Shown here piece by piece: positions 1-64,000 of a stretch of DNA of 64,000 bases. The translations under genes were made by a program, and so were the position numbers. The stretch's first letter is position 1. Every line of letters starts with the position of its first letter. Origin of the DNA: an uncultured delta proteobacterium (GTDB lineage Bacteria > Desulfobacterota > Desulfomonilia > UBA1062); assembly GCA_963847605.1 (NCBI GenBank), contig CAWKAM010000043.1:7636-71635 (forward strand), written 5' to 3'. The notes under the pieces were generated by a model. The model was not told the DNA's origin. It did no database searches and worked only from the letters and a program-made list of their open reading frames with translations.

Positions 1-1
1 C

Positions 2-175
2 CTCATGGTGGTAGGCCACCTGCCCTTCATGGAACGGCTCGTGTCGTATATCATTACCGGGACGCCGGAAAAGCCTGTGATCCGGTTCAGGAACGGCGGT
101 ATCGTATGCCTTGAGTACGACCGGATGGAAAATACATGGGCCATAAGATGGGTGCTGACACCTGAGATTGCCTGA
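2..175 (+). CDS. 3' end of a phosphohistidine phosphatase SixA-like gene (partial, runs off the window start)
   Basis: Frame 2 is open from the window edge to TGA at 173..175. It translates to LMVVGHLPFMERLVSYIITGTPEKPVIRFRNGGIVCLEYDRMENTWAIRWVLTPEIA, which resembles the SixA C-terminus (vGH-P motif followed by the terminal beta-strands). Only 57 residues are visible. Confidence 0.4.
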   Translation, partial: LMVVGHLPFMERLVSYIITGTPEKPVIRFRNGGIVCLEYDRMENTWAIRWVLTPEIA

Positions 176-179
176 AAAG

Positions 180-917
180 ATGAACGATTCCTCAGCGCCG
201 CATATTCCGCAGATTTTTATCGGCACCTCGGGCTGGAACTATGGCCACTGGAGAGGGGTCTTCTATCCGGAAAATCTTGCCAAGACCAGATGGCTCTTAC
301 ACTATAGTGAAATATTCTCCACGGTGGAGGTGAATGCCACCTTTTACCGCCAGATGAGGCCGTCCACCTTTGAGAAATGGCGGGAAGGTACACCCGGCGG
401 GTTTCTCTGGTCCGTGAAGGCGAGCCGGTTCATCACCCACATCAGGAGGCTCCACGAAGTGAAAGAGCCGTTAAAGACATTCATGGAATCCTTAAGGCCC
501 CTTGGCGAAAAACTCGGCCCCGTCCTCTTCCAGCTCCCACCTTCGCTTACCTTTGACAAAGATCTTTTGGAATCATTCTGCTTACTTCTGCCGCAGGACA
601 GAAGATATACCATCGAGGCACGTCACAAGAGCTGGATGAGTGATAATGCACTATCCTGTCTGAAAGACTTTTGTATTGCCTGGTGTATATCCGATACGGC
701 AGGGCGCTATCCATACCTTGAAACCGTCACTACCGACTTTGCCTACATCCGTCTGCACGGCTCCGAAAAGCTCTATGCCTCATGCTACACAGAAGATGAG
801 CTGAAGGCATGGGCAGCAAAAATCCATGCCTGGGGTCTGGATACGTACGTATATTTTGACAATGACTTCATGGCATACGCCCCCATGAATGCGATGAGGC
901 TCAAGGAGCTTATCTGA
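180..917 (+). CDS. DUF72 (YecE-like) family protein
   Basis: The N-terminus IFIGTSGWNYGHWRGVFYPENL and the internal LGPVLFQLPPS are typical of the DUF72 family. ATG at 180 is preferred over the TTG at 168 used in the ORF track. Confidence 0.8.
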   Translation: MNDSSAPHIPQIFIGTSGWNYGHWRGVFYPENLAKTRWLLHYSEIFSTVEVNATFYRQMRPSTFEKWREGTPGGFLWSVKASRFITHIRRLHEVKEPLKTFMESLRPLGEKLGPVLFQLPPSLTFDKDLLESFCLLLPQDRRYTIEARHKSWMSDNALSCLKDFCIAWCISDTAGRYPYLETVTTDFAYIRLHGSEKLYASCYTEDELKAWAAKIHAWGLDTYVYFDNDFMAYAPMNAMRLKELI

Positions 918-977
918 TTTGGAAATCGCCCTGATCCGATTATAATTGTCAATGAAAACGTATCAAGGGGGTTTGTC

Positions 978-1526
978 ATGAGGTTCGGATATCTTGTTTT
1001 ATGTGTAAGCATTCTTGGTCTGATCATGGGGGCATCTTCATCGGCAGGTCTTAGCAGTGACGCATATGCCTTTGAGCTCAAGAGCACGGCATTCACGGCA
1101 GGGGGCATGATCCCATCGCCCTATACCTGCCAGGGAAAGGATATCTCACCGCCACTTGCATGGACAGGGGCTCCTGATGGTACTAAGGGCTTTGCCCTTA
1201 TCTGCGATGACCCGGATGCCCCTTTAGGCACATGGGTCCACTGGGTCTACTACAATATTCCCCCTTCATGCTCATCACTGCCGGAGGCCTCCCCGAAAAC
1301 CGAGAGACCGGCATTCGGGGGCATCCACGGCAAGAGCAGCTTCGGCGACTTCGGCTACGGCGGACCATGTCCGCCCTGGGGGACCCACCGGTACTATTTC
1401 CGGCTCTACGCGCTGGATACGCTGCTGATCCTGAAGCAGGGGGCTGGAAAAAAAGATGTACTGAAGGCCATGGAAGGCCATGTCCTGGCCAAGACCGAGC
1501 TCATGGGCATATACAAAAAAAAGTAG
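978..1526 (+). CDS. YbhB/YbcL family Raf-kinase-inhibitor-like (PEBP) protein, secreted
   Basis: A signal-peptide-like N-terminus is followed by PEBP motifs: FALICDDPDAP, WVHWVYYNIP and GTHRYYFRLYALD. Confidence 0.85.
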   Translation: MRFGYLVLCVSILGLIMGASSSAGLSSDAYAFELKSTAFTAGGMIPSPYTCQGKDISPPLAWTGAPDGTKGFALICDDPDAPLGTWVHWVYYNIPPSCSSLPEASPKTERPAFGGIHGKSSFGDFGYGGPCPPWGTHRYYFRLYALDTLLILKQGAGKKDVLKAMEGHVLAKTELMGIYKKK

Positions 1527-1607
1527 GGAAACGGCATTCAATCTTCCTCCGAAACCATGACCTTGCAGGGCATTCCTTGATGCGGTGAACCCCTGCCAGG
1601 CGTATAT

Positions 1608-3722
1608 TTATCTGTCTGTCATCGCCTCCTGTACTTTCCTGGCAAAATCATTTAAACTGAAGGGTTTCTGGATAAAATGCACCCCTTCTTCCAGCACTCC
1701 GTGATGCACAATGACGTTTGATGTGTATCCGGACATGAAGAGTACCTTGATATCGGGTCGGATGATCCCGAGCTTGTCCCTGAGCTCCCTGCCGCTCATG
1801 CCTGGCATGACCACATCCGTGATCACAAGGTCGAGGCGAGCATCCTTTTCTTCGCATATGGAAAGGGCCTCCAGGGGACTCCCCACAGCCAGGACCGAAT
1901 ACCCTATGGTCTTAAGCATATCCGTTGTCATCTTGCGCATCAGATCGTCGTCTTCCACCAAAAGGACTTTGCCTGATCCCAAAGCCACCGGTTGTTCGAG
2001 GATCTCTTCAGAGACTTCCACTCCATCCATGCTCCTGGGAAGATAGATCTTGAAGGTGGTACCCTGCCCCTGCTCACTGTAGACATTGATGAATCCATTG
2101 TTCTGCTGGACGATCCCATACACGGTCGCAAGCCCGAGCCCAGTGCCCTTACCGGTTTCTTTGGTGGTGAAAAAAGGTTCGAAAACATTTTGCAGGGTTT
2201 CCTTATCCATTCCTGAACCATTATCGCTTACTGCCAGCAGTACATAGGGACCGGGTGTGAATCCGAGATGCATCCGGCAATAGTCTTCATTCATGAGAAT
2301 ATTCGCTGTCTCAATGGTTAGTTTACCCCCATGGGGCATGGCGTCCCTGGCATTGACCGCAAGATTGACAAGGATCTGCTCCATCTGCGAGAGGTCGAAC
2401 CTGATACTCCAGAGGCCTTCCCCCGGATAGAAACGCAGGTCTATGTCCTCACCGATGAGCCGGGCAAGGGTCTTTTGCCTGCTTGAGATGAGGTCGTTGA
2501 GATTCATGGGCCTGGGCGAGATGATCTGCTTACGGGAAAAAGCCAGGAGCTGGGCGGTGATGTCCTTGGACCTTCCGGCCGCCCTCTCAATCTCCATTAA
2601 ATCGTGCAGCAAGGGATTGTCCGGTTCCAGCCGGAGCTTAATCAATTCCGTATATCCGAGAATAACGCTGAGCATATTGTTAAAATCATGCGCCACCCCA
2701 CCTGCAAGGCGTCCCACAGACTCCATTTTCTGTGCCTGAAGCAGTTGGCCCTCAAGCTTTGCTTTTTCATCTTCCGCCCGCTTGCGCTCGGTCACATCCC
2801 TCACCAAGACGCGGAAACCCTTTGGCCCTCCTGCCTGGTCTCGCAGGAGTGCGGCATTCGCTTGATGGGTGCGGACAGACCCGTCCTTGCGGATAATTTC
2901 ATAATCCATCATGAACTCTGAGTTACCTGACTCAAATATTCGGTGATAAACCTCATACATATGCCGTGCCGTTTCAGGAGAGGAGTAGTTTCGATAATTC
3001 ATGCCTATTAATTCATCGCGATCGTACCCCATCAGCCGGCAGGCAGCATCGTTGACAAAGGTGAGTGTACCCTTAAGATCATCCTCGAAATACCCTTCTT
3101 CCATAGTATCCAGGATGGTTCGATATCTCTCCTCGCTCTTCTTGAGAGCCTGTTCCGCCTCGATCCGCTCCGTGACATCCCTTCCCACGCCCCAGAATCC
3201 GATGGGCTCACCCGAAGGGCTGCGCATCAGGGAGACGGACATGTCAATCATCCTCCTGGACTCGTCCTTTCTGATGATCTCATGATCGAGAATTCGTTTC
3301 GGCCTGCCCGTGCGATAAATCTCGTTGAAGAATTGGTAAGCCCGCTTGGCCGTCTCCGGTGTGGTATAGGCCTTGTAATTCATGCCCATGAGCTCCTGGC
3401 GTGAATACCCGTGGTCCTCGCACAGGGAGTCATTGAAAAAGGTATAGTTGCCTTTCAGGTCAATCTCGAAGTATGATTCCTGCATACTTTCAAGGATAGT
3501 GCGGTACTTCTCCCCGCTCTCACGGATAATTTCTTCGGCTTGTTTGCGCTTGGTGAAATCGCAGCCAATGGTATTCATCATCTTGTTAAGCGCATCTGCC
3601 AGAGCGTCTATCTCATCATTCTTATCCGTTAAATCAAGCTGTAGCGAATAATCTCCTGTAGCAGCCCTTATGACTGCGTCAGTCATTGTTCTTATGCGTT
3701 CCTTTTTTGATTTCCCGGCCAT
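1608..3722 (-). CDS. PAS-domain hybrid sensor histidine kinase / response regulator (cytoplasmic, HAMP remnant at the N-terminus)
   Basis: A HAMP-like helix ([17 protein letters not shown]) is followed by two PAS repeats. The HisKA H-box is VAHDFNNML and the HATPase G-boxes are DNGSGMD and [11 protein letters not shown]-terminal receiver domain carries LLVEDDD...[14 protein letters not shown]...K. Confidence 0.9.
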
Positions 3723-4049
3723 ATGTGTCGGACCCTTTTATCCTTTCTCGTTAAAATATAAGCCACCATGCCTCAAAATCAATCATGGCCTGGAAACACA
3801 TGTTCTTGAGGCGCTCAAAAGGACTTATCATTTTAGTAAATGATATTATCATTTTTTATTGAATAAGCCCAGTCAAAGGATTGGGAAACCTGGGTGTATT
3901 TCATCTATCAATGATGAGCAAACTCCAATGAGGAAAGCTTCATGCCATTTCCATCCATGTAACCTCCCCATTTTGGAAATCCCCCTGCCGCATACACGGC
4001 CTTTGTGATAACAATGACCTTACCGTGTAGTTCCCGGCGAGGTAAGGGC

Positions 4050-4976
4050 ATGCATAAACCGGCATATAGTGTGCTCCATGCCAAAGGGCTTCTTAGGGAC
4101 AGGGCGGCAAAGGCACTGGCGCTACTTGAGAATTGCAAATTGTGCCCCCGCTCATGCGGGGTGAACCGGATCCAAGGAGAGATGGGCTTCTGCAAGACTC
4201 TCAGGTATGCAAAGGTGGCAAGCTTCGGCCCGCACTTCGGTGAAGAGGCACCGCTTGTAGGCACACATGGATCAGGCACTATCTTTTTCAGCTCGTGCAA
4301 CCTGCTCTGCTCTTTCTGCCAGAACTCCGACATCAGTCACCTTCGCGAAGGCGAGGAAGTGAGCCCGAAAGAGCTCGCCGGCATGATGCTGGACCTCCAA
4401 GACAGCGGGTGCCACAATATAAACTTCGTAACGCCATCACACGTGGTCCCCCAGATCCTGGAGGCCCTTGTCATTGCAGCTGATGTGGGTCTCGACCTGC
4501 CGCTGGTCTACAACACCGGCGGCTATGATGCCCTGGAGACACTCAGGCTGCTGGACGGTGTGTTCGACATCTATATGCCCGATTTCAAGTTTTGGGAAGA
4601 AGAGCCTGCAAAGATATTCTGCAGGGCACCGGATTACCGCAGGGTGGCATGCCAGGCATTCAAAGAGATGCATGCCCAGGTAGGGGACCTGATCCTAGAT
4701 GAACAAGGCATCGCACAAAGAGGGCTGCTCGTTCGGCACCTGGTCATGCCGGGCGGCCTTGCAGGCACGGAGCAGGTCATGCAATTTTTAGCGGGGGAGA
4801 TATCCCGGAATACCTATGTGAATGTCATGGACCAGTACCGGCCCTGCTACAAGGCTGAATCAGATTCGAGGATAGACAGAAGGATCACGGCTGCCGAATA
4901 TGAGGATGCCCGCCAGGCTGCTCGGAAAGCCGGGATACACCGGATCGACTCCCGAGTGAGGTTCATATTCAGATGA
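4050..4976 (+). CDS. radical SAM protein (PflX-like putative activating enzyme)
   Basis: The CxxxCxxC cluster is SSCNLLCSFCQN, and an upstream Cys motif is CKLCPRSCGVNR. ATG at 4050 has a GGTAAGGG Shine-Dalgarno-like sequence; the ORF track starts 45 nt earlier. Confidence 0.8.
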   Translation: MHKPAYSVLHAKGLLRDRAAKALALLENCKLCPRSCGVNRIQGEMGFCKTLRYAKVASFGPHFGEEAPLVGTHGSGTIFFSSCNLLCSFCQNSDISHLREGEEVSPKELAGMMLDLQDSGCHNINFVTPSHVVPQILEALVIAADVGLDLPLVYNTGGYDALETLRLLDGVFDIYMPDFKFWEEEPAKIFCRAPDYRRVACQAFKEMHAQVGDLILDEQGIAQRGLLVRHLVMPGGLAGTEQVMQFLAGEISRNTYVNVMDQYRPCYKAESDSRIDRRITAAEYEDARQAARKAGIHRIDSRVRFIFR

Positions 4977-5116
4977 TAAAATGACAGGTTCCATAATGGG
5001 TATGCATTTGCCCTTCCCCTTGAACGCCATATCCATCCACCCTACTGTATTGAAAGCAGATACGTTCTTGGCGGATAGGCGGAATCCTTGATGATCAAGT
5101 ACGGATTCAGGAGGAT

Positions 5117-7171
5117 GTGATGAGCAACCGGCTCAGAGATGAGACAAGCCCTTATCTTCTCCAGCACGCCCAAAACCCGGTGGACTGGTTCCCCTGGGGT
5201 GAGGAGGCGTTCGAGAATGCCCGAACCCAAGACAAGCCCATATTCCTCTCCATCGGCTATTCATCCTGCCATTGGTGCCACGAAATGGCGCATGAATGCT
5301 TTGAAGATGAGGAGGTTGCGGCACTCATGAACAAGACCTTCATTCCGGTGAAGGTGGACCGGGAGGAACTTCCCCACATCGATTATATCTACATGCAGGC
5401 TTGCCAGATCATGACCGGCAGCGGCGGATGGCCGCTCACCGTCATCCTGACGCCCGACAGGCAGCCCTTCTTTGCTGCGACCTATCTTCCTAAAAATACG
5501 AGGCAAGGCCTCATTGGCATGATGGAGCTGGTCCCGCTTGTGGGCAAGCTCTGGCACGAAAAGCGCCACGAGGTCATCAGCGAGGCCTCCCGGATCAGCC
5601 GGTTCATCAGGCAATCTGTCGCCGTACGGCCGGGCGAAGGACTGGACACCAGGCTCATTACCAGAACATATGCCGATCTTAAGAGTCGATTTTCTCAAGC
5701 CTATGGAGGGTTCGGCCCTGCGCCGAAATTCCCCATGCCGCATAACATCATGTTCCTGCTTAGATATTTCAGTCGGACACATGACCAGGATGCCCTGGGC
5801 ATGGCCGTCACAACACTTGACTCCATGCGGTTAGGCGGCATCTATGACCACGTGGGATTCGGGTTCCATCGCTATGCCACAGACGAGCAGTGGATTGTCC
5901 CTCACTTTGAGAAGATGCTCTACGACCAGGCCTTGCTCTCTATTGCCTATACGGAAGGCTACCAAGCGACCGGCAGAACGGATTTCAAAAAGACTGCAGA
6001 TGAAATCATTACCTATGTCCTCAGGGATATGCGCACACCTGAGGGGCTTTTTATAAGTGCACAGGACGCTGACAGCGAAGGCGGGGAAGGAAGATACTAT
6101 GTGTGGACCACTTCAGAGATAAAAGCCGCGCTTCTTGATGTCGACTACACGATTGCACGGGAGGCATTCTCTCTCCTCGACGAGGGGAATTTCGTTGAGG
6201 GCATGGAGACCGGGCTCAATATCATACACATGGAGCATGATGAGGAACACCTTGCTGAACGGTTTAATCTTAAGAAAGAAGTCTTTGTTGAGAGGTTAAA
6301 TCTGATCCTGGAAAAGCTGCGCAAGGCGCGCTCAGCCAGGGCAGCACCTTCTAAAGACTTCAAGGCGCTCACTGACTGGAACGGCCTCATGATCGCAGCC
6401 CTTGCCAAGGCAGGAGCGGTATTTGATAGATCCGAATATGTGGATGCAGCAAAGACGGCTGCGGACTTCATCCTGGGCAATATACTCGTGAATGGAAGTC
6501 TGAAGCATGTATACATGGCCGGTGCCGCACGTCTTGAAGGGGGTCTCGATGACTATGCATTCCTTATCTGGGGGCTTATCGAGCTCTATCAGGCCTGCTT
6601 TGAGCAGAGATATCTCAGTGCGGCCATCAAACTGAATACTGCACTCACAGATCACTTCCGGGATGGCCTTAATGGGGGGTTCATGTCCACTCTTAAGGCC
6701 GGCGATGTGCCTATAGCCCGTACAAAGACCGCTTATGACAACGCCGTACCGTCAGGCAACTCGGTGGCCATGCTCAACCTCCTGAGACTTGCAGGGCTCA
6801 CAAGCGACCTAACACTGAAAGACTTGGCACAAGAGACAGGCAAGGCCTTCTCCAACCTGGTAAGCCGCATCCCTTCGGCATATACCTTCATGATATGCGG
6901 CCTGGATTACCTGACAGGACCGAGCTATGAGGTGGTCATAGCAGGCGACCCTGAATGCCAGGACACCCGCGACATGATCCATGCCGTTCAAGGCCGGTTC
7001 CTGCCCCACATGACGGTGCGCCTCAAAAAAGGAGACAAGGACAGCGAAGAACCCCTGTTCAAGGACAAGCACTCTATTGAAGGCAAGGCCACGGCCTATG
7101 TATGCACAGACTCATCCTGCCTGGAACCCACAACGGATAGAGCCAAGATGCTCGAATACCTTTCATCTTAA
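5117..7171 (+). CDS. thioredoxin-domain protein of the DUF255/YyaL family (thioredoxin fold plus six-hairpin glycosidase-like domain)
   Basis: The N-terminus [47 protein letters not shown] is the hallmark of DUF255. The length of 684 aa is typical for the family. Confidence 0.85.
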
Positions 7172-7465
7172 GGGATAACAGGAAGCCTTGAGGTGAACTT
7201 TCCTTTTTCCATGCCTTTTCTCCTTGACAAGCATCGGCCTTGTAGTATCTTATTAAACTGTAATTCTGTTATGGTATGAAGGAGGATTTCAGGATAACCA
7301 ACCGGACCAGTCAACTAAGAATACGGTGCTGTGACGAGCTGCTTAAAGCCCTTTCCACCTGAGCCTTCTGATTAATATTAAGCGCAATACCCTCTGGGAT
7401 TGATTTCAATTTAAGATGAATACCCCTCCTTTACCACGACCTCTCTTCATCGAAAGGGGTATGCA

Positions 7466-8152
7466 GTGGAAAAAGGCGTTGGTCTTGTGGAACTGCTCGT
7501 TTCACTTGCCTGTTCATCCATACTCATATTGGCGCTGTATCAGTTTTACCAAGTGTCGGCTGTTACCCATGAGGAGATGAGAGAGGCATGGTACTGCATG
7601 CAGTCCCTCCGGCAGGCCTCGATACAGCTGAACAGCGATATGGTGCAGTGCGCCTGCCTGCTGCCCCAGGACCTCAAGATTGCGGTTGCAGGCAGTCAGC
7701 TCTTCATTGCCGGAGTGCCCGTTACATCAGAGCATCCAGGCATCCAAATATCGCAAACAAGCCCCCCTTCATACTATACACTCATCATTTCCTCAACAGC
7801 GACAAGTGCGGTATTCGAAACCGTAGACATTGACAATGACGGTCACGCAGATTTCTGGGCAGACCTCGGCATGATCTCGGATAGCGGCCCCTGCGTAGCC
7901 TCACACAATTACAGCCGGGGCAGCACGAATGTTACTTTTGCATGCCCCAAAAGGCCCATACCCGGTGACAGGGTGGTACCGGCTGTCCATTATGAACTGA
8001 AGGAAGACGGTCTCTATCGAAACGGCCAACTCCTCGCCGAGTCGGTGGTTTTCTTTAATCCGATAATTTCAGAGAATGTTCTCACTATTCAAATGAGGTC
8101 CGACTATCATGGAACCAAAAAAGAACTATCATTATCCTACCCCATCCAATGA
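7466..8152 (+). CDS. prepilin-like (minor pilin / pseudopilin-like) protein
   Basis: The gene has a GTG start. MEKG|VGLVELLVSLA fits the prepilin cleavage/methylation pattern: Gly, then a hydrophobic helix with Glu at +5. I recognised no other domain. Confidence 0.55.
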   Translation: MEKGVGLVELLVSLACSSILILALYQFYQVSAVTHEEMREAWYCMQSLRQASIQLNSDMVQCACLLPQDLKIAVAGSQLFIAGVPVTSEHPGIQISQTSPPSYYTLIISSTATSAVFETVDIDNDGHADFWADLGMISDSGPCVASHNYSRGSTNVTFACPKRPIPGDRVVPAVHYELKEDGLYRNGQLLAESVVFFNPIISENVLTIQMRSDYHGTKKELSLSYPIQ

Positions 8153-10259
8153 GCACGGGTGGGTCCTTGCCTTCGTGCTCCTCCTCCTGGCAGTGATCCT
8201 GGGGCTTACCATGGCATCCGCATCCATAATGTTCTACCATATGAAATCGAGCAACGCGTTCTATCACATAATAAAGGGACAGCTCTTCTCTCCTCAAGAT
8301 GGAAACCCACCGTCTTCCACCCGCAGCCTTCTTGGATCACCTGAAGGGTGGGATCATATCTGTTTTTTCACAGAGCTTACCGAACAGGCCACCAGCACGA
8401 TGCGGTCTTATTCCTGGCGTGTTGCGCAGCGGGAACAATGCCCGGATATTCCAGAAAACATCATTCGGACCATCCAAAGACCGTACATAGTGGTTATCAT
8501 CGATGATTCACTAACCATGAATGCCTCATCCGATCAGGATTACCGGGATGAAGCCCTCTACATAAAGCAAACTGCGGGCTCCACGGTTCATATTTCCGAT
8601 ACATGTGAGTTGGCAGACACCCTCACATGTGCTGAAGGCATGTACTTTAGAGGTAGCTGGGGCAACTCATATCAGAGAGCCCCTGCACAAGGCGGTTTCT
8701 CCGGCGCTATGTCTGTGTGGGCAAAAACCTTTTCTTATGCCAGATCCCTCATTTCATCTTTAGAGCTGTGCGAAGTGGCCCTCATAAGTACTTCACACGG
8801 CACTATCAGCCCCTTCACCATGGACTGGCAAGAAATCATGGCAGCCCTTGACAGCGTCCATCCCTCATCCGGTTCGGCCCCCTTGGCTGAGGCCCTGTAT
8901 CAGGCAACCACACTATTCCCTTCGCAGTGCGTCACCGACAAGCACATCCTCCTGGTTACCGCAGGCGTGCCGGTTAAAGACGGACATCTCCCCTCCTGGC
9001 TCATGGACTATGATCATGACGGCAACTCAAAAGACATTGCCTTTGAGGGTGAGGGCTCCCACTGTCTTGACGATGTATCGGCCTATGCAAAATCTTTGGG
9101 TATTCATGTCCATGCCATTGGCAGAGAAACGGACTATCTGAAAAATGTTGCCGCCAAGGGTGGAGGCCGGTACATGCCCGGGCGGGAGATTTTCGCACCT
9201 GAGAAGGTGCTGGTTACCCAGCCGATGGTGCTTCTCAATGATCGGGAATTGACGCCTTCAAACTGCCTCGCCCGATTCGATCCGCCCTGGCTCAAAACCG
9301 ATCCATCCCTGTATTACCGGCAAGGTGTTGTGAATCCTTTCAGTCTGGTATCCTGCCCGGATCTTGTCTTAAACGGCCTTGCCCATGACCTTGACGTGGG
9401 CGAAGATGCCCTGTTCTTTACCACATCACGTGACCAGCTCATCAAGATCACCATGCCCACAGGCGAGCTGACCTGGCTCGTCACAGGCATCGGAGGGGCT
9501 GTGCTCCACCGAGGCGATCGGATCATAGCAGGGCCGAACAGGACAGGTTTCATCTCATGCATCGCCCAGGGGCCACAGGTCCTCTGGCAGCTCCGGGGGA
9601 CATGTATGGATGCATCCGATTCCACAGTCTATATCGGTAATGGTTCCCTCATGAGTGCATACAACCTTGAAGACGGCATGGTGCTTGCTCAACTCGACTT
9701 GAACCGTCCCATAAGCGTGGTGCGGTATGATCCGTGCACTGCACAGGTATTCACGGGTACCTCTGGCGGACTCGTCTCCATCATGAACCAGAGGCTCGAG
9801 CCTTTAGGAATCATAAACACCGTCGCCGGTGAGCCCATCATGGAGATACGGCCTTTCACCTGGCGCAAGAGGCTTCATCTCATTACGGCAAGCAGGACAA
9901 GGCTTGAGTGCCACACCCCTGAGCGCATTGAATGGTCTGTCTCTCTGGAAGATGGATCTCCCACGGGTATGGCAATCATGGACAACAAGATATTCTTAAG
10001 CACATGGAGAGAAGATGCTCCTTGTGGAGGTATCGACACCGGCGTATCAAAATTTCTGGATTTTGACGCCCTGACAGGGAAACAAACCGGCACAGAGACC
10101 ATGTTCATCGGCAGGTCATTTGGTCCGTCCCTTGATCCGGACCGGGGTGTCATGAAATTCATATCACCAACCGGCAAGGTCTTTGATAAGGATATCTCCA
10201 AGCTGCCGGGAATAATACCCTGCACCCTGGGGAGACGACTCGTCACACATATCGAGTGA
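8109..10259 (+). CDS. PilY1-like pilus-associated protein: PilX-like N-terminal anchor, VWA domain, beta-propeller-like C-terminal half
   Basis: The N-terminal helix GWVLAFVLLLLAVILGL has no Glu at +5. VWA-like beta-strands carry a MIDAS-like motif (IVVIIDDSLTM, later HILLVTAG). A DxDxDG loop (DYDHDGNSKD) is present. The C-terminal half shows repeated PQQ-like propeller patterns. The gene sits among pilin genes. Confidence 0.6.
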   Translation: MEPKKNYHYPTPSNEHGWVLAFVLLLLAVILGLTMASASIMFYHMKSSNAFYHIIKGQLFSPQDGNPPSSTRSLLGSPEGWDHICFFTELTEQATSTMRSYSWRVAQREQCPDIPENIIRTIQRPYIVVIIDDSLTMNASSDQDYRDEALYIKQTAGSTVHISDTCELADTLTCAEGMYFRGSWGNSYQRAPAQGGFSGAMSVWAKTFSYARSLISSLELCEVALISTSHGTISPFTMDWQEIMAALDSVHPSSGSAPLAEALYQATTLFPSQCVTDKHILLVTAGVPVKDGHLPSWLMDYDHDGNSKDIAFEGEGSHCLDDVSAYAKSLGIHVHAIGRETDYLKNVAAKGGGRYMPGREIFAPEKVLVTQPMVLLNDRELTPSNCLARFDPPWLKTDPSLYYRQGVVNPFSLVSCPDLVLNGLAHDLDVGEDALFFTTSRDQLIKITMPTGELTWLVTGIGGAVLHRGDRIIAGPNRTGFISCIAQGPQVLWQLRGTCMDASDSTVYIGNGSLMSAYNLEDGMVLAQLDLNRPISVVRYDPCTAQVFTGTSGGLVSIMNQRLEPLGIINTVAGEPIMEIRPFTWRKRLHLITASRTRLECHTPERIEWSVSLEDGSPTGMAIMDNKIFLSTWREDAPCGGIDTGVSKFLDFDALTGKQTGTETMFIGRSFGPSLDPDRGVMKFISPTGKVFDKDISKLPGIIPCTLGRRLVTHIE

Positions 10260-10327
10260 ATTCAAGAAGAATCTAATGAATACCGATTATGCACTTACTA
10301 ACTTCTTTCCCACAGGGAGGTGCTTGA

Positions 10328-10906
10328 ATGGAACGGTTCAGAAATCGGCAAAAAGGCGGCTTTACCCTCGTTGAGCTTGCCCTGGTGCTGGTGATCATCG
10401 GATTATTGATTACAGGGATACTCAAAGGAGAGGCCCTCATACGGAATGCCAAGGTCAAGAACCTTGTCAATCAGAAGGAAACACTCACCGCGGCCTTCTA
10501 TACCTATTACGACAGGTATAACTATTATCCGGGAGATGCACCTAACCCGGCCGGCAATAATCTCCCCGTGCAAGGCCATAACGACAGTGGGAATGGAAAC
10601 GGCCAGGTTGATGCAACAGAGGAATGGATTCTCTTTCAAGATCTTACACTTGCACAGATCATCAACGGCGGTTATACCGGAGCGGCAAACAGTTGCCCGA
10701 CGAACGCCTTCGGGGGCACAGCAGTAATCCTATACACTACCGTCCCGGCGATCAATGAAAACTGTGTAATTTTCAACCAGATTCCGCCTGATGTGGCCCA
10801 GGAAATCGACAGAAAGTATGATGACGGGGTTTGGAATACAGGAAGCATACGGGCCGACACTATATATACCAATGCTGCGAACAAGACGCTCTACTGGGGC
10901 ATGTAG
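10328..10906 (+). CDS. prepilin-type N-terminal cleavage/methylation domain protein (candidate major pilin / GspG-like)
   Basis: MERFRNRQKG|GFTLVELALVLVIIGLLITGIL is a classical G-FTLxE prepilin signal. Confidence 0.8.
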   Translation: MERFRNRQKGGFTLVELALVLVIIGLLITGILKGEALIRNAKVKNLVNQKETLTAAFYTYYDRYNYYPGDAPNPAGNNLPVQGHNDSGNGNGQVDATEEWILFQDLTLAQIINGGYTGAANSCPTNAFGGTAVILYTTVPAINENCVIFNQIPPDVAQEIDRKYDDGVWNTGSIRADTIYTNAANKTLYWGM

Positions 10907-11135
10907 CGCCAGTGCAGGATCTCGGATGTCTTAGTTTGGCACGCCTGGAGTAAGGGCTTGGTGGGTCAGGCCTTTATACAGAAGATAAGGGTGTGGGGTT
11001 GGGTGAAATGTATATCTCGGGTCAGAGGTGGTGGAAGAAAAACCCATTGAGTCATCTCCGGCACAAGAACCTTGTGGGTAAAGATCATTGAGTGATCCTT
11101 CAACCTGAACGGCGTAAGGAACTGGAACGAACCCC

Positions 11136-12770
11136 ATGGAAAAAAAGCGCATTGGCGATCTTCTCAAAGATGAGGGGATAATCAGTGATAAGGAGATCGG
11201 TCTTGCCCTTCTGGAGCAGCGTGCCACAAGGGAACGGGTCGGTGACATACTCATCCGTTTAGCCCTTGTCACCCAAACCGAGCTTGCCCAGGCCGTTGCT
11301 AAACAGTTCGGCATCGAATTCCTTGAGTTACGCCACTTTTCACCGCAAAAAGAAGCCCTCTCTGCTTTGCCGATACAATTCGCACGAGACAACTCGTTAC
11401 TCCCGATAGGTGTCGAGGACACCACATTGATTGTTGCTACCAGCGAGCCGGACAACTCAAAGCTCTTGGACCTTGCTTCTCGAGTCTCAAAGAAACGCGT
11501 CCGCTGCGTGGCGGCATCTCCCTCGCAGATACAGAAACATATCGAAAAAGACTATTACCTCCTGGAGCACCCCATTGACGAAGAGATCGAACAGCAGCTT
11601 GAACACGCCAAATATAATCCGCATGATGTGGATACGGAAAAGCTGGTAAGATTGCTGATCATGTCCGCCATCAATTCACGTGCAACCGACATCCACATCA
11701 CCCCTACGAACAAGACAACCCAGATACACTACCGCATCGACGGCATACTCTACCCGTTTTACTCCTTTCCCATCGAGGTGCATTCCAGGGTTATCTCGAG
11801 CATCAAGGTCAAAGCCGAGATGGACATTTCGGAGCAGCGCAAGCCCCAGGATGGCAGGCTCTCCTTTGATTTTCTCAATGAGAGCTATGATATCCGTGTC
11901 TCTACCTTAAAAGTCACCAATGGGGAGAACATGGTGATGCGCATCCTGTCTTCCTCAGAGGAGTTGTATAACATCCGGAGCCTTGGCCTGGATCATGACG
12001 ATATCACCCAGCTCAGGGACCTGCTCCACAAGCCCTACGGCATGGTCCTCGTCTCAGGACCCACAGGGTCGGGAAAAACCACGACGCTGTATGCGGCGCT
12101 ACGTGAGATAAGCTCCATAGAAAAGAATATCGTGACTGTTGAAGACCCCATCGAGTACCAGTTCCCGCTGATCCGCCAGACGCAGGTCAATGAAAAGGCC
12201 GGATATGTCTTTTCAAGTGCTGTAAGGGCATTCCTCAGGCAGGACCCGGATGTCATCCTCATCGGGGAGATACGTGACGGCGATACGGCGACCATGGCGC
12301 TACGCGCAGCTCAGACAGGGCACCTTGTACTTTCCACGGTGCATGCCAACGATGCCTCAGGGGCCATCCCCAGGCTTAAGGACCTTGGCATGAAGGACTT
12401 CATGATTTCATCTTCCCTGATATGCGTCATAGCCCAGAGGCTCGTCCGGGCACTCTGCCCGCACTGCAAGCAGGCATATGGTTCAGGAGAGGATGAGAAC
12501 CGCATATTCGGAATCAAGCCCGGCACAACCCTATATACCGCTGTCGGATGTCCGAGGTGCATCAAGACAGGCTACCTCGGCCGGATCATGGTGGCAGAGA
12601 TTCTCGTCGTTTCAAGGGAGATCGAGCGTCTCATCTCTCTTGGGTCACACCCCTTTGAGATCAAGGAAAAGGCCGTCCAGGAAGGCCTGGTTACCTTAAA
12701 CGGCGACGGTATCCGCAAGATACTCAGTGGCAGGACGAGCTTCGCCGAGGTCTGGAGGGTGCTGCGGTAA
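11136..12770 (+). CDS. GspE/PilB/MshE-family secretion ATPase with an MshEN-type N-terminal domain
   Basis: Walker A is GPTGSGKTTTLYA, and the Asp box, Walker B and His box are present (ILIGEIRD). The tetracysteine is CPHC...CPRC. The N-terminus carries two RxGDxL...Q repeats. Confidence 0.95.
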   Translation: MEKKRIGDLLKDEGIISDKEIGLALLEQRATRERVGDILIRLALVTQTELAQAVAKQFGIEFLELRHFSPQKEALSALPIQFARDNSLLPIGVEDTTLIVATSEPDNSKLLDLASRVSKKRVRCVAASPSQIQKHIEKDYYLLEHPIDEEIEQQLEHAKYNPHDVDTEKLVRLLIMSAINSRATDIHITPTNKTTQIHYRIDGILYPFYSFPIEVHSRVISSIKVKAEMDISEQRKPQDGRLSFDFLNESYDIRVSTLKVTNGENMVMRILSSSEELYNIRSLGLDHDDITQLRDLLHKPYGMVLVSGPTGSGKTTTLYAALREISSIEKNIVTVEDPIEYQFPLIRQTQVNEKAGYVFSSAVRAFLRQDPDVILIGEIRDGDTATMALRAAQTGHLVLSTVHANDASGAIPRLKDLGMKDFMISSSLICVIAQRLVRALCPHCKQAYGSGEDENRIFGIKPGTTLYTAVGCPRCIKTGYLGRIMVAEILVVSREIERLISLGSHPFEIKEKAVQEGLVTLNGDGIRKILSGRTSFAEVWRVLR

Positions 12771-13984
12771 TGATCTATTCATACAATGCCCTCAAGAAGG
12801 ATGGAACGATATTCTCGTCCAAGGGCAACTTTGAGAGCATCGGGGAGCTGATGGATGCCCTTTCTTCTCAGGAATTGATACTTGTCAGCTACCGCGAGCA
12901 GAAGTACCAGATATTCGAGACCATCAAGACCCTCACCCAACCCAGTGTAAAGAGGATGGAGATAGCGGAGTTCTGTGAATCGCTGGCCTCCATGATCGGC
13001 AGCGGCCTGCCGCTCTTGGACTCCATGGAAAGCATCAAGGACACGATCAGGGTGAAACGCTTGAGAGAAGCGATCGAGGAAGTGGTCAAAGAGATTGCCC
13101 AAGGAGAATCCTTATCAGGGGCCTTTTCCCACCAGCCTGCCGTATTCCCCGAGATGCTCATGTTCTTCTGCAATATCGGGGAAGAGACCGGTACCATTCA
13201 AACTGCCCTGAGTAACACGGCGGATTATTTAAAAAGAGTGGACGGTATCGTATCTCAAGTCAAGAGGGCCCTTATTTATCCATGCTTCGTGGTATGTGCC
13301 ATGCTGGGCGTCATCATTTTCTGGCTCTTTTTCGTTCTCCCCCGACTGGTCGCAACATTCAAGGAGATCAATGTCCAGCTGCCAAATATCACGGTAAGCC
13401 TTGTCAACTTCGTCAAATTCTCAGAGCAGAACTGGTTCATATACCCCCTTGCGACTGTGGGCCTCATTGCTTTGTTTGTCATTCTCGGAAGGATTCCAAA
13501 GATGCGTTTTCTGTTGAGCCGCACTGCCTTCCGTCTCCCCGTGATCGGCGATCTGCTGAAATGCTCCACCCTTACCCTGGTATTCTCGAACATGTCACTC
13601 ATGCTTCGCTCCGGGGTGACCCTCACAAAATCGCTCGATATACTTGAGAAGATCTTTCATAATGATCTTGTCCGCTCGGTCATCGTGCGCATACGGGAAG
13701 AGACGAACATGGGGAATTCGCTGCTGGAGGCCTTCAAGAGGACCGACTTCTTTGACGCCATCACATTAAAGATGATCAGCGTCGGAGAGAAGACCGGCAC
13801 CTTGGATCAGAGACTAAGCTATCTGGCTGACACCTACGAACTCAAGACATCACGGTTTGTAGAGGTAATGGGTAAGATGATTGAACCCATAGCCATAGTC
13901 ATGACCGGAGGCATCTTCGTCTTTATCGTCATTTCGCTGATCGGGCCGGTGTACGATCTCATGTCAAAGCTCGGAGGAGGCTAG
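12770..13984 (+). CDS. type II secretion / type IV pilus platform protein (GspF/PilC/MshG family)
   Basis: Two T2SSF repeats are present, with conserved LSGAF and GEETG / GEKTG motifs, plus three TM segments. The start overlaps the ATPase stop (TAATG). Confidence 0.9.
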   Translation: MIYSYNALKKDGTIFSSKGNFESIGELMDALSSQELILVSYREQKYQIFETIKTLTQPSVKRMEIAEFCESLASMIGSGLPLLDSMESIKDTIRVKRLREAIEEVVKEIAQGESLSGAFSHQPAVFPEMLMFFCNIGEETGTIQTALSNTADYLKRVDGIVSQVKRALIYPCFVVCAMLGVIIFWLFFVLPRLVATFKEINVQLPNITVSLVNFVKFSEQNWFIYPLATVGLIALFVILGRIPKMRFLLSRTAFRLPVIGDLLKCSTLTLVFSNMSLMLRSGVTLTKSLDILEKIFHNDLVRSVIVRIREETNMGNSLLEAFKRTDFFDAITLKMISVGEKTGTLDQRLSYLADTYELKTSRFVEVMGKMIEPIAIVMTGGIFVFIVISLIGPVYDLMSKLGGG

Positions 13985-13988
13985 AGAG

Positions 13989-14633
13989 ATGAACCAAGAC
14001 CTTGCCTCCAAAAGGAACATCGTTTTTCCTGCCCAGTCATCATCCCGCAAAGGATTTACCCTCATCGAATTGGCCTTCGTGCTTGTTATTGTCGGCCTGC
14101 TCCTCGGGCTTGGTGCGCAGCTCATACCCATGCTGGTCACGCAAAATAAACTTTCCGATGACAGAACGCGGGTCAAGGAGGCGAAGACCGCGCTCATCGG
14201 GTATGCCCTGGCCACCGGAAGGCTGCCGTTTGCAAGTTTAAGCACCAATGGATTAGAGACTCCAAACCAATATAATGGGTATCTTCCCTGGTCCACGATC
14301 GGAATTACCGGCGTGGATGCGTTTCAAACCACGCTCTTCTATGCCGTTGACTTCAACCTTACTACAGCAGGATCCGTAACCCAGACCGTGATTGGCAAGC
14401 TCATATCAGACACCCCCCCCCTCCCACCGAATCAAAAACTCTACAGTGACCTTGGAGCCGTGAGGGTAGCCTTTGTGGTCATCTCTGCCGGTCAAAATCG
14501 GATTTTAAATAATCCTCCCAATAATATTAATGGCAATACATTCGCTGCTCCCTCTGCCCCGGTCACATCGAACTATGATGATATCCTCGAGTCTGAGAGC
14601 CTGTCCCTTCTCAACGGAATAGCCCCTCCCTGA
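13989..14633 (+). CDS. prepilin-type N-terminal cleavage/methylation domain protein (long-leader minor pilin)
   Basis: ...SSSRKG|FTLIELAFVLVIVGLLLGLG is a G-FTLIE prepilin signal after a leader of about 21 residues. Confidence 0.8.
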   Translation: MNQDLASKRNIVFPAQSSSRKGFTLIELAFVLVIVGLLLGLGAQLIPMLVTQNKLSDDRTRVKEAKTALIGYALATGRLPFASLSTNGLETPNQYNGYLPWSTIGITGVDAFQTTLFYAVDFNLTTAGSVTQTVIGKLISDTPPLPPNQKLYSDLGAVRVAFVVISAGQNRILNNPPNNINGNTFAAPSAPVTSNYDDILESESLSLLNGIAPP

Positions 14634-14704
14634 TAAAATAACCTAAAGAAGCCTAATCGTAATTCCGAGAACATAGGTAGCAGGAGAGGTGTACCTCCTC
14701 TGCG

Positions 14705-16150
14705 TTGACGAACATGAAGGATATATTGACAAAAATTGTCTCCATGAAAATGGGCCCGGCGAAAGGCATTGCCGTTATCCTGGGTGAAGAGGAACATGTC
14801 CTTGCATCATATAGTGGTGCAGGGCGTGACATAACTCTCAAGGATATCAAAACAGTTGAGTCCTCTTCACTGAAAGATATCTCCCGTAAGGCTCCCATGC
14901 TATCGCTCTGTTTCTCACCCAGGGGCATCTATTCGGACGTGGGTGAATTTTCCTGCATCAGTAAAGAGGCCACAACGGCTCACATCCGCGCAACCGTGGA
15001 TAAGATCGGTCTCTTCAGAGATGACTACTGCATCACATTCACCAAGATCCAGGATATTGATAACCTCAAGAGTAAATATTCCTACCTGGCCATTCCTCTA
15101 CATGAGATGAACAAGACCGAGCTTATCGATGAGAAGGAGGCCCTTGTCGACATGTTCTGCCCCATCGAGGCATCCATTGCAACAGCGGTGGGAACCGTAG
15201 ACCCGAACATGGTGATCATTGTTTATGAAGATACCCGGTTCGTCCGCATTATCGGCGTAAAGGCCGGGGTCATTTATTATCTCATAACCATTCATTCTGC
15301 CGAATCCTTCGATGCCCTCGCCGACACTGTTGCAGGTGTCAGGGAGATGACTTCCATGTTGCTGAGTTCATATCAGGAAAAATCCCAGAAGGTCTATGCC
15401 ATCGGACAAGGAGAGATTAGTATATCCGATCTCGAAAAGCATGATGTCCACGCAGAGCCGTTTAGTTTGAACGAATACGGGGAAACCGATCCTCAAACAA
15501 TAGTGCTCTTGGGGACTGCCATGAATCCCTGTTATGACTTCACCCCTGAAAGGCTGCACCAGACCAGAAGGATTGTGGGGTATGCAAAGATATCTTTTGC
15601 CGTATCAATGGTCATGATCATGGTCTCGGCTTTGTTCTTCGCCTTGGGGTGGGGTAATGCCATCAATGCACGAAGCTACGAGAAGAGGACCCATGCGGCA
15701 ATCTATAAAAGCTCCCGGGAGCTCAAGGTGCTGGAAGATGATTATGCATCTCTCAGCAAGAACCTGAATCTGACAAACATAAACAATATTATCGAGACAT
15801 ATAAGGACTTCCAGGCAGAGCCCAAGTTGCAATCCATCATGGAAACAATCTCCCAAAGGGTCCCGGGAAACGTCTTCATCACCAAGATCGAGGTCAACAG
15901 GGCAACCACACAAGAGGGAACGCCCCAGGCACGGGTTGCACCGGCCGCAGCAAACGCCCAGCGCACCTCTCATGCAAAATCATTTGATCTTGTAATACAA
16001 GGCATCATCAACCTGTCATTTCCGCAGTCCAAAGAGGTCTTCTCCTCCTTTATCATAGCCGTGCAGGAGGTCTATAAAGTCTCTAAGGCCGAATACGTCC
16101 ATAAGGAAAATGGTGCGGAATTCAGTTTGAATTGCGAGATGAAGCTATGA
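14705..16150 (+). CDS. PilM/PilN-fusion-like (MshI/GspL-like) inner-membrane pilus assembly protein
   Basis: A cytoplasmic domain of about 295 aa has an actin-like pattern (MVIIVYEDTRFVRIIGVKAGVIYY). It is followed by a single TM segment (ISFAVSMVMIMVSALFFALGW) and a coiled-coil periplasmic part. The assignment rests on architecture and position between pilC and the secretin, not on motif-level identity. Confidence 0.5.
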   Translation: MTNMKDILTKIVSMKMGPAKGIAVILGEEEHVLASYSGAGRDITLKDIKTVESSSLKDISRKAPMLSLCFSPRGIYSDVGEFSCISKEATTAHIRATVDKIGLFRDDYCITFTKIQDIDNLKSKYSYLAIPLHEMNKTELIDEKEALVDMFCPIEASIATAVGTVDPNMVIIVYEDTRFVRIIGVKAGVIYYLITIHSAESFDALADTVAGVREMTSMLLSSYQEKSQKVYAIGQGEISISDLEKHDVHAEPFSLNEYGETDPQTIVLLGTAMNPCYDFTPERLHQTRRIVGYAKISFAVSMVMIMVSALFFALGWGNAINARSYEKRTHAAIYKSSRELKVLEDDYASLSKNLNLTNINNIIETYKDFQAEPKLQSIMETISQRVPGNVFITKIEVNRATTQEGTPQARVAPAAANAQRTSHAKSFDLVIQGIINLSFPQSKEVFSSFIIAVQEVYKVSKAEYVHKENGAEFSLNCEMKL

Positions 16151-16545
16151 GGTACTACAGGGTAGCCCTGACAATCGGCATCATCAGCGCCGTGCTGGTG
16201 ACATCCTCCTTTGCCTATTATATTCACACCGCAAGGAAGGTAACATATAACCGCACAAAGCTGGAAGCTATTCTGTCAGCGAACTCTCATCGCAAAGACT
16301 ATGTCAAGAAGATCGAGTCCATCAAGGCATACAGCTCCAAACTGATCGCCCTATCACATGAGCGAAATACAAATGTCGACTATGAGATTATATTAAAAGA
16401 CTATGATGTAAAAAATTTGTTTTCCGAGGTTGCATCGACATATAAAAACGACATGTTCTTTCTTGACAAGGCAACTGTGGAGAGCACCTCTGCAGGGATC
16501 ACGGTCACCATGAAGGGGTTCAAGCTCGGGAGCGGGAATGAATGA
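16132..16545 (+). CDS. PilO/MshJ/GspM-like bitopic membrane protein (hypothetical)
   Basis: The protein has an N-terminal TM segment (VALTIGIISAVLVTSSFAYYI) followed by coiled-coil and alpha/beta parts. The call rests on size and gene order only. Confidence 0.35.
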   Translation: MRDEAMRYYRVALTIGIISAVLVTSSFAYYIHTARKVTYNRTKLEAILSANSHRKDYVKKIESIKAYSSKLIALSHERNTNVDYEIILKDYDVKNLFSEVASTYKNDMFFLDKATVESTSAGITVTMKGFKLGSGNE

Positions 16546-16979
16546 AGCTCGATAAGACATTAGCAATGATCTTTATCCCTCCCCTTGCGGCGGTTATCCT
16601 TTGTGTCATCTCTCCTTACCTTATTCGCGAACATAAAAACTACACCCCCGAGCAGCCTGAATTTCTCACCTATGTTGACAAACTGGGTGTTTTCACCCTC
16701 GGGGATGATCCAGACCCCCCACCAAAGGATATCAGGGATGTCTTCCGCCACGAGTGGATACTGCCTATGGCAGATCCGAGGGCACAACTTACAGCCGACC
16801 CGGTCAATTTAACGATGATCGTTGAGGCAGGCGCGGATAGCTACTGCATCATCAATGGACGGCAAATGCACCTTGGGGACAAGACGGATAACTTTCGGAT
16901 AACATCCATCGGGTCGAACCAAGTTTCTATCACTTACAACAACGGTACCAGGGAGATCCACCATGTCAAAGTATATTAA
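16542..16979 (+). CDS. PilP/MshK/GspC-like small membrane-anchored protein (hypothetical)
   Basis: The protein has an N-terminal TM segment and a C-terminal beta-rich segment (IINGRQMHLGDKTDNFRITSIGSNQVSITYNNG) resembling PilP/GspC HR domains. It lies immediately upstream of the secretin. Confidence 0.35.
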   Translation: MKLDKTLAMIFIPPLAAVILCVISPYLIREHKNYTPEQPEFLTYVDKLGVFTLGDDPDPPPKDIRDVFRHEWILPMADPRAQLTADPVNLTMIVEAGADSYCIINGRQMHLGDKTDNFRITSIGSNQVSITYNNGTREIHHVKVY

Positions 16980-18576
16980 GTATATAGTTCTCACGGCTAG
17001 TTGTTGCTTTTTCCTTGCTGGTTGCACGGCTGCAAAATTATTGAAGAAAGAGGATTTCTCCATCGAGAAGGAAAAGGCCAGCATAACCCCTGTGGAAAAG
17101 GCGGAACCTTCTAAGCCCTTAGTCACGGAGAAGGTCGAACCTGTGAACCAGTTGAAAGACAAGACCATCACACTCAATGCCAGCAATGCCGCATTCACCG
17201 ATGTATTCTCTGCCATAGCGCAAAGGGCCGGATTGGACCTGATAGTGGACTCCCGCCTCATTGCCGGGGAAGGGGCTGATATGTCGAGGCCATCCCCCGA
17301 TTCGGGGAAAGAGAAACAACAGACCAAGGGCTCCATCGTTCTCCCGCCCGTTTCCATAGCCTTTAACGGGACACCTCTGGAAGAGGCCCTTGAGAATCTC
17401 ACTTCAGCCCTGCACATATTCTACCAGGTGAACGGACACACCCTCATGGTAAGGGGCACTGAATCGAGGACGTATCACCTCAATTTCCTCTCTTCACAGA
17501 AGCAGACAACAATGACGGTGGGGGGGGATGTTATCAGCAGCTCTTCAAGCAGCTTGCCGGTAAGCTCTTCATCAGGCAGTTCTTCGGGTGTCTCATCAAG
17601 CAACAGCGGGTTGAATCCGCTGAGCGGTGAGTTCACCATCAAGGATTCCATCCCTTCGGCCACCAGCGACATATGCGCGCAGGTCGAGGACCAGGTTAAG
17701 GCCTCGCTTACCCGTGACGGAACATACTCCATCAACAGGGCCCTGGGTTTTCTCGAGGTCAATGACAGGAGAGACGCCATAGAGCGCATCGATGCATACA
17801 TAAAGACCATCAAGACATATTACAATTCACAGGTCCTGATCACGGCCAAGATCATAGAGGTATCCCTTAATGACACCAGCCAATACGGCATTGACTGGAC
17901 AAGCACACACCTCAGCGCCAGTGGCTTTGCCTTCAACCCCATTCAGCAGACACTTGCACTCTCCACGGATAATCTTACACCGGCATTCGAAGTCCAAGCA
18001 CACTCGGATGTGCATGGCTTTGATGCCACCATGAATGCACTGGAGCAATTCGGGAACATCAAGGTCCTCTCGAACCCGCAGGTGAGGGTGACCAACGGAC
18101 AGCCGGCTTTGATCAGTGTTGGGACAAACACTTCATATATCCAGCAGATAGAGCTCACCACCACCAGCACCCAAGGGGGGACAACGATCACCCAGCCTAA
18201 TGTGACCCTCGGGTCTATCTTCGACGGCATCATGATGGGTGTCGTGCCGAATATCGACCTTGATACCGGCTCGGTAAACCTGAGCATCACCCCCATCAAG
18301 AGCCGCCTCGAGAAGCTCGATGAACGCTCCATAAGCGGGAACACGTATACGCTGCCGACGGTGGGGCTTGAAGAGGCAACCACCCAGATCCGGGTAAAAA
18401 GCGGCAACATCATCGCCCTGGGCGGGCTCATCAGCAAGAACCTCACGCAGCAGAACAATAGCATACCCATCCTGGGCGATATCCCCATCATCGGATACCT
18501 CTTCAGCCAGCAGACAAAGGGGGTTGAGACCGTCGAATTGGTTATTCTCCTGGAGCCTACAATCCTGGCCCAGTAA
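16963..18576 (+). CDS. secretin (MshL/PilQ/GspD family), lipoprotein
   Basis: The lipobox is FFLAGC. The secretin core includes VLSNPQVRVTNGQPALISVG and IPILGDIPIIGYLFS. A Ser-rich linker follows the N-terminal domain. Confidence 0.9.
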   Translation: MSKYIKYIVLTASCCFFLAGCTAAKLLKKEDFSIEKEKASITPVEKAEPSKPLVTEKVEPVNQLKDKTITLNASNAAFTDVFSAIAQRAGLDLIVDSRLIAGEGADMSRPSPDSGKEKQQTKGSIVLPPVSIAFNGTPLEEALENLTSALHIFYQVNGHTLMVRGTESRTYHLNFLSSQKQTTMTVGGDVISSSSSSLPVSSSSGSSSGVSSSNSGLNPLSGEFTIKDSIPSATSDICAQVEDQVKASLTRDGTYSINRALGFLEVNDRRDAIERIDAYIKTIKTYYNSQVLITAKIIEVSLNDTSQYGIDWTSTHLSASGFAFNPIQQTLALSTDNLTPAFEVQAHSDVHGFDATMNALEQFGNIKVLSNPQVRVTNGQPALISVGTNTSYIQQIELTTTSTQGGTTITQPNVTLGSIFDGIMMGVVPNIDLDTGSVNLSITPIKSRLEKLDERSISGNTYTLPTVGLEEATTQIRVKSGNIIALGGLISKNLTQQNNSIPILGDIPIIGYLFSQQTKGVETVELVILLEPTILAQ

Positions 18577-18644
18577 TGAACGGCAGGGTATAAAACAATC
18601 GGAAACATCCCCGTTCCTGCAAAATGGCATATGGTGTGCGCATC

Positions 18645-19502
18645 TTACCGATCGGTCATGCCCTTGAGCATGGAGATGAGCTTTTCATCGGGCTGTCCGG
18701 ACATATCCCCGAGATGAATAAGCGGCTTTATGCGCTCTCCATGAAAGTCCGATCCCGCGCTTAACAACAGATTGAGGGACCTTGCCTCCCCGACAAGGCG
18801 ATCTGTCATCATGGCAGTATGATGTGTGCTGTAGGCCTCGATTCCGGTGAGACCTTCGTCCTTCAGTTCCTTCAGGAAATCCGATCCCGCATCCCCGGGG
18901 TGGGCAAGGATAAGCACCCCTGATCCCTTCAGCAGCCTCATCGTATCGATGAGATCGGGCAGGGCTGAGCGAACAATGGTTCCGATATCGCCTAACGCAT
19001 AATCCTGATAAAAGTTCAGATACGGAGATGAGGCCTTCGGTCCTGAGAGGTACTCCTGAAGCCTCTTGTCCCCGCGATTCCTCCTGATCAATGCATTAAG
19101 AAAAGTTACACCGGTCGGTACAGAGTGTCCCCAACTCTCTATATCCTCGTTCTTTATATCAAAACCCATCTTTGAGAAGATATCGAGGACCTCATAGGCC
19201 TTATCCCAGATGGCCTGACAGTGATGATCAAGGAAATTCTTCAACGGTTCATCATCTGTATGAAACCCATAGATCAGGAGGTGATACTCCCGGTGAGAAA
19301 ATACTGTTGAAATTTCTGTGCCCGTGAAAAAGCTTAAGTGGTATGAAGCGGCCAGGCGCATACCTTCGGCCGCGGCAGAGATGTCCATGTGATCCGTTAA
19401 GGCCAATCCTTTAAGATTACACCCTAAAGCCATACGCAGGATTTCCTCAGGCGTATATTGCCCGTCTGAAGAATGTGATGTATGGATATGGAGGTCATAC
19501 AC
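18645..19502 (-). CDS. PHP-domain metal-dependent phosphoesterase
   Basis: MYDLHIHTSHSSDG is the PHP motif I, and there are later His/Asp motifs (LILAHPG, GSDFHG). Confidence 0.8.
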   Translation of the reverse strand: MYDLHIHTSHSSDGQYTPEEILRMALGCNLKGLALTDHMDISAAAEGMRLAASYHLSFFTGTEISTVFSHREYHLLIYGFHTDDEPLKNFLDHHCQAIWDKAYEVLDIFSKMGFDIKNEDIESWGHSVPTGVTFLNALIRRNRGDKRLQEYLSGPKASSPYLNFYQDYALGDIGTIVRSALPDLIDTMRLLKGSGVLILAHPGDAGSDFLKELKDEGLTGIEAYSTHHTAMMTDRLVGEARSLNLLLSAGSDFHGERIKPLIHLGDMSGQPDEKLISMLKGMTDR

Positions 19503-19570
19503 GGCGGGTAAATCCTACCACTGTGGATGCCGATAAGGCAATTGATGGTTGTGCCATCAAGGAGCGCAGG

Positions 19571-20224
19571 ATGAAAAGCGACAGATACCTCATTGATCAG
19601 ATCAAACCCCAGGAATCCTGGAGGGTCTTCCGTGTCATGGCAGAGTTCGTGGACGGCATCGAGCAGCTGTCCCCGCTGGAACCTGCCGTTACCATATTCG
19701 GCTCAGCCCGGTCAAAGCCCGGTGACAAGTACTATACCATGGCCGAAGAGCTAGGCCGGATGCTGGCCAATGAAGGGTTCTCGGTGATCACCGGAGGAGG
19801 ACCCGGCATTATGGAGGCGGTAAACAAGGGTGCCTTTGAAGCCGGAGGCCAGTCAGTAGGCCTCAATATCGTGCTGCCCTTTGAACAGAAGCTCAACCCC
19901 TACACCACCATTCACATCAACTTCAGATATTTTTTCGTGCGCAAGGTCATGTTCGTGAAGTACGCCATGAGCTATGTCATCTTCCCGGGCGGTTTCGGGA
20001 CCATGGACGAGCTCTTTGAGGCCCTCACCCTTATTCAGACCGACAAGCTCAAGCCCTTCCCGGTGATCATGATCGGCTCCGAATACTGGGCCGGCCTTCT
20101 CGAATGGATCAACGACACTATGCTCAAAGAGGGCATGATCCTGACCGAGGACAGATCCATCTTCACCCTGGTGGACTCCCCGAACGACGCTGTGGAGATC
20201 ATCAAGAATTCTAAAGTGTATTAA
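19571..20224 (+). CDS. LOG-family (TIGR00730-type) nucleotide phosphoribohydrolase
   Basis: The motifs ITGGGPGIMEA and PGGFGTMDELFE are present. ATG at 19571 is preceded by AAGGAG. The track ORF starts further upstream, inside the divergent PHP gene. Confidence 0.85.
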   Translation: MKSDRYLIDQIKPQESWRVFRVMAEFVDGIEQLSPLEPAVTIFGSARSKPGDKYYTMAEELGRMLANEGFSVITGGGPGIMEAVNKGAFEAGGQSVGLNIVLPFEQKLNPYTTIHINFRYFFVRKVMFVKYAMSYVIFPGGFGTMDELFEALTLIQTDKLKPFPVIMIGSEYWAGLLEWINDTMLKEGMILTEDRSIFTLVDSPNDAVEIIKNSKVY

Positions 20225-20292
20225 TGCTTGCAACTCAATGAACTTAGCTACCGCGAGGAATTCACGATAATGATTTTTTGGGTCCATGAGGC

Positions 20293-21102
20293 TCAGTTTT
20301 TCCCGGACATGCTCTCCGCCCTTTTATAAGCTGCAGTGACCGCATCGATAACAGCCGAGCGGAACCCCTTGGACTCCAGGACTGCAATACCCTCAATGGT
20401 CGTTCCGGAGGGAGAGGTCACCATATCCTTGAGCTGACCGGGATGTCTTCCAAGTTCCAGGACCATGGATGCCGCACCCCGCATGGTAGCAGCTGCGAGG
20501 CGCAAGGACACATCCCTCGGCAGCCCGGCCTTCACGGCCCCGTCGGATAGTGCCTCCATGAACAGAAAACAGAATGCTGGGCCTGACCCTGAAAGGGCAG
20601 TGACGGCATTGATAAATTTTTCTTCCATGTGAACACACATGCCCACTGCGGAGAATATGGCATGCGCAGTCTGTTCGTCATGTTCCGTGCACGATGGAGA
20701 TGGTGCAAAGACCGACGCCCCTTCCAGCACGAGAGAAGGGGTGTTGGGCATGACCCTCACGATCCTGGCCTCTTCTCCAAGCACATCGAGCATGCTGTTC
20801 AGGGTTATACCCGCGGCAATGCTGATGACGAACTTCTTGGCAAGAACACCCTTGATTTCTTTCATCAGCGGCAGGATCTGATCGGGTTTGACTGCAAAGA
20901 TGACGACATCCCGTGAACGAGCCAAATCCTGAGCCGAAGAGGCTCCATCGACTCCGAAGGACGACCTCAGATAGTCCATGCGGTCCGGTTTGATATCGAA
21001 CACACTGATATCATGGGGTGCTATCAATGCTTTCCTGATCAGACCGGAAATGATCGCCTCCGCCATATTACCTGCACCGATGAAGCCGAGTGGTTTCATC
21101 AC
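20293..21102 (-). CDS. proC: pyrroline-5-carboxylate reductase
   Basis: The N-terminal Rossmann motif is LGFIGAGNMAEAII, and the C-terminal signature is MVTSPSGTTIEG. Confidence 0.9.
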   Translation of the reverse strand: MMKPLGFIGAGNMAEAIISGLIRKALIAPHDISVFDIKPDRMDYLRSSFGVDGASSAQDLARSRDVVIFAVKPDQILPLMKEIKGVLAKKFVISIAAGITLNSMLDVLGEEARIVRVMPNTPSLVLEGASVFAPSPSCTEHDEQTAHAIFSAVGMCVHMEEKFINAVTALSGSGPAFCFLFMEALSDGAVKAGLPRDVSLRLAAATMRGAASMVLELGRHPGQLKDMVTSPSGTTIEGIAVLESKGFRSAVIDAVTAAYKRAESMSGKN

Positions 21103-21226
21103 ACCCCCTTACCATGTACTTGATGCATCATAGGATTGCCATAGTATACATGCTTACGTCAACCTTCGGATCCGCCCAAGAAAATATGTAAACTTCTCCT
21201 TAAAAATATCCGATACTTATTACTAT

Positions 21227-22126
21227 ATGGACCGTTCAAAATACTTTAAAAAAATTCAAGGTGTTTTCTTCGAAGAATCCACCATCACCTTGGGGACCGG
21301 TCACACACAGAAGACACAGAAGGTGAAGAACTACTGCCAGGCAGATCAGATCGATGAAGAGAAGGTCAAGCTCACCTTCCTGGGAAATGAGGGAAAGCCT
21401 ACCGGCATTGTCATCGAGATCGCCTGCGATGAGTTCCTGAAACGATATACCCTTGACCCCAACTACCGGGTAAAGACCAAGGATGAGGCGGAACGGGACA
21501 GGCATATAGCCATTGCCGAAAAGCAAAGGGTGCGCGGAGAGCACTACTCTGCCGAGTTTGAGTACACGAATGCCCTGAAGATCGACCCTGAAAGTGTCCG
21601 GGCCAACTTCGGCATCGGGACCTTATATATGGAGATGGGTGATACCGGCAAGGCCAAAGAGGTCTTCCAGAAGCTCTCGGAGATCGAGGCGGTGTTTGAA
21701 GAAGAGAATAAGCACATCTTCAACGAGTTCGGTATCGAGCTGAGAAAGGCCGACATGATTGATGAGGCATATGCCAACTACCAGAAGGCCATCACCATCT
21801 CGCCGCAAGATGAGCATCTCTATTTCAATGTGGCCCGGATTCATTATGATAAAAAAGAATGGGACAATGCCCTCCAATGGCTGCAAAAGGCCCTTGAGAT
21901 CAACCCCCACTTCAGGGACGCCCAGATCTTCGAAGCACTCATCATTAAGGAGATGAAGGAACAGGGTATTACCCCGGACACCATTAAGGAAGAATCCGGG
22001 AAAGCCGCCATGTCTGGGGAATCACCCGATGGAGAAGAGGGTGAACCTGATGCCGGTACGAAGGAAAAACCTCCCGTTGAAGTGAAGAAGAGCGCTCCCC
22101 ATCAGAGACAGCCGGTAAAGCAATAG
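21227..22126 (+). CDS. tetratricopeptide-repeat protein
   Basis: Several TPR-like units are present (AEFEYTNALKIDPESVRANFGIGTLYMEMGD, AYANYQKAITISPQD, WLQKALEINPHF). The tail is acidic and Pro-rich. Confidence 0.7.
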   Translation: MDRSKYFKKIQGVFFEESTITLGTGHTQKTQKVKNYCQADQIDEEKVKLTFLGNEGKPTGIVIEIACDEFLKRYTLDPNYRVKTKDEAERDRHIAIAEKQRVRGEHYSAEFEYTNALKIDPESVRANFGIGTLYMEMGDTGKAKEVFQKLSEIEAVFEEENKHIFNEFGIELRKADMIDEAYANYQKAITISPQDEHLYFNVARIHYDKKEWDNALQWLQKALEINPHFRDAQIFEALIIKEMKEQGITPDTIKEESGKAAMSGESPDGEEGEPDAGTKEKPPVEVKKSAPHQRQPVKQ

Positions 22127-22190
22127 CCCATATACCACCATTGCTCACCTTCTTATCATGACATGTTCCTATATGACTTTGTACCGGCCT

Positions 22191-22808
22191 CTATCCTTTA
22201 GCCTTCGTGGCCTCCTCTTTGAGCCGGACATAGGCAATCTCCACCTGTTTGCGGGTCTCGTCTTTTGATGCGCTGTTGTCGATAAGCAGGCTTGCATAGC
22301 GGCGCTTCTCTTCGATTGATATCTGGGCGCGGACTCTTTTGAGGGCCTCTTCCTTGCTGATCTTGTCCCTGACCATGAGCCGCGTGATCTGCATATTCAA
22401 AGGGCAGTATACCACGATGACCTCACTTAAGCCCTTGTGCATGCCCGTCTCGATGAGCAGCGGCACATCGAGAATGACCACCGCATCCGGGAAGCCGACC
22501 TTGATGGAGCTGATCCGCTCATCCATGGCCCTTATGACCTCGGGGTGGACGGCCTCTTCGAGCATCCTGCGCATGGCCGCATCGTTGAACACCAACCGCC
22601 CCAGGTGCTCCCTGTCGATCTCACCGGTCTTCTGAAGGATGTCCTTGCCGAAGATCTCAATGATCTTGTCCCAGGCTCTCATGCCGGGGGCCACCACCTC
22701 GCGGGCCGAAGCATCTGCATCGACGATGAATGCACCAAGGTCCTTGAGGATGAAAGAGACCGTGGATTTCCCGGTGGCTATCGAGCCTGTAAGCCCGGCA
22801 ACGAGCAT
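22191..22808 (-). CDS. coaE: dephospho-CoA kinase
   Basis: The P-loop is GLTGSIATGKST, and the length and motif order match CoaE. Confidence 0.9.
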   Translation of the reverse strand: MLVAGLTGSIATGKSTVSFILKDLGAFIVDADASAREVVAPGMRAWDKIIEIFGKDILQKTGEIDREHLGRLVFNDAAMRRMLEEAVHPEVIRAMDERISSIKVGFPDAVVILDVPLLIETGMHKGLSEVIVVYCPLNMQITRLMVRDKISKEEALKRVRAQISIEEKRRYASLLIDNSASKDETRKQVEIAYVRLKEEATKAKG

Positions 22809-23476
22809 GACTCCCCCCCGATGAGCGAGATGTTCCTGCCGGTATGCTCACCTTCCCTCCGGTAGGAAAAAAATGTTTCCCTGGTGCAGCACGTGCAGGA
22901 CTGCACATGGTGAATCATATCCGGTGACATGCCCGTGTTTTGCGCCTGCAGGGTTGCGATGCGGTGAAGGTCCACAGAGAGCCTCCCATCCAGGGTATGG
23001 TCGGGATCAGCTTGAAGGGCGTTGATGACCTCCCGGCCCACTGCATAACAGCATGGTCCGATGGCAGGCCCCATACTCACGTGGATCTCATGCGCGCCGC
23101 TGGCGCGCATGAGATTAACCGCCTTGGTGACGATCTTTTGTGCCAGACCCCTCCAGCCTGCATGCACGGCCGCGATCACAGGGCTGTCATCGGCCCACAT
23201 AAGGATCGGAACGCAATCGGCAGTACGGACACATAAAACAAAACTTCCGTCATAGGAAATGACCCCATCCGCCTCAGGGAATACACCAGGGGCTACATCC
23301 TCGGCCCGGATAATCCTGTCGGAGTGGATCTGCTGAAGACAGATGATACGGCTGCCGGGCAGGAGCTCCCTGAGCCTCCCTGCCACAGACCCCGGGCTCC
23401 TGTCCAGGTCTTTTGTCACCTCTTTTGTGCAGAATACCCCTTGCATATAATGAGCTATAGCGTACAAGGCCGTCAT
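22778..23476 (-). CDS. pgeF: peptidoglycan editing factor PgeF (YfiH / laccase-domain, DUF152)
   Basis: The protein carries RTADCVPIL, HAGWRG and the CTCC...FSYRR C-terminal pattern. Confidence 0.85.
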   Translation of the reverse strand: MTALYAIAHYMQGVFCTKEVTKDLDRSPGSVAGRLRELLPGSRIICLQQIHSDRIIRAEDVAPGVFPEADGVISYDGSFVLCVRTADCVPILMWADDSPVIAAVHAGWRGLAQKIVTKAVNLMRASGAHEIHVSMGPAIGPCCYAVGREVINALQADPDHTLDGRLSVDLHRIATLQAQNTGMSPDMIHHVQSCTCCTRETFFSYRREGEHTGRNISLIGGESCSLPGLQAR

Positions 23477-23539
23477 CTGACAAGGAGAAGCCTTGTGCTT
23501 CCATCCTGTAGGGTCTATCCGGCTTAAGGCTTTTGTTGC

Positions 23540-23568
23540 TTGACAATGACCTACCCTGCATGTAAATA
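23540..23568 (+). promoter_or_regulatory. sigma-70-like promoter upstream of rpmH
   Basis: TTGACA (23540..23545), a 17-nt spacer and TAAATA (23563..23568) lie 37 nt upstream of the rpmH ATG. Confidence 0.4.
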
Positions 23569-23604
23569 CTTACCGCTCAAAACTATTTGAATTTGAGGTA
23601 ATTC

Positions 23605-23739
23605 ATGAAGCGCACATTTCAACCGCACAATACAAGGCGGAAACGTACGCACGGATTTCTGGTTCGTATGCGCACCAAAGGCGGCAGGCTGGTCATCAAC
23701 CGGAGGAGGGCCAAGGGACGGAAACGTCTGTCGGTCTGA
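23605..23739 (+). CDS. rpmH: 50S ribosomal protein L34
   Basis: This gene is not in the ORF track because it is too short. My own translation is [44 protein letters not shown], a canonical L34 sequence. Confidence 0.95.
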
Positions 23740-24107
23740 TGCCAGACGAGACATTCCCCCGAATAGAGCGGCTGAGGAAACGGATTGATTTCAAAAGGGC
23801 TGAAAAGAACAAGGTTGCACGTCTGGTCACCAAACACCTGGTCATCCTTGCTGCTCCAAACGAATGCACCCATGCCCGCATCGGTATTACCGCAAGCAGG
23901 AAGATCGGCGGTGCTGTTATAAGAAACAGGATAAAAAGGCTCTTGCGAGAAATTTACAGAAGAAACAAGCATCTGTTTCCTCAAGGCCATGATTATATCC
24001 TGATCGCAAAAAACGACATGACGGATATTACATACCAAGACCTGCTTCAGGAGATAGCAAGGGCTATTGGATCACACACATGGGAAAAGCAATACTCATT
24101 GAACTGA
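23739..24107 (+). CDS. rnpA: ribonuclease P protein component
   Basis: The start overlaps the rpmH stop (TGATG). The protein is basic, carries the RNR-like motif IGGAVIRNRIKRLLRE, and follows rpmH in the conserved gene order. Confidence 0.85.
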   Translation: MPDETFPRIERLRKRIDFKRAEKNKVARLVTKHLVILAAPNECTHARIGITASRKIGGAVIRNRIKRLLREIYRRNKHLFPQGHDYILIAKNDMTDITYQDLLQEIARAIGSHTWEKQYSLN

Positions 24108-24289
24108 TACGCCTCTACCAGAAGGCCGTCTCGCCGATGCTCACGCCCTCATGCAGATTTCACCCGAGCTGCTCTGAGTATGCAGCCCAGGCCATAGAGA
24201 AGTACGGTACGGCACGAGGCCTCCTGAAAGCGGCATGGAGAGTGCTTCGCTGCAACCCGTTTCACAAAGGCGGATTCGATCCCGTATAA
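24080..24289 (+). CDS. yidD: membrane protein insertion efficiency factor YidD
   Basis: The sequence LIRLYQKAVSP...CRFHPSCSEYA...RCNPFHKGGFDPV is present. Confidence 0.9.
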   Translation: MGKAILIELIRLYQKAVSPMLTPSCRFHPSCSEYAAQAIEKYGTARGLLKAAWRVLRCNPFHKGGFDPV

Positions 24290-24313
24290 TACTCATCCGG
24301 AGATGAAGACAAG

Positions 24314-25900
24314 ATGGAAAAGAGGACCCTGCTTGCCATAGTTTTATCAATGGCCATTCTGTTTGTCTGGGGTATTGTATTTGACCAAACAAAAATAAAA
24401 GGCACACCACAGCCAAAACAGAAGACCGTAACCGTCACACCGAGCCAGCCGGCAAAACCCATGAATGTTGCATCCCCTGCTGCAACGCCTCAGTCAAACA
24501 TCAAGTCGGCAAGCTCTGTTGTTGTGGAAACGCCCCTGTATACGGCCACATTCACCACCAAAGGCGCCCAGCTCGTCTCTCTGAAATTGAAAAAATACTC
24601 CACCACCATGGATAAAGATGCAAAGCCGGTGGAGCTCTTAAAGGCTCCTATGCCCACACTCCTGCTGAATGGCGGCTTTTCGGATGCGGGCCTTATGTAT
24701 GAATCCTCCCAACAGGGCACCGTCACTATGGCCGATACACCACTGGCAATCGAGTTCCGTACGGAGGCTTCAGCGGGTATCACATTAAAGAAGATTTTTT
24801 CCATAGACCCCAAGACCTATCTGCTGGGATACCAGGCCGTTATCGAAAATCACACCGCCGCTCCTGTGTCCGCCTCGGGAGAGATCCTGTTCAATAATAC
24901 CTATCCCCTGGATGAAAAACGAAGCGGTTACGCCTTTGAAGGCCCGGTCCTGCTGAATGACAAGCACCTTGAGGAATTCAAGTTGGACAAGGTCAAGAAT
25001 GTCGGAAGTTATAGGGATTTCACCGGAGAGGTCAAATGGTTCGGGTTTGAGGACAAGTATTTCCTCCAGGCCATCATCCCCAAGGCCGCATCAAGCACCA
25101 CGCTCACTCTCAAGCGTACCGATGAAAAGACTGTTGAGATCCACTATGCCTTTGCACCTGCGACTATTCAGGCCGGATCTGCTCTCATCAAGGATAATCT
25201 CATATTCATAGGCCCCAAGCAGCTGAAAACTTTGGAGTCTGCGGGCTATGACTTGAACAAGGCGTTGGATTTCGGCTTCTTCGACATCATCGCCAAGCCC
25301 CTGCTCATCGCCATGAACTGGATTTATAAATACGTGGGGAGTTTCGGGTGGACCATTATCATCCTGACAATCATCATCAAGATCGTGCTCTATCCGTTGA
25401 CCCTCAAGAGCTTCACCTCTATGAAGGAGCTCCAGAAGATCCAGCCGCTCATGAAGGAGATCCAGCAACAATACAAGGATGACAAGCAGAAGATGAATCA
25501 GGAGCTCATGCGGCTCTATCAGGAACACAAGATAAATCCCATGGGCGGCTGCCTACCCATGCTCCTGCAGATCCCTATCCTCTTTGCCCTCTACCGGGTT
25601 TTTTACCAGGCCATAGAGCTCAGACACACTCCCTTCCACATCGTCGGGACCTACCTGCCTGATCTCTCTGCTATGGATCCGTACTTCATCACCCCCATCC
25701 TCATGGGTGGCAGCCAGTTCGTTATGCAGAAAATGACACCGACTACCGGTGACCCCACCCAGCAGAAGGTCATGCTCTTCATGCCCGTGGTCTTCACCTT
25801 CCTGTTCCTGAAATTCCCATCCGGCCTTGTCATCTACTGGCTTGTGAGCAATATCCTCTCAATTGCCCAGCAGGCCTATATAAACAGGAAGCACGTTTAG
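24314..25900 (+). CDS. yidC: membrane protein insertase YidC
   Basis: An N-terminal TM segment is followed by a large periplasmic domain. The 60-kDa insertase core includes PLTLKSFTSMKELQKIQPLMKEIQQQYKDD and GCLPMLLQIPILFALY. Confidence 0.95.
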   Translation: MEKRTLLAIVLSMAILFVWGIVFDQTKIKGTPQPKQKTVTVTPSQPAKPMNVASPAATPQSNIKSASSVVVETPLYTATFTTKGAQLVSLKLKKYSTTMDKDAKPVELLKAPMPTLLLNGGFSDAGLMYESSQQGTVTMADTPLAIEFRTEASAGITLKKIFSIDPKTYLLGYQAVIENHTAAPVSASGEILFNNTYPLDEKRSGYAFEGPVLLNDKHLEEFKLDKVKNVGSYRDFTGEVKWFGFEDKYFLQAIIPKAASSTTLTLKRTDEKTVEIHYAFAPATIQAGSALIKDNLIFIGPKQLKTLESAGYDLNKALDFGFFDIIAKPLLIAMNWIYKYVGSFGWTIIILTIIIKIVLYPLTLKSFTSMKELQKIQPLMKEIQQQYKDDKQKMNQELMRLYQEHKINPMGGCLPMLLQIPILFALYRVFYQAIELRHTPFHIVGTYLPDLSAMDPYFITPILMGGSQFVMQKMTPTTGDPTQQKVMLFMPVVFTFLFLKFPSGLVIYWLVSNILSIAQQAYINRKHV

Positions 25901-25909
25901 GAGAGAAGA

Positions 25910-26644
25910 ATGGATCAGGACTATAAAGAATTTGAAGCCAAGACCGTGGATGAGGCCATCATCCTCGCCATGAAAACTTTTCATGCCGATTTCGAAGACC
26001 TCGACATCAAGGTCCTTTCCGAAGGCTCCAAGGGACTGTTTGGCCTCGTAGGGACAAAGACGGCAAAGATAATGGCCAGGCGAGCAAAGGCCGGACCAAA
26101 ACAGACCTCGACCATCACAGAAGATAAGACAACTCCTGCCGCTGTATCTGAACCGAAGCCGGCGCCACGTACCGAGGCACAAACACCTACACCGGATGTC
26201 CTCCTTGAGGCAAAGGAGATCATCAGCACGCTCTTAAATTTCATGAATATGCCCTGCGAGATCAAAATCCGCGAAGAGGGTATCCTTGAGATTATAGGTG
26301 ACGGCTCAGGGCTGATCATCGGAAAGCGCGGGCAGACACTCGATTCACTGCAGTTCCTTCTTAACCGGATCGTGAACAAGTTAAGGCAGGAACCTATTTA
26401 TATCACATTGGATACGGAAGGGTACCGCCAAAGGCACGTGAACCATCTCAAGTCCATGGCCCTGAAAATGGGGCAAAAGGCAAGACGCACAGGCCAGTCC
26501 ATCTCTTTGGAAAAGATGAACCCTTATGACCGCAGGATCATCCACCTTGCCCTCAAGAACGAGAACGGGCTCAATACCAAGAGTATCGGCGAGGGCATCT
26601 ATAAAAAAGTGGTAATCGTACCGAGGAAGGCATCGAGACAGTAA
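25910..26644 (+). CDS. jag: Jag/KhpB RNA-binding protein (Jag_N, KH and R3H domains)
   Basis: It lies after yidC. A KH-like motif (IIGKRGQTLDSLQFL) and an R3H-like motif (MNPYDRRIIHLAL) are present. Confidence 0.85.
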   Translation: MDQDYKEFEAKTVDEAIILAMKTFHADFEDLDIKVLSEGSKGLFGLVGTKTAKIMARRAKAGPKQTSTITEDKTTPAAVSEPKPAPRTEAQTPTPDVLLEAKEIISTLLNFMNMPCEIKIREEGILEIIGDGSGLIIGKRGQTLDSLQFLLNRIVNKLRQEPIYITLDTEGYRQRHVNHLKSMALKMGQKARRTGQSISLEKMNPYDRRIIHLALKNENGLNTKSIGEGIYKKVVIVPRKASRQ

Positions 26645-26824
26645 CGGACACTATCTATGCCGAGTCGACCCCCAGAGGTCACGGCGCCATGAGCATCATC
26701 CGCATAAGCGGGGTGCATACCCTCGATATCATTAAAAGGATCAGCTCACGGCCCAATCCGGCAGCCCCATACCCAAGCCTTTGCAATCATCAATAATCAT
26801 GAAGGCGGCATCATAGACCAGGTT

Positions 26825-27955
26825 ATGATGGCGTTCCATCCCGGCCCCAACTCCTATACCGGAGAGAATCTTGCTGAGATCAGCTGTCACGGCAACCCGC
26901 TGGTGGTGGACAGGATTATGGAGACAATCGCATTGACCGGTCTCGCCCGCCTTGCACACAAGGGGGAGTTCACCAGAAGGGCATTTCTGAACAACAAGAT
27001 AGACCTCCTCCAGGCCGAGGCCGTAGGCGCATTGATAGGATCTTCAAGTTCTGCAGGCTGCGAGATGGCTCATGCCCTTCTGAAAGGTGAGCTCTCGGAG
27101 CGGATAAAGGCCCTCATCACGGATCTTATGGGTATCCTTGCCGACATTGAGGCCTCCTTCATCACCGATGACTCATCAATCCGACCCGATGAGCTGTTTC
27201 AGAGACTTGAGGACGCCACCTCCCGGACCAAGGGGCTTCTCAAGGACGCTAACCAGGCCAAAGGGGTTTATAAAGGGATCGTTACAACCATTGCAGGGCT
27301 TCCAAACGTGGGCAAGTCCTCCCTCTTCAATGCTATTCTCGGATACGACAGGGCTATTGTCCATCATGAGGAGGGAACGACCCGGGATGTGATCAGGGAG
27401 CACCTGAGCCTGGGCGGGATCGATTTCGTCTTCCACGACACCGCCGGCATCAGGGAAACCGCATCAGGTCCTGAACAGATAGGCGTGGAAAAGACTATTG
27501 AGACATTGAAGGGTTCAGACCTTGTCCTGTATGTAGTGGATGTCCGGGAAGGAATCAAACCCCAGGAAAGACACATGCTCTCATTGGCAGACAAGACAAT
27601 CGTGGTGATGAACAAGGTCGATCTCATCAAAGACACCCTTAAGCCTTTAGAGGGATATGATACCGTAGCCGTCTCGGCAAAATTCGGACACGGCATTGAT
27701 GACCTTTTATCCGCTATGCGGCAGGCATTCCCCCATGACCAGCCTTTGGTGTTTCTGGACAGGCACGCGCATCTGCTTGGCAAGACTCTTGAGAGCCTTG
27801 TGTCATGCTCAAAGGCCATTGCGGACGGTTTCACCGCAGACGTGCTCACCATTGATCTGAAACAGGCCGTAGAGTATCTCAGACAAATGATGGGTGAGGC
27901 TGTTGACGAGGATATCCTTGAGAGGATCTTCTCAAGTTTCTGCATCGGCAAATGA
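26825..27955 (+). CDS. mnmE: tRNA modification GTPase MnmE (5' end disrupted: the first ~60 codons lie in another frame, see findings)
   Basis: The protein carries PNSYTGENLAEISCHGNP, the G-domain motifs GLPNVGKSSLFNA, DTAG and NKVD, and the C-terminal FCIGK. The upstream frame encodes DTIYAESTPRGHGAMSIIRISG. Confidence 0.9.
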   Translation: MMAFHPGPNSYTGENLAEISCHGNPLVVDRIMETIALTGLARLAHKGEFTRRAFLNNKIDLLQAEAVGALIGSSSSAGCEMAHALLKGELSERIKALITDLMGILADIEASFITDDSSIRPDELFQRLEDATSRTKGLLKDANQAKGVYKGIVTTIAGLPNVGKSSLFNAILGYDRAIVHHEEGTTRDVIREHLSLGGIDFVFHDTAGIRETASGPEQIGVEKTIETLKGSDLVLYVVDVREGIKPQERHMLSLADKTIVVMNKVDLIKDTLKPLEGYDTVAVSAKFGHGIDDLLSAMRQAFPHDQPLVFLDRHAHLLGKTLESLVSCSKAIADGFTADVLTIDLKQAVEYLRQMMGEAVDEDILERIFSSFCIGK

Positions 27956-28494
27956 TGGACGACAATCTCATAACATGGATTCATGAGCTGAGGCGGTTCA
28001 ACGGCAAGCTCCATCTCATGGGGCCGGCCATGCTGGACGGCATCGAGCAGGAGCTTGAAGTCATGCTGCCGCTGCTGATGCGCATACATGAGCCTGTGCT
28101 TGCCGATCTCGGCTCAGGGTCGGGCCTGCCTTCAATCCCCTACAAGATCCTCCACCCGGACTCACACCTCTACCTGATTGAGCGCAGTGTTAAAAAATGC
28201 ACTTTCCTGCGTCATGTCATTGAGATACTCAGGTTGGAGGGAGTGGAGATCATCTCACGAGACCCCCTGCATGAATATATCGGGCGGTTTGATGCCGTGC
28301 TTGCCCGATCGTTCTCACCATTATCGACACTGACAGATGTCTGCCTCAAAATCCTTAAGCCAAACGGGAGACTTTATTACCTCTTCACCGGCAGCACACC
28401 TGAATTGGCCCAAGACTTTCAGCCAGAGAACGTTATTTCGCATACGTGCGCAGGTTTTTCTCTGAACCTTGCAATCTTCAATCACCTTCCCTGA
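27952..28494 (+). CDS. rsmG: 16S rRNA (guanine527-N7)-methyltransferase RsmG
   Basis: The SAM-binding motif is LADLGSGSGLPSIP. The start overlaps the mnmE stop (ATGA), and the gene order is conserved. Confidence 0.85.
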   Translation: MMDDNLITWIHELRRFNGKLHLMGPAMLDGIEQELEVMLPLLMRIHEPVLADLGSGSGLPSIPYKILHPDSHLYLIERSVKKCTFLRHVIEILRLEGVEIISRDPLHEYIGRFDAVLARSFSPLSTLTDVCLKILKPNGRLYYLFTGSTPELAQDFQPENVISHTCAGFSLNLAIFNHLP

Positions 28495-28933
28495 TGATGG
28501 GTATCTTCCTCGAAGCGCTCACCGTAGGCTTCGGTAAGACCACCTGCAACACCCCTGCATGATAGCTCGCTTCGACGGCATCAAGTTCAACGACTTCCGG
28601 CAAGGTAAAGGACCTCTTAAAAAACCCGTATTGCCGCTCGATAGCATGGAAGTTTTCTGCCGTCTCTTCATGTTCAAAGGGTTTCCTGCCACTGATAGTG
28701 AGCACCCCATCGGTGATATCGAGCGTAATATCCTCGCGTCTCACCCCGGGCAGCTCGGCCTTGAGTGTCAGAGATACATCATCCTCGAAGATATCCACAT
28801 AAGGTATCCATTGACCCGGACTACGGGAAATGCCGGTGTCCCTCAGATTCTCCTCAAAAACCCTGTTCATCCTTTCCTGAAGCATCAGGAGATCTTCTCC
28901 AGTCGGTGCCTTCTTGTAGTTCTGTATCGCCAT
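28478..28933 (-). CDS. Hsp20/alpha-crystallin family small heat-shock protein
   Basis: The alpha-crystallin domain includes VDIFEDDVSLTLKAELPGV and GVLQVVLPK. Confidence 0.9.
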   Translation of the reverse strand: MAIQNYKKAPTGEDLLMLQERMNRVFEENLRDTGISRSPGQWIPYVDIFEDDVSLTLKAELPGVRREDITLDITDGVLTISGRKPFEHEETAENFHAIERQYGFFKRSFTLPEVVELDAVEASYHAGVLQVVLPKPTVSASRKIPIIREGD

Positions 28934-28951
28934 GGAATTACCCCCTGGTCT

Positions 28952-29809
28952 TTATGGCAGCATAAGGTCAATATGGCCCGCAAGGGCCTTCTTCAGCTTG
29001 GTCTTCACATTGTTCTCAATCTGCCGTACCCTTTCTTTGGAGATAGCATATTGTCTGCCCAGGTCTTCCAAGGTCAACGGGCTCTCGGCCATAAGTCGCT
29101 GGCGTGCGATATCCTGTTCGCGCGGAGTAAGCTTTTCAAGCGCGGATTCGATCTGGGTCTTCACAAAGGACGCCCGCTGTGACTCTATGACCCTGTCCTC
29201 GGGATTGGACCTTGTGTCCACCAGGAAGTCCAAAAAGCTGCTGTCGCTGCCGTCGGTCATGGGGGTGTCAAGAGACTGATCCCTGTTCATGAGGCGTGAT
29301 ATGATCTCCTCAATGGCGTGGGGATCTGCATCAAGCCTGGCTGAAAGGGCATTGGACTGCTCGGTTATGTGCTCATCCATAACATCTTCTTCTGCCGACA
29401 TCCGGTTAAGTCCGTAGAAGAGCCTCTTCTGGAGCTTGGTTGTACCCAGCTTCACCTGGGAAAAGAACCTTAAGATGTAGTCATGGATCATGGCCTTGAT
29501 CCACCATACGGCATAGGTCATGAGCCTATAACCTTTGTTAGGATCGAATTTTTTAACCGCAATCATCAAGCCGATAGTGCCTTCTTGCACGATATCCTCC
29601 AGGGGCAGCCCATAGCCTGAATAGTCCATTGCGATACGGACGACATTCCGTAAGTTCGCAGTGATGAGCCGCTGGGCGGCATCGACATCACCATGCTCCT
29701 TTAAGCGGAGAGCGAGCTCGTATTCCTCTTCTTTGCTGAGCGAAGGCAGCCTGTCAAATCTCCCTATAAGGTTCGCAGTGGAATTACTTTGTATTGCAGG
29801 CAGTTGCAT
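28952..29809 (-). CDS. rpoH: RNA polymerase sigma-32 factor RpoH
   Basis: Sigma-70 regions 2-4 are present, together with an RpoH-box-like TTKLQKRLFYGLNR. Confidence 0.9.
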   Translation of the reverse strand: MQLPAIQSNSTANLIGRFDRLPSLSKEEEYELALRLKEHGDVDAAQRLITANLRNVVRIAMDYSGYGLPLEDIVQEGTIGLMIAVKKFDPNKGYRLMTYAVWWIKAMIHDYILRFFSQVKLGTTKLQKRLFYGLNRMSAEEDVMDEHITEQSNALSARLDADPHAIEEIISRLMNRDQSLDTPMTDGSDSSFLDFLVDTRSNPEDRVIESQRASFVKTQIESALEKLTPREQDIARQRLMAESPLTLEDLGRQYAISKERVRQIENNVKTKLKKALAGHIDLMLP

Positions 29810-29950
29810 TTTTCATTCATCTCCTTTTTATATGACCTAAATTCTCATAAAATTGTATCGGTTCCAACAATCCGTATTTTTAGATGAAAAAAAGGGTTGA
29901 AGGTTTCATCTATTCAAGGTAAATAACAAAAACTTTGGAGGTTATCTAGG

Positions 29951-31524
29951 ATGAAGTCAATCAGGGCGACTCTCATATATACGCTTGCGTTTGCGCTGCT
30001 GGGATGCTCATATACCCTCCACAACAAATATCCGCCGGAACATCCGCCTAGTCCCGACCTGGACTTAAGCTCTATCCAGGGACCGGTGGCTCAAATAGAG
30101 CAACCTCTCATAGAAACCCCTCAACCCCAAGTACAAGAAAAACCCCAAGAAACGATACAGGAAACTCCAACTCCAAATGTGGATAAACCTGTTCATAAGA
30201 AAGTTACCCCCGGGGGAAAAAGACTTATAATACCGAGTATGAGGTCAATTCACAGGTACAGCTCTGGGTTGACCGCCTATCTAACAAAGACCGCCAGGAA
30301 TTCCAAAGTGCCCTGGCCAGGCTCGACAAGATACGTCCTGCCATGGAACGGATATTTGAGCAGCACGGGATCCCCAAGGAACTTGTGTACTTGTGTCTGG
30401 TGGAGAGCAACGCTAACCCCCATGCGGTCTCCTGCTCAGGCGCCACTGGCTACTGGCAGTTCATTCCGGATACTGCAAAAAAGTATGGCCTGCAGGTAAA
30501 TAAGTATGTAGATGAGCGTAAAGACCTTGATAAATCCACTCACGCTGCCGCACAGTATCTGAAGCATCTTTATTCCATATTCGGCGACTGGTATCTCTCC
30601 ATTGCCGCATACAACGCAGGTGAAGGGGCTGTCTCAAGGCTCATGAAAGGCAAGGGTGTCTACACATTCTGGGATATTAAAAATTCCATGGACATCAAAC
30701 CTGAAACCATTGATTACGTGCCAAAGTACATCGCTACGGTCATCCTGGCCAAGAACCGCGAGGCTTATGGTCTGCGCAAATCCGAGCCAAGGCCGCTGCC
30801 GATCGCCTCTGATAAGGTGTATAGTCCCGGGTATCTTGACGACATAGCCAAGGCAAGCGGTGGTCTCAAAGGGTCTATTGCTGAAAATAGCGCTGATGTC
30901 ATTACTGATACCATACCTACATCTATCAAAGATGCGAGAGAAAAGGTCCGCAAAAACTCAGGAAGATCATTAAAGCATGGTGCCGGCCGCCAGATGGATT
31001 CTTCCGAAGAATCCATACCCTATGTCACTCATACCATTCGCAAAGGTGAAACCCTGTATTCCCTTGCCAAGAAGCATTCCACCACGGTGGAGGCTATTGC
31101 CAGGGCGAACCGACTCTCCCTGCAACAGGGCTTGAAGGTGGGGAAAACCATTATCATTCCGGAAAGCCCTACCCACATCGCTATGAAAAAAGACGCCGGA
31201 GGGGATCATGTCCATTTAGTGGCCAAGGGCGAGACCCTTAAAGGTATATCCAAAGAACATGGGATCCCGGTGGATGAGATCATTCGTGCGAACGATATCA
31301 AAAACCCCAGCCTTATTCAGCCCAAGACGGCCCTTGTCATCCCTGTTTCACAAAGCAGACATGCCCTCAAAAAGGCTCTGAAATACAAGGTGAAGAAAGG
31401 CGATACCCTCTGGGGGATCTCCAGACAGTTCGACGTCTCCACCATGGATATCCTGCGCTGGAACAGGCTCGCATCCGCAACCGAGATAAAGCCCGGCGAC
31501 AAGCTGACCATTTACCATCAATGA
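29951..31524 (+). CDS. MltD-like membrane-bound lytic murein transglycosylase lipoprotein (SLT domain plus 3 LysM repeats); frame interrupted near 30207..30221
   Basis: The lipobox LLGC lies in frame 2 (29951 onward). The SLT catalytic motif LVESNANPHAVSCSGATGYWQF and three LysM repeats lie in frame 1 (open from 30199; the track ORF is 30343..31524). Confidence 0.8.
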
Positions 31525-31651
31525 CCGTACCCGGCGGGTGATACCGGGCCTGCCCGTTCACGACGGCCGGTTTATTGCCTTTGAAGACCCTGACAAAAAA
31601 GAATCCAGAGAGGCGTATGCCCGGAATAATCGAAGGTATGTACCAAATAAA

Positions 31652-31680
31652 TTGAAAACACCCGTGGTCACCTTTATAAT
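31652..31680 (+). promoter_or_regulatory. sigma-70-like promoter upstream of the beta-propeller protein gene
   Basis: TTGAAA (31652..31657), a 17-nt spacer and a perfect TATAAT (31675..31680) lie 40 nt upstream of the ATG at 31721. Confidence 0.4.
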
Positions 31681-31720
31681 GTATTACATAATACCTTCAT
31701 CATGCCGAGAAAGGAAACAT

Positions 31721-33046
31721 ATGAGAACGCATGTCTTATCTTTCATGATCACCGCTTTCATCCTCTCCTTGTTACTATCCAACTCCGTCAGCTACGCCGA
31801 TAGTTGGCAGCAAGCTTCTCTTCCCTCATCCGTCACTCAGGATCTCTCTGCCGTATGGGGTTCATCGGATGGGGATATCTATGTTGCCGGGGAAAGCGGT
31901 ACGCTCATCCACTGGGATGGGAGCACCTGGCAGGAGATAACTACCAATACATCCAGCGACCTGACATCACTGTGGGAACTGCCCGATATTGCAGTATTCT
32001 CGGCAGGCGATCTAGGGACTATAGGGAGGATCTTCCTGAATGACGTCACAGGGTGGCAGCCAATGTCCACGTATACCGACAGTCATCTCAATGCACTCTG
32101 GGGATCATCAGCAACAAATGTCTATGCCGTTGGGTCATTAGGAACTATCTTATCCTTTAACGGAACCACCCCATGGAGTACCATGGATAGTCCGACTACG
32201 CTTACATTATACAGCCTCTGGGGAAGTGCTTCCAATAATATATATGCCGGCGGTGAAGCCGGAACAATGCTTAACTATGACGGGACTACTTGGAAAGCCG
32301 TATCATCGATACCGACCTCTCAGGATATCCGCGCCCTCTGGGGGTCATCCGGCTCAGACATCTATGCCGCAGGTACGCTTGGAGAGATTATCCACTATAA
32401 CGGGAATAAATGGTCACCTGTATATACAGCAAGCGGGAATCTTCTTACCTCTCTCTGGGGAAGCTCCTCGACCGACATCTTTGCCGCGGGGCAAAACGGC
32501 AAGATCTACCACTATTACAATAACGGGGTGACCTTGAACTGGTATGATATTACCCCTACCATTTCCATCACGAACATCAATGCCGTCTGGGGAAGCACCT
32601 CGGGCAAAGTTTATTTTGCAGGCAAAGACGGCACCTTCCTCTTCTATACCAGGCCCGACCACATCCCACCCGTGATCAATTTTTCCGAGATATCAAAGAA
32701 TAATGACGGCACTGCCTATATATCGACCCCCGTAACCTTTTTATTCTCCGAGAAGATGGATCCGGCGACCATCAACGCCTCAACAATTATCCTGAAATCG
32801 GGATCTACCGTGGTACCCGAACAGGTGAGCCTGTCCAGTGACGGCATGACCCTCAGCGTGAGCGGCGATGATGCATTCTCAACCCCCTATACCCTTATCG
32901 TCACAGGAGGCAGTAACGGAGTGAAAGACCCGGCAGGGAATGCTCTGGCATCGAGCTACTCGGTCTCTTTCACCACCGAGGCAAAACCCTCTTCCACAGG
33001 CAGTAGTGGCGGCGGGGGCTGTTTCATCTCGTCAGCCCGGATGTAA
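31721..33046 (+). CDS. secreted seven-repeat beta-propeller-like protein with a C-terminal SbsA-type Ig-like domain
   Basis: The signal peptide is MRTHVLSFMITAFILSLLLSNSVSYA. Seven repeats of the pattern LWGSSxxDIYAxGxxGTIxHYxGxxW follow. An Ig-like segment is present (TFLFSEKMDPATINASTIIL...VKDPAGNAL), and the tail is Gly-rich and Cys-containing. The start is chosen at the M after the promoter; the track ORF begins at 31538. Confidence 0.7.
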   Translation: MRTHVLSFMITAFILSLLLSNSVSYADSWQQASLPSSVTQDLSAVWGSSDGDIYVAGESGTLIHWDGSTWQEITTNTSSDLTSLWELPDIAVFSAGDLGTIGRIFLNDVTGWQPMSTYTDSHLNALWGSSATNVYAVGSLGTILSFNGTTPWSTMDSPTTLTLYSLWGSASNNIYAGGEAGTMLNYDGTTWKAVSSIPTSQDIRALWGSSGSDIYAAGTLGEIIHYNGNKWSPVYTASGNLLTSLWGSSSTDIFAAGQNGKIYHYYNNGVTLNWYDITPTISITNINAVWGSTSGKVYFAGKDGTFLFYTRPDHIPPVINFSEISKNNDGTAYISTPVTFLFSEKMDPATINASTIILKSGSTVVPEQVSLSSDGMTLSVSGDDAFSTPYTLIVTGGSNGVKDPAGNALASSYSVSFTTEAKPSSTGSSGGGGCFISSARM

Positions 33047-33124
33047 TCAAACCCGATCGTAAAAAGTTCACCCTACCCGACAAGCTCCCTGCGAGTTCCA
33101 TATCCTCGGCTGTCGGATAGACCG

Positions 33125-34579
33125 CTACCAGGCCAGCACTTTCATCCCTGAAGCTGCGAGATAGGCTGCGATATCCTTATCGATATTCTTTAAGAGGATG
33201 ACATTGCCGCCCAACTGAAGACCCGGGATCTCCAGTTCAGTCCTGCCCTGGGCCACCGTCATCTTCAGCGGGGGTCCCTCAAACTCAAGGCCGATTTTTT
33301 TCAGCACCTCATCGAGTTGCATCGAGTTCATATTTAACACCTCAAATGACTGCTGCCCGAGCATGGCAACCATATCCTGTCCAGGCATGACATCGGTGAG
33401 TATCACATTGCCCAAAAGAACCGGGGCCTTGTAGGATATCTTGACCACGCCGCCTTTTGTCAGGTCAATCTCCTTGTTTGTCTCAAAAGGGATCTTGAGG
33501 CGATTGAAAAGTACAGGATATGAATGCTTCAGGTCGACAACTTGTATGGGTTTTTTTTGTGCCCTTCCGGGATCTTTTCCGCCGATTTCAATGAGATCTA
33601 TACCGAAGTGCCCTGCATAGCTCCTGATGGCAGAAGGTGTCTTTTGTTCCTCATTGCCTAGGAGATTGACAACGAACACATTGCGCCGGGAAAAGTCCTT
33701 ATATACGATCCACTTGCCGAAAAATCTGAGCTTCTCTTCTGACCCAACGAGGAGCGGGCTTGCATCTTTATTGATAGAGAAGTACCCGGATACATTTAAG
33801 ACCTTATCCATGAGCCCTTCCAGGTCCCCTTGCGATCCGGAGATGATGGTGAAGGATGGGAATGCCTTTTCGATAAACCCTTTCATTTCCGGAGTGATCT
33901 GAGCGTTCAAATCAAAGATGATCTTTCTGCCTGTATCCAACTCCATGACCGGGACCTCGGAGGTATTGATAGACATGCTGGTGCCGCCCGTGACGGGCAT
34001 GTAATAGGTTCCCTTGTCTCTCTGTGTACCGCCCAGTGCCTTCAATGCCGGGAGAACCGATCCCTTGACCACCCTGAGATCCTGAAATTTTCCCGCTTTT
34101 GCAGTTTTTGTGCTGGCCCCCTGGTTTATTGATGGCGCCGGTGTGGCTGCTTGGGCTTGGGGAGAGACGGATGCCGAGATATCTTCCCTGTCATGAGATT
34201 TTGTTGCTGCGACTTCAGGAAAAGGAAGAGGGTTGGGCTTATTCTCCGGCCGCACACCGGAGGTGGTCGCTGAAACAGGGGAGCTCGGCAGGGTCGGAGT
34301 CTGTGCACGATTTGCAGCAGTCAACACCTGCTTGATTTCAGGAAGCCTGAGCTTTTGACCTGGCATTATGAGATTAGGATTAGTGATCTCGGGGTTTAAT
34401 TTCTTAACAAGGCCTATATATTCATGGAAGATACGCTCATCAGAGACACCATAGATTTTCCTGAGGATCTCGGCGAGATATTCACCCTGTTGAATTACAT
34501 ATTCATTGGGAGAAACCTCCTTTACTTCAAATTCCTCCCGGGGCTGAGGCTTCTGCGGCCTCCTGAATAGTCTTTTCAT
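33125..34579 (-). CDS. LysM-like repeat protein, distal part (probably continuous with 34527..34871)
   Basis: The N-terminus carries a LysM-like unit (NEYVIQQGEYLAEILRKIYG...IMPGQKLRLP). This is followed by a Pro/Ala/Thr linker and a conserved-looking domain of about 300 aa with unknown function. There is no signal peptide of its own. Confidence 0.6.
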   Translation of the reverse strand: MKRLFRRPQKPQPREEFEVKEVSPNEYVIQQGEYLAEILRKIYGVSDERIFHEYIGLVKKLNPEITNPNLIMPGQKLRLPEIKQVLTAANRAQTPTLPSSPVSATTSGVRPENKPNPLPFPEVAATKSHDREDISASVSPQAQAATPAPSINQGASTKTAKAGKFQDLRVVKGSVLPALKALGGTQRDKGTYYMPVTGGTSMSINTSEVPVMELDTGRKIIFDLNAQITPEMKGFIEKAFPSFTIISGSQGDLEGLMDKVLNVSGYFSINKDASPLLVGSEEKLRFFGKWIVYKDFSRRNVFVVNLLGNEEQKTPSAIRSYAGHFGIDLIEIGGKDPGRAQKKPIQVVDLKHSYPVLFNRLKIPFETNKEIDLTKGGVVKISYKAPVLLGNVILTDVMPGQDMVAMLGQQSFEVLNMNSMQLDEVLKKIGLEFEGPPLKMTVAQGRTELEIPGLQLGGNVILLKNIDKDIAAYLAASGMKVLAW

Positions 34580-34871
34580 CCCCTATCATCGGGATCATGA
34601 TCTTGGTGTCTGCAGGGATGTAGTCAAGGTCTGCTATGGAGGGGTTTTCCTGTCTAAACCGTTTATAGAGGTATGGCAGGTCTTCCTCCTTAGCCTTGTA
34701 TCCCTCCATCAGGATCTTCCGCAAGGTGTCGCCTTCCCTGACCACATACTCGTTTGAAGGAAGCATTTTGACTCTCCTGGCATGTTTGACCAGCGTGATG
34801 TCCGCGGCTAAGGCACTCAGCGAGAAGGCGATCAAGGCCGCCAGGAGTACGGCCGTGCGGACATGCATCAA
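34527..34871 (-). CDS. LysM-like repeat protein, signal-peptide-bearing proximal part
   Basis: The signal peptide is MMHVRTAVLLAALIAFSLSALA, and a LysM-like unit follows (NEYVVREGDTLRKILMEGY...TKIMIP). The start overlaps the PBP1A stop (ATGA). Confidence 0.6.
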   Translation of the reverse strand: MMHVRTAVLLAALIAFSLSALAADITLVKHARRVKMLPSNEYVVREGDTLRKILMEGYKAKEEDLPYLYKRFRQENPSIADLDYIPADTKIMIPMIGDEKTIQEAAEASAPGGI

Positions 34872-37210
34872 TAGACCTCCTTCAGCAATTGATCATCATT
34901 AACATTTTTTTCGGCAGTAGGCACGCTGCCCTTCTTAAAGACCTCAAAACGTGTTTCCATTGAATCCCCCGGTGCCTCCTTCCCGGTCTTGGAGTTGACC
35001 CTGGCAAACACTACACCATCAGGTACCCTGAAATCACGCACCTGTCGGTCACGCAATGCCGTTGTCATAAAATCGACAAAGATGGGGCATGCGGTATTAC
35101 CACCGGTTTCGCTGGCACCAAGCGAAGTCATACTGTCATAACCCACCCATACACCACATAATACATCGGGTGTAAATCCGACAAACCAGGTATCCTTGCT
35201 GTCATCACTCGTCCCTGTCTTGCCTGCCACCGGTCTCATGAGGGCCTTAGCCCGCCAGCCTGTCCCCTCCTGTACCACGTCCTTAAGGATGTTGGTAACA
35301 ATATAGGCCGTCTGTTCCGAGATCACCCGCTGGTCCTGTACGGACGTCTGGGTATTTATCGCATCTTGCGGGGGGACAATGCCTTCCGAGGTCGCTGTGG
35401 CTTCAGGGGCAGCAGAGGTAAAAGTGCCTGCAGGGGCTCTGAATATTGTCCCTTTCCCGCTCTGGACGATACTTTCGATCATATGGGGATTAAACTTCTG
35501 TCCGTACGTGGCAATTTCTGCATAGCCCTTAAACAGGTTGATAGGTGTCAGCACACCGGAGCCCAGGGCAAGGGAAAGGTTCCTGGGCAGTTCTCCTTGC
35601 ATATCGAACCGCTTGAGGTAAGAGATGGCATAATCAAGGCCTATCTCGTTTAAAATCTTGATGGTGACGACGTTCCTTGACAGGACCAAGCCGGTCCTTA
35701 ACGTGGTTGCACCATAGAACCGGTTCTCAAAGTTCCTGGGCTGCCACATCTCCTCATCCGCACCGGCCTTATAGGTCACCGGTGCATCGAAGATGATCGA
35801 AGCCGGCGTCATGCCCTTATCGATGGCTGCGGCATAAATAAAGGGCTTTATGGCAGACCCGCTCTGTCTCTTAGCATCTATGGCCCTGTTGAATTGGCTC
35901 TTGGAATAATCTACCCCGCCCACCATGGCAAGGATACCAGCCTTTTCCAGGTCAAAAGCCATGAGCACACCTTGGACGGTAGGCTGCTGGGAGATCTCAA
36001 AGCCCCTGGGTGTAGAGCATAGCTGAATCAGATCACCCTGTTTCAGGTTGCTTGATGGTCTCCACTTCCCCTTAGGTTCGATCCAGGCATAGCTGCTGGG
36101 ACCAAGCTCGAGGTGCCTGGACCCGAGTTTCACTGTCAAAGGATCCAGCCTCATCACCTCTGCCCAATAGAGCTCATAGGGCTCGTAACCCTTCCATTCA
36201 AGCTGGTTCGACTGAAAGGCAAAGATACGCTCCTTTTCGGTTAGGCTCACGTTCTTGACGGAACCCTGATACTTGCCTTGCCGCATCTCCAGCTCGATGA
36301 CCCCTTTTCGAACGGCGAGTGTCGCTGCGCGCTGGAGATCCGGAACGATGGAAGTTCGGATAATGATCCCTGTGTTGAAGATGTCCTCGCCGAACTGCTT
36401 TGTTACCAGTGTCTTCACATATTCGGTGATGTAGGGTTGATCGGTGAACAAGGCCACATCTTTGGCTACAATCCGAAGCGGATCTTTGTATGCCTCACGT
36501 GCCTCAGCCTGGGTGATGTATCCTTCCGATACCATGCGTGAAAGGACATACCACTGCCTTCGCTTTGCCGCAGTGAAATCATTTAACGGCGAGTACCGTG
36601 TGGGAGCAGGGGCAAGCCCTGCAAGCAGGGCCATCTCTGAGAGCTCGAGCTCCCTGCATTCCTTGCCGAAGTAGCGTAAAGACGCAGCCTGGACGCCGTA
36701 GGCGCCGCTGCCCAGGTATATACGGTCGAGATAGAGGTTTAATATCTGCTCCTTGGTCAGTGCCTGTTCAATTCGCAGGGCCAGTACGATCTCTTTGATC
36801 TTCCTACTGATGGTCTTCTCCCTTGTCAGCAGATATGACCTCACCACTTGCTGCGTGATGGTGGAGGCACCCTGGACAAAGGAGTTTGCCCTGATATCGG
36901 CAAGTAATGCGCTGATGATCCTGCGCGGTTCAAGGCCTACATGATCGTAGAAGGTGGAATCCTCTGCGGCCACAATGGCCTGCTTGAGGGTGATGGGGAT
37001 GTTGTGTCCGTTCAGCACGATCCTGCCTTCAGAAGGAAAGTATGCTATCGGCGTACCATCTGCAGCAGTAACCTTGCTGAGTTTGGTGGTCTCATCGTTT
37101 CTCAGTTCCTCGATGGAGGGGAGCCCCCTGAGCACGAACACATAGACCCATGCACAACACAGGACAATGGTGATCACGATGAAAAGAAGTATGAATCTGA
37201 GCCATCTCAT
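34868..37210 (-). CDS. mrcA: penicillin-binding protein 1A (bifunctional glycosyltransferase/transpeptidase)
   Basis: The GT51 motifs are AAEDSTFYDHVG and GASTITQQ. The transpeptidase motifs are SGSAIKP, SRN and KTGT. Confidence 0.95.
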   Translation of the reverse strand: MRWLRFILLFIVITIVLCCAWVYVFVLRGLPSIEELRNDETTKLSKVTAADGTPIAYFPSEGRIVLNGHNIPITLKQAIVAAEDSTFYDHVGLEPRRIISALLADIRANSFVQGASTITQQVVRSYLLTREKTISRKIKEIVLALRIEQALTKEQILNLYLDRIYLGSGAYGVQAASLRYFGKECRELELSEMALLAGLAPAPTRYSPLNDFTAAKRRQWYVLSRMVSEGYITQAEAREAYKDPLRIVAKDVALFTDQPYITEYVKTLVTKQFGEDIFNTGIIIRTSIVPDLQRAATLAVRKGVIELEMRQGKYQGSVKNVSLTEKERIFAFQSNQLEWKGYEPYELYWAEVMRLDPLTVKLGSRHLELGPSSYAWIEPKGKWRPSSNLKQGDLIQLCSTPRGFEISQQPTVQGVLMAFDLEKAGILAMVGGVDYSKSQFNRAIDAKRQSGSAIKPFIYAAAIDKGMTPASIIFDAPVTYKAGADEEMWQPRNFENRFYGATTLRTGLVLSRNVVTIKILNEIGLDYAISYLKRFDMQGELPRNLSLALGSGVLTPINLFKGYAEIATYGQKFNPHMIESIVQSGKGTIFRAPAGTFTSAAPEATATSEGIVPPQDAINTQTSVQDQRVISEQTAYIVTNILKDVVQEGTGWRAKALMRPVAGKTGTSDDSKDTWFVGFTPDVLCGVWVGYDSMTSLGASETGGNTACPIFVDFMTTALRDRQVRDFRVPDGVVFARVNSKTGKEAPGDSMETRFEVFKKGSVPTAEKNVNDDQLLKEVY

Positions 37211-37444
37211 AGTGTTCCCTTACATATCAATATGGCTGTGAAATGCAAGTGCAAAGAGGTGGGGAACAGGGTCTGGACGAAGGCGAGGGGTTGTGTTAAT
37301 TGTGCAGTCAACAATAGAATAATAGATAGTACGAACCCCAGAGCGGGCTCTGGAACGATATACCATATCAAGCTGCTTTAATAAGACATAAGTCTTCTCT
37401 TCCGCCTTAGCGGTCGCGAAGGCACCATTGATGCGGAGGAACAA

Positions 37445-39928
37445 ATGGTGACGGATGATTACAAACCTCAGGAGATAGAGGCCAAGTGGCAGAAACGCTG
37501 GGAAGACGACAAGCTCTTCAAGGTGCACGTCGATAATACAAAGCAAAAGTACTATCTCCTTGAGATGTTCCCCTATCCTTCGGGACGCATTCACATGGGC
37601 CACGTACGCAACTACACTATCGGTGACGTGGTGGCGCGCTACAAGAAGATGAAGGGGTTCAATGTGCTGCACCCCATGGGATGGGATGCCTTTGGCATGC
37701 CTGCCGAGAATGCGGCCATTGCAAGCGGCGTGCACCCCAAAAAATGGACCTATGAGAATATGGCGTATATGAAGGTCCAGCTTAAACGAATGGGCTTCAG
37801 TTATGACTGGGACCGTGAGATAGCCACATGCGATCCGGACTACTACCAGTGGGAGCAGCTCTTCTTCATCCAGATGTTCGAGAAGGGCCTTGTCTATAAA
37901 GACCGCACCTTTTTGAACTGGTGCGACAGCTGCAAAACCGTGCTCGCCAATGAGCAAGTGGAAGACGGGGCGTGCTGGCGCTGCGGCACCCAGGTTTACC
38001 TTCGGGAATACGACCAGTGGTTCTTCAGGATCACTCAGTACGCCCAAGAGCTTTTAGACAACATTGAACGACTCAAAGGGGGATGGCCCGAGCGCGTGCT
38101 CATTATGCAGAAAAACTGGATCGGCAGGAGCACAGGCTCACTCATAAGATTTCAAATCGAAGGAACCACAGAGGACATAGAGGTCTTCACAACCAGGCCC
38201 GATACACTCTACGGAGCAACCTTCATGAGCATCGCACCTGAGCATCCCCTGGCCAAGACACTGTCCAAGGGCACGGATCAGGAACGAGCAGTGAAGGCAT
38301 TCGTGGAGAAGACCCTCAAGGAGGACAAGATTACCCGCACATCGGATTCGTATGAAAAGGAAGGTGTGTTTACGGGCAAATACTGCATCAACCCGCTCAC
38401 CGGCTTCAAGATGCCTATCTATGTGGCAAACTTCGTGCTCTACGACTACGGCACCGGGGCGGTCATGGCGGTTCCCTCCCACGACCAGCGCGACTTTGAG
38501 TTTGCCAAGAAATACGGGCTTACCATCATTGTGGTCATCCAGCCCGAAGACGAGGAACTCAAGGCTCAAACCATGGAGGCGGCCTACGAGGGCGAGGGCG
38601 TGTTGGTGAATTCCGGCAGCCACAACGGCATGAAGAACACCGATGCCATGCCGGCCATCACGGAGCACCTCTTTAAGGTAGGCAGGGGCGAGACCACGGT
38701 GAACTTTCGCCTACGCGACTGGGGCATCTCAAGACAGCGCTACTGGGGAGCACCCATCCCGGTTGTGCACTGCGAGAAGTGCGGGACGGTCCCGGTTAAG
38801 AAAGAGGACCTGCCCATCATTCTTCCGGAAGATGTTAAGCTTACGGGTACGGGCGAATCGCCCATAGCACACGTGGAATCCTTCGTGAATACCACCTGTC
38901 CGTGCTGCGGGGGTAAGGCCAAACGGGAGATTGACACCATGGACACCTTTGTGGAGTCGTCTTGGTACTTCATCCGTTACTGCAGTCCGAATCACAAAGA
39001 CAAGGCATTCGATGCCAAGGAAGTGGCCTACTGGATGCCGGTTGATCAGTACATCGGCGGCATCGAACACGCCATCCTGCACCTCATGTACTCGCGGTTC
39101 TACACCATGGTGCTCCGCGACCTCGGATATGTGGGTTTCGACGAACCATTTGACCGGCTGCTCACCCAGGGCATGGTCATCAAGGACGGCGCCAAGATGT
39201 CAAAGTCCAAGGGCAATGTTGTGGATCCTGAAGACATGATAAGGCGCTACGGTGCTGATGCAACAAGGCTCTTCACCCTCTTTGCCGCTCCCCCGGAAAA
39301 GGACATGGACTGGAGCGACCAGGGGATTGAGGGTACTTACCGGTTCTTGACCCGGCTCTGGCGTCTCGCAATGGATATCAAGGACATGCAGGGTTCATCA
39401 ATGATCAGCCAGATCCCGGCATCCGTTGAGCCAATCATGAGAAAGACCAATCAGACCATCCGGAAGGTCACCGAGGACATAGACAAGCGTTTCCGATTCA
39501 ATACAGCCATTGCCGCCATGATGGAACTCATCAACGAGCTCTACAAGGCAAAAGAAATGGTAAAGAACAAAGACGAAACAGCAGTGCTGAAGCATTCTCT
39601 CGAACAGCTGCTTATCCTGCTCTCACCTTTTGTGCCACATATAGCCGATGAGCTGTGGGAGGCCATGGGGTTGACCGGACAGCTCTTCGACCACCCTTGG
39701 CCGGAATACAATCCCGTTTGGGCTCAGAGTTCGGAAGTCACCATCGCAGTTCAGGTAAACGGTAAGTTGAGAGCCACCATTGAAGTACCTAAAGATGCAG
39801 AGCAGGCCCTTGTGCAAACTACTGCTCTTTCAGACGTAAACGTTAAGCGTTTCATTGAGAGCGCATCCATACGGAAGGTCATCTATGTCCCGAACAAGAT
39901 CATTAATATTATTGTCGCTGCTGGTTAG
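37445..39928 (+). CDS. leuS: leucine--tRNA ligase
   Basis: The HIGH motif is [11 protein letters not shown] and the KMSKS motif is KMSKSKGN. The length of 827 aa fits LeuS. Confidence 0.97.
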
Positions 39929-40358
39929 CCTGGTCTCCTGCAGATACGGCTTTGTCCTGGAGGGGACTGAAGGCGGCAAGAAGATCGCCCTGGACCCGAG
40001 CACGAACAAGACCCACCTGCGGGAGGCGGGCATTGTGCTGGATACCTATCTAGAACAGTCGCTGGCCTCTATGGGCATGCTCTCACCCAAGGATCCCAAA
40101 CAGAGACTCGAGTGTTCCATGGTCTCCTCTACCAGTGGGCGTATCACATCGGCTTCGCTCAAGTCAGGAGACCGATACCGGCTGACCATCAGCGTGCTCG
40201 CAACGCTGCGTGATGCATCGGGCAAGGTCCTCTGGCAAAACACCTTCTCCGATACCGGGACATTCTCGGAAGGCGGCCAGGACGAAGATGCCCTGGATGA
40301 GGCCTGCAGACAAGTCTCTCTTCAGATCGCACGGGCCCTGGCAGCACTGAGGATATGA
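39885..40358 (+). CDS. lptE: LPS-assembly lipoprotein LptE-like
   Basis: The lipobox is LLVSLVSC. The size is about 157 aa, and the gene sits between leuS and holA as in Proteobacteria. ATG at 39885 is preceded by GGAAGG. Sequence similarity itself was not assessed. Confidence 0.6.
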
Positions 40359-41347
40359 GCGCACAGAAATCCAAAAAACCATTTCTCAATGCCGTTTTTA
40401 TAGGCCAGGAAACATTCCTCATGGAAGAGGAGCTCTCATGCCTGAAGAATCGGCTCGGCGAGAATGCATCAATGAACTGGGCGGTCTTCAATGCCGAAGA
40501 AGGACCGGCTATGGATGAAGTCATAAGCCTGTGCAACACCATGCCCTTCCTCTCTGATAGAAGGGTCATTATAATCAGGAACGGCCACAAGCTCACTGCA
40601 AAACAGACGGACCAGGTTATTACATACCTTGATAACCCGTGTGAGACCACCATGCTTATTTTGGTCATGGAGGCGGAAAAAACGGATAAAGATCTCGCAA
40701 AGCTCTTAAAAAGGTTCGACGGCATGGCGGAAATCGACCGGTTCGAGTCCATAAAGAACAGATCCGAGCGCATAGCCTGGATCATGGACAGGGCGCTCCT
40801 TCATGGAAAGAAGATCGACAAGGATGCCGCTGTGCTGCTTGCCGAGATGGCAGGGAGCAGCATGTGGTATCTTGATAGTGAAATTCAAAAGCTCTGCCTG
40901 TATGTGGCTGATAATCCATCCATCATCACAAAGGATGTCCATGAAGTCGTCATGCGCACGCTTGAGCCCGCCATTTTCGCCTTCCTTGATGCGCTGTTCG
41001 ACCGGAAAAAAGATACCCTCTCAAGGCTCTATGATCTGGAACTTACCGGGATCGCCGAGCTTGAGATCATCAGCAGGATAGAAAACCAGATCATCAATCA
41101 CTACGTCGTACTTTCCGGCAGGGACTGGAAAAAGATGAAGATACACGATTTTATTGCAGACAAGGCCATGAGGCGCAAGTCCCTCTGGAGCATGGCTCAA
41201 CTCTTATCCCTTCTTAAGGATGTCCGTCAGATAGAACAAAGGCTCAAATCGAGCTCAATCGTTCATGTATATGCCGCCCTTGCCGAAGTGATCGGGCGGC
41301 TTGTGCTGCCCCCCAGGAATGAGGGGAGGATACTTGGCAGGTTTTAA
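40355..41347 (+). CDS. holA: DNA polymerase III subunit delta
   Basis: The size, the N-terminal pattern (FLMEEE...LSDRRVIIIRNGHKL) and conserved synteny after lptE support the call. Confidence 0.85.
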   Translation: MSAQKSKKPFLNAVFIGQETFLMEEELSCLKNRLGENASMNWAVFNAEEGPAMDEVISLCNTMPFLSDRRVIIIRNGHKLTAKQTDQVITYLDNPCETTMLILVMEAEKTDKDLAKLLKRFDGMAEIDRFESIKNRSERIAWIMDRALLHGKKIDKDAAVLLAEMAGSSMWYLDSEIQKLCLYVADNPSIITKDVHEVVMRTLEPAIFAFLDALFDRKKDTLSRLYDLELTGIAELEIISRIENQIINHYVVLSGRDWKKMKIHDFIADKAMRRKSLWSMAQLLSLLKDVRQIEQRLKSSSIVHVYAALAEVIGRLVLPPRNEGRILGRF

Positions 41348-41350
41348 GCT

Positions 41351-41617
41351 TTAGGAGAGCTGGGCATTCACCATCTTGGTCAGGCGGGAGATCTTCCGGG
41401 ATGCGGTTCTCCTGTGGAGAGCCCCCTTGCTCACGGCGCTGTCCAGGCGGGCGACGGCTTCACGGTACAACTCACGTGCCTTATCTGTTTCTTTCTCGCT
41501 CACAGAGGAGAATATCTTCTTTATTGTGGTATTAATAACGGACTTGTGGCCCCTGTTCCTCAAGCGCCGCTTCTCACTCTGTCGCTGCCTCTTCAGGGCT
41601 GAAGCATGGTTAGCCAT
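41351..41617 (-). CDS. rpsT: 30S ribosomal protein S20
   Basis: MANHASALKRQRQSEKRRLRNRGHKS is a typical S20 N-terminus. Confidence 0.95.
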   Translation of the reverse strand: MANHASALKRQRQSEKRRLRNRGHKSVINTTIKKIFSSVSEKETDKARELYREAVARLDSAVSKGALHRRTASRKISRLTKMVNAQLS

Positions 41618-41735
41618 TAACTTTTATCCTCCTTTGTATCACAGCTACGAGGTGAATCTTAATATATGGGCTGCACATTTCTGTCAAGGCCTTTATGGCC
41701 GGTAGGGAACTGCCGCGACCGTTCCTTAATCGGTA

Positions 41736-42698
41736 TTATATACGAAGGCATGCAACAAAGTGCCCGGCTTCGGCCTCCTTCAGCTCCGGCTGTGCATGAG
41801 TGCATTCTTCATCTTCTATTGGACATGTAGCCCTGTATGTGCATCCGCCTTCGATCCGTACAGGGACGAACCCTGCACCCACCTGTGTCGGACTCAATGC
41901 ATGGTCCTGGAGTTCCGCACCGGGCACTGCGGCCATCAGGCACTTTGTGTACGGGTGCAGGGGGTTATCAAAAATTCTCCCCGCTTTTGCAAGCTCTACG
42001 ATCCGCCCCTTATACATGACGGCTATGCGATGAGACAAATAGCCCACAACGGCAAGGTCATGGGAGATAAACAAGTACGACAGTTTAAATTGTGCCTGGA
42101 GATCCGTCAGGAGGTTAATAACCTGGGCCTGGATTGAAACATCCAGAGCAGAGACCGGCTCGTCACAGATAATAAGCTTCGGTTTGATGGCCAATGCCCT
42201 GGCAATACAGATTCTCTGCCTCTGCCCGCCCGAGAACTCATGAGGATAGCGGCCCAGTATATCAGGGCTTAATCCAACCATCTCAAGCAGTTGTACGGCT
42301 CGATCCCTGATCTCGGCCCTGGTCATAGTCTTGTGAACGATCATGGGCTCTTCAATAATGGACCTCACCTTTTTCCTTGGATTCAAAGAGCCGAAGGGGT
42401 CCTGGAAGACTACCTGCATACCCTTGCGGACCTTGCGGAGCATTTCTCCCTTTGCCTGTATGACATCCGTCCCGTCAAAGATGATCCTGCCTTTATCCGG
42501 GGTTTCAAGCCTTAAGATCAGCTTGCCTAATGTAGTCTTCCCGCACCCAGACTCCCCCACAAGCCCCAAGGTCTCTTCCGGCCATAGGTCGAGATCTACG
42601 CCGTTGACTGCCTGAACTTGTCCGATCGACTTTCCAAAGGCCCCTGATCGGATAGGGAAAGACTTCATGAGCCCCTGTACGGCAAGGAGAGGATTCAT
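41736..42698 (-). CDS. oligopeptide/dipeptide-type ABC transporter ATP-binding protein (OppF/DppF-like)
   Basis: Walker A is GESGCGKTT, the signature is FSGGQRQR and Walker B is LIICDEP. A C-terminal oligopeptide-ABC extension carries Cys residues. Confidence 0.9.
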   Translation of the reverse strand: MNPLLAVQGLMKSFPIRSGAFGKSIGQVQAVNGVDLDLWPEETLGLVGESGCGKTTLGKLILRLETPDKGRIIFDGTDVIQAKGEMLRKVRKGMQVVFQDPFGSLNPRKKVRSIIEEPMIVHKTMTRAEIRDRAVQLLEMVGLSPDILGRYPHEFSGGQRQRICIARALAIKPKLIICDEPVSALDVSIQAQVINLLTDLQAQFKLSYLFISHDLAVVGYLSHRIAVMYKGRIVELAKAGRIFDNPLHPYTKCLMAAVPGAELQDHALSPTQVGAGFVPVRIEGGCTYRATCPIEDEECTHAQPELKEAEAGHFVACLRI

Positions 42699-43735
42699 GC
42701 CTCCTTGTACCTCCAGCAGCTCACCTCTCGGCCCTCAGAAGGGTAAAAAATCGGAGGAAATTCCACCCTGCAGATGTCCATAACTTCAGGGCACCTGGGG
42801 TTAAACGTGCATCCCAAGGGCATATCCTTGAACGTAGGTACATTACCCGGGATGGCATAGAGCCTTTCGCCCCTGAAGCCTGCGCTGAGCCTTGGTACGG
42901 ATTTCATAAGCCCTTTCGTGTAGGGGTGCAAAGGCTCTGAAAATACCGCAGGAGCTTGAGCGTATTCCACCACATGGCCCGTATACATGACAGCCACATC
43001 CTGGCATACCTGTGCAACAACGCCAAGGTCATGGGTCACCAGGATGATGGATGTGCCTATCTCCTCCTTCAGATCGTTCATGAGGCACAGGATCTGTGCC
43101 TGGGTGGTTACGTCCAGGGCGGTGGTGGGCTCATCGGCAATAAGCAGCATTGGCCTGCATGCCATGGCCATGGCGATCATAACCCGCTGGCACATGCCTC
43201 CGCTGAGCTGGTGGGGATAATCTCCAATCCTCTTTTGGGCTTCAGGTATGCCGACCATGTTCAACATGCTTACTGCGATCTCAAGGGCCTGTTTTTTTGT
43301 ACCCGCCCGCCGGCTTTGGTGCAAAAGGATCACCTCGGCAATCTGAGAGCCTATGGTGAACACCGGGTTCAGGGAGGTCATGGGTTCCTGGAAGATCATG
43401 GAGATCTTATTACCTCGAATGGACCGCATCCTATCCTCGTCAAGACCCATGAGGTCGATGCCCTGGAACATGATGCTGCCTTTAGTAATCTTTCCAGGCG
43501 GATCAGCCACCAGCCGCAGAATGGACAGGGCAAGCACCGTTTTACCACAACCGGATTCGCCCACGATGCCGAGTGTATGCCCGGCCTTCAGTGCCAGGTC
43601 AACACCGTCTACGGCCTTCACAACACCTTCGGGGGTAAAAAAAGATGTATGCAGGTCCTTAATTTCCAGGAGGTTTTCCCCCTGCTCTATCCGGGATAGC
43701 ATATCAAGTCCTGCAGTAGCGCTCTTAGTGGCCAT
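42695..43735 (-). CDS. oligopeptide/dipeptide-type ABC transporter ATP-binding protein (OppD/DppD-like)
   Basis: Walker A is GESGCGKTV, the signature is LSGGMCQR and Walker B is [12 protein letters not shown]. The stop overlaps the start of the next gene (ATGA). Confidence 0.9.
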
Positions 43736-43836
43736 TTAGCTCATTCCCTATGGCAGACATATCTTGCCTTGTAAAATATAACAGATTCCCTGCCTTCACG
43801 ATACAATCAGTCACTATCCCAAGGAATGGTTCATTC

Positions 43837-44274
43837 TCAGAACAGCACCTTCGTACCACCGCTCTCACAGAGAAAGTGAATCTGGCTGAGAGCTTCCTTC
43901 ATTCGGATTGCCTTTGCTACCTCATCATACAGCTTCTCTTCAATCGGCTCCACCGTGGAGACAGGCCTTTTGTCATGGCTGAAACCGTTCCGAAGAGATC
44001 GGACATGGCCGGCCACCACCGCATAGCCGCATCCGGCAAGCCCGCAACATGACCGGTCCGTTACTGCATATCCGACAAGGTACAGGATCTTGCCTGTTCT
44101 ATGGTCGAGTTCTTCTTCTTTTATGAAGAGATAATGGCCTCCAATCGCATCAACTCCTACCCCAAGTAAAGGATGTACAAATTTCACTGTCTCTCCCTTT
44201 ATGACTTTCCCATGTCCTTTCTCATAGATGACCATATCTTCAGTGATGTCAAGCCGATCATCGTGTTGCCACAA
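43837..44274 (-). CDS. hypothetical protein with a Cys cluster (CCGLAGCGY)
   Basis: This 145-aa ORF is in operon-like orientation upstream of the ABC ATPase pair. I recognised no family. Confidence 0.45.
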   Translation of the reverse strand: MWQHDDRLDITEDMVIYEKGHGKVIKGETVKFVHPLLGVGVDAIGGHYLFIKEEELDHRTGKILYLVGYAVTDRSCCGLAGCGYAVVAGHVRSLRNGFSHDKRPVSTVEPIEEKLYDEVAKAIRMKEALSQIHFLCESGGTKVLF

Positions 44275-44396
44275 TGCATTCCATGATTGTTATCTCTTGA
44301 TAATCCGGTTAAAGTTTGTATCCCGCTCCACCGATGAACCATATATCATGGCCTATGAAGGGTGCTGTACTATCCTCGGAAAGGTTTTGTTGAGAG

Positions 44397-45431
44397 ATGA
44401 GCTTATTTGACAAGTTCTTCGGGCGTAATAAGGCATCCAAAGAGATTGCTGTCTGCGAAGCAGCACTGGAGAAGCGCCCGAATGATACCATGATCCTCAA
44501 GAAGCTTGGGGACTTATACAACCAGGCGAACAATATCAAGAGCGCCTCCGATGTATATGTCCGCCTCGGTGAGATCTACAGTGAGAAAGGGTTCTACCCC
44601 AAGGCCATTGCTCTGTACAAACAGGCCATCAAAATAAACCCATCCTGGGAAGGGCCGTATGAGAAGCTTGCCGATCTCTACCAGGTGCAGGGATTTTCCC
44701 GGGAGGCAGCCACCCAGTATGTCAAGCTTGCTGAGATGCTCGAAAAGAACGGGGACAGTGTAGAGGCCACGATGTATATGCAAAAGGCCGCAGAGCTCGA
44801 CCCGGCCGTCACCCAAATGAACAAGAAGGTCCAATCCTTCAAGGTGAAGGAAAAGGCCATGACGGAATCCATTCCCAAGGCCGTTCTCAAGCCTGATCTG
44901 GAACGTACTGATTTCTATGATCTTAACAAGGAACTAGACAAGCAACTGGAAAAGGAAATAGAGGAGTTCTCCATCGATGAGACTTTCGAGGATACTGTTG
45001 ATACCACCGGGGTAGAGTCCGTATTCAAAGCCATCGAGGAAAACACACCAAAGGAAGCTAAAGATGACCCTCTATTCCAATACAATATGGGCCTTGCCTA
45101 CCGGGAAACAGGACTGCTGGATGAGGCCGTCGAGGCCTTTAAAAAGGTGATCGGTACAGGCGAGAAACTCTACGATGCCTATGTCATGCTCGGGGTAACC
45201 TGTCGGGAAAAGGGCCTTTTCAATGAGTCTCTTGATGCGCTTCGGCAGGCGGTATCCCTGGAAGAGGCATCTACGGAAATGAAAGTCGGGATCCTTTACG
45301 AGACCGCACAGACGTATAAGGCCCTGGGAGATAATCTGAATGCCTTATCCATCTTCAGAGAGATTCAGAAAGAGCACAAGGAATTCAAAGATGTCGAGCT
45401 TGAAATAATCCGCCTGGCGGGTGGAGGATAA
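44397..45431 (+). CDS. tetratricopeptide-repeat protein (first gene of the MglA-like module)
   Basis: TPR units are present at both ends (AIALYKQAIKINPSWEGPYEKLADLY; AVEAFKKVIGTGEKLYDAYVMLGVTC) around an acidic linker. Confidence 0.75.
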   Translation: MSLFDKFFGRNKASKEIAVCEAALEKRPNDTMILKKLGDLYNQANNIKSASDVYVRLGEIYSEKGFYPKAIALYKQAIKINPSWEGPYEKLADLYQVQGFSREAATQYVKLAEMLEKNGDSVEATMYMQKAAELDPAVTQMNKKVQSFKVKEKAMTESIPKAVLKPDLERTDFYDLNKELDKQLEKEIEEFSIDETFEDTVDTTGVESVFKAIEENTPKEAKDDPLFQYNMGLAYRETGLLDEAVEAFKKVIGTGEKLYDAYVMLGVTCREKGLFNESLDALRQAVSLEEASTEMKVGILYETAQTYKALGDNLNALSIFREIQKEHKEFKDVELEIIRLAGGG

Positions 45432-45432
45432 T

Positions 45433-46449
45433 ATGGCCGTTATCAACTATTCAAAAAAGGAAATCTCCGCGAAGATCGTCTATTATGGCCCTTCCCTCTG
45501 TGGAAAGACCACAAACATCCAGTCTATTTATGCCAGTATCAAGCCTGATCAAAAGGGTAAGCTTGTGTCACTGGCAACCGAGGCCGACCGTACTCTGTTC
45601 TTCGACTTCCTACCCATAGAGATTGCAAACATCCGTGGGTTCAAAACCAGGCTCCACTTCTATACCGTCCCCGGCCAGGTATATTACAATTCCACACGAA
45701 GGGCCGTGCTCACCGGTGTCGACGGCCTTGTATTCGTCGCCGACTCTCAGCGGGACAAGATGGAAGAAAACATCGAAAGCCTGAACAACTTGGAAGAGAA
45801 CCTCAATTACTACGGGAAGAGTATCAAGACGATACCGATTGTGATCCAGTATAACAAAAGGGATCTTGCGGATGTACCTCCAATTGCCGAAATGGAGCAG
45901 ATCATCAATCCCTATGGATACCCATCGTTCGAGTCGGTGGCCACTACCGGAGAAGGTGTTCTGGATACGCTCACCAAGATCACGAAAATGGTTCTCCAGC
46001 ATATCGAGATGGGAACGAGCGGCAAGCAGCAGCGCTCTACACCAACGCCTCCAGAAAGACCTTCCGTTTCTCCAGGGCTGTCCCAACCAGGCCGGGCCCA
46101 GCCAGGCATGCCTCAGGTCGAAATATCGCAACCGGGCTTATCCCCTCATGGCGCAACACAACCCGGCCCGTCCCAGCCTCCTGCATCACCAAAGGCGCAG
46201 GAACCCTCTCCTGCGAGGCAAATGGAGCCGACCCTAGATCTGTCCAGGTTTAATGAACCAGAGCCTCCTTCGGGTGAACCCGTGTCAAAGTCCGTTATAG
46301 GCAGGATTCAGATTGTGGGCACAGATAATGCAGAAATTATCTCGACAAACGCTATCAGCATTCCAATACGGATAAAATTTGAGGGTGACATGAAGGTGTA
46401 CAAGATGGACCTGGCCATCAAGCTTGATGGCTTCAAACCCGAGGATTAA
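45433..46449 (+). CDS. MglA-like Ras-superfamily small GTPase with a ~145-aa Pro-rich C-terminal extension
   Basis: INYSKKEISAKIVYYGPSLCGKTTN, DRTLFFDFLP, FYTVPGQVYY, GLVFVADSQ and QYNKRDL closely track Myxococcus MglA. ATG at 45433 is preceded by GGAGG. Confidence 0.85.
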   Translation: MAVINYSKKEISAKIVYYGPSLCGKTTNIQSIYASIKPDQKGKLVSLATEADRTLFFDFLPIEIANIRGFKTRLHFYTVPGQVYYNSTRRAVLTGVDGLVFVADSQRDKMEENIESLNNLEENLNYYGKSIKTIPIVIQYNKRDLADVPPIAEMEQIINPYGYPSFESVATTGEGVLDTLTKITKMVLQHIEMGTSGKQQRSTPTPPERPSVSPGLSQPGRAQPGMPQVEISQPGLSPHGATQPGPSQPPASPKAQEPSPARQMEPTLDLSRFNEPEPPSGEPVSKSVIGRIQIVGTDNAEIISTNAISIPIRIKFEGDMKVYKMDLAIKLDGFKPED

Positions 46450-46462
46450 GGGTGTGTAAGCA

Positions 46463-47950
46463 GTGTCTATGCTCACGGGGATACTGCCGATAACCTTTCT
46501 CAATAGGGTTCCCTTATCTTGGCCCGTCATCAGTACAATCCTTGGGGATAGTTACTTTTTTGTCATTGCAACAACACTTTTGACCATCTTCCTTATCGGG
46601 GTATGTCTGCTCATCAAGTACTCACCCCTCATGTTCAATGACCTTAAGAACTTCACCAATAATGAGATGCCGGACAAAGGCATCGTCTTATGGATAGTCT
46701 TTATCCTGCTCATACCTCTGTTCTTCAATGTCGGCCCCATGTTGCTCCTTCTCTGGTGGCTCTTCCTGCTGTGGGGGTACATGATCCCTGCTGAAAAGCG
46801 GATCACCTTCTTCTTCGTGTTCCTGACCCTCATGTCCAGCTGGATTGCACATGTAGGGGCGGGTTTCATCACCTACACTGAAAACCAGCTTAACCTGCAG
46901 ATCTATACTACCGAACACAAGATAGCAAATGAAGCGGATACCGCTCAAATATCCTCATGGATCAAGACTCATCCTGATGATGCAGAACCCATGAACGCCA
47001 TGGCACTTATTGAGATTAATAGGTCGAATTATAGTGATGCCATCAAGCTCCTCAACCAGGGAATCGATCTGGAACCCAACAATCCAAGGTTCTACAATCA
47101 CCTGGGCATCTCATATCTCGGCTCGGGGAAAAGCAAAGAAGCATTGAAGTCATTCCAAAACGCCATATCGCTCATGCCTGATAACATGGTCTACCATTAC
47201 AACCTAAGCAGGCTCTACCAATCGACCTATAACTTCTATGAAGGGGAAAAGGCCATTGCCACTGCAAGCGGTCTTGATGCAGATGGGGTAAGGCGCCTTC
47301 TGGACGTAGAAAATGCTGCAGGAAGGACTCTGTATATCCAGGAATACACTCCCCTGTTGCTTCAACTCGCACGGCAGATGAGACCTTCACAGGATCTAAA
47401 GGCCGCTGCCGACGCCCTGTGGACTTTTGCCTATGGCCTGTTTCCGAGAAAGGCGTCCGTTTTTCTGGCAATAGGAAGTTTCCTCATCTTCATTATGTTA
47501 AGCTACATCCCTGATGACAAGTTCACCAAGCAGTGCAGCCGATGTGGAAAGCTGTATTATTCCGGCACCAAAACAAAAACCGGCAGCCCCATATGCCTCC
47601 AGTGCCATTGGATTGATGTGAAAACAAAGAAACAGCAAGGAAGCATACTGCACCATAAGACCGAAGAGATCAGAAAATATAAGACATACAGTTATCTGAA
47701 ACTGCTTCGGCTTGAGCTTATGCTGCCGGGTCTAGGCTCATTCCTGACCAACAAGACGGGTATCGGTCTGATCCGCATCGTCGTCTTAAGCGCTTCTCTC
47801 ATGGCTATCCTAACCGGTGGACAGTTCATCATCTCTTTCATTCAGGTTCAAGTAGAGTTCACTACGATCGTCAGGATCACCGGTGTTATCTCCTTGGTGT
47901 TACTCTTGACAAGGGCTTACAAAGCCCCTCCAATCAGGTACGGGGTGTAA
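46463..47950 (+). CDS. polytopic membrane protein with a central TPR region and a zinc-ribbon-like CxxC...CxxC
   Basis: About 4-5 N-terminal TM helices are followed by TPR units (AIKLLNQGIDLEPNNPRFYNHLGISY; ALKSFQNAISLMPDN). CSRCGKLYY...ICLQCHW is present, and there are more TM helices at the C-terminus. Confidence 0.7.
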   Translation: MSMLTGILPITFLNRVPLSWPVISTILGDSYFFVIATTLLTIFLIGVCLLIKYSPLMFNDLKNFTNNEMPDKGIVLWIVFILLIPLFFNVGPMLLLLWWLFLLWGYMIPAEKRITFFFVFLTLMSSWIAHVGAGFITYTENQLNLQIYTTEHKIANEADTAQISSWIKTHPDDAEPMNAMALIEINRSNYSDAIKLLNQGIDLEPNNPRFYNHLGISYLGSGKSKEALKSFQNAISLMPDNMVYHYNLSRLYQSTYNFYEGEKAIATASGLDADGVRRLLDVENAAGRTLYIQEYTPLLLQLARQMRPSQDLKAAADALWTFAYGLFPRKASVFLAIGSFLIFIMLSYIPDDKFTKQCSRCGKLYYSGTKTKTGSPICLQCHWIDVKTKKQQGSILHHKTEEIRKYKTYSYLKLLRLELMLPGLGSFLTNKTGIGLIRIVVLSASLMAILTGGQFIISFIQVQVEFTTIVRITGVISLVLLLTRAYKAPPIRYGV

Positions 47951-47951
47951 C

Positions 47952-48917
47952 ATGGCATTGCTCGGGACGCTAAAAGGATTCGGGGTTACTGAGATCTTCC
48001 AGCTTATCTCCCAGCAGATGAAGACAGGGGCGCTGATCCTATCCTCACCTAAGGCTAATGTCACCATCACTTTTGAAAACGGGATCATCGTGGGCATAAC
48101 TTCTGACCAGTGGGAAAGGGATCCTAGGGCCGATGTGCTGCTGAAGGCGGGTTATGTCAACGATAAAGAGCTCAAGGCGGCATTCGAGAGCGAGATGAAG
48201 AATTCTGATCGCTGGCATGAGATATTGATCTCAAAAGGTCAGCTAAAAAAGATCTTCCTGGACCGGGCTACCACCGTCGTGATTAAGCAGATACTGCTTG
48301 AAGTTTTCCAGTGGAGAGAAGGAGGGTATAAGTTCGATGACTGGAACACCGAGTCAGAAAGTATGCTCTCCTGCCATATTCCCACTGAGGGAGCCATCCT
48401 TGACACATTACGCATCATTGATGAATGGCCTACAATCAAGCAGAAGATACCTCCGGTGGATTATTGTCCTGTGACCATCATCCCCATCACCGAAGAGATC
48501 GTCCGCCATCACGACCTATCGGACGTGGATATGCACATCTACGACCTGATTGATGAGAAACGGACCGTCGAGCGGATTGTAAAAGAATCGTTGGAGCCCC
48601 CCTTCGAGGCATTAAGCTCAATTGTCAGGCTCCTGGACATCGGGCTCGTAGAGGTCTTTCCAGAGGGCGCCAGGGACATACGTGATGTCACAATCGCCCG
48701 GAACCTCTTTTTGAGCAAGATCAAACAGGTGGCTCTCTATGTCGTGCTCGTTCTCAGCATCTTCACACTCATAATCATAGGCCAGCCCCGAATTACCAAA
48801 GGGTTCCTCCCCAAGGAGATCAAGACATACCTTAACGACCAGAAGACGGTCCTGCAGCGTTTCAGCGGGAAGCAGACAGCGCTTTCAATGACAGATACAG
48901 ATAACTATGGCCATTGA
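47952..48917 (+). CDS. PATAN (DUF4388) domain protein with a C-terminal TM anchor
   Basis: The N-terminus LLGTLKGFGVTEIFQLISQQMKTGALIL...ITFENGIIVGI matches the DUF4388/PATAN pattern. A C-terminal hydrophobic helix (VALYVVLVLSIFTLIIIG) is present. Confidence 0.7.
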   Translation: MALLGTLKGFGVTEIFQLISQQMKTGALILSSPKANVTITFENGIIVGITSDQWERDPRADVLLKAGYVNDKELKAAFESEMKNSDRWHEILISKGQLKKIFLDRATTVVIKQILLEVFQWREGGYKFDDWNTESESMLSCHIPTEGAILDTLRIIDEWPTIKQKIPPVDYCPVTIIPITEEIVRHHDLSDVDMHIYDLIDEKRTVERIVKESLEPPFEALSSIVRLLDIGLVEVFPEGARDIRDVTIARNLFLSKIKQVALYVVLVLSIFTLIIIGQPRITKGFLPKEIKTYLNDQKTVLQRFSGKQTALSMTDTDNYGH

Positions 48918-50553
48918 GGCGCATCTTCACGGGAGTAAAGGCTACATCGAGGCATCTTCCCTTTTCACAGATATCCGAGTCCACCGTACACCGTAGCGTG
49001 TGAAAGACCCTGTTGGAATGCTTCAGCACGAGTTTGGTCTGCCCGCCTTCAAAGACCCTACACCCAACGATTTCCATGGAGGGGATCAAGAACACCGGTT
49101 CAGGGTTACCCTCGCCGAATGGGGCAAGCAGCTCCAGTTCATCTAAAAAAGCCGGTGTGAGATCAAAGGGGGATATCTTGAGATCTACCTCGAATGTGGT
49201 TAGTTTCCGGTGCATCTGAGTGCCGACGGCCTCATCAAGGGCCGGGGCTAACAACTCAATCTGTTCTTCAGAGATGCTCAAGCCCACGGCCATCTTGTGC
49301 CCTCCAAAACTGTTGAGAAGCCCTGTGGTACTGTTGAGGGCCTGGTGCAGGTCAATACCCACCAGCGACCTGCCTGAACCGATACCGATACCATCCATAA
49401 ACGATATGACTATGGCGGGCCTGGAGAAAATGCTCACCAGCCGCGATGCCACGATTCCCAGGACACCGATGTGCCAGTCATTTCCCCAGACTACGGTCAC
49501 GTTTTGCTCGGAGGGCCGATCCCTCAATTGATCAAGCGCCATCACCAGGACTTTCTGCTCATGGATCTGTCTTTTCCTGTTCAAGCCGTCGAGTTCCTGG
49601 GCCAGGGCCTGTGCCTTCTTCTCATCGTCTGTGGTGAGCAGGTCAAAGGCCTTCCTGGCATCCGATATCCTGCCCGCTGCATTGATCCTTGGACCTAATA
49701 TGAACCCCAGGTCGCGCGAGATGACCTCTTTTTTGATGCCTGCAACCTTTATCAGCGCCGAGATGCCCACCCTCAGCGATGAATTCATGACATTTAATCC
49801 TTCTTTAACGAGAATGCGGTTCACCCCGGAAAGACTGACCGCATCGGCAACTGTGGCCATAGCAACAATATCGAGTTCATCCTTGAGGTTAGGCAGATCC
49901 TGCAGGCCGCGCTCTCTGAGCAAGGAGCGCAATACCACGATAAGGTGGAATACGACCCCTGCACCGCAGAGATCTTCCCCGAAGAACAGACAATCGGTCT
50001 GTTTGGGATTGATGAGAGAGTATGCATCAGGAACCAGCTCATCCACCTCATGGTGGTCAGTGACGATCACATCCATTCCCAGCGACTTTGCGTAGCTCAC
50101 CTCATCAGTGGCAGTAATCCCGCAGTCGGCGGTGATGAGCAGGCTCACACCCCTGGCGTGCAGTTCGTCGATCCCGCGCATGTTAAGGCCGTATCCGTCA
50201 GTGACGCGGTCGGGTATGAAGATTATCGGCGGCTCACAGCCTATACCCACGAGGAAGCGGTGTATGAGAGCTGCGCTGCACACGCCGTCCACATCGTAAT
50301 CCGTAAAGACACCGATGGTTTCTTTCTGATTAATAGCCCTTATGATTCGCTCGCATGCCTTTACTATCCCTTTCATGGACCGAGGGTCTTTGAGCTGCCC
50401 GAGATTCGGCGCAAGAAAGTTCAGCACCTCTTTAGGATCCATCATCCCCCGGCCGCGCACAAGGGACCGAAAGGCCGGAGTGAACCTCAGAGACGGCAAC
50501 GCAGTCTCATCGACCTGCCCTCGGATCACCCATTCGGGAGATATACATATCAT
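48862..50553 (-). CDS. recJ: single-stranded-DNA-specific exonuclease RecJ
   Basis: The DHH motifs are VFTDYDVDGV, ITADCG and VTDHH, and the DHHA1 motif is GGHKMAVG. ATG at 50553 with an AAGGAAAGAGG Shine-Dalgarno-like sequence is preferred over TTG at 50589. Confidence 0.9.
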   Translation of the reverse strand: MICISPEWVIRGQVDETALPSLRFTPAFRSLVRGRGMMDPKEVLNFLAPNLGQLKDPRSMKGIVKACERIIRAINQKETIGVFTDYDVDGVCSAALIHRFLVGIGCEPPIIFIPDRVTDGYGLNMRGIDELHARGVSLLITADCGITATDEVSYAKSLGMDVIVTDHHEVDELVPDAYSLINPKQTDCLFFGEDLCGAGVVFHLIVVLRSLLRERGLQDLPNLKDELDIVAMATVADAVSLSGVNRILVKEGLNVMNSSLRVGISALIKVAGIKKEVISRDLGFILGPRINAAGRISDARKAFDLLTTDDEKKAQALAQELDGLNRKRQIHEQKVLVMALDQLRDRPSEQNVTVVWGNDWHIGVLGIVASRLVSIFSRPAIVISFMDGIGIGSGRSLVGIDLHQALNSTTGLLNSFGGHKMAVGLSISEEQIELLAPALDEAVGTQMHRKLTTFEVDLKISPFDLTPAFLDELELLAPFGEGNPEPVFLIPSMEIVGCRVFEGGQTKLVLKHSNRVFHTLRCTVDSDICEKGRCLDVAFTPVKMRLNGHSYLYLSLKALSASR

Positions 50554-50585
50554 GCCTCTTTCCTTAACCCTGCTGCGGGAGTAAG

Positions 50586-51353
50586 TCAAGAAGGGCCGGC
50601 GAAGCTTATACAGCCTTCCAGCGCCTGTCTCGTGCGAGGCATGTCGACAGGCTTCACCTCCATGGAGATGGTTGAATCGTATCCCGTACCTAAGAGAGAG
50701 GATATGATAGCCTGAAAATCAACACTCCCCTCTCCCAGGGGGAGATGCAGATCGTCCTTCACGCTTGTCCCCCCGTGGTTGTCATGAACGTGTACATGTG
50801 CAATCTTCTCGGGGCAGTTATCTATGAAGCGGTAAGACGTGTTCACCTTGGCCAGAAGCTGAGCATGGCCGATGTCCAAGGTCATCCTAAGATCGCCGAT
50901 GGCCTCGAATGCAGCCTGGAAACTATCATAGCGTTCGCTTAAATTTTCTATACAGATCACCATGCCCGCCTTTGATGCATAGCCTACCATCTCTTTAAGG
51001 AGTTCGAGCTTTTGAGGGATAAGTCCTTCCGGGGCCCATCTCTTATCGATCCAGAAATGCATGGTCGCCTTATCGATCCCCAGCTGCCGAGAGAGGTCTG
51101 TGAGAGCCTTAATCCGCGGCAGGAAACGTTCTTTGAGGATGCCGATATCGAATGGGTTGTCTTCGTTGGGGAAATGGGCAAGATATGAAATGCCGTAGAT
51201 TTCCTTCAGTTCGAGAAGCGTAGGAATCCAGCGAAAAACCGTTTCCGGTTCATCCAGAGACATCTCCACAAAAGGCAGGCCGAGTCGCCCAACCTCATGA
51301 ACCTCTTCTATGGTATGTGCCCTTCCCCCGATGGTAACTACGCTTCTCTTCAT
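50586..51353 (-). CDS. sugar phosphate isomerase/epimerase (xylose-isomerase-like TIM barrel)
   Basis: The family pattern is present, with a conserved HVHVHDN and ENL..., and the length is about 255 aa. Confidence 0.75.
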   Translation of the reverse strand: MKRSVVTIGGRAHTIEEVHEVGRLGLPFVEMSLDEPETVFRWIPTLLELKEIYGISYLAHFPNEDNPFDIGILKERFLPRIKALTDLSRQLGIDKATMHFWIDKRWAPEGLIPQKLELLKEMVGYASKAGMVICIENLSERYDSFQAAFEAIGDLRMTLDIGHAQLLAKVNTSYRFIDNCPEKIAHVHVHDNHGGTSVKDDLHLPLGEGSVDFQAIISSLLGTGYDSTISMEVKPVDMPRTRQALEGCISFAGPS

Positions 51354-51507
51354 GTTTTCGCCGATTCATCCCTTGGATGTCATCTGTGGCTCTGTTAATG
51401 AAGTCTACTCATCTGAAAAAACTGTCCCGAGATATATGAGTCATTTGAAATTCGCTGACATGAAAGAAATCTCAATGCGCCGCTTATCCTAAAAAAAGCA
51501 ATTTGAA

Positions 51508-52866
51508 TTATGTGCTTGTTTCGTCCGTACCGGTAAGCGGTCTGACCATAAGATCCATGCCGAAAAGGTCCACCACCTTCACCTGCTCACCCGCCTTCAA
51601 GGTGGAAGGGCCTTTGGCATTCCAGTACTCACCGTGACAGAAGACTTTTCCTGTACCGTCCTCGTTCCAGACAAATACCGTAGCAATCTCATCCTTTAAT
51701 CCTTCTGCGCCGACCCTGGACGTCCTCCGCTGGGCCTTGACCACAAGGTAGATGGTAGCGGCAAAGAACGCGGCAAAAAAGAATGTGACAGGCAGAATAA
51801 GCCCATAGGAAACCTGGGCATAGAGTTCAGGCGTCCTGAAGAGCAAGAGCGAGCCCAACACCATGGATACGATGCCGCCCACAGTGAGCAAGCCGTAACT
51901 GGGCACCTTGATCTCGGCAATGAACATGATTACGGCAAGCAGGATGAGCGCGACCCCGGCATAATTCACCGGCAAGGTCTGGAATGCGAAAAAGGCAAGG
52001 ATAAGAGAGATGCCGCCGATGACGCCGGGCAGAACAGCCCCCGGGCTTGAAAGCTCGAAGTAGATACCAGCAAGCCCTATGAGCATAAGGATGTAGGCTA
52101 TGTTGGGATTCGAGAGTGTGGAAAGCAGGTGATACCTGAATCCCATGGGCTTAAACACCAGGTTGGCCTGCCTGGTATGGAGCACAAAGGTGTTTATATT
52201 TTTCTTGATCTTCCTGCCATCAAGCTTGGTCAAAAGATCGTCCATGTCCTGGGCCACGATGTCGATGACACCTTTGGCGAGTGCATCCTGGGATGGTGTG
52301 GATATGCTCTTTCGCACGATATCCTCGGCCCACTGCTCGCTCCTGCCACGTTCCCGGGCAATGCTTTTGGCATAGGCAACGGCATCATTGGTCACCTTGT
52401 TCACCATGATGCTGTTTTTACCCTCTTTATCATCGCCGCCGCCTATATCCACGGGGTGTGCAGCACCGATATTAGTCCCGGGTGCCATGGCCGCCACATC
52501 CGAAGCCAATGTAATAAGGGCACCTGCAGAGGCTGCCCGTGCACCCTTGGGAGAAACATAGACGATCACCGGGACGTTTGCATTCATCTCCTTTTGGATA
52601 ATATCACGCATGGCGGTATCCAGCCCCCCAGGCGTGTCAAGGCGTATGATAATTGCGGCCTTGTTGGTCTGGACTGCATCATCGATGTTCTCCATAATGA
52701 AAGAAGCAATAGGAGGGCTGATGGCATCCCTGACATCAATGACGAGGATATCGGCTGCGCGGAGACTTAAAGGCCCTGAAAAAAGCAAAACAATCAGGGC
52801 AGCACAGTTGATCAGCGCGGTAGAGCTAACCCAAGTACTTCCATTACCTTCTTGATATCTTCCCAT
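51508..52866 (-). CDS. NfeD-family membrane-bound ClpP-class serine protease
   Basis: The ClpP-like N-domain includes IIIRLDTPGG and SAGALI. It is followed by 4-5 TM helices and a C-terminal OB-fold (GEYWNAKG...VKVVDLFGMDLMV). The start is uncertain, because the ATG at 52866 overlaps the upstream gene by 55 nt. Confidence 0.85.
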   Translation of the reverse strand: MGRYQEGNGSTWVSSTALINCAALIVLLFSGPLSLRAADILVIDVRDAISPPIASFIMENIDDAVQTNKAAIIIRLDTPGGLDTAMRDIIQKEMNANVPVIVYVSPKGARAASAGALITLASDVAAMAPGTNIGAAHPVDIGGGDDKEGKNSIMVNKVTNDAVAYAKSIARERGRSEQWAEDIVRKSISTPSQDALAKGVIDIVAQDMDDLLTKLDGRKIKKNINTFVLHTRQANLVFKPMGFRYHLLSTLSNPNIAYILMLIGLAGIYFELSSPGAVLPGVIGGISLILAFFAFQTLPVNYAGVALILLAVIMFIAEIKVPSYGLLTVGGIVSMVLGSLLLFRTPELYAQVSYGLILPVTFFFAAFFAATIYLVVKAQRRTSRVGAEGLKDEIATVFVWNEDGTGKVFCHGEYWNAKGPSTLKAGEQVKVVDLFGMDLMVRPLTGTDETST

Positions 52867-53492
52867 ACATCCCTCTTTTTTGATGGGTTCTGCAACAGAT
52901 AACTCGGGTGATAGGTCGGCATGACAGGGATCCCCCGATACTCCTTGAATATACCCCTAAGCCTGCTGATCGGTGTAGTCTCATCCAGGAGGCTATGGGC
53001 TGCGATCCTGCCCAAGGCCACAATGATCTTAGGGTTAACGGCCTGGATCTGTGTATGAAGAAATCCAATACACCTGCCCACCTCATCCGGCAGCGGGTCC
53101 CGGTTATCAGGCGGCCTGCACTTGAGGATATTGGCAATGTAGACATCCTGTCTCTTGAGGCCCATACCCTTTTCTATGATATCCGTCAGGAGGTTGCCTG
53201 CAGGGCCCACAAAGGGCCTGCCTGTCTTATCCTCCACTGCCCCCGGCGCCTCTCCTATAAACATGACCGATGCATCCGGATTACCCTCACCGAATACAAC
53301 ATTTTTCCTGGTACGGCTTAATCCACATGAGGTACATTCACCGATCACCTTTACGATACGCTCCAGCTCATGCTCAGCACCAAGATGTGCCTGCGGGTCC
53401 GAAGGCCTCGAAACCCCAAACTCCGGCAGTATAAGAAAAGGACCTGCCCACTGGGCCTCAACACGCAGGAGTTCTATGATCTGTTCCCTCAC
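52812..53492 (-). CDS. uracil-DNA glycosylase, family 4
   Basis: The protein carries CTSCGL...VFGEGNPDASVMFIGEAPGAVED...GRPFVGPAG and HPSYLL. Confidence 0.9.
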   Translation of the reverse strand: MREQIIELLRVEAQWAGPFLILPEFGVSRPSDPQAHLGAEHELERIVKVIGECTSCGLSRTRKNVVFGEGNPDASVMFIGEAPGAVEDKTGRPFVGPAGNLLTDIIEKGMGLKRQDVYIANILKCRPPDNRDPLPDEVGRCIGFLHTQIQAVNPKIIVALGRIAAHSLLDETTPISRLRGIFKEYRGIPVMPTYHPSYLLQNPSKKRDVWEDIKKVMEVLGLALPR

Positions 53493-54703
53493 AGCCTTTC
53501 TTTCACGAGGTCAAGGATCTTGTGGGCGAGCACCTCTTTTGCCATGTGCTCAAAATCGTAGATCACGCCTTCCGGGGAGAGTATTACTCCACTGTTGGTG
53601 TCGGAAGCAAAACCGGTGTTCGACTCACCGACCCGGTTTGCCACGATCATGTCGAGCCCTTTCCTGACCATCTTGTCCTGGGCATAGCTCTTGAGATTTT
53701 CCGTCTCAGCGGCGAAGCCGACAAATATTTTTGACTCCTTCATCGTGCGAATCGTTGCAAGGATGTCGGGTGTTGATGCAAGCTCTATATGGGCCGTCTT
53801 CTCGCCCTTCTTGATTTTGCTTTTTGAGTAGGTGTGGGGGGTGTAGTCCGCCACTGCGGCAGCCATAATGAGAATGTCAGCATCTAAGAGGTTCTCTTTT
53901 ACGGATGCGAGCATCTCCTGGGCGGAGCGGACATCTATCACGGTGGCCCATGGCGCATACTCAACAGGGACTGGTCCGCTGATCACCTTCACCCTGCCCC
54001 CCCTGAGGCAGCATGCCTCAACAATGGCGGCCCCCATTTTGCCTGTGGACCTGTTGGTGATAAAACGTACAGGGTCGATATCCTCGTATGTAGGGCCCGA
54101 GGTGATGAGGATGTTGATGCCTGCAAGGTCGCGCTGGGAAAGTAACATCTTCACCTCCGCGATGATCCGCTCGGGCTCCGGCAACCTTCCCGCCCCTTCC
54201 CATCCACATGCAAGCTCGCCTGTCGCCGGCTCAAGCACATGGATGCCCCTGACCTTAATGGCTTCCAGGTTGTCCTGGGTTGCCCTGTTGGCAAGCATAT
54301 TCACGTTCATGGACGGACAGACAAGGACAGGGGCCTTGGTGGCAAGCACCGTACAGGTCAATAGGTCGTCCGCAATGCCATGGGCCAACTTTGCAATGAA
54401 ATTCGCCGTGGCCGGTGCGATGAGGAAGAGATCCGCCTTGTCTGCAAGCGCAATGTGGTCGATTTCATAAGCCCCTGATTGTGTTGCGGGAAACATCTCG
54501 GTATGCACGAGTCTGTTGGTCAGTGTCTGGAGGACAAGGGGCGTCACAAAGTGCTGCGCAGCCTGGCTCATCACCGCATGTACGTCAAGGCCGAGCTGCT
54601 TGAGGCCACGTACAATAAGCGGTGCCTTATAGGCCGCTATCCCGCCGGTTATGCCGAATACAACCGTCTTGCCCTCTAGATCTTCTCCTGGGGTACCATC
54701 CAT
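53489..54703 (-). CDS. coaBC: bifunctional phosphopantothenoylcysteine decarboxylase / phosphopantothenate--cysteine ligase
   Basis: The flavoprotein N-domain includes GITGGIAAYK and PAMN-like CPSMNVNM. The CoaB C-domain includes ITSGPTYEDIDPVRFITNRSTGKMG. Confidence 0.95.
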   Translation of the reverse strand: MDGTPGEDLEGKTVVFGITGGIAAYKAPLIVRGLKQLGLDVHAVMSQAAQHFVTPLVLQTLTNRLVHTEMFPATQSGAYEIDHIALADKADLFLIAPATANFIAKLAHGIADDLLTCTVLATKAPVLVCPSMNVNMLANRATQDNLEAIKVRGIHVLEPATGELACGWEGAGRLPEPERIIAEVKMLLSQRDLAGINILITSGPTYEDIDPVRFITNRSTGKMGAAIVEACCLRGGRVKVISGPVPVEYAPWATVIDVRSAQEMLASVKENLLDADILIMAAAVADYTPHTYSKSKIKKGEKTAHIELASTPDILATIRTMKESKIFVGFAAETENLKSYAQDKMVRKGLDMIVANRVGESNTGFASDTNSGVILSPEGVIYDFEHMAKEVLAHKILDLVKERL

Positions 54704-55095
54704 ATCTCCACCCTTGTCGAAAGGGGATTCTCTGCAATCAGGATCTCAGCAAACTTGTCCTGTTTCTTAAAGAATAGCTTAATGTTGCCAAGAAACTTAT
54801 ACTGGCTCAGGGAAACCCAGCCTTCAGAGTTCATGGAGGTGATGAAAAACTGCGAAAGAGACTCGGGCTCTATTCGGCCCGAGACAACCAGCCTTCCGAA
54901 CCCGTTGGTGATACTACACTCCTTGGGCACCCTTTCGAGCTCGCCGGGGATGAGTATGTCGGCAAAATCAAGATACCTCGGCGACGGCCGTGTCTCTTGA
55001 CTTGAAGACTCATTCGAAGTGACGCTCTTTAACTGGGCGCAACCGGCTAGCATAAGCACCAAAACAAGACTCATCAATACAGCTCTTCTCATCAT
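54676..55095 (-). CDS. small lipoprotein, unknown function
   Basis: The signal peptide and lipobox are LMLAGC. I recognised no family. Confidence 0.55.
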   Translation of the reverse strand: MMRRAVLMSLVLVLMLAGCAQLKSVTSNESSSQETRPSPRYLDFADILIPGELERVPKECSITNGFGRLVVSGRIEPESLSQFFITSMNSEGWVSLSQYKFLGNIKLFFKKQDKFAEILIAENPLSTRVEIWMVPQEKI

Positions 55096-55103
55096 TATCC
55101 TCC

Positions 55104-55730
55104 CTAAAGGAATGGATTATACCTGCGCTCGACCCCGAGGGTAGTTGCAGGTCCATGTCCGGGCAGCACCTTCATATCGTCCCCTAAGGGCAACAGCTTG
55201 GTCTTGATGGATGCGATCAACGTATGATAGTCACCGCCGGGAAGGTCCGTTCTCCCGATAGAACCCGCAAAAAGGGTATCTCCCGCAAAACAGAGTTTCT
55301 TATCGGAAGTGACGAGCGAAATGCCGCCCGGCGAATGTCCGGGGGTATCCAGGACAGACAGGGAAATACCGTCGCCCAGAGAGATTACCTCACCTTCGCT
55401 CAAGAATCGGTCCGGGTCCGGAGGCTGCTCAATACGAATCCCGAAGAGCCTGCCCATACGCGATGCAGCCTGCAACAAGGGCAATTCCGCCTCATGCATC
55501 ATGATCTGTGCACCCGTTACATCCTTGATCTGCCTGATAGCCCCGATGTGGTCCACATGTGCATGAGTATTCACAACAGCCATGACCGTAAGGCCCATGG
55601 AGTCTATCAGGCGCAGGATCTTGTCCGCTTCTCCCCCCGGGTCTATCACAATGGCCTGATGCGTCTGTTCATCCCCGAGGATGAAGCAGTTCGTCATGAA
55701 CTCCGTAACCACAACCGTATTGAGCAGCAT
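55104..55730 (-). CDS. MBL-fold metallo-hydrolase (glyoxalase II-like)
   Basis: The motifs THAHVDH, TPGHSPG and LPGHG are present. Confidence 0.9.
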   Translation of the reverse strand: MLLNTVVVTEFMTNCFILGDEQTHQAIVIDPGGEADKILRLIDSMGLTVMAVVNTHAHVDHIGAIRQIKDVTGAQIMMHEAELPLLQAASRMGRLFGIRIEQPPDPDRFLSEGEVISLGDGISLSVLDTPGHSPGGISLVTSDKKLCFAGDTLFAGSIGRTDLPGGDYHTLIASIKTKLLPLGDDMKVLPGHGPATTLGVERRYNPFL

Positions 55731-55923
55731 CGATCTCTCCCATCGCTACTGGACCTTAATTTATCTCAATAATAGCATGTTAACGTCAGAACACACATAC
55801 TAAATAGTATACCAGCCAGTTTAGGTCAACTGCCATCACCCCTTTCTTCATGAAACCTAAATCCGAATAATTCTTTCCCGGAGATAAAGTTTTCCATGCA
55901 TAAATCCGATTACATCTACTGGT

Positions 55924-57315
55924 ATGGCACACATTCTCATAGTAGAAGACGACATCAACCTGGGACAGGTCATCTTCCAGGAATTGAAGAGGCACAATCA
56001 CGAGGTGGAGCTCGTAGAGAATGCCGAAGCAGCGCTTGTACGCTTGGGAAAATATATCTATGATCTTATGCTCACCGACCTGAAGCTTCCTGGCATTGAC
56101 GGTATCGAGCTCCTGAAGCGGGTCAAGGCGACCAACCCCACCACTATTGTGCTTGTCATGACCGGATATGCCTCTGTGGACACAGCCGTTGTGGCCATGA
56201 AAAACGGAGCCCAGGATTTCATTCAGAAACCCTTCGGTTTGCATGAACTGGTACAGAAAATCGATGATGCCCTGGCTATCAAACGGATGAAAAATGAGAT
56301 TGATTACCTGCGGCATGCCCAAGAAGACGTTATCTACCGTACTGCCGACATTGTGGGAGTAAGCCAGGCGCTCAAAAAGGTGCTCAAGCTTGTAGAGAAA
56401 GTTGCCAAGGCCGATTCCACCATGCTCGTCACCGGCGAAACAGGCGTAGGCAAGGGGCTTATTGCAGGGGCCATTCACCATAACTCAAGCCGGAGCGGGA
56501 ACAACTTCGTACAGGTCAACTGCGCAGCACTGCCTCAAAACATACTTGAAAGCGAGCTGTTCGGACACGAGAAGGGTGCCTTTACAGGGGCCGTGCGGAT
56601 GCGTATCGGCAGGGTGGAGCAGGCGAACATGGGGACCATCTTCCTCGACGAGATCGGAGATATGGATCTGGGCCTGCAGTCAAAGATATTAAGGGTGCTG
56701 GAAGAGAGGGAATTTGAGAGGGTCGGGGGAGAGCGTACCATCAAAGTGGACGTGCGCGTGATAGCTGCAACCAACCAGGACCTGCATACCCTCGTGGAAC
56801 AGGGTAAATTCCGTGAGGATCTTTATTATCGGATCAATGTAGTCAATATCCACATCCCGCCCATTCGTCAACGCAAGGAGGATATCGAGCCTCTGGTGAC
56901 CTACTTCATCAAAAAGTACTGCAGAGAGTTCAACAAAACCGAGATGGATATAGAACCTCAAGCCCTTGCCGCCATCACAGAATACGAATGGCCCGGCAAC
57001 GTCCGTGAGATCAGGAACTGTATCGAAAGGGCAGTGCTGCTGGCAGAAGGGAATGTAGTAAGAGTCCACGACATCTCCATACTCCATCCAGGCCAGAGCC
57101 AGGCTCCCTTAGCCCAGGACGGAGGGAATGGTGATCATAAAAAGTCCATGTCGACTCTGGCGCTGTCCGAACGCGATATGATTCTCGAAGCGCTGAAGAA
57201 GAACGATTGGATCCAAAAAGAAGCTGCCCACGCCCTCGGGATCAGCAAGAGGGTGATCCATTATAAAATCAGGAAATACGGCATCACACATCCCCGGTGG
57301 ATCAAGAACCGATAA
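55924..57315 (+). CDS. sigma-54-dependent response regulator (NtrC/AtoC family)
   Basis: The receiver domain is ILIVEDD...DLMLTDLKLPGIDG. The AAA+ domain carries GETGVGKG and GAFTGA, and a C-terminal Fis-type HTH is present. Confidence 0.95.
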   Translation: MAHILIVEDDINLGQVIFQELKRHNHEVELVENAEAALVRLGKYIYDLMLTDLKLPGIDGIELLKRVKATNPTTIVLVMTGYASVDTAVVAMKNGAQDFIQKPFGLHELVQKIDDALAIKRMKNEIDYLRHAQEDVIYRTADIVGVSQALKKVLKLVEKVAKADSTMLVTGETGVGKGLIAGAIHHNSSRSGNNFVQVNCAALPQNILESELFGHEKGAFTGAVRMRIGRVEQANMGTIFLDEIGDMDLGLQSKILRVLEEREFERVGGERTIKVDVRVIAATNQDLHTLVEQGKFREDLYYRINVVNIHIPPIRQRKEDIEPLVTYFIKKYCREFNKTEMDIEPQALAAITEYEWPGNVREIRNCIERAVLLAEGNVVRVHDISILHPGQSQAPLAQDGGNGDHKKSMSTLALSERDMILEALKKNDWIQKEAAHALGISKRVIHYKIRKYGITHPRWIKNR

Positions 57316-59167
57316 GATCAACGTATAGGGATACGACCTCCGGATCAAGGGTTTTGCCGGACATGGCACACAGCTCTTTGAGCGCATCCTCATGCCGCAT
57401 TTGTGCTCGGTAGAGCCTTGGGGTAGTCATTGCATTGTATGTATCCACCACCCTCATAGCCCGGGCAGACAGTGGAATATCCTCACCTTTGAGTCCTCGC
57501 GGGTAACCACTGCCGTTGAAATTCTCATGGTGATATATCAGCAGGTCCTCATCAAGGTCGAGTACAGTCACATCCTTGAGGATACGAGCGGTGATGATGG
57601 GGTGATTGTTAAGTCTTTTCTTATCAAAGGGGGTAAGATCGCCCTTGGTGAACAGCGTTGTGGGTATGCCAAGGTATCCGATATTGGCTGCCAGAGAAGA
57701 ATTGGCCCACTGGCCTGCAAGCATGTCTCCGACACCCATTTCCTTGGCAAGTGTATATATCTGATCAGAGACCTTCAAAGAATATCCCATAGGATATCCT
57801 GCGCGTAGATCGCTCATAATGGATGCCGTGTTCAGGATGCCCATATACCAGTTCTGGATATCCGTATCAAAACCCGAGGCAACAGCCCAGGCAGGAGCAA
57901 GAAAAGTGGTGATCCAGTCAAATAGGTCCTGCGGCAACCCTTCCTGGTGGAGGTATCCAAGGTCATGGCCTTCCCAGGTAACCGGCACACCTTGTGTATC
58001 GTATCGGATGGACACCTCATCTGCCTGGCACTGGATCTTGAGAAGGCTCAGTAAATCATTAAGAGATTTCAAGGACGGCCCTGACTGGAGGCGTTTCTTC
58101 ATGGGAAGCTCCAGCGAAATATTGACCTGCCTCATGGCCCCGGTCTGGGCAAAGGTGGCCACGTGAATCCCCTTCTTCTTTGCATGGGAAAGTGCCTGGT
58201 GTGCGACATTAATGACCCCTTTTGCATCCTGGGCATCATCGGGCAACGTCGCCACCCCAATGGTCATAGTGTCTGCAAGATCCGCCCCAAGGCTTAAGGT
58301 GGCCTTGTGCAGGGCGGTGACGGCATCCCGTGAAGAGCAGCCGGACAGGATCACAAAGAAGCTGAGTTCTTCATACCGCAATACCTTATCGTAGCAACGC
58401 AAACCTTCCTGAATCCTCCTGGCCAGCGTTCTAAGCGTCCTCACTCCTTCGGGAATATATCTATACAGACCGAACTTATCCTTGTCATCTATCTCGATGA
58501 TTGCAACACTCAACGGGAAACAGAGCCTCCTGGAAAGCTCCTCGTACTGGTGAAGGACATCAAGGAGGATGTGCCGCTGCGGGATATCGATACGGACATC
58601 CAACACATCATCAAAATCCTTATCAGGAGTCAGGACGCTCTTAAGAACCTTCTCCGAGCTCAGCAGGAGTTGCTTGGTCAGGATGAGGTCGTTGATATTG
58701 AATGGATTTGCCCCTTTTCTAAAAAGCTCCAGGCACCCAATGACCTTTGTATCCCTATAGATGGGGAGCCCGATCATGGATGTGCAACAGATAGGTATCT
58801 CTTCAGAATCGATACCGGTCTGGATCATATCGGGGATAAGAATTGGTTTGGCCATCTCCTTGATGGCATGGGTGAAGATGTCGCCCTTATCAATTTTATT
58901 GGGGATCTCACCCTGTAGGCCCCTGCAGAACCAGGTATCCTGGGGTTCCCAGATATATGCAAGGGCTACATCATAGGGTGTGATGTGGTTGATGAAATTG
59001 AGGATAAGGTCAGATAGCTTCTCAAGCTGATCATTCCTGACTTCCCAATCGGATAAAAGGGAAACCTGAAAAAGCATCGGGATGATGTTTGCATTGTTTT
59101 TTATGAATTCCGGGGAGAGTTCAAGTGTTTGCTCAACAATATATTCATTTAATCGCTCAGGCCACAT
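57302..59167 (-). CDS. GAF / degenerate-GGDEF / HD-GYP domain protein (putative c-di-GMP phosphodiesterase)
   Basis: The HD-GYP core is HHENFNGSGYPRGL. The central domain has GGDEF topology but carries RYEELSF in place of RxGGDEF. The N-terminal part is GAF-like. Confidence 0.85.
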   Translation of the reverse strand: MWPERLNEYIVEQTLELSPEFIKNNANIIPMLFQVSLLSDWEVRNDQLEKLSDLILNFINHITPYDVALAYIWEPQDTWFCRGLQGEIPNKIDKGDIFTHAIKEMAKPILIPDMIQTGIDSEEIPICCTSMIGLPIYRDTKVIGCLELFRKGANPFNINDLILTKQLLLSSEKVLKSVLTPDKDFDDVLDVRIDIPQRHILLDVLHQYEELSRRLCFPLSVAIIEIDDKDKFGLYRYIPEGVRTLRTLARRIQEGLRCYDKVLRYEELSFFVILSGCSSRDAVTALHKATLSLGADLADTMTIGVATLPDDAQDAKGVINVAHQALSHAKKKGIHVATFAQTGAMRQVNISLELPMKKRLQSGPSLKSLNDLLSLLKIQCQADEVSIRYDTQGVPVTWEGHDLGYLHQEGLPQDLFDWITTFLAPAWAVASGFDTDIQNWYMGILNTASIMSDLRAGYPMGYSLKVSDQIYTLAKEMGVGDMLAGQWANSSLAANIGYLGIPTTLFTKGDLTPFDKKRLNNHPIITARILKDVTVLDLDEDLLIYHHENFNGSGYPRGLKGEDIPLSARAMRVVDTYNAMTTPRLYRAQMRHEDALKELCAMSGKTLDPEVVSLYVDLIGS

Positions 59168-59578
59168 AACAGTTCCCGTTCTCTCCCCACAGTTTAGAAA
59201 TTGAAATAGATATACGCAGGGGTTTTACATCCGATGGTGCTGAGAATACCAATAGGATTCGAATTCTCGACAGGCCTTCTTCAGGTCACGCAAGGTCCTG
59301 ATGCCTAACCTACCAAGCTGTTCGAGAATTTCTCTCCTTGTAAGCCACATTATGAAAACCCCCGTGCATTTCCATACATTCTCAATAATAAGTGCAAACA
59401 TGGTGCCACAGGACGTTTGTGACATAACGTATTGTTATTTTATATAAAAAGTTACTACCACCTTTTGGAGTATTGATTCACTAATAGAAATTTTCTTACT
59501 CTTTTTAAGAAATAAATTTCATACCTTATTCAGTTTTACTGCAATATGGATAATGTTACCCTTGATTCGACAGACTGA

Positions 59579-61120
59579 TCAAGACGGGCGATGCTTTACG
59601 GGAAATCCTCTCATTCCCATAATCCACAGGAGCCCGAAATACAGCGCACCGCCAACCACCACACAGAGAAGCAGCACAGCGCCGCTTTTTATTGTCAACC
59701 CCGGTCTCCACAGATACCTGTGGGCTAAAGGTATCAGCGTAATACCCATAATTGCTGCGGCGGCAATCATCTTTCCATACTGCCTTAGGTACTCTTTGGG
59801 AATGTGGATTCCCGCCTTTTTCAGATACTTATGTTGAACAACGAGTTGAGCGAACACCGAGATACTGCTTGCAAGGGCGATCCCTGCATGCTTCAAGAAC
59901 GGCATGAGGATAAGACAGAACACAATATTCACAACGAGACTCAGCCATGAAATGTTTACTACGACCTTGGCCTTCTGCATGGCATAGAGTGCCTGGGTCT
60001 GTATGCGCGTATACCCCACTGCCCAGAGGCTTAATCCATACATCTGTAATGCATAGGCCGATGCCAGTGCATCATTGAACGTAAAGGCCCCGCGCATGAA
60101 GAGTATCGTAAAGATGGGCCTGGCCAATACACATGCGCCTATAGTCGCCGGGATTGTGAAGAGCAGCACTGCCAAAAGACCCCTGCCCATGAGAAAAGAG
60201 AATTGTTCCGTGTCCATCCGTGCAGAAGCGGAGCTCATGGCAGGCAGCATCACATTGCCCACGGCAAAGGCGAATATCCCTAAAGGGAGCTCGAGTAATC
60301 TATTGGCATAATAGAGATAAGAAACACTACCTTCGGAGAGCAGTGAGGCAAAGAGTGTCCCTATAAGCACATTGATCTGGTAGATGGAGGCCCCGATGGC
60401 GGCTACACCTAAAAGGCGGAACACCTGCTTTACCCGCGAGGAATGGAAGGTGGTAGTGAAACGCAAGGGAATTCCTCGCTTCAACAAAGGGGGCATCTGG
60501 ATGATGATCTGAGCGATCCCTCCTATGATCACCCCCCACGCAAAGGCATCCGCAGGCGAAGAGAATACGTGGAAGACCACAAAACAGAGCAGCGGCACAG
60601 AGATCATGAAGAGGTTCATGAGGATCGGGGCAGCGGCAGGCGCTGCAAAGTGGCCTATGGAGTTGAGTATCCCCATAAAGAGTACGGCAACACCGATAAG
60701 GAGTATGTACGGGAACATGATGCGGGTAAGGTGAACCGTAATGCCGAAAACACTACTGTGGAGAAATCCAGGAGCCATGAGGGCCACCAAGGCAGGTGCT
60801 ATGATCTCGCCGAGGATCACTACCACCACCAGGCCGTAGAACATCAATGTCATGATCTCCTGGGCCATGCGGTAGGCACTATCTATCCCCTCACGCTCCT
60901 TGACCTCGCTGAATACAGGGACAAATGCAACACTGACCGCCCCTTCGGCCATGAATCTCCGCAAGAGATTGGGGATCCTGTTTGCAACGACAAAGGCATC
61001 GGCAAGAGGCCCTGCCCCGAGAAGCCAGGCCATCACCATGTCACGGATAAAACCTAGGATACGGCTTATAGCAGTGAGCCCACCGACCGTAGCAACGTTC
61101 TTCCTGAAGCCGTCCTTCAT
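59579..61120 (-). CDS. murJ: lipid II flippase MurJ
   Basis: The N-terminus is TVGGLTAISRILGFIRDMVMAWLLGAG...DAFVVANRIPNLLRRFMAEGA. The protein has about 14 TM segments and is 513 aa long. Confidence 0.95.
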   Translation of the reverse strand: MKDGFRKNVATVGGLTAISRILGFIRDMVMAWLLGAGPLADAFVVANRIPNLLRRFMAEGAVSVAFVPVFSEVKEREGIDSAYRMAQEIMTLMFYGLVVVVILGEIIAPALVALMAPGFLHSSVFGITVHLTRIMFPYILLIGVAVLFMGILNSIGHFAAPAAAPILMNLFMISVPLLCFVVFHVFSSPADAFAWGVIIGGIAQIIIQMPPLLKRGIPLRFTTTFHSSRVKQVFRLLGVAAIGASIYQINVLIGTLFASLLSEGSVSYLYYANRLLELPLGIFAFAVGNVMLPAMSSASARMDTEQFSFLMGRGLLAVLLFTIPATIGACVLARPIFTILFMRGAFTFNDALASAYALQMYGLSLWAVGYTRIQTQALYAMQKAKVVVNISWLSLVVNIVFCLILMPFLKHAGIALASSISVFAQLVVQHKYLKKAGIHIPKEYLRQYGKMIAAAAIMGITLIPLAHRYLWRPGLTIKSGAVLLLCVVVGGALYFGLLWIMGMRGFPVKHRPS

Positions 61121-61153
61121 GTCGGTGGGCTCTTAAGATTGTAAAGAGGCGTA

Positions 61154-61639
61154 TTAATTCCCCACGACCTTTGCCCTGATACGGGCATCCTTGGTCTTGA
61201 TATTCTCCTGATCGGTCTCCACATGGACCAAACCGAAAAAGAATTTATCAATCTGGGTTGGCTGATATCGCAATTCAACCGAAATGGACTTGCCGGCGTC
61301 CAGCTTCACCTTGCCCTGCTGGGAAACGGAAAGCACGTTTGAGGGATTTGCGGATATACTGGTAATAGTGATGGTCTCTTTACCCTTGTTCGTAATAGTG
61401 ATCATCTTCTTATTTATTGAACCCACCTTTACCGGCCCGAGATCGATCTCCATAGGCACGATGGAGAGGACCTCCACGATCTTAGCCTTCATGGTCAACT
61501 TCAGAACCGGCATGGCCGGATCATTGGTCTCGACCTCGATATTCTTTGTATAATCACCTCTCATATTTCTGGCGGAAATACTTACAACAAGCTTCTGCGT
61601 CTTGCCCGGCTCAATTTCCTGCCCTCCCGGGGCAGTCAC
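61154..61639 (-). CDS. DUF1573-type protein, part downstream of the in-frame TGA (same frame as 61649..61891)
   Basis: It contains the distal half of the first DUF1573 domain (IEPGKTQKLVVSIS...IEVETND) and a second DUF1573/PapD-like domain. The GTG start in the track is probably not a true start. Confidence 0.6.
   Translation of the reverse strand: MTAPGGQEIEPGKTQKLVVSISARNMRGDYTKNIEVETNDPAMPVLKLTMKAKIVEVLSIVPMEIDLGPVKVGSINKKMITITNKGKETITITSISANPSNVLSVSQQGKVKLDAGKSISVELRYQPTQIDKFFFGLVHVETDQENIKTKDARIRAKVVGN
61619..61635 (-). promoter_or_regulatory. hairpin 13 nt downstream of the in-frame UGA (candidate bacterial SECIS-like element)
   Basis: On the minus strand, CUGCCC (61635..61630) pairs with GGGCAG (61624..61619) around a CGGGA loop, giving 6 consecutive Watson-Crick pairs of which 5 are G-C. 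Confidence 0.3.
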
Positions 61640-61648
61640 TGTTACCCC

Positions 61649-61891
61649 TCAACAGGGCTTGGGTTTGAATGTAAGCTTCTGGTCGCCGACATTCTTGAAT
61701 ATGAACTCGTGTGATAAATCCTTACCCTCGGGGATTGATCCCGCATCGTAGACAGTCTGATCCACCTGGATCTTCGCTGCAGCATGGCATGAGATCTCAG
61801 CGATGAGGGAAAGGGTAAGACAAGCTACGAACAAGATCGCAAACTTTAAGAATTTACCCATAGAATCACCTCCGTTTTTTATGGCTAACAC
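61649..61891 (-). CDS. DUF1573-type protein, signal peptide and proximal half of the first domain, ending at the in-frame TGA
   Basis: The signal peptide is MGKFLKFAILFVACLTLSLIA. The DUF1573 beginning is YDAGSIPEGKDLSHEFIFKNVGDQKL, and the ORF ends ...KPKPC-TGA. Confidence 0.6.
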   Translation of the reverse strand: MLAIKNGGDSMGKFLKFAILFVACLTLSLIAEISCHAAAKIQVDQTVYDAGSIPEGKDLSHEFIFKNVGDQKLTFKPKPC

Positions 61892-61975
61892 AAAACCTAC
61901 ACGTTTTCCATAGGGTTTTGGAGACCATCTTGGGTTCGTGTTGACTTTTCATACTCGTAAGAATACATCTAAGCC

Positions 61976-63115
61976 ATGCGCGGAAAACTGGAACACCCGA
62001 GAGGACTCATCGAGCTCATCTCTGTAGAAGTGGAGCGGATTGACAACGAGTACCGTGAATTGTGGCTGAGTTTCGAATATACATGCCCCGGCGGTGAGTA
62101 TAAATCCGCCATGGTGCTGCCCATCAGCAACTCCAAAGAGATGGCGAACTTCTTTTTCAAAGAGCTTATCAGCGAGGCCAAGCACCTCTCCGAGATTGAG
62201 AAGAACGAGACCCTGAACGTCGGCCTCTATGTGGCCAACAAGACAGACACCATGCTGCCCATAAAGAACCTGTGCCAGCGGGTCATCGATGTACTCAATA
62301 CCGAAGAAGATCTCCATGAAAACCGCGAATTCATAGACCTGTGCACATCGGGGTTCCATTTCAAGGAAGGCTCAAACAGTCTCAGCGCCAAGGGCTTTGA
62401 GGAGCGTTTCAAGATATTCATGGGCCGCGCCACGGAAAAGATGTCGCAAGGCTACTATACCATAGCCGCAGACGACCTGGAAAAGGCGAACATCCTGTGC
62501 GCAACCAGTCCATTCATATCAAAGCTCATCGGCATATGCCACCGTGAACTCGGGCATCTCGATCTTGCACTGGATATGTTCAACCGTGCCATGGAGCTCG
62601 GCGACAAAGAAAAGGATACCTATCTCTATCTCTCTGAGATCCATTTCTTCTTAAATGACATGGAACATGCTTACGATATCCTTGAAAAGATGCTCGAAGA
62701 ACATCCTGATGATATAAGGGCCCTGGTGGAGATCGCCAATATCAAGTACCAGATGGATAAGGAGTTTGTTACGTATCTGGACAAGGCCTATGCCATTGAT
62801 GCTGAGCAGACCCAAAAGACGATTCTCCAGACCTTTATGTTCAAGAAGGTCGGCGGAGGCAAGAAGATCCGCATATCCATCGAGGAGGCATCAAAGCTCC
62901 TGGGCATTCCGGAGCAGAGCATCAGGCAACTCGCCCTCAGTAACCGGATACCCGTGAGGGCATTCCCGGATAACGATGAGATGGTGCTGGACGAGAACGA
63001 GCTCACATCATGGGCATACGTTTACAGGAGATACAAGCTTCTTCAGGATGAAATCGAGAGAGTTCACACTCACCCAGGAGGGGATAAAAATCAAGGCATG
63101 GCTCTACTTTCCTGA
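61976..63115 (+). CDS. TPR protein with a C-terminal excisionase/MerR-type helix-turn-helix
   Basis: TPR units are present (ALDMFNRAMELGDKEKDTYLYLSEIHF; AYDILEKMLEEHPDD). The C-terminal ISIEEASKLLGIPEQSIRQLALSNRIPVR resembles an HTH_17-type DNA-binding motif. Confidence 0.6.
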   Translation: MRGKLEHPRGLIELISVEVERIDNEYRELWLSFEYTCPGGEYKSAMVLPISNSKEMANFFFKELISEAKHLSEIEKNETLNVGLYVANKTDTMLPIKNLCQRVIDVLNTEEDLHENREFIDLCTSGFHFKEGSNSLSAKGFEERFKIFMGRATEKMSQGYYTIAADDLEKANILCATSPFISKLIGICHRELGHLDLALDMFNRAMELGDKEKDTYLYLSEIHFFLNDMEHAYDILEKMLEEHPDDIRALVEIANIKYQMDKEFVTYLDKAYAIDAEQTQKTILQTFMFKKVGGGKKIRISIEEASKLLGIPEQSIRQLALSNRIPVRAFPDNDEMVLDENELTSWAYVYRRYKLLQDEIERVHTHPGGDKNQGMALLS

Positions 63116-63806
63116 GCCGGCGCCGAAAGGCCTGCTTCCAGTATTAATCTTCTGCCACGGGATACCAGGCTCAAACCCAGACCCCAATGACAGGGGGTAT
63201 ATCCCCCTTTTCGAGGAATTCACAAGCAGAGGGTTTGCATGTGCCACCTTCAACTTCAGGGGATGCGGCCTCTCTGACGGCAACATCGACATGAAAGGCT
63301 GGGAAAGCGACCTGGCCTCTGTAGTCGATAAGGTATTCGACAGTCCCGGCATTGACCCGAAGTCCATCCACTGCATCGGGTTTTCTGCAGGCGGGGCAAT
63401 AGCCTGCAAAATCGCTGCATATAAGAAGGAGATCTCGAGCCTACTTTTAATGGCCACCCCTCAGACGTTCGCCGATATCCTCCCAAAGGACCCCTTTCTC
63501 CTCAAGGCGCACTTCCTCAGCATCGGGATCATACGGGACAGCTCGTATCCGAGTGATCTCGCCAAGTGGTACAACAATTTCCTTGAGATAAAACCCGCCC
63601 ATTGGCTGCCTTTTATCTATCCCCGTCCCGTGGGCATCGTACATGGAGATTGCGACGAGACCGTCCCCGTAGGGCATGCAAAGATTCTTTATGATGCGGC
63701 ATGGCAGCCCAAGAAACTGACCATATTGGAAGGCGCAAACCATCAGCTAAGAAAAGACCCCCGGATAATCCAGGTCATCCAAGGCTGGTTGAAGGAGGTC
63801 CTGTAG
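63048..63806 (+). CDS. alpha/beta hydrolase
   Basis: The protein carries VLIFCHGIPGS, the nucleophile elbow GFSAGG and, near the C-terminus, HGDCDETVP / GANH. ATG at 63048 was chosen; the track start at 62976 lies deeper in the upstream gene. Confidence 0.8.
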   Translation: MKSREFTLTQEGIKIKAWLYFPEPAPKGLLPVLIFCHGIPGSNPDPNDRGYIPLFEEFTSRGFACATFNFRGCGLSDGNIDMKGWESDLASVVDKVFDSPGIDPKSIHCIGFSAGGAIACKIAAYKKEISSLLLMATPQTFADILPKDPFLLKAHFLSIGIIRDSSYPSDLAKWYNNFLEIKPAHWLPFIYPRPVGIVHGDCDETVPVGHAKILYDAAWQPKKLTILEGANHQLRKDPRIIQVIQGWLKEVL

Positions 63807-63812
63807 AAGCAC

Positions 63813-64000
63813 ATGGACAACCCTGAAAACATCTATCTCCCCATCTTTGTGGACTTGACAGGCAAGCCCGTAGTGGTGGTGGGAGGCGGTTTGGTGGCTG
63901 CCCGGAAGGTGGAATCGCTGGTGAAGGCAGGGGCGATAGTAAAGGTCATCGCACCTGTGGTGGTCGACGAGATAGTTCAGTATCCGGATGTCCGGATAGA
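63813..64000 (+). CDS. 5' end of a precorrin-2 dehydrogenase / sirohydrochlorin ferrochelatase (SirC/CysG N-domain-like) gene, partial
   Basis: My own translation from the ATG at 63813 is [48 protein letters not shown], a typical siroheme synthase N-terminal Rossmann fold. The gene runs off the window. Confidence 0.7.

Follow-up and report, generated by a model that had tools for sequence, protein, structure and literature searches.

The locus considered here raises a simple question, namely whether an in-frame TGA on the minus strand ends one gene and precedes another, or is read as selenocysteine (Sec) within a single gene. The window, that is, the whole stretch of DNA analysed, has a length of 64,000 nucleotides. 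A reading made from the sequence alone had described two minus-strand ORFs in one frame, split by TGA and three sense codons, and this layout was confirmed on the sequence: the ORF 61891..61649 (-) terminates in TGA, after which GGG GTA ACA is followed by the GTG that opens the ORF 61639..61154. The read-through protein around the TGA, ...FKPKPC-[TGA]-GVTVTAPGGQEIEPG..., is the same as had been given in that reading. The minus-strand frame runs from ATG 61861 through TGA 61651..61649 to TAA 61156..61154, and is unbroken otherwise. Judged by sequence comparison, it is highly probable that the locus holds one gene for an exported DUF1573 selenoprotein, with UGA read as selenocysteine, and not two ORFs. 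The parts of this gene are:

61154..61861, minus strand: complete candidate selenoprotein gene in a single frame, with ATG at 61861..59, Sec-UGA as codon 71 and TAA at 61156..54
61867..61873, minus strand: Shine-Dalgarno-like GGAGGTG, 5 nt 5' of ATG 61861, read from the sequence
61781..61861, minus strand: predicted Sec-type signal peptide, residues 1-27, made up of MGKFLK, a hydrophobic core and C-H-A, with cleavage before AAK
61652..61654, minus strand: TGT codon of Cys70, directly ahead of the proposed Sec and encoding the sole Cys of the mature protein
61649..61651, minus strand: in-frame TGA, proposed selenocysteine codon 71, aligned on the first Cys of C-x-C, in the Sec-site peptide PC-U-GVTVTAPGGQEIEPGK

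The true start is likely ATG 61861 and not the mechanical GTG 61891; the motif GGAGGTG at 61873..61867 (-) precedes this ATG, and it is found in identical form ahead of the ATG in the loci L001 and L002. Read through, the gene encodes a precursor of 235 residues with a signal peptide, the latter assigned from sequence features, and this architecture is common to the window gene and 25 other loci. Among the orthologues, the n/h/c layout and the cleavage motif, [HS]-A followed by [AS]-[AP]-[KR], are mostly kept, with C-A-P-K in L026 and L027. The Cys of the signal peptide is not conserved across them, and a lipoprotein reading was rejected because this residue is missing in L002 and L016. In the public records examined, the gene is always split into proteins of 70 and 161 residues, named ‘hypothetical’ or ‘choice-of-anchor D’.

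The domain content of the read-through protein was examined by a Pfam scan with U entered as C, and two domains were delimited:

61481..61771, minus strand: domain 1, DUF1573 / HYDIN-VesB-like Ig, residues 31-127, which carries the Cys-Sec dyad (PF07610 75.9 bits, PF22544 95.6 bits)
61196..61471, minus strand: domain 2, ASH / choice-of-anchor-D Ig-like, residues ~131-222, without Cys (Pfam ASH 32.1 bits, NF012200 49.3 bits)

One continuous DUF1573 profile match crosses the TGA, in which residues 31-127 correspond to positions 1-97 of the 98 in PF07610, at a score well beyond its gathering threshold of 26.1 bits. Two DUF1573/PapD-like domains had been read from the sequence earlier; the first stands as DUF1573, and the second, which is without a C-x-C motif, is better described as an ASH/choice-of-anchor-D Ig-like domain than as another canonical DUF1573. 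The continuity of the first match bears on the possibility that two genes are present. In that case, translation would stop at the TGA to give a 70-residue exported peptide, and a 161-residue ORF would re-initiate at the GTG 9 nt downstream, with GAGG from TGA-GGN as its Shine-Dalgarno. Gene callers and NCBI do annotate the locus in this manner (for example P0010, a 161-aa ‘choice-of-anchor D domain-containing protein’), and GAGG(G/C) stands 5-7 nt ahead of GTG in most loci. However, GAGG arises automatically from U-G (TGA GGN), no start codon is conserved downstream (five contexts have GTA in place of the GTG, and one, L020, has GTC), and the split would cut mid-way through a beta-sandwich domain covered by one Pfam match, halving it into a first part with a signal peptide and a second part without one. 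Two genes would also leave unexplained why the downstream hairpin shows compensatory changes and why the stop is always TGA, never TAA or TAG. An independently translated downstream gene is, on this evidence, very improbable.

The single gene, by comparison, could be followed through 26 loci, which are independent genome and metagenome assemblies of Desulfomonilia/Thermodesulfobacteriota with 43-96% protein identity. Carriers of the gene include the assemblies JBEKDT01 (Desulfomonilia bacterium SPRUCE 18), JBEKLI01 and JALOOZ01, the 545-kb contig Ga0373875_000004 and contig_31817 of ERZ25039473. TGA was found at the same codon in 26/26 of them, always as Cys-TGA-Gly, with TGT or TGC as the preceding codon and with a Cys codon in place of the TGA in none; the retained Cys adjoining the TGA, pointed out in the sequence-only reading as C-U, is general to the set. 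There are 19 distinct local contexts around the TGA, in which the Cys codon before and the Gly codon after vary synonymously. No Cys-form orthologue was found in the 26 loci or in protein searches that included the best 150 phmmer matches; these matches are mostly giant multi-repeat Ig proteins, and the close single-domain relatives all end at the same place. The dN/dS values of 0.08-0.21 over the 44 codons upstream of the TGA and of 0.12-0.48 downstream indicate that both flanks are under purifying selection, and with pS of 0.53-0.79, synonymous sites are near saturation, so that a stop not kept by selection could not have lasted. The main alternative had earlier been seen in a base-call error or a point mutation, in which the codon is really sense, for instance TGT or TGC, or the gene is dead after a recent nonsense mutation. 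A single T/C-to-A change makes TGA from TGT/TGC, and the assembly does have an apparent frame-disrupting defect elsewhere, where mnmE is split across two frames near 26745-26790. Nevertheless, the same TGA recurs in all 26 assemblies, from different samples and lineages, and both halves are under purifying selection; since TGA is present in every locus and a Cys codon in none, sequencing or assembly error and recent mutation are ruled out, with a probability close to nil.

A reassigned genetic code, in which TGA would stand for an amino acid throughout the genome (codes 4 and 25 are examples), has in its favour the in-frame TGA itself and nothing more. It had already been observed that TGA is an ordinary stop elsewhere in the window, and this holds: TGA terminates 26 of the 58 large ORFs, among them rpmH (23605..23739), and the orthologous gene itself stops at TGA in L002, L005, L021-L023 and L026. 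Because TGA is used as a terminator both in the window and in the orthologues, a reassignment is vanishingly improbable. Further TGA-split genes in the window amounted to alternative-frame noise and adjacent same-frame genes only (e.g. DUF72 168..917, PEBP 978..1526). A crude SelA/SelB/SelD motif search and a Pfam scan of 50 ORFs in the 64-kb window yielded no sel gene, and a tRNA search detected no tRNA of any type, tRNA-Sec included, in the window or in 12 loci; selA, selB and selD were likewise not seen in the fetched loci. Desulfomonile tiedjei has a selD with Sec-UGA, and a USC selenoprotein has also been described in it; by this analogy, which gives support at the level of the class, the lineage of the window organism would use Sec.

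The position of the TGA within the domain was examined by alignment. With the site entered as X, each of three MAFFT modes aligns it to the first Cys of S-C-G-C-T, as the sequence-only reading had it; 68 Cys-type DUF1573 proteins all have Cys in this column, their invariant positions being two Cys and one Gly only, and the Cys forms in this Sec/Cys pairing are paralogous, distant relatives at 25-40% identity. Cys70 aligns with the S/T column of the same motif, and the second Cys of S-C-G-C-T has become Ala/Val in the present subfamily, where all 26 loci have C-U-G-A or C-U-G-V as the motif, not U-G-C. In nearly all orthologues, the Cys before the TGA is the only Cys of the mature region. In the predicted model of a Cys-type relative, A-C-G-C lies in a turn between strands 72-79 and 84-88, with a pLDDT of 90. 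A PDB sequence search with the protein gave no match, and a profile search and Foldseek returned the generic ASH/PapD-like Ig fold only (HYDIN, 2qsv, CEP192).

Reading UGA as selenocysteine in bacteria would be expected to involve a SECIS element, and two RNA features are placed just past the TGA:

61619..61635, minus strand: upper stem-loop, proposed bacterial SECIS (CUGCCC 61635..61630, loop CGGGA 61629..61625, GGGCAG 61624..61619)
61612..61641, minus strand: possible lower stem (CAGU 61641..61638 with AUUG 61615..61612), from the RNAalifold consensus and the single-sequence MFE

The upper hairpin begins 13 nt after the TGA, has a 6-bp stem and leaves 19 nt from UGA to loop; it folds alone at -11.1 kcal/mol and in its 52-nt context at -18.1 kcal/mol. 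On the window sequence alone it is mildly unusual (z = -1.8 to -2.2, with 6-9/200 shuffles folding equally well), and its significance comes from the 26-locus comparison, not from the single sequence. Every stem position pairs in each of 17 distinct sequences (100%), against 32-69% in slid controls, and the stem contains two compensatory pairs (UA<->CG and CG<->UG<->UA), a covariation made of few independent events, essentially two clades and one further change. At the level of codons, ACT occurs with CAG (15 contexts) and ACC with CGG (4) in perfect association, and GGA at +9 is seen only together with GTC at +6. The Pro codon of the hairpin is CCG in 19/19 contexts, which supplies the loop G, and its Ala/Val codon always ends in C (19/19). 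At the fifth loop base all four nucleotides occur, and the neighbouring Gly/Ala codons use all four codons; apart from this one loop position, synonymous sites in the hairpin are frozen, and synonymous identity is highest over the hairpin, although protein constraint accounts for some of the stem conservation because part of the stem encodes the invariant T-x-P-G-G.

In the consensus bSECIS model of Zhang & Gladyshev, as summarised in PMC13188914, the apical loop measures 3-9 nt and has a G within its first two positions, the upper stem has 4-16 bp, the UGA-to-loop distance is 16-37 nt and the MFE is at most -7.5 kcal/mol. The present hairpin lies within all of these constraints, with a loop CGGGN (5 nt, G at position 2 then G), a 6-bp stem, 19-nt spacing and -11.1 / -18.1 kcal/mol, so the SECIS-like geometry that had been proposed for it is upheld both by this fit and by its full pairing in the 17 sequences. 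Its likeness to bacterial SECIS elements resides in being an in-coding stem-loop directly 3' of UGA and in its small apical loop, where G occupies the second and the following position. In E. coli fdhF the upper stem starts about 11 nt after UGA, compared with 13 nt in the present hairpin, which is without sequence similarity to the fdhF SECIS and in which no bulged U is evident. A lower stem enclosing the upper hairpin is weakly suggested; other loci lack some of its pairs, and double changes are absent. No Rfam family matched anywhere in the window at gathering thresholds, a result that is uninformative because, to our knowledge, Rfam holds no general bacterial SECIS model.

A hairpin of this type could also serve a different outcome, in which UGA is recoded to a residue other than Sec: Cys through a selC*-type tRNA(Cys)UCA, or Trp or Cys through near-cognate read-through that the hairpin would promote. 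Some deltaproteobacteria (Desulfobacterales relatives) are known to have a tRNA(Cys) whose anticodon is UCA and which can translate Sec-UGA as Cys (PMC5389517), and the site is a Cys column, at which Cys would be functional. On the other hand, the hairpin satisfies the SelB-type bSECIS model, DUF1573 selenoproteins already described have Sec in this column, and the cultured representative of the lineage uses Sec; moreover, were Cys adequate, orthologues with TGT/TGC would be expected, and none was found. Insertion of another residue is thus considered unlikely. Of the conditions that the sequence-only reading had listed as refuting its proposal, all those put to the test spoke for selenocysteine.

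If the UGA is read as selenocysteine, the following course can be proposed. Past codon 71, the G+C-rich 6-bp hairpin with its loop C-G-G-G-N, 13 nt downstream, would act as a bacterial SECIS, as the comparison of loci suggests; it would recruit SelB-GTP-Sec-tRNA(Sec), selenocysteine would be inserted, and translation would run on to the TAA at 61154. The 235-residue precursor would then be exported across the inner membrane by means of the Sec-type signal peptide predicted from its sequence features, giving a mature protein of ~208 residues that is expected to consist of two Ig-like (ASH/PapD-like) beta-sandwich domains. Sec71 would occupy the place of the first invariant Cys of S-C-G-C-T, which in the model of the Cys-type relative is in an exposed turn between strands, and Cys70 would replace the lost second Cys to produce a vicinal Cys70-Sec71 dyad, the only Cys/Sec of the mature protein. 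Going by the motif only, this dyad most likely cycles between selenol/thiol and an intramolecular selenenylsulfide as a redox centre of the envelope; soft metal or metalloid binding by the dyad would, conceivably, be the main functional alternative to a redox role.

The gene is followed on the same strand by one of the lipid II flippase family:

59579..61120, minus strand: murJ (lipid II flippase family), separated by 33 nt from the end of the candidate selenoprotein gene

PF03023 MurJ was matched on the syntenic genes in L001, L002, L028 and L029, and a start of the form M(K/R)DG... is found ~35-45 nt past the stop in most loci with enough downstream sequence, those of L026/L027 being ambiguous. 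No terminator-like site was found between the selenoprotein gene and murJ, and the two are probably co-transcribed. From this apparent co-transcription, which is encountered wherever the flank is readable, a role in envelope (lipid II) biogenesis might be drawn, though it is doubtful.

Selenoproteins of the DUF1573 family are not new. Those named OS_HP2 (pfam07610, motif UxC/UGC) have been described since 2007 (Zhang & Gladyshev, PMC1976440; GOS study PMC2398784), are also covered in reviews (PMC9312934; PMC13188914) and are represented by the NCBIfam model NF041425. The present subfamily shares with them PF07610, the placement of Sec at the first Cys of C-x-C, a deltaproteobacterial/anaerobe setting, a predicted SECIS hairpin just past the UGA and membership of a domain family of no known function. 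Compared by description, the published OS_HP2 motif is U-G-C (UxC), with MDJ0815992.1 and CAB1076174.1 as examples of its members, whereas that of the present subfamily is C-U-G-[A/V], with the resolving Cys on the other side. On NF041425 (OS_HP2 family (seleno)protein), the window protein scores 61.5 bits and its orthologues in L002, L005 and L026 score 78.8, 56.6 and 76.4 bits; the four tested members (57-79 bits) are thus all under the curated cut-off of 100, in a range shared with the ordinary Cys-type single-domain proteins P0104 and P0112 (55-87 bits). The present subfamily also differs from OS_HP2 by its additional C-terminal ASH/choice-of-anchor-D domain, by being followed by murJ wherever the flank is legible, and in that no Cys-form orthologue of it was found. 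A profile search for OS_HP2-named proteins returned only unnamed or ‘DUF1573’ Cys-type proteins.

The Cys-type DUF1573 proteins ([ST]-C-G-C-T; P0104, P0112, P0030) share with the present subfamily whole-domain homology at 25-40% identity, the fold, the motif turn and a signal peptide or lipoprotein-like N-terminus. They differ in having two Cys at i and i+2 and no UGA, and in that most have a single domain or multiple repeats and come from Bacteroidota, Planctomycetota and other groups. A vicinal Cys-Sec centre is found in animal thioredoxin reductase (TrxR), as a C-terminal Gly-Cys-Sec-Gly. Another example is that of the bacterial MerB-like ‘CU’ selenoproteins (Haft & Gwadz, bioRxiv 10.1101/2022.07.06.499078). 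In both, as in the present subfamily, Cys-Sec is followed by Gly (P-C-U-G here, G-C-U-G in TrxR), and the adjacent pair can close into an eight-membered selenenylsulfide ring or bind soft metals. A further common trait is that entries in databases break off at CU. The folds are unrelated, however, and the likeness is one of chemistry, not of homology: the present dyad would sit on a beta-turn within an Ig-like domain that is exported, and not in a flexible C-terminal tail (TrxR) or in an organomercurial-lyase fold.

Taken on these terms, the find is real and moderately novel. Sec in DUF1573 and Sec-rich deltaproteobacteria are already well documented, and the earlier description of OS_HP2 lowers the novelty of the find, not its correctness; current understanding is not overturned by the present gene. 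What DUF1573 selenoproteins gain is a second active-site layout, a vicinal Cys-Sec beside U-G-C, which argues that the C-x-C of the widespread DUF1573 family is a redox or soft-metal centre. The gene also adds an exported selenoprotein adjoining murJ, apparently without a Cys-form orthologue, and the collected orthologues could seed an annotation model, the NCBI OS_HP2 model not recovering the gene. A broader proposal, which is speculative and on balance doubtful, is that these proteins form a distinct, obligately Sec-dependent exported Ig-like subfamily, in which C-x-C has been rebuilt as a TrxR-like P-C-U-G selenenylsulfide, and that in Desulfomonilia and related Thermodesulfobacteriota they assist lipid II biogenesis from the periplasm, either through redox chemistry or by handling chalcogens or metals. 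If true, this would provide a first lead on what the large DUF1573 family does, and a rare case of a selenoprotein tied to envelope synthesis.

The gene occupies 61154..61861 on the minus strand of the window and encodes a 235-residue precursor in which codon 71 is TGA. Its elements are the following:
61873..61867, minus strand: GGAGGTG upstream of the ATG, read from the sequence
61861..61859, minus strand: start codon ATG, opening the frame of the read-through gene
61651..61649, minus strand: in-frame TGA, directly after ...FKPKPC
61635..61619, minus strand: hairpin CUGCCC-CGGGA-GGGCAG, beginning 13 nt 3' of the TGA
61156..61154, minus strand: terminal stop TAA, end of the read-through frame

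The coordinates and frames of the sequence-only reading match both the translated minus strand and the mechanical ORF list, in which the gene is cut into 61891..61649 and 61639..61154 (minus strand). The read-through product runs from MGKFLKFAILFVACLTLSLIAEISCHAAAK...FKPKPC, through the TGA, to GVTVTAPGGQEIEPGK... and ends at the TAA. With Sec entered as Cys, the Pfam model PF07610 (DUF1573) matches residues 31-127 as a single stretch over the TGA, scoring 75.9 bits against a threshold of 26.1. The protein had been described as carrying two DUF1573/PapD-like domains; the first was recovered as DUF1573, and the second Ig-like domain (residues ~131-222) is better assigned to the ASH, choice-of-anchor D type. 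Export through a Sec-type signal peptide is suggested by an n-region MGKFLK, a hydrophobic core and C-H-A followed by AAK. A lipoprotein is disfavoured, since the signal-peptide Cys is not conserved.

To avoid bias, the alignment was made with X at the TGA. In three MAFFT modes, K-P-C-X-G-[VA]-T of the window protein and its orthologues aligned with K-P-[ST]-C-G-C-T of Cys-type DUF1573 proteins, which places the TGA on the first Cys of C-G-C, as had been proposed, the retained Cys on the Ser/Thr column and Ala/Val on the second Cys. The S-C-G-C-T motif had been given correctly, [ST]-C-G-C-T being by far the commonest form, and only the two Cys and one Gly are invariant among 68 Cys-type proteins. 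Distant Cys-type relatives sharing a HEFIFKNVGD stretch (L006 65..403 and L007 3001..3339, both from Planctomycetota MAGs, L024 and L025) carry S-T-C-K-C-T or P-T-C-Y-C-T in place of S-C-G-C-T; the central Gly is therefore not obligatory. P0104, a Cys-type relative, was modelled with AlphaFold (pLDDT 90), and its A-C-G-C lies in a turn between two strands. The fold is ASH/PapD-like Ig, with 2qsv, HYDIN and CEP192 as top matches, and offers no functional clue.

DNA of relatives was obtained by three routes: protein search, the contigs encoding its matches, and one scan each of genome and metagenome contigs. Nearly all protein matches were 161-residue proteins, namely the downstream ORF cut at the same point, at 42-96% identity. 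The three routes gave 25 further loci, some of them from MAGs named as Desulfomonilia bacterium (95% and 92% identity) and Thermodesulfobacteriota bacterium (51%). With the window this makes 26, and every one has TGA at the corresponding codon, always between a Cys codon (TGC once, otherwise TGT) and a Gly codon. These loci comprise 19 distinct 51-nt contexts, in which all four synonymous codons are used for the Gly and Ala just 3' of the TGA, so this stretch is not just frozen sequence. Measured against the window sequence, pS was 0.53-0.79; dN/dS was 0.08-0.21 over the 44 codons 5' of the TGA and 0.12-0.48 over those 3' of it. Because the TGA is kept despite synonymous saturation, with both flanking halves under purifying selection, these comparisons indicate that it is maintained by selection, and a base-call error or point mutation is disposed of. 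The Cys-TGA-Gly pattern alone is not diagnostic: on the minus strand of L005 (~position 5669 of the reverse complement), TGC-TGA-GG proved a false positive at the junction between the end of an alpha/beta-hydrolase gene and a same-frame sirohaem-synthase-like gene.

The hairpin, previously noted for its SECIS geometry, folds at -11.1 kcal/mol alone and -18.1 kcal/mol in a 52-nt context; this is a modest gain over shuffled sequences (z about -2), and the window sequence alone would prove little. Across 17 distinct aligned sequences, the six stem pairs form in 100% of cells, against 32-69% with the partner slid 1-3 columns, although the stem partly encodes an invariant T-x-P-G-G and its conservation owes something to protein constraint. 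Compensatory change is seen at two pairs (U-A to C-G; C-G through U-G to U-A), with few independent events behind it, and RNAalifold recovered this helix together with a weaker lower stem. The clearest evidence for an RNA element is the codon-level view. Thr ACT is accompanied by partner CAG in 15 contexts and ACC by CGG in 4; GGA at +9 occurs only alongside GTC at +6, thereby keeping the U-A pair; the Pro codon, whose G is the second loop base, is CCG in 19/19 contexts, and the Ala/Val codon likewise always ends in C (19/19); the fifth loop base is freely A, G, T or C. Synonymous-codon identity peaks over the hairpin codons. The bSECIS consensus (PMC13188914) allows loops of 3-9 nt and upper stems of 4-16 bp, places the loop 16-37 nt from the UGA, expects a G among the first two loop nucleotides, as a rule with G or U next, and sets an MFE ceiling of -7.5 kcal/mol; the window hairpin, with loop C-G-G-G-N, a 6-bp stem and a spacing of 19 nt, agrees with it.

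Reading the locus as two genes, with translation ending at the TGA, is rejected: one beta-sandwich domain would be split mid-way, the signal peptide would remain on the first half only, and the GTG start chosen by gene callers is replaced by GTA in five contexts and by GTC in another, which leaves no conserved start codon there. A code in which TGA is sense is likewise rejected, since TGA terminates 26/58 large ORFs in the window, including, as the sequence-only reading had pointed out, rpmH (23605..23739), and is also the terminal stop of this gene's orthologues in L002, L005, L021-L023 and L026. Less probably, the UGA might be decoded as Cys, as some related bacteria carry a tRNA-Cys with a UCA anticodon (PMC5389517). 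No sel genes or tRNAs were found in the 64-kb window or the fetched loci. Indirect support for Sec machinery comes from Desulfomonile tiedjei, a cultured member of the class: it has a selD gene with Sec-UGA (PMC5389517), and a selenoprotein of USC type is described from it in a preprint by Haft & Gwadz (bioRxiv 10.1101/2022.07.06.499078). Taken together, the comparative evidence shows that the in-frame UGA and the hairpin of SECIS geometry are both under selection, that Sec and Cys correspond at this column and that the genetic code is normal. The earlier proposal of a selenoprotein is thus supported, and the gene is very probably a genuine selenoprotein gene.

Other features of the window are listed here:
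5117..7168, plus strand: thioredoxin-like DUF255 (Thioredox_DsbH) protein, 684 residues
10328..18573, plus strand: type IV pilus / type II secretion-like cluster, including two N-methyl prepilin-like proteins
11136..12767, plus strand: T2SSE ATPase
12770..13981, plus strand: T2SSF
16963..18573, plus strand: secretin
23605..28491, plus strand: origin-proximal set rpmH, rnpA, yidD, yidC, jag/khpB, mnmE, rsmG
24314..25897, plus strand: yidC
25910..26641, plus strand: jag/khpB
27952..28491, plus strand: rsmG

The DUF255 protein belongs to a thiol-redox family, and no in-frame TGA was seen in its gene. Several ORFs counted with the pilus/secretion cluster (7466..10256 and 14705..16976) had no Pfam match, and no dnaA was present among the window ORFs scanned. 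The mnmE (trmE) gene (26644..27952, plus strand) appears disrupted: the Pfam TrmE_N match of ORF 26825..27952 (plus strand) begins only at profile position 62, the N-terminus absent from it (TDTIYAESTPRGHGAMSIIRISGVHTLDIIKRISS...) lies in another frame that extends from about 26644 to a stop near 26794, and the frame changes around 26745-26790; upstream of DTI there is no canonical start codon. An assembly indel error or a real frameshift/pseudogene may account for this.

Public gene calls split the gene into ORFs of 67-70 and 161-170 residues (9779..9991 and 10001..10486 in locus L001; likewise in L002 and L026-L029), and NCBI names the longer one 'choice-of-anchor D domain-containing protein' (e.g. 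P0010, from a Desulfomonilia bacterium MAG); the selenoprotein is therefore systematically mis-annotated. P0028 (250 aa) comes from a 945-nt contig in ENA; its N-terminal ~75 residues match the post-TGA segment at 82% identity and the remainder is an AMP-binding enzyme (PF00501/PF13193). The metagenome contig is probably chimeric, and the fusion not real.

The gene belongs to a described kind, the DUF1573 selenoproteins. OS_HP2 was described in 2007 from an Olavius symbiont metagenome (PMC1976440) and equated in the GOS study with pfam07610, motif UxC (PMC2398784), so selenocysteine at the first Cys of DUF1573 C-x-C is already established by computational prediction. The NCBIfam model NF041425, 'OS_HP2 family (seleno)protein', matches the first domain, yet it gives 57-79 bits for the window protein and three diverse orthologues, the range of ordinary single-domain Cys-type DUF1573 proteins and below the curated cut-off of 100, which leaves the window protein outside the curated subfamily. 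Unlike OS_HP2, with its U-G-C, it has C-U-G-[A/V], the resolving Cys being shifted to directly before the selenocysteine, and a second Ig-like domain. No Cys-form orthologue was found in the word-indexed protein search, nor among the best 150 matches listed from an exhaustive HMMER search of 1.84 billion representatives, where close single-stretch relatives all had 119-171 residues and started at the same point. In nearly all orthologues the Cys directly before Sec is the sole one of the mature protein, so the vicinal pair is the only possible intramolecular partnership. An adjacent Cys-Sec dipeptide also occurs in animal thioredoxin reductase (Gly-Cys-Sec-Gly). The same holds for 'CU' selenoproteins of bacteria that resemble MerB (preprint by Haft & Gwadz, bioRxiv 10.1101/2022.07.06.499078).

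In most loci with enough flanking sequence, murJ lies ~35-45 nt 3' of the gene (L026 and L027 are ambiguous), and no terminator-like site was found between the two in the window; they are probably co-transcribed. After the predicted SelB-dependent insertion of Sec at the UGA and export, Cys70-Sec71, located in an exposed turn, could act as a redox centre of the selenenylsulfide/selenol-thiol kind or else bind a soft metal. What would be new to specialists is only this Cys-Sec active-site layout and the consistent place next to murJ.
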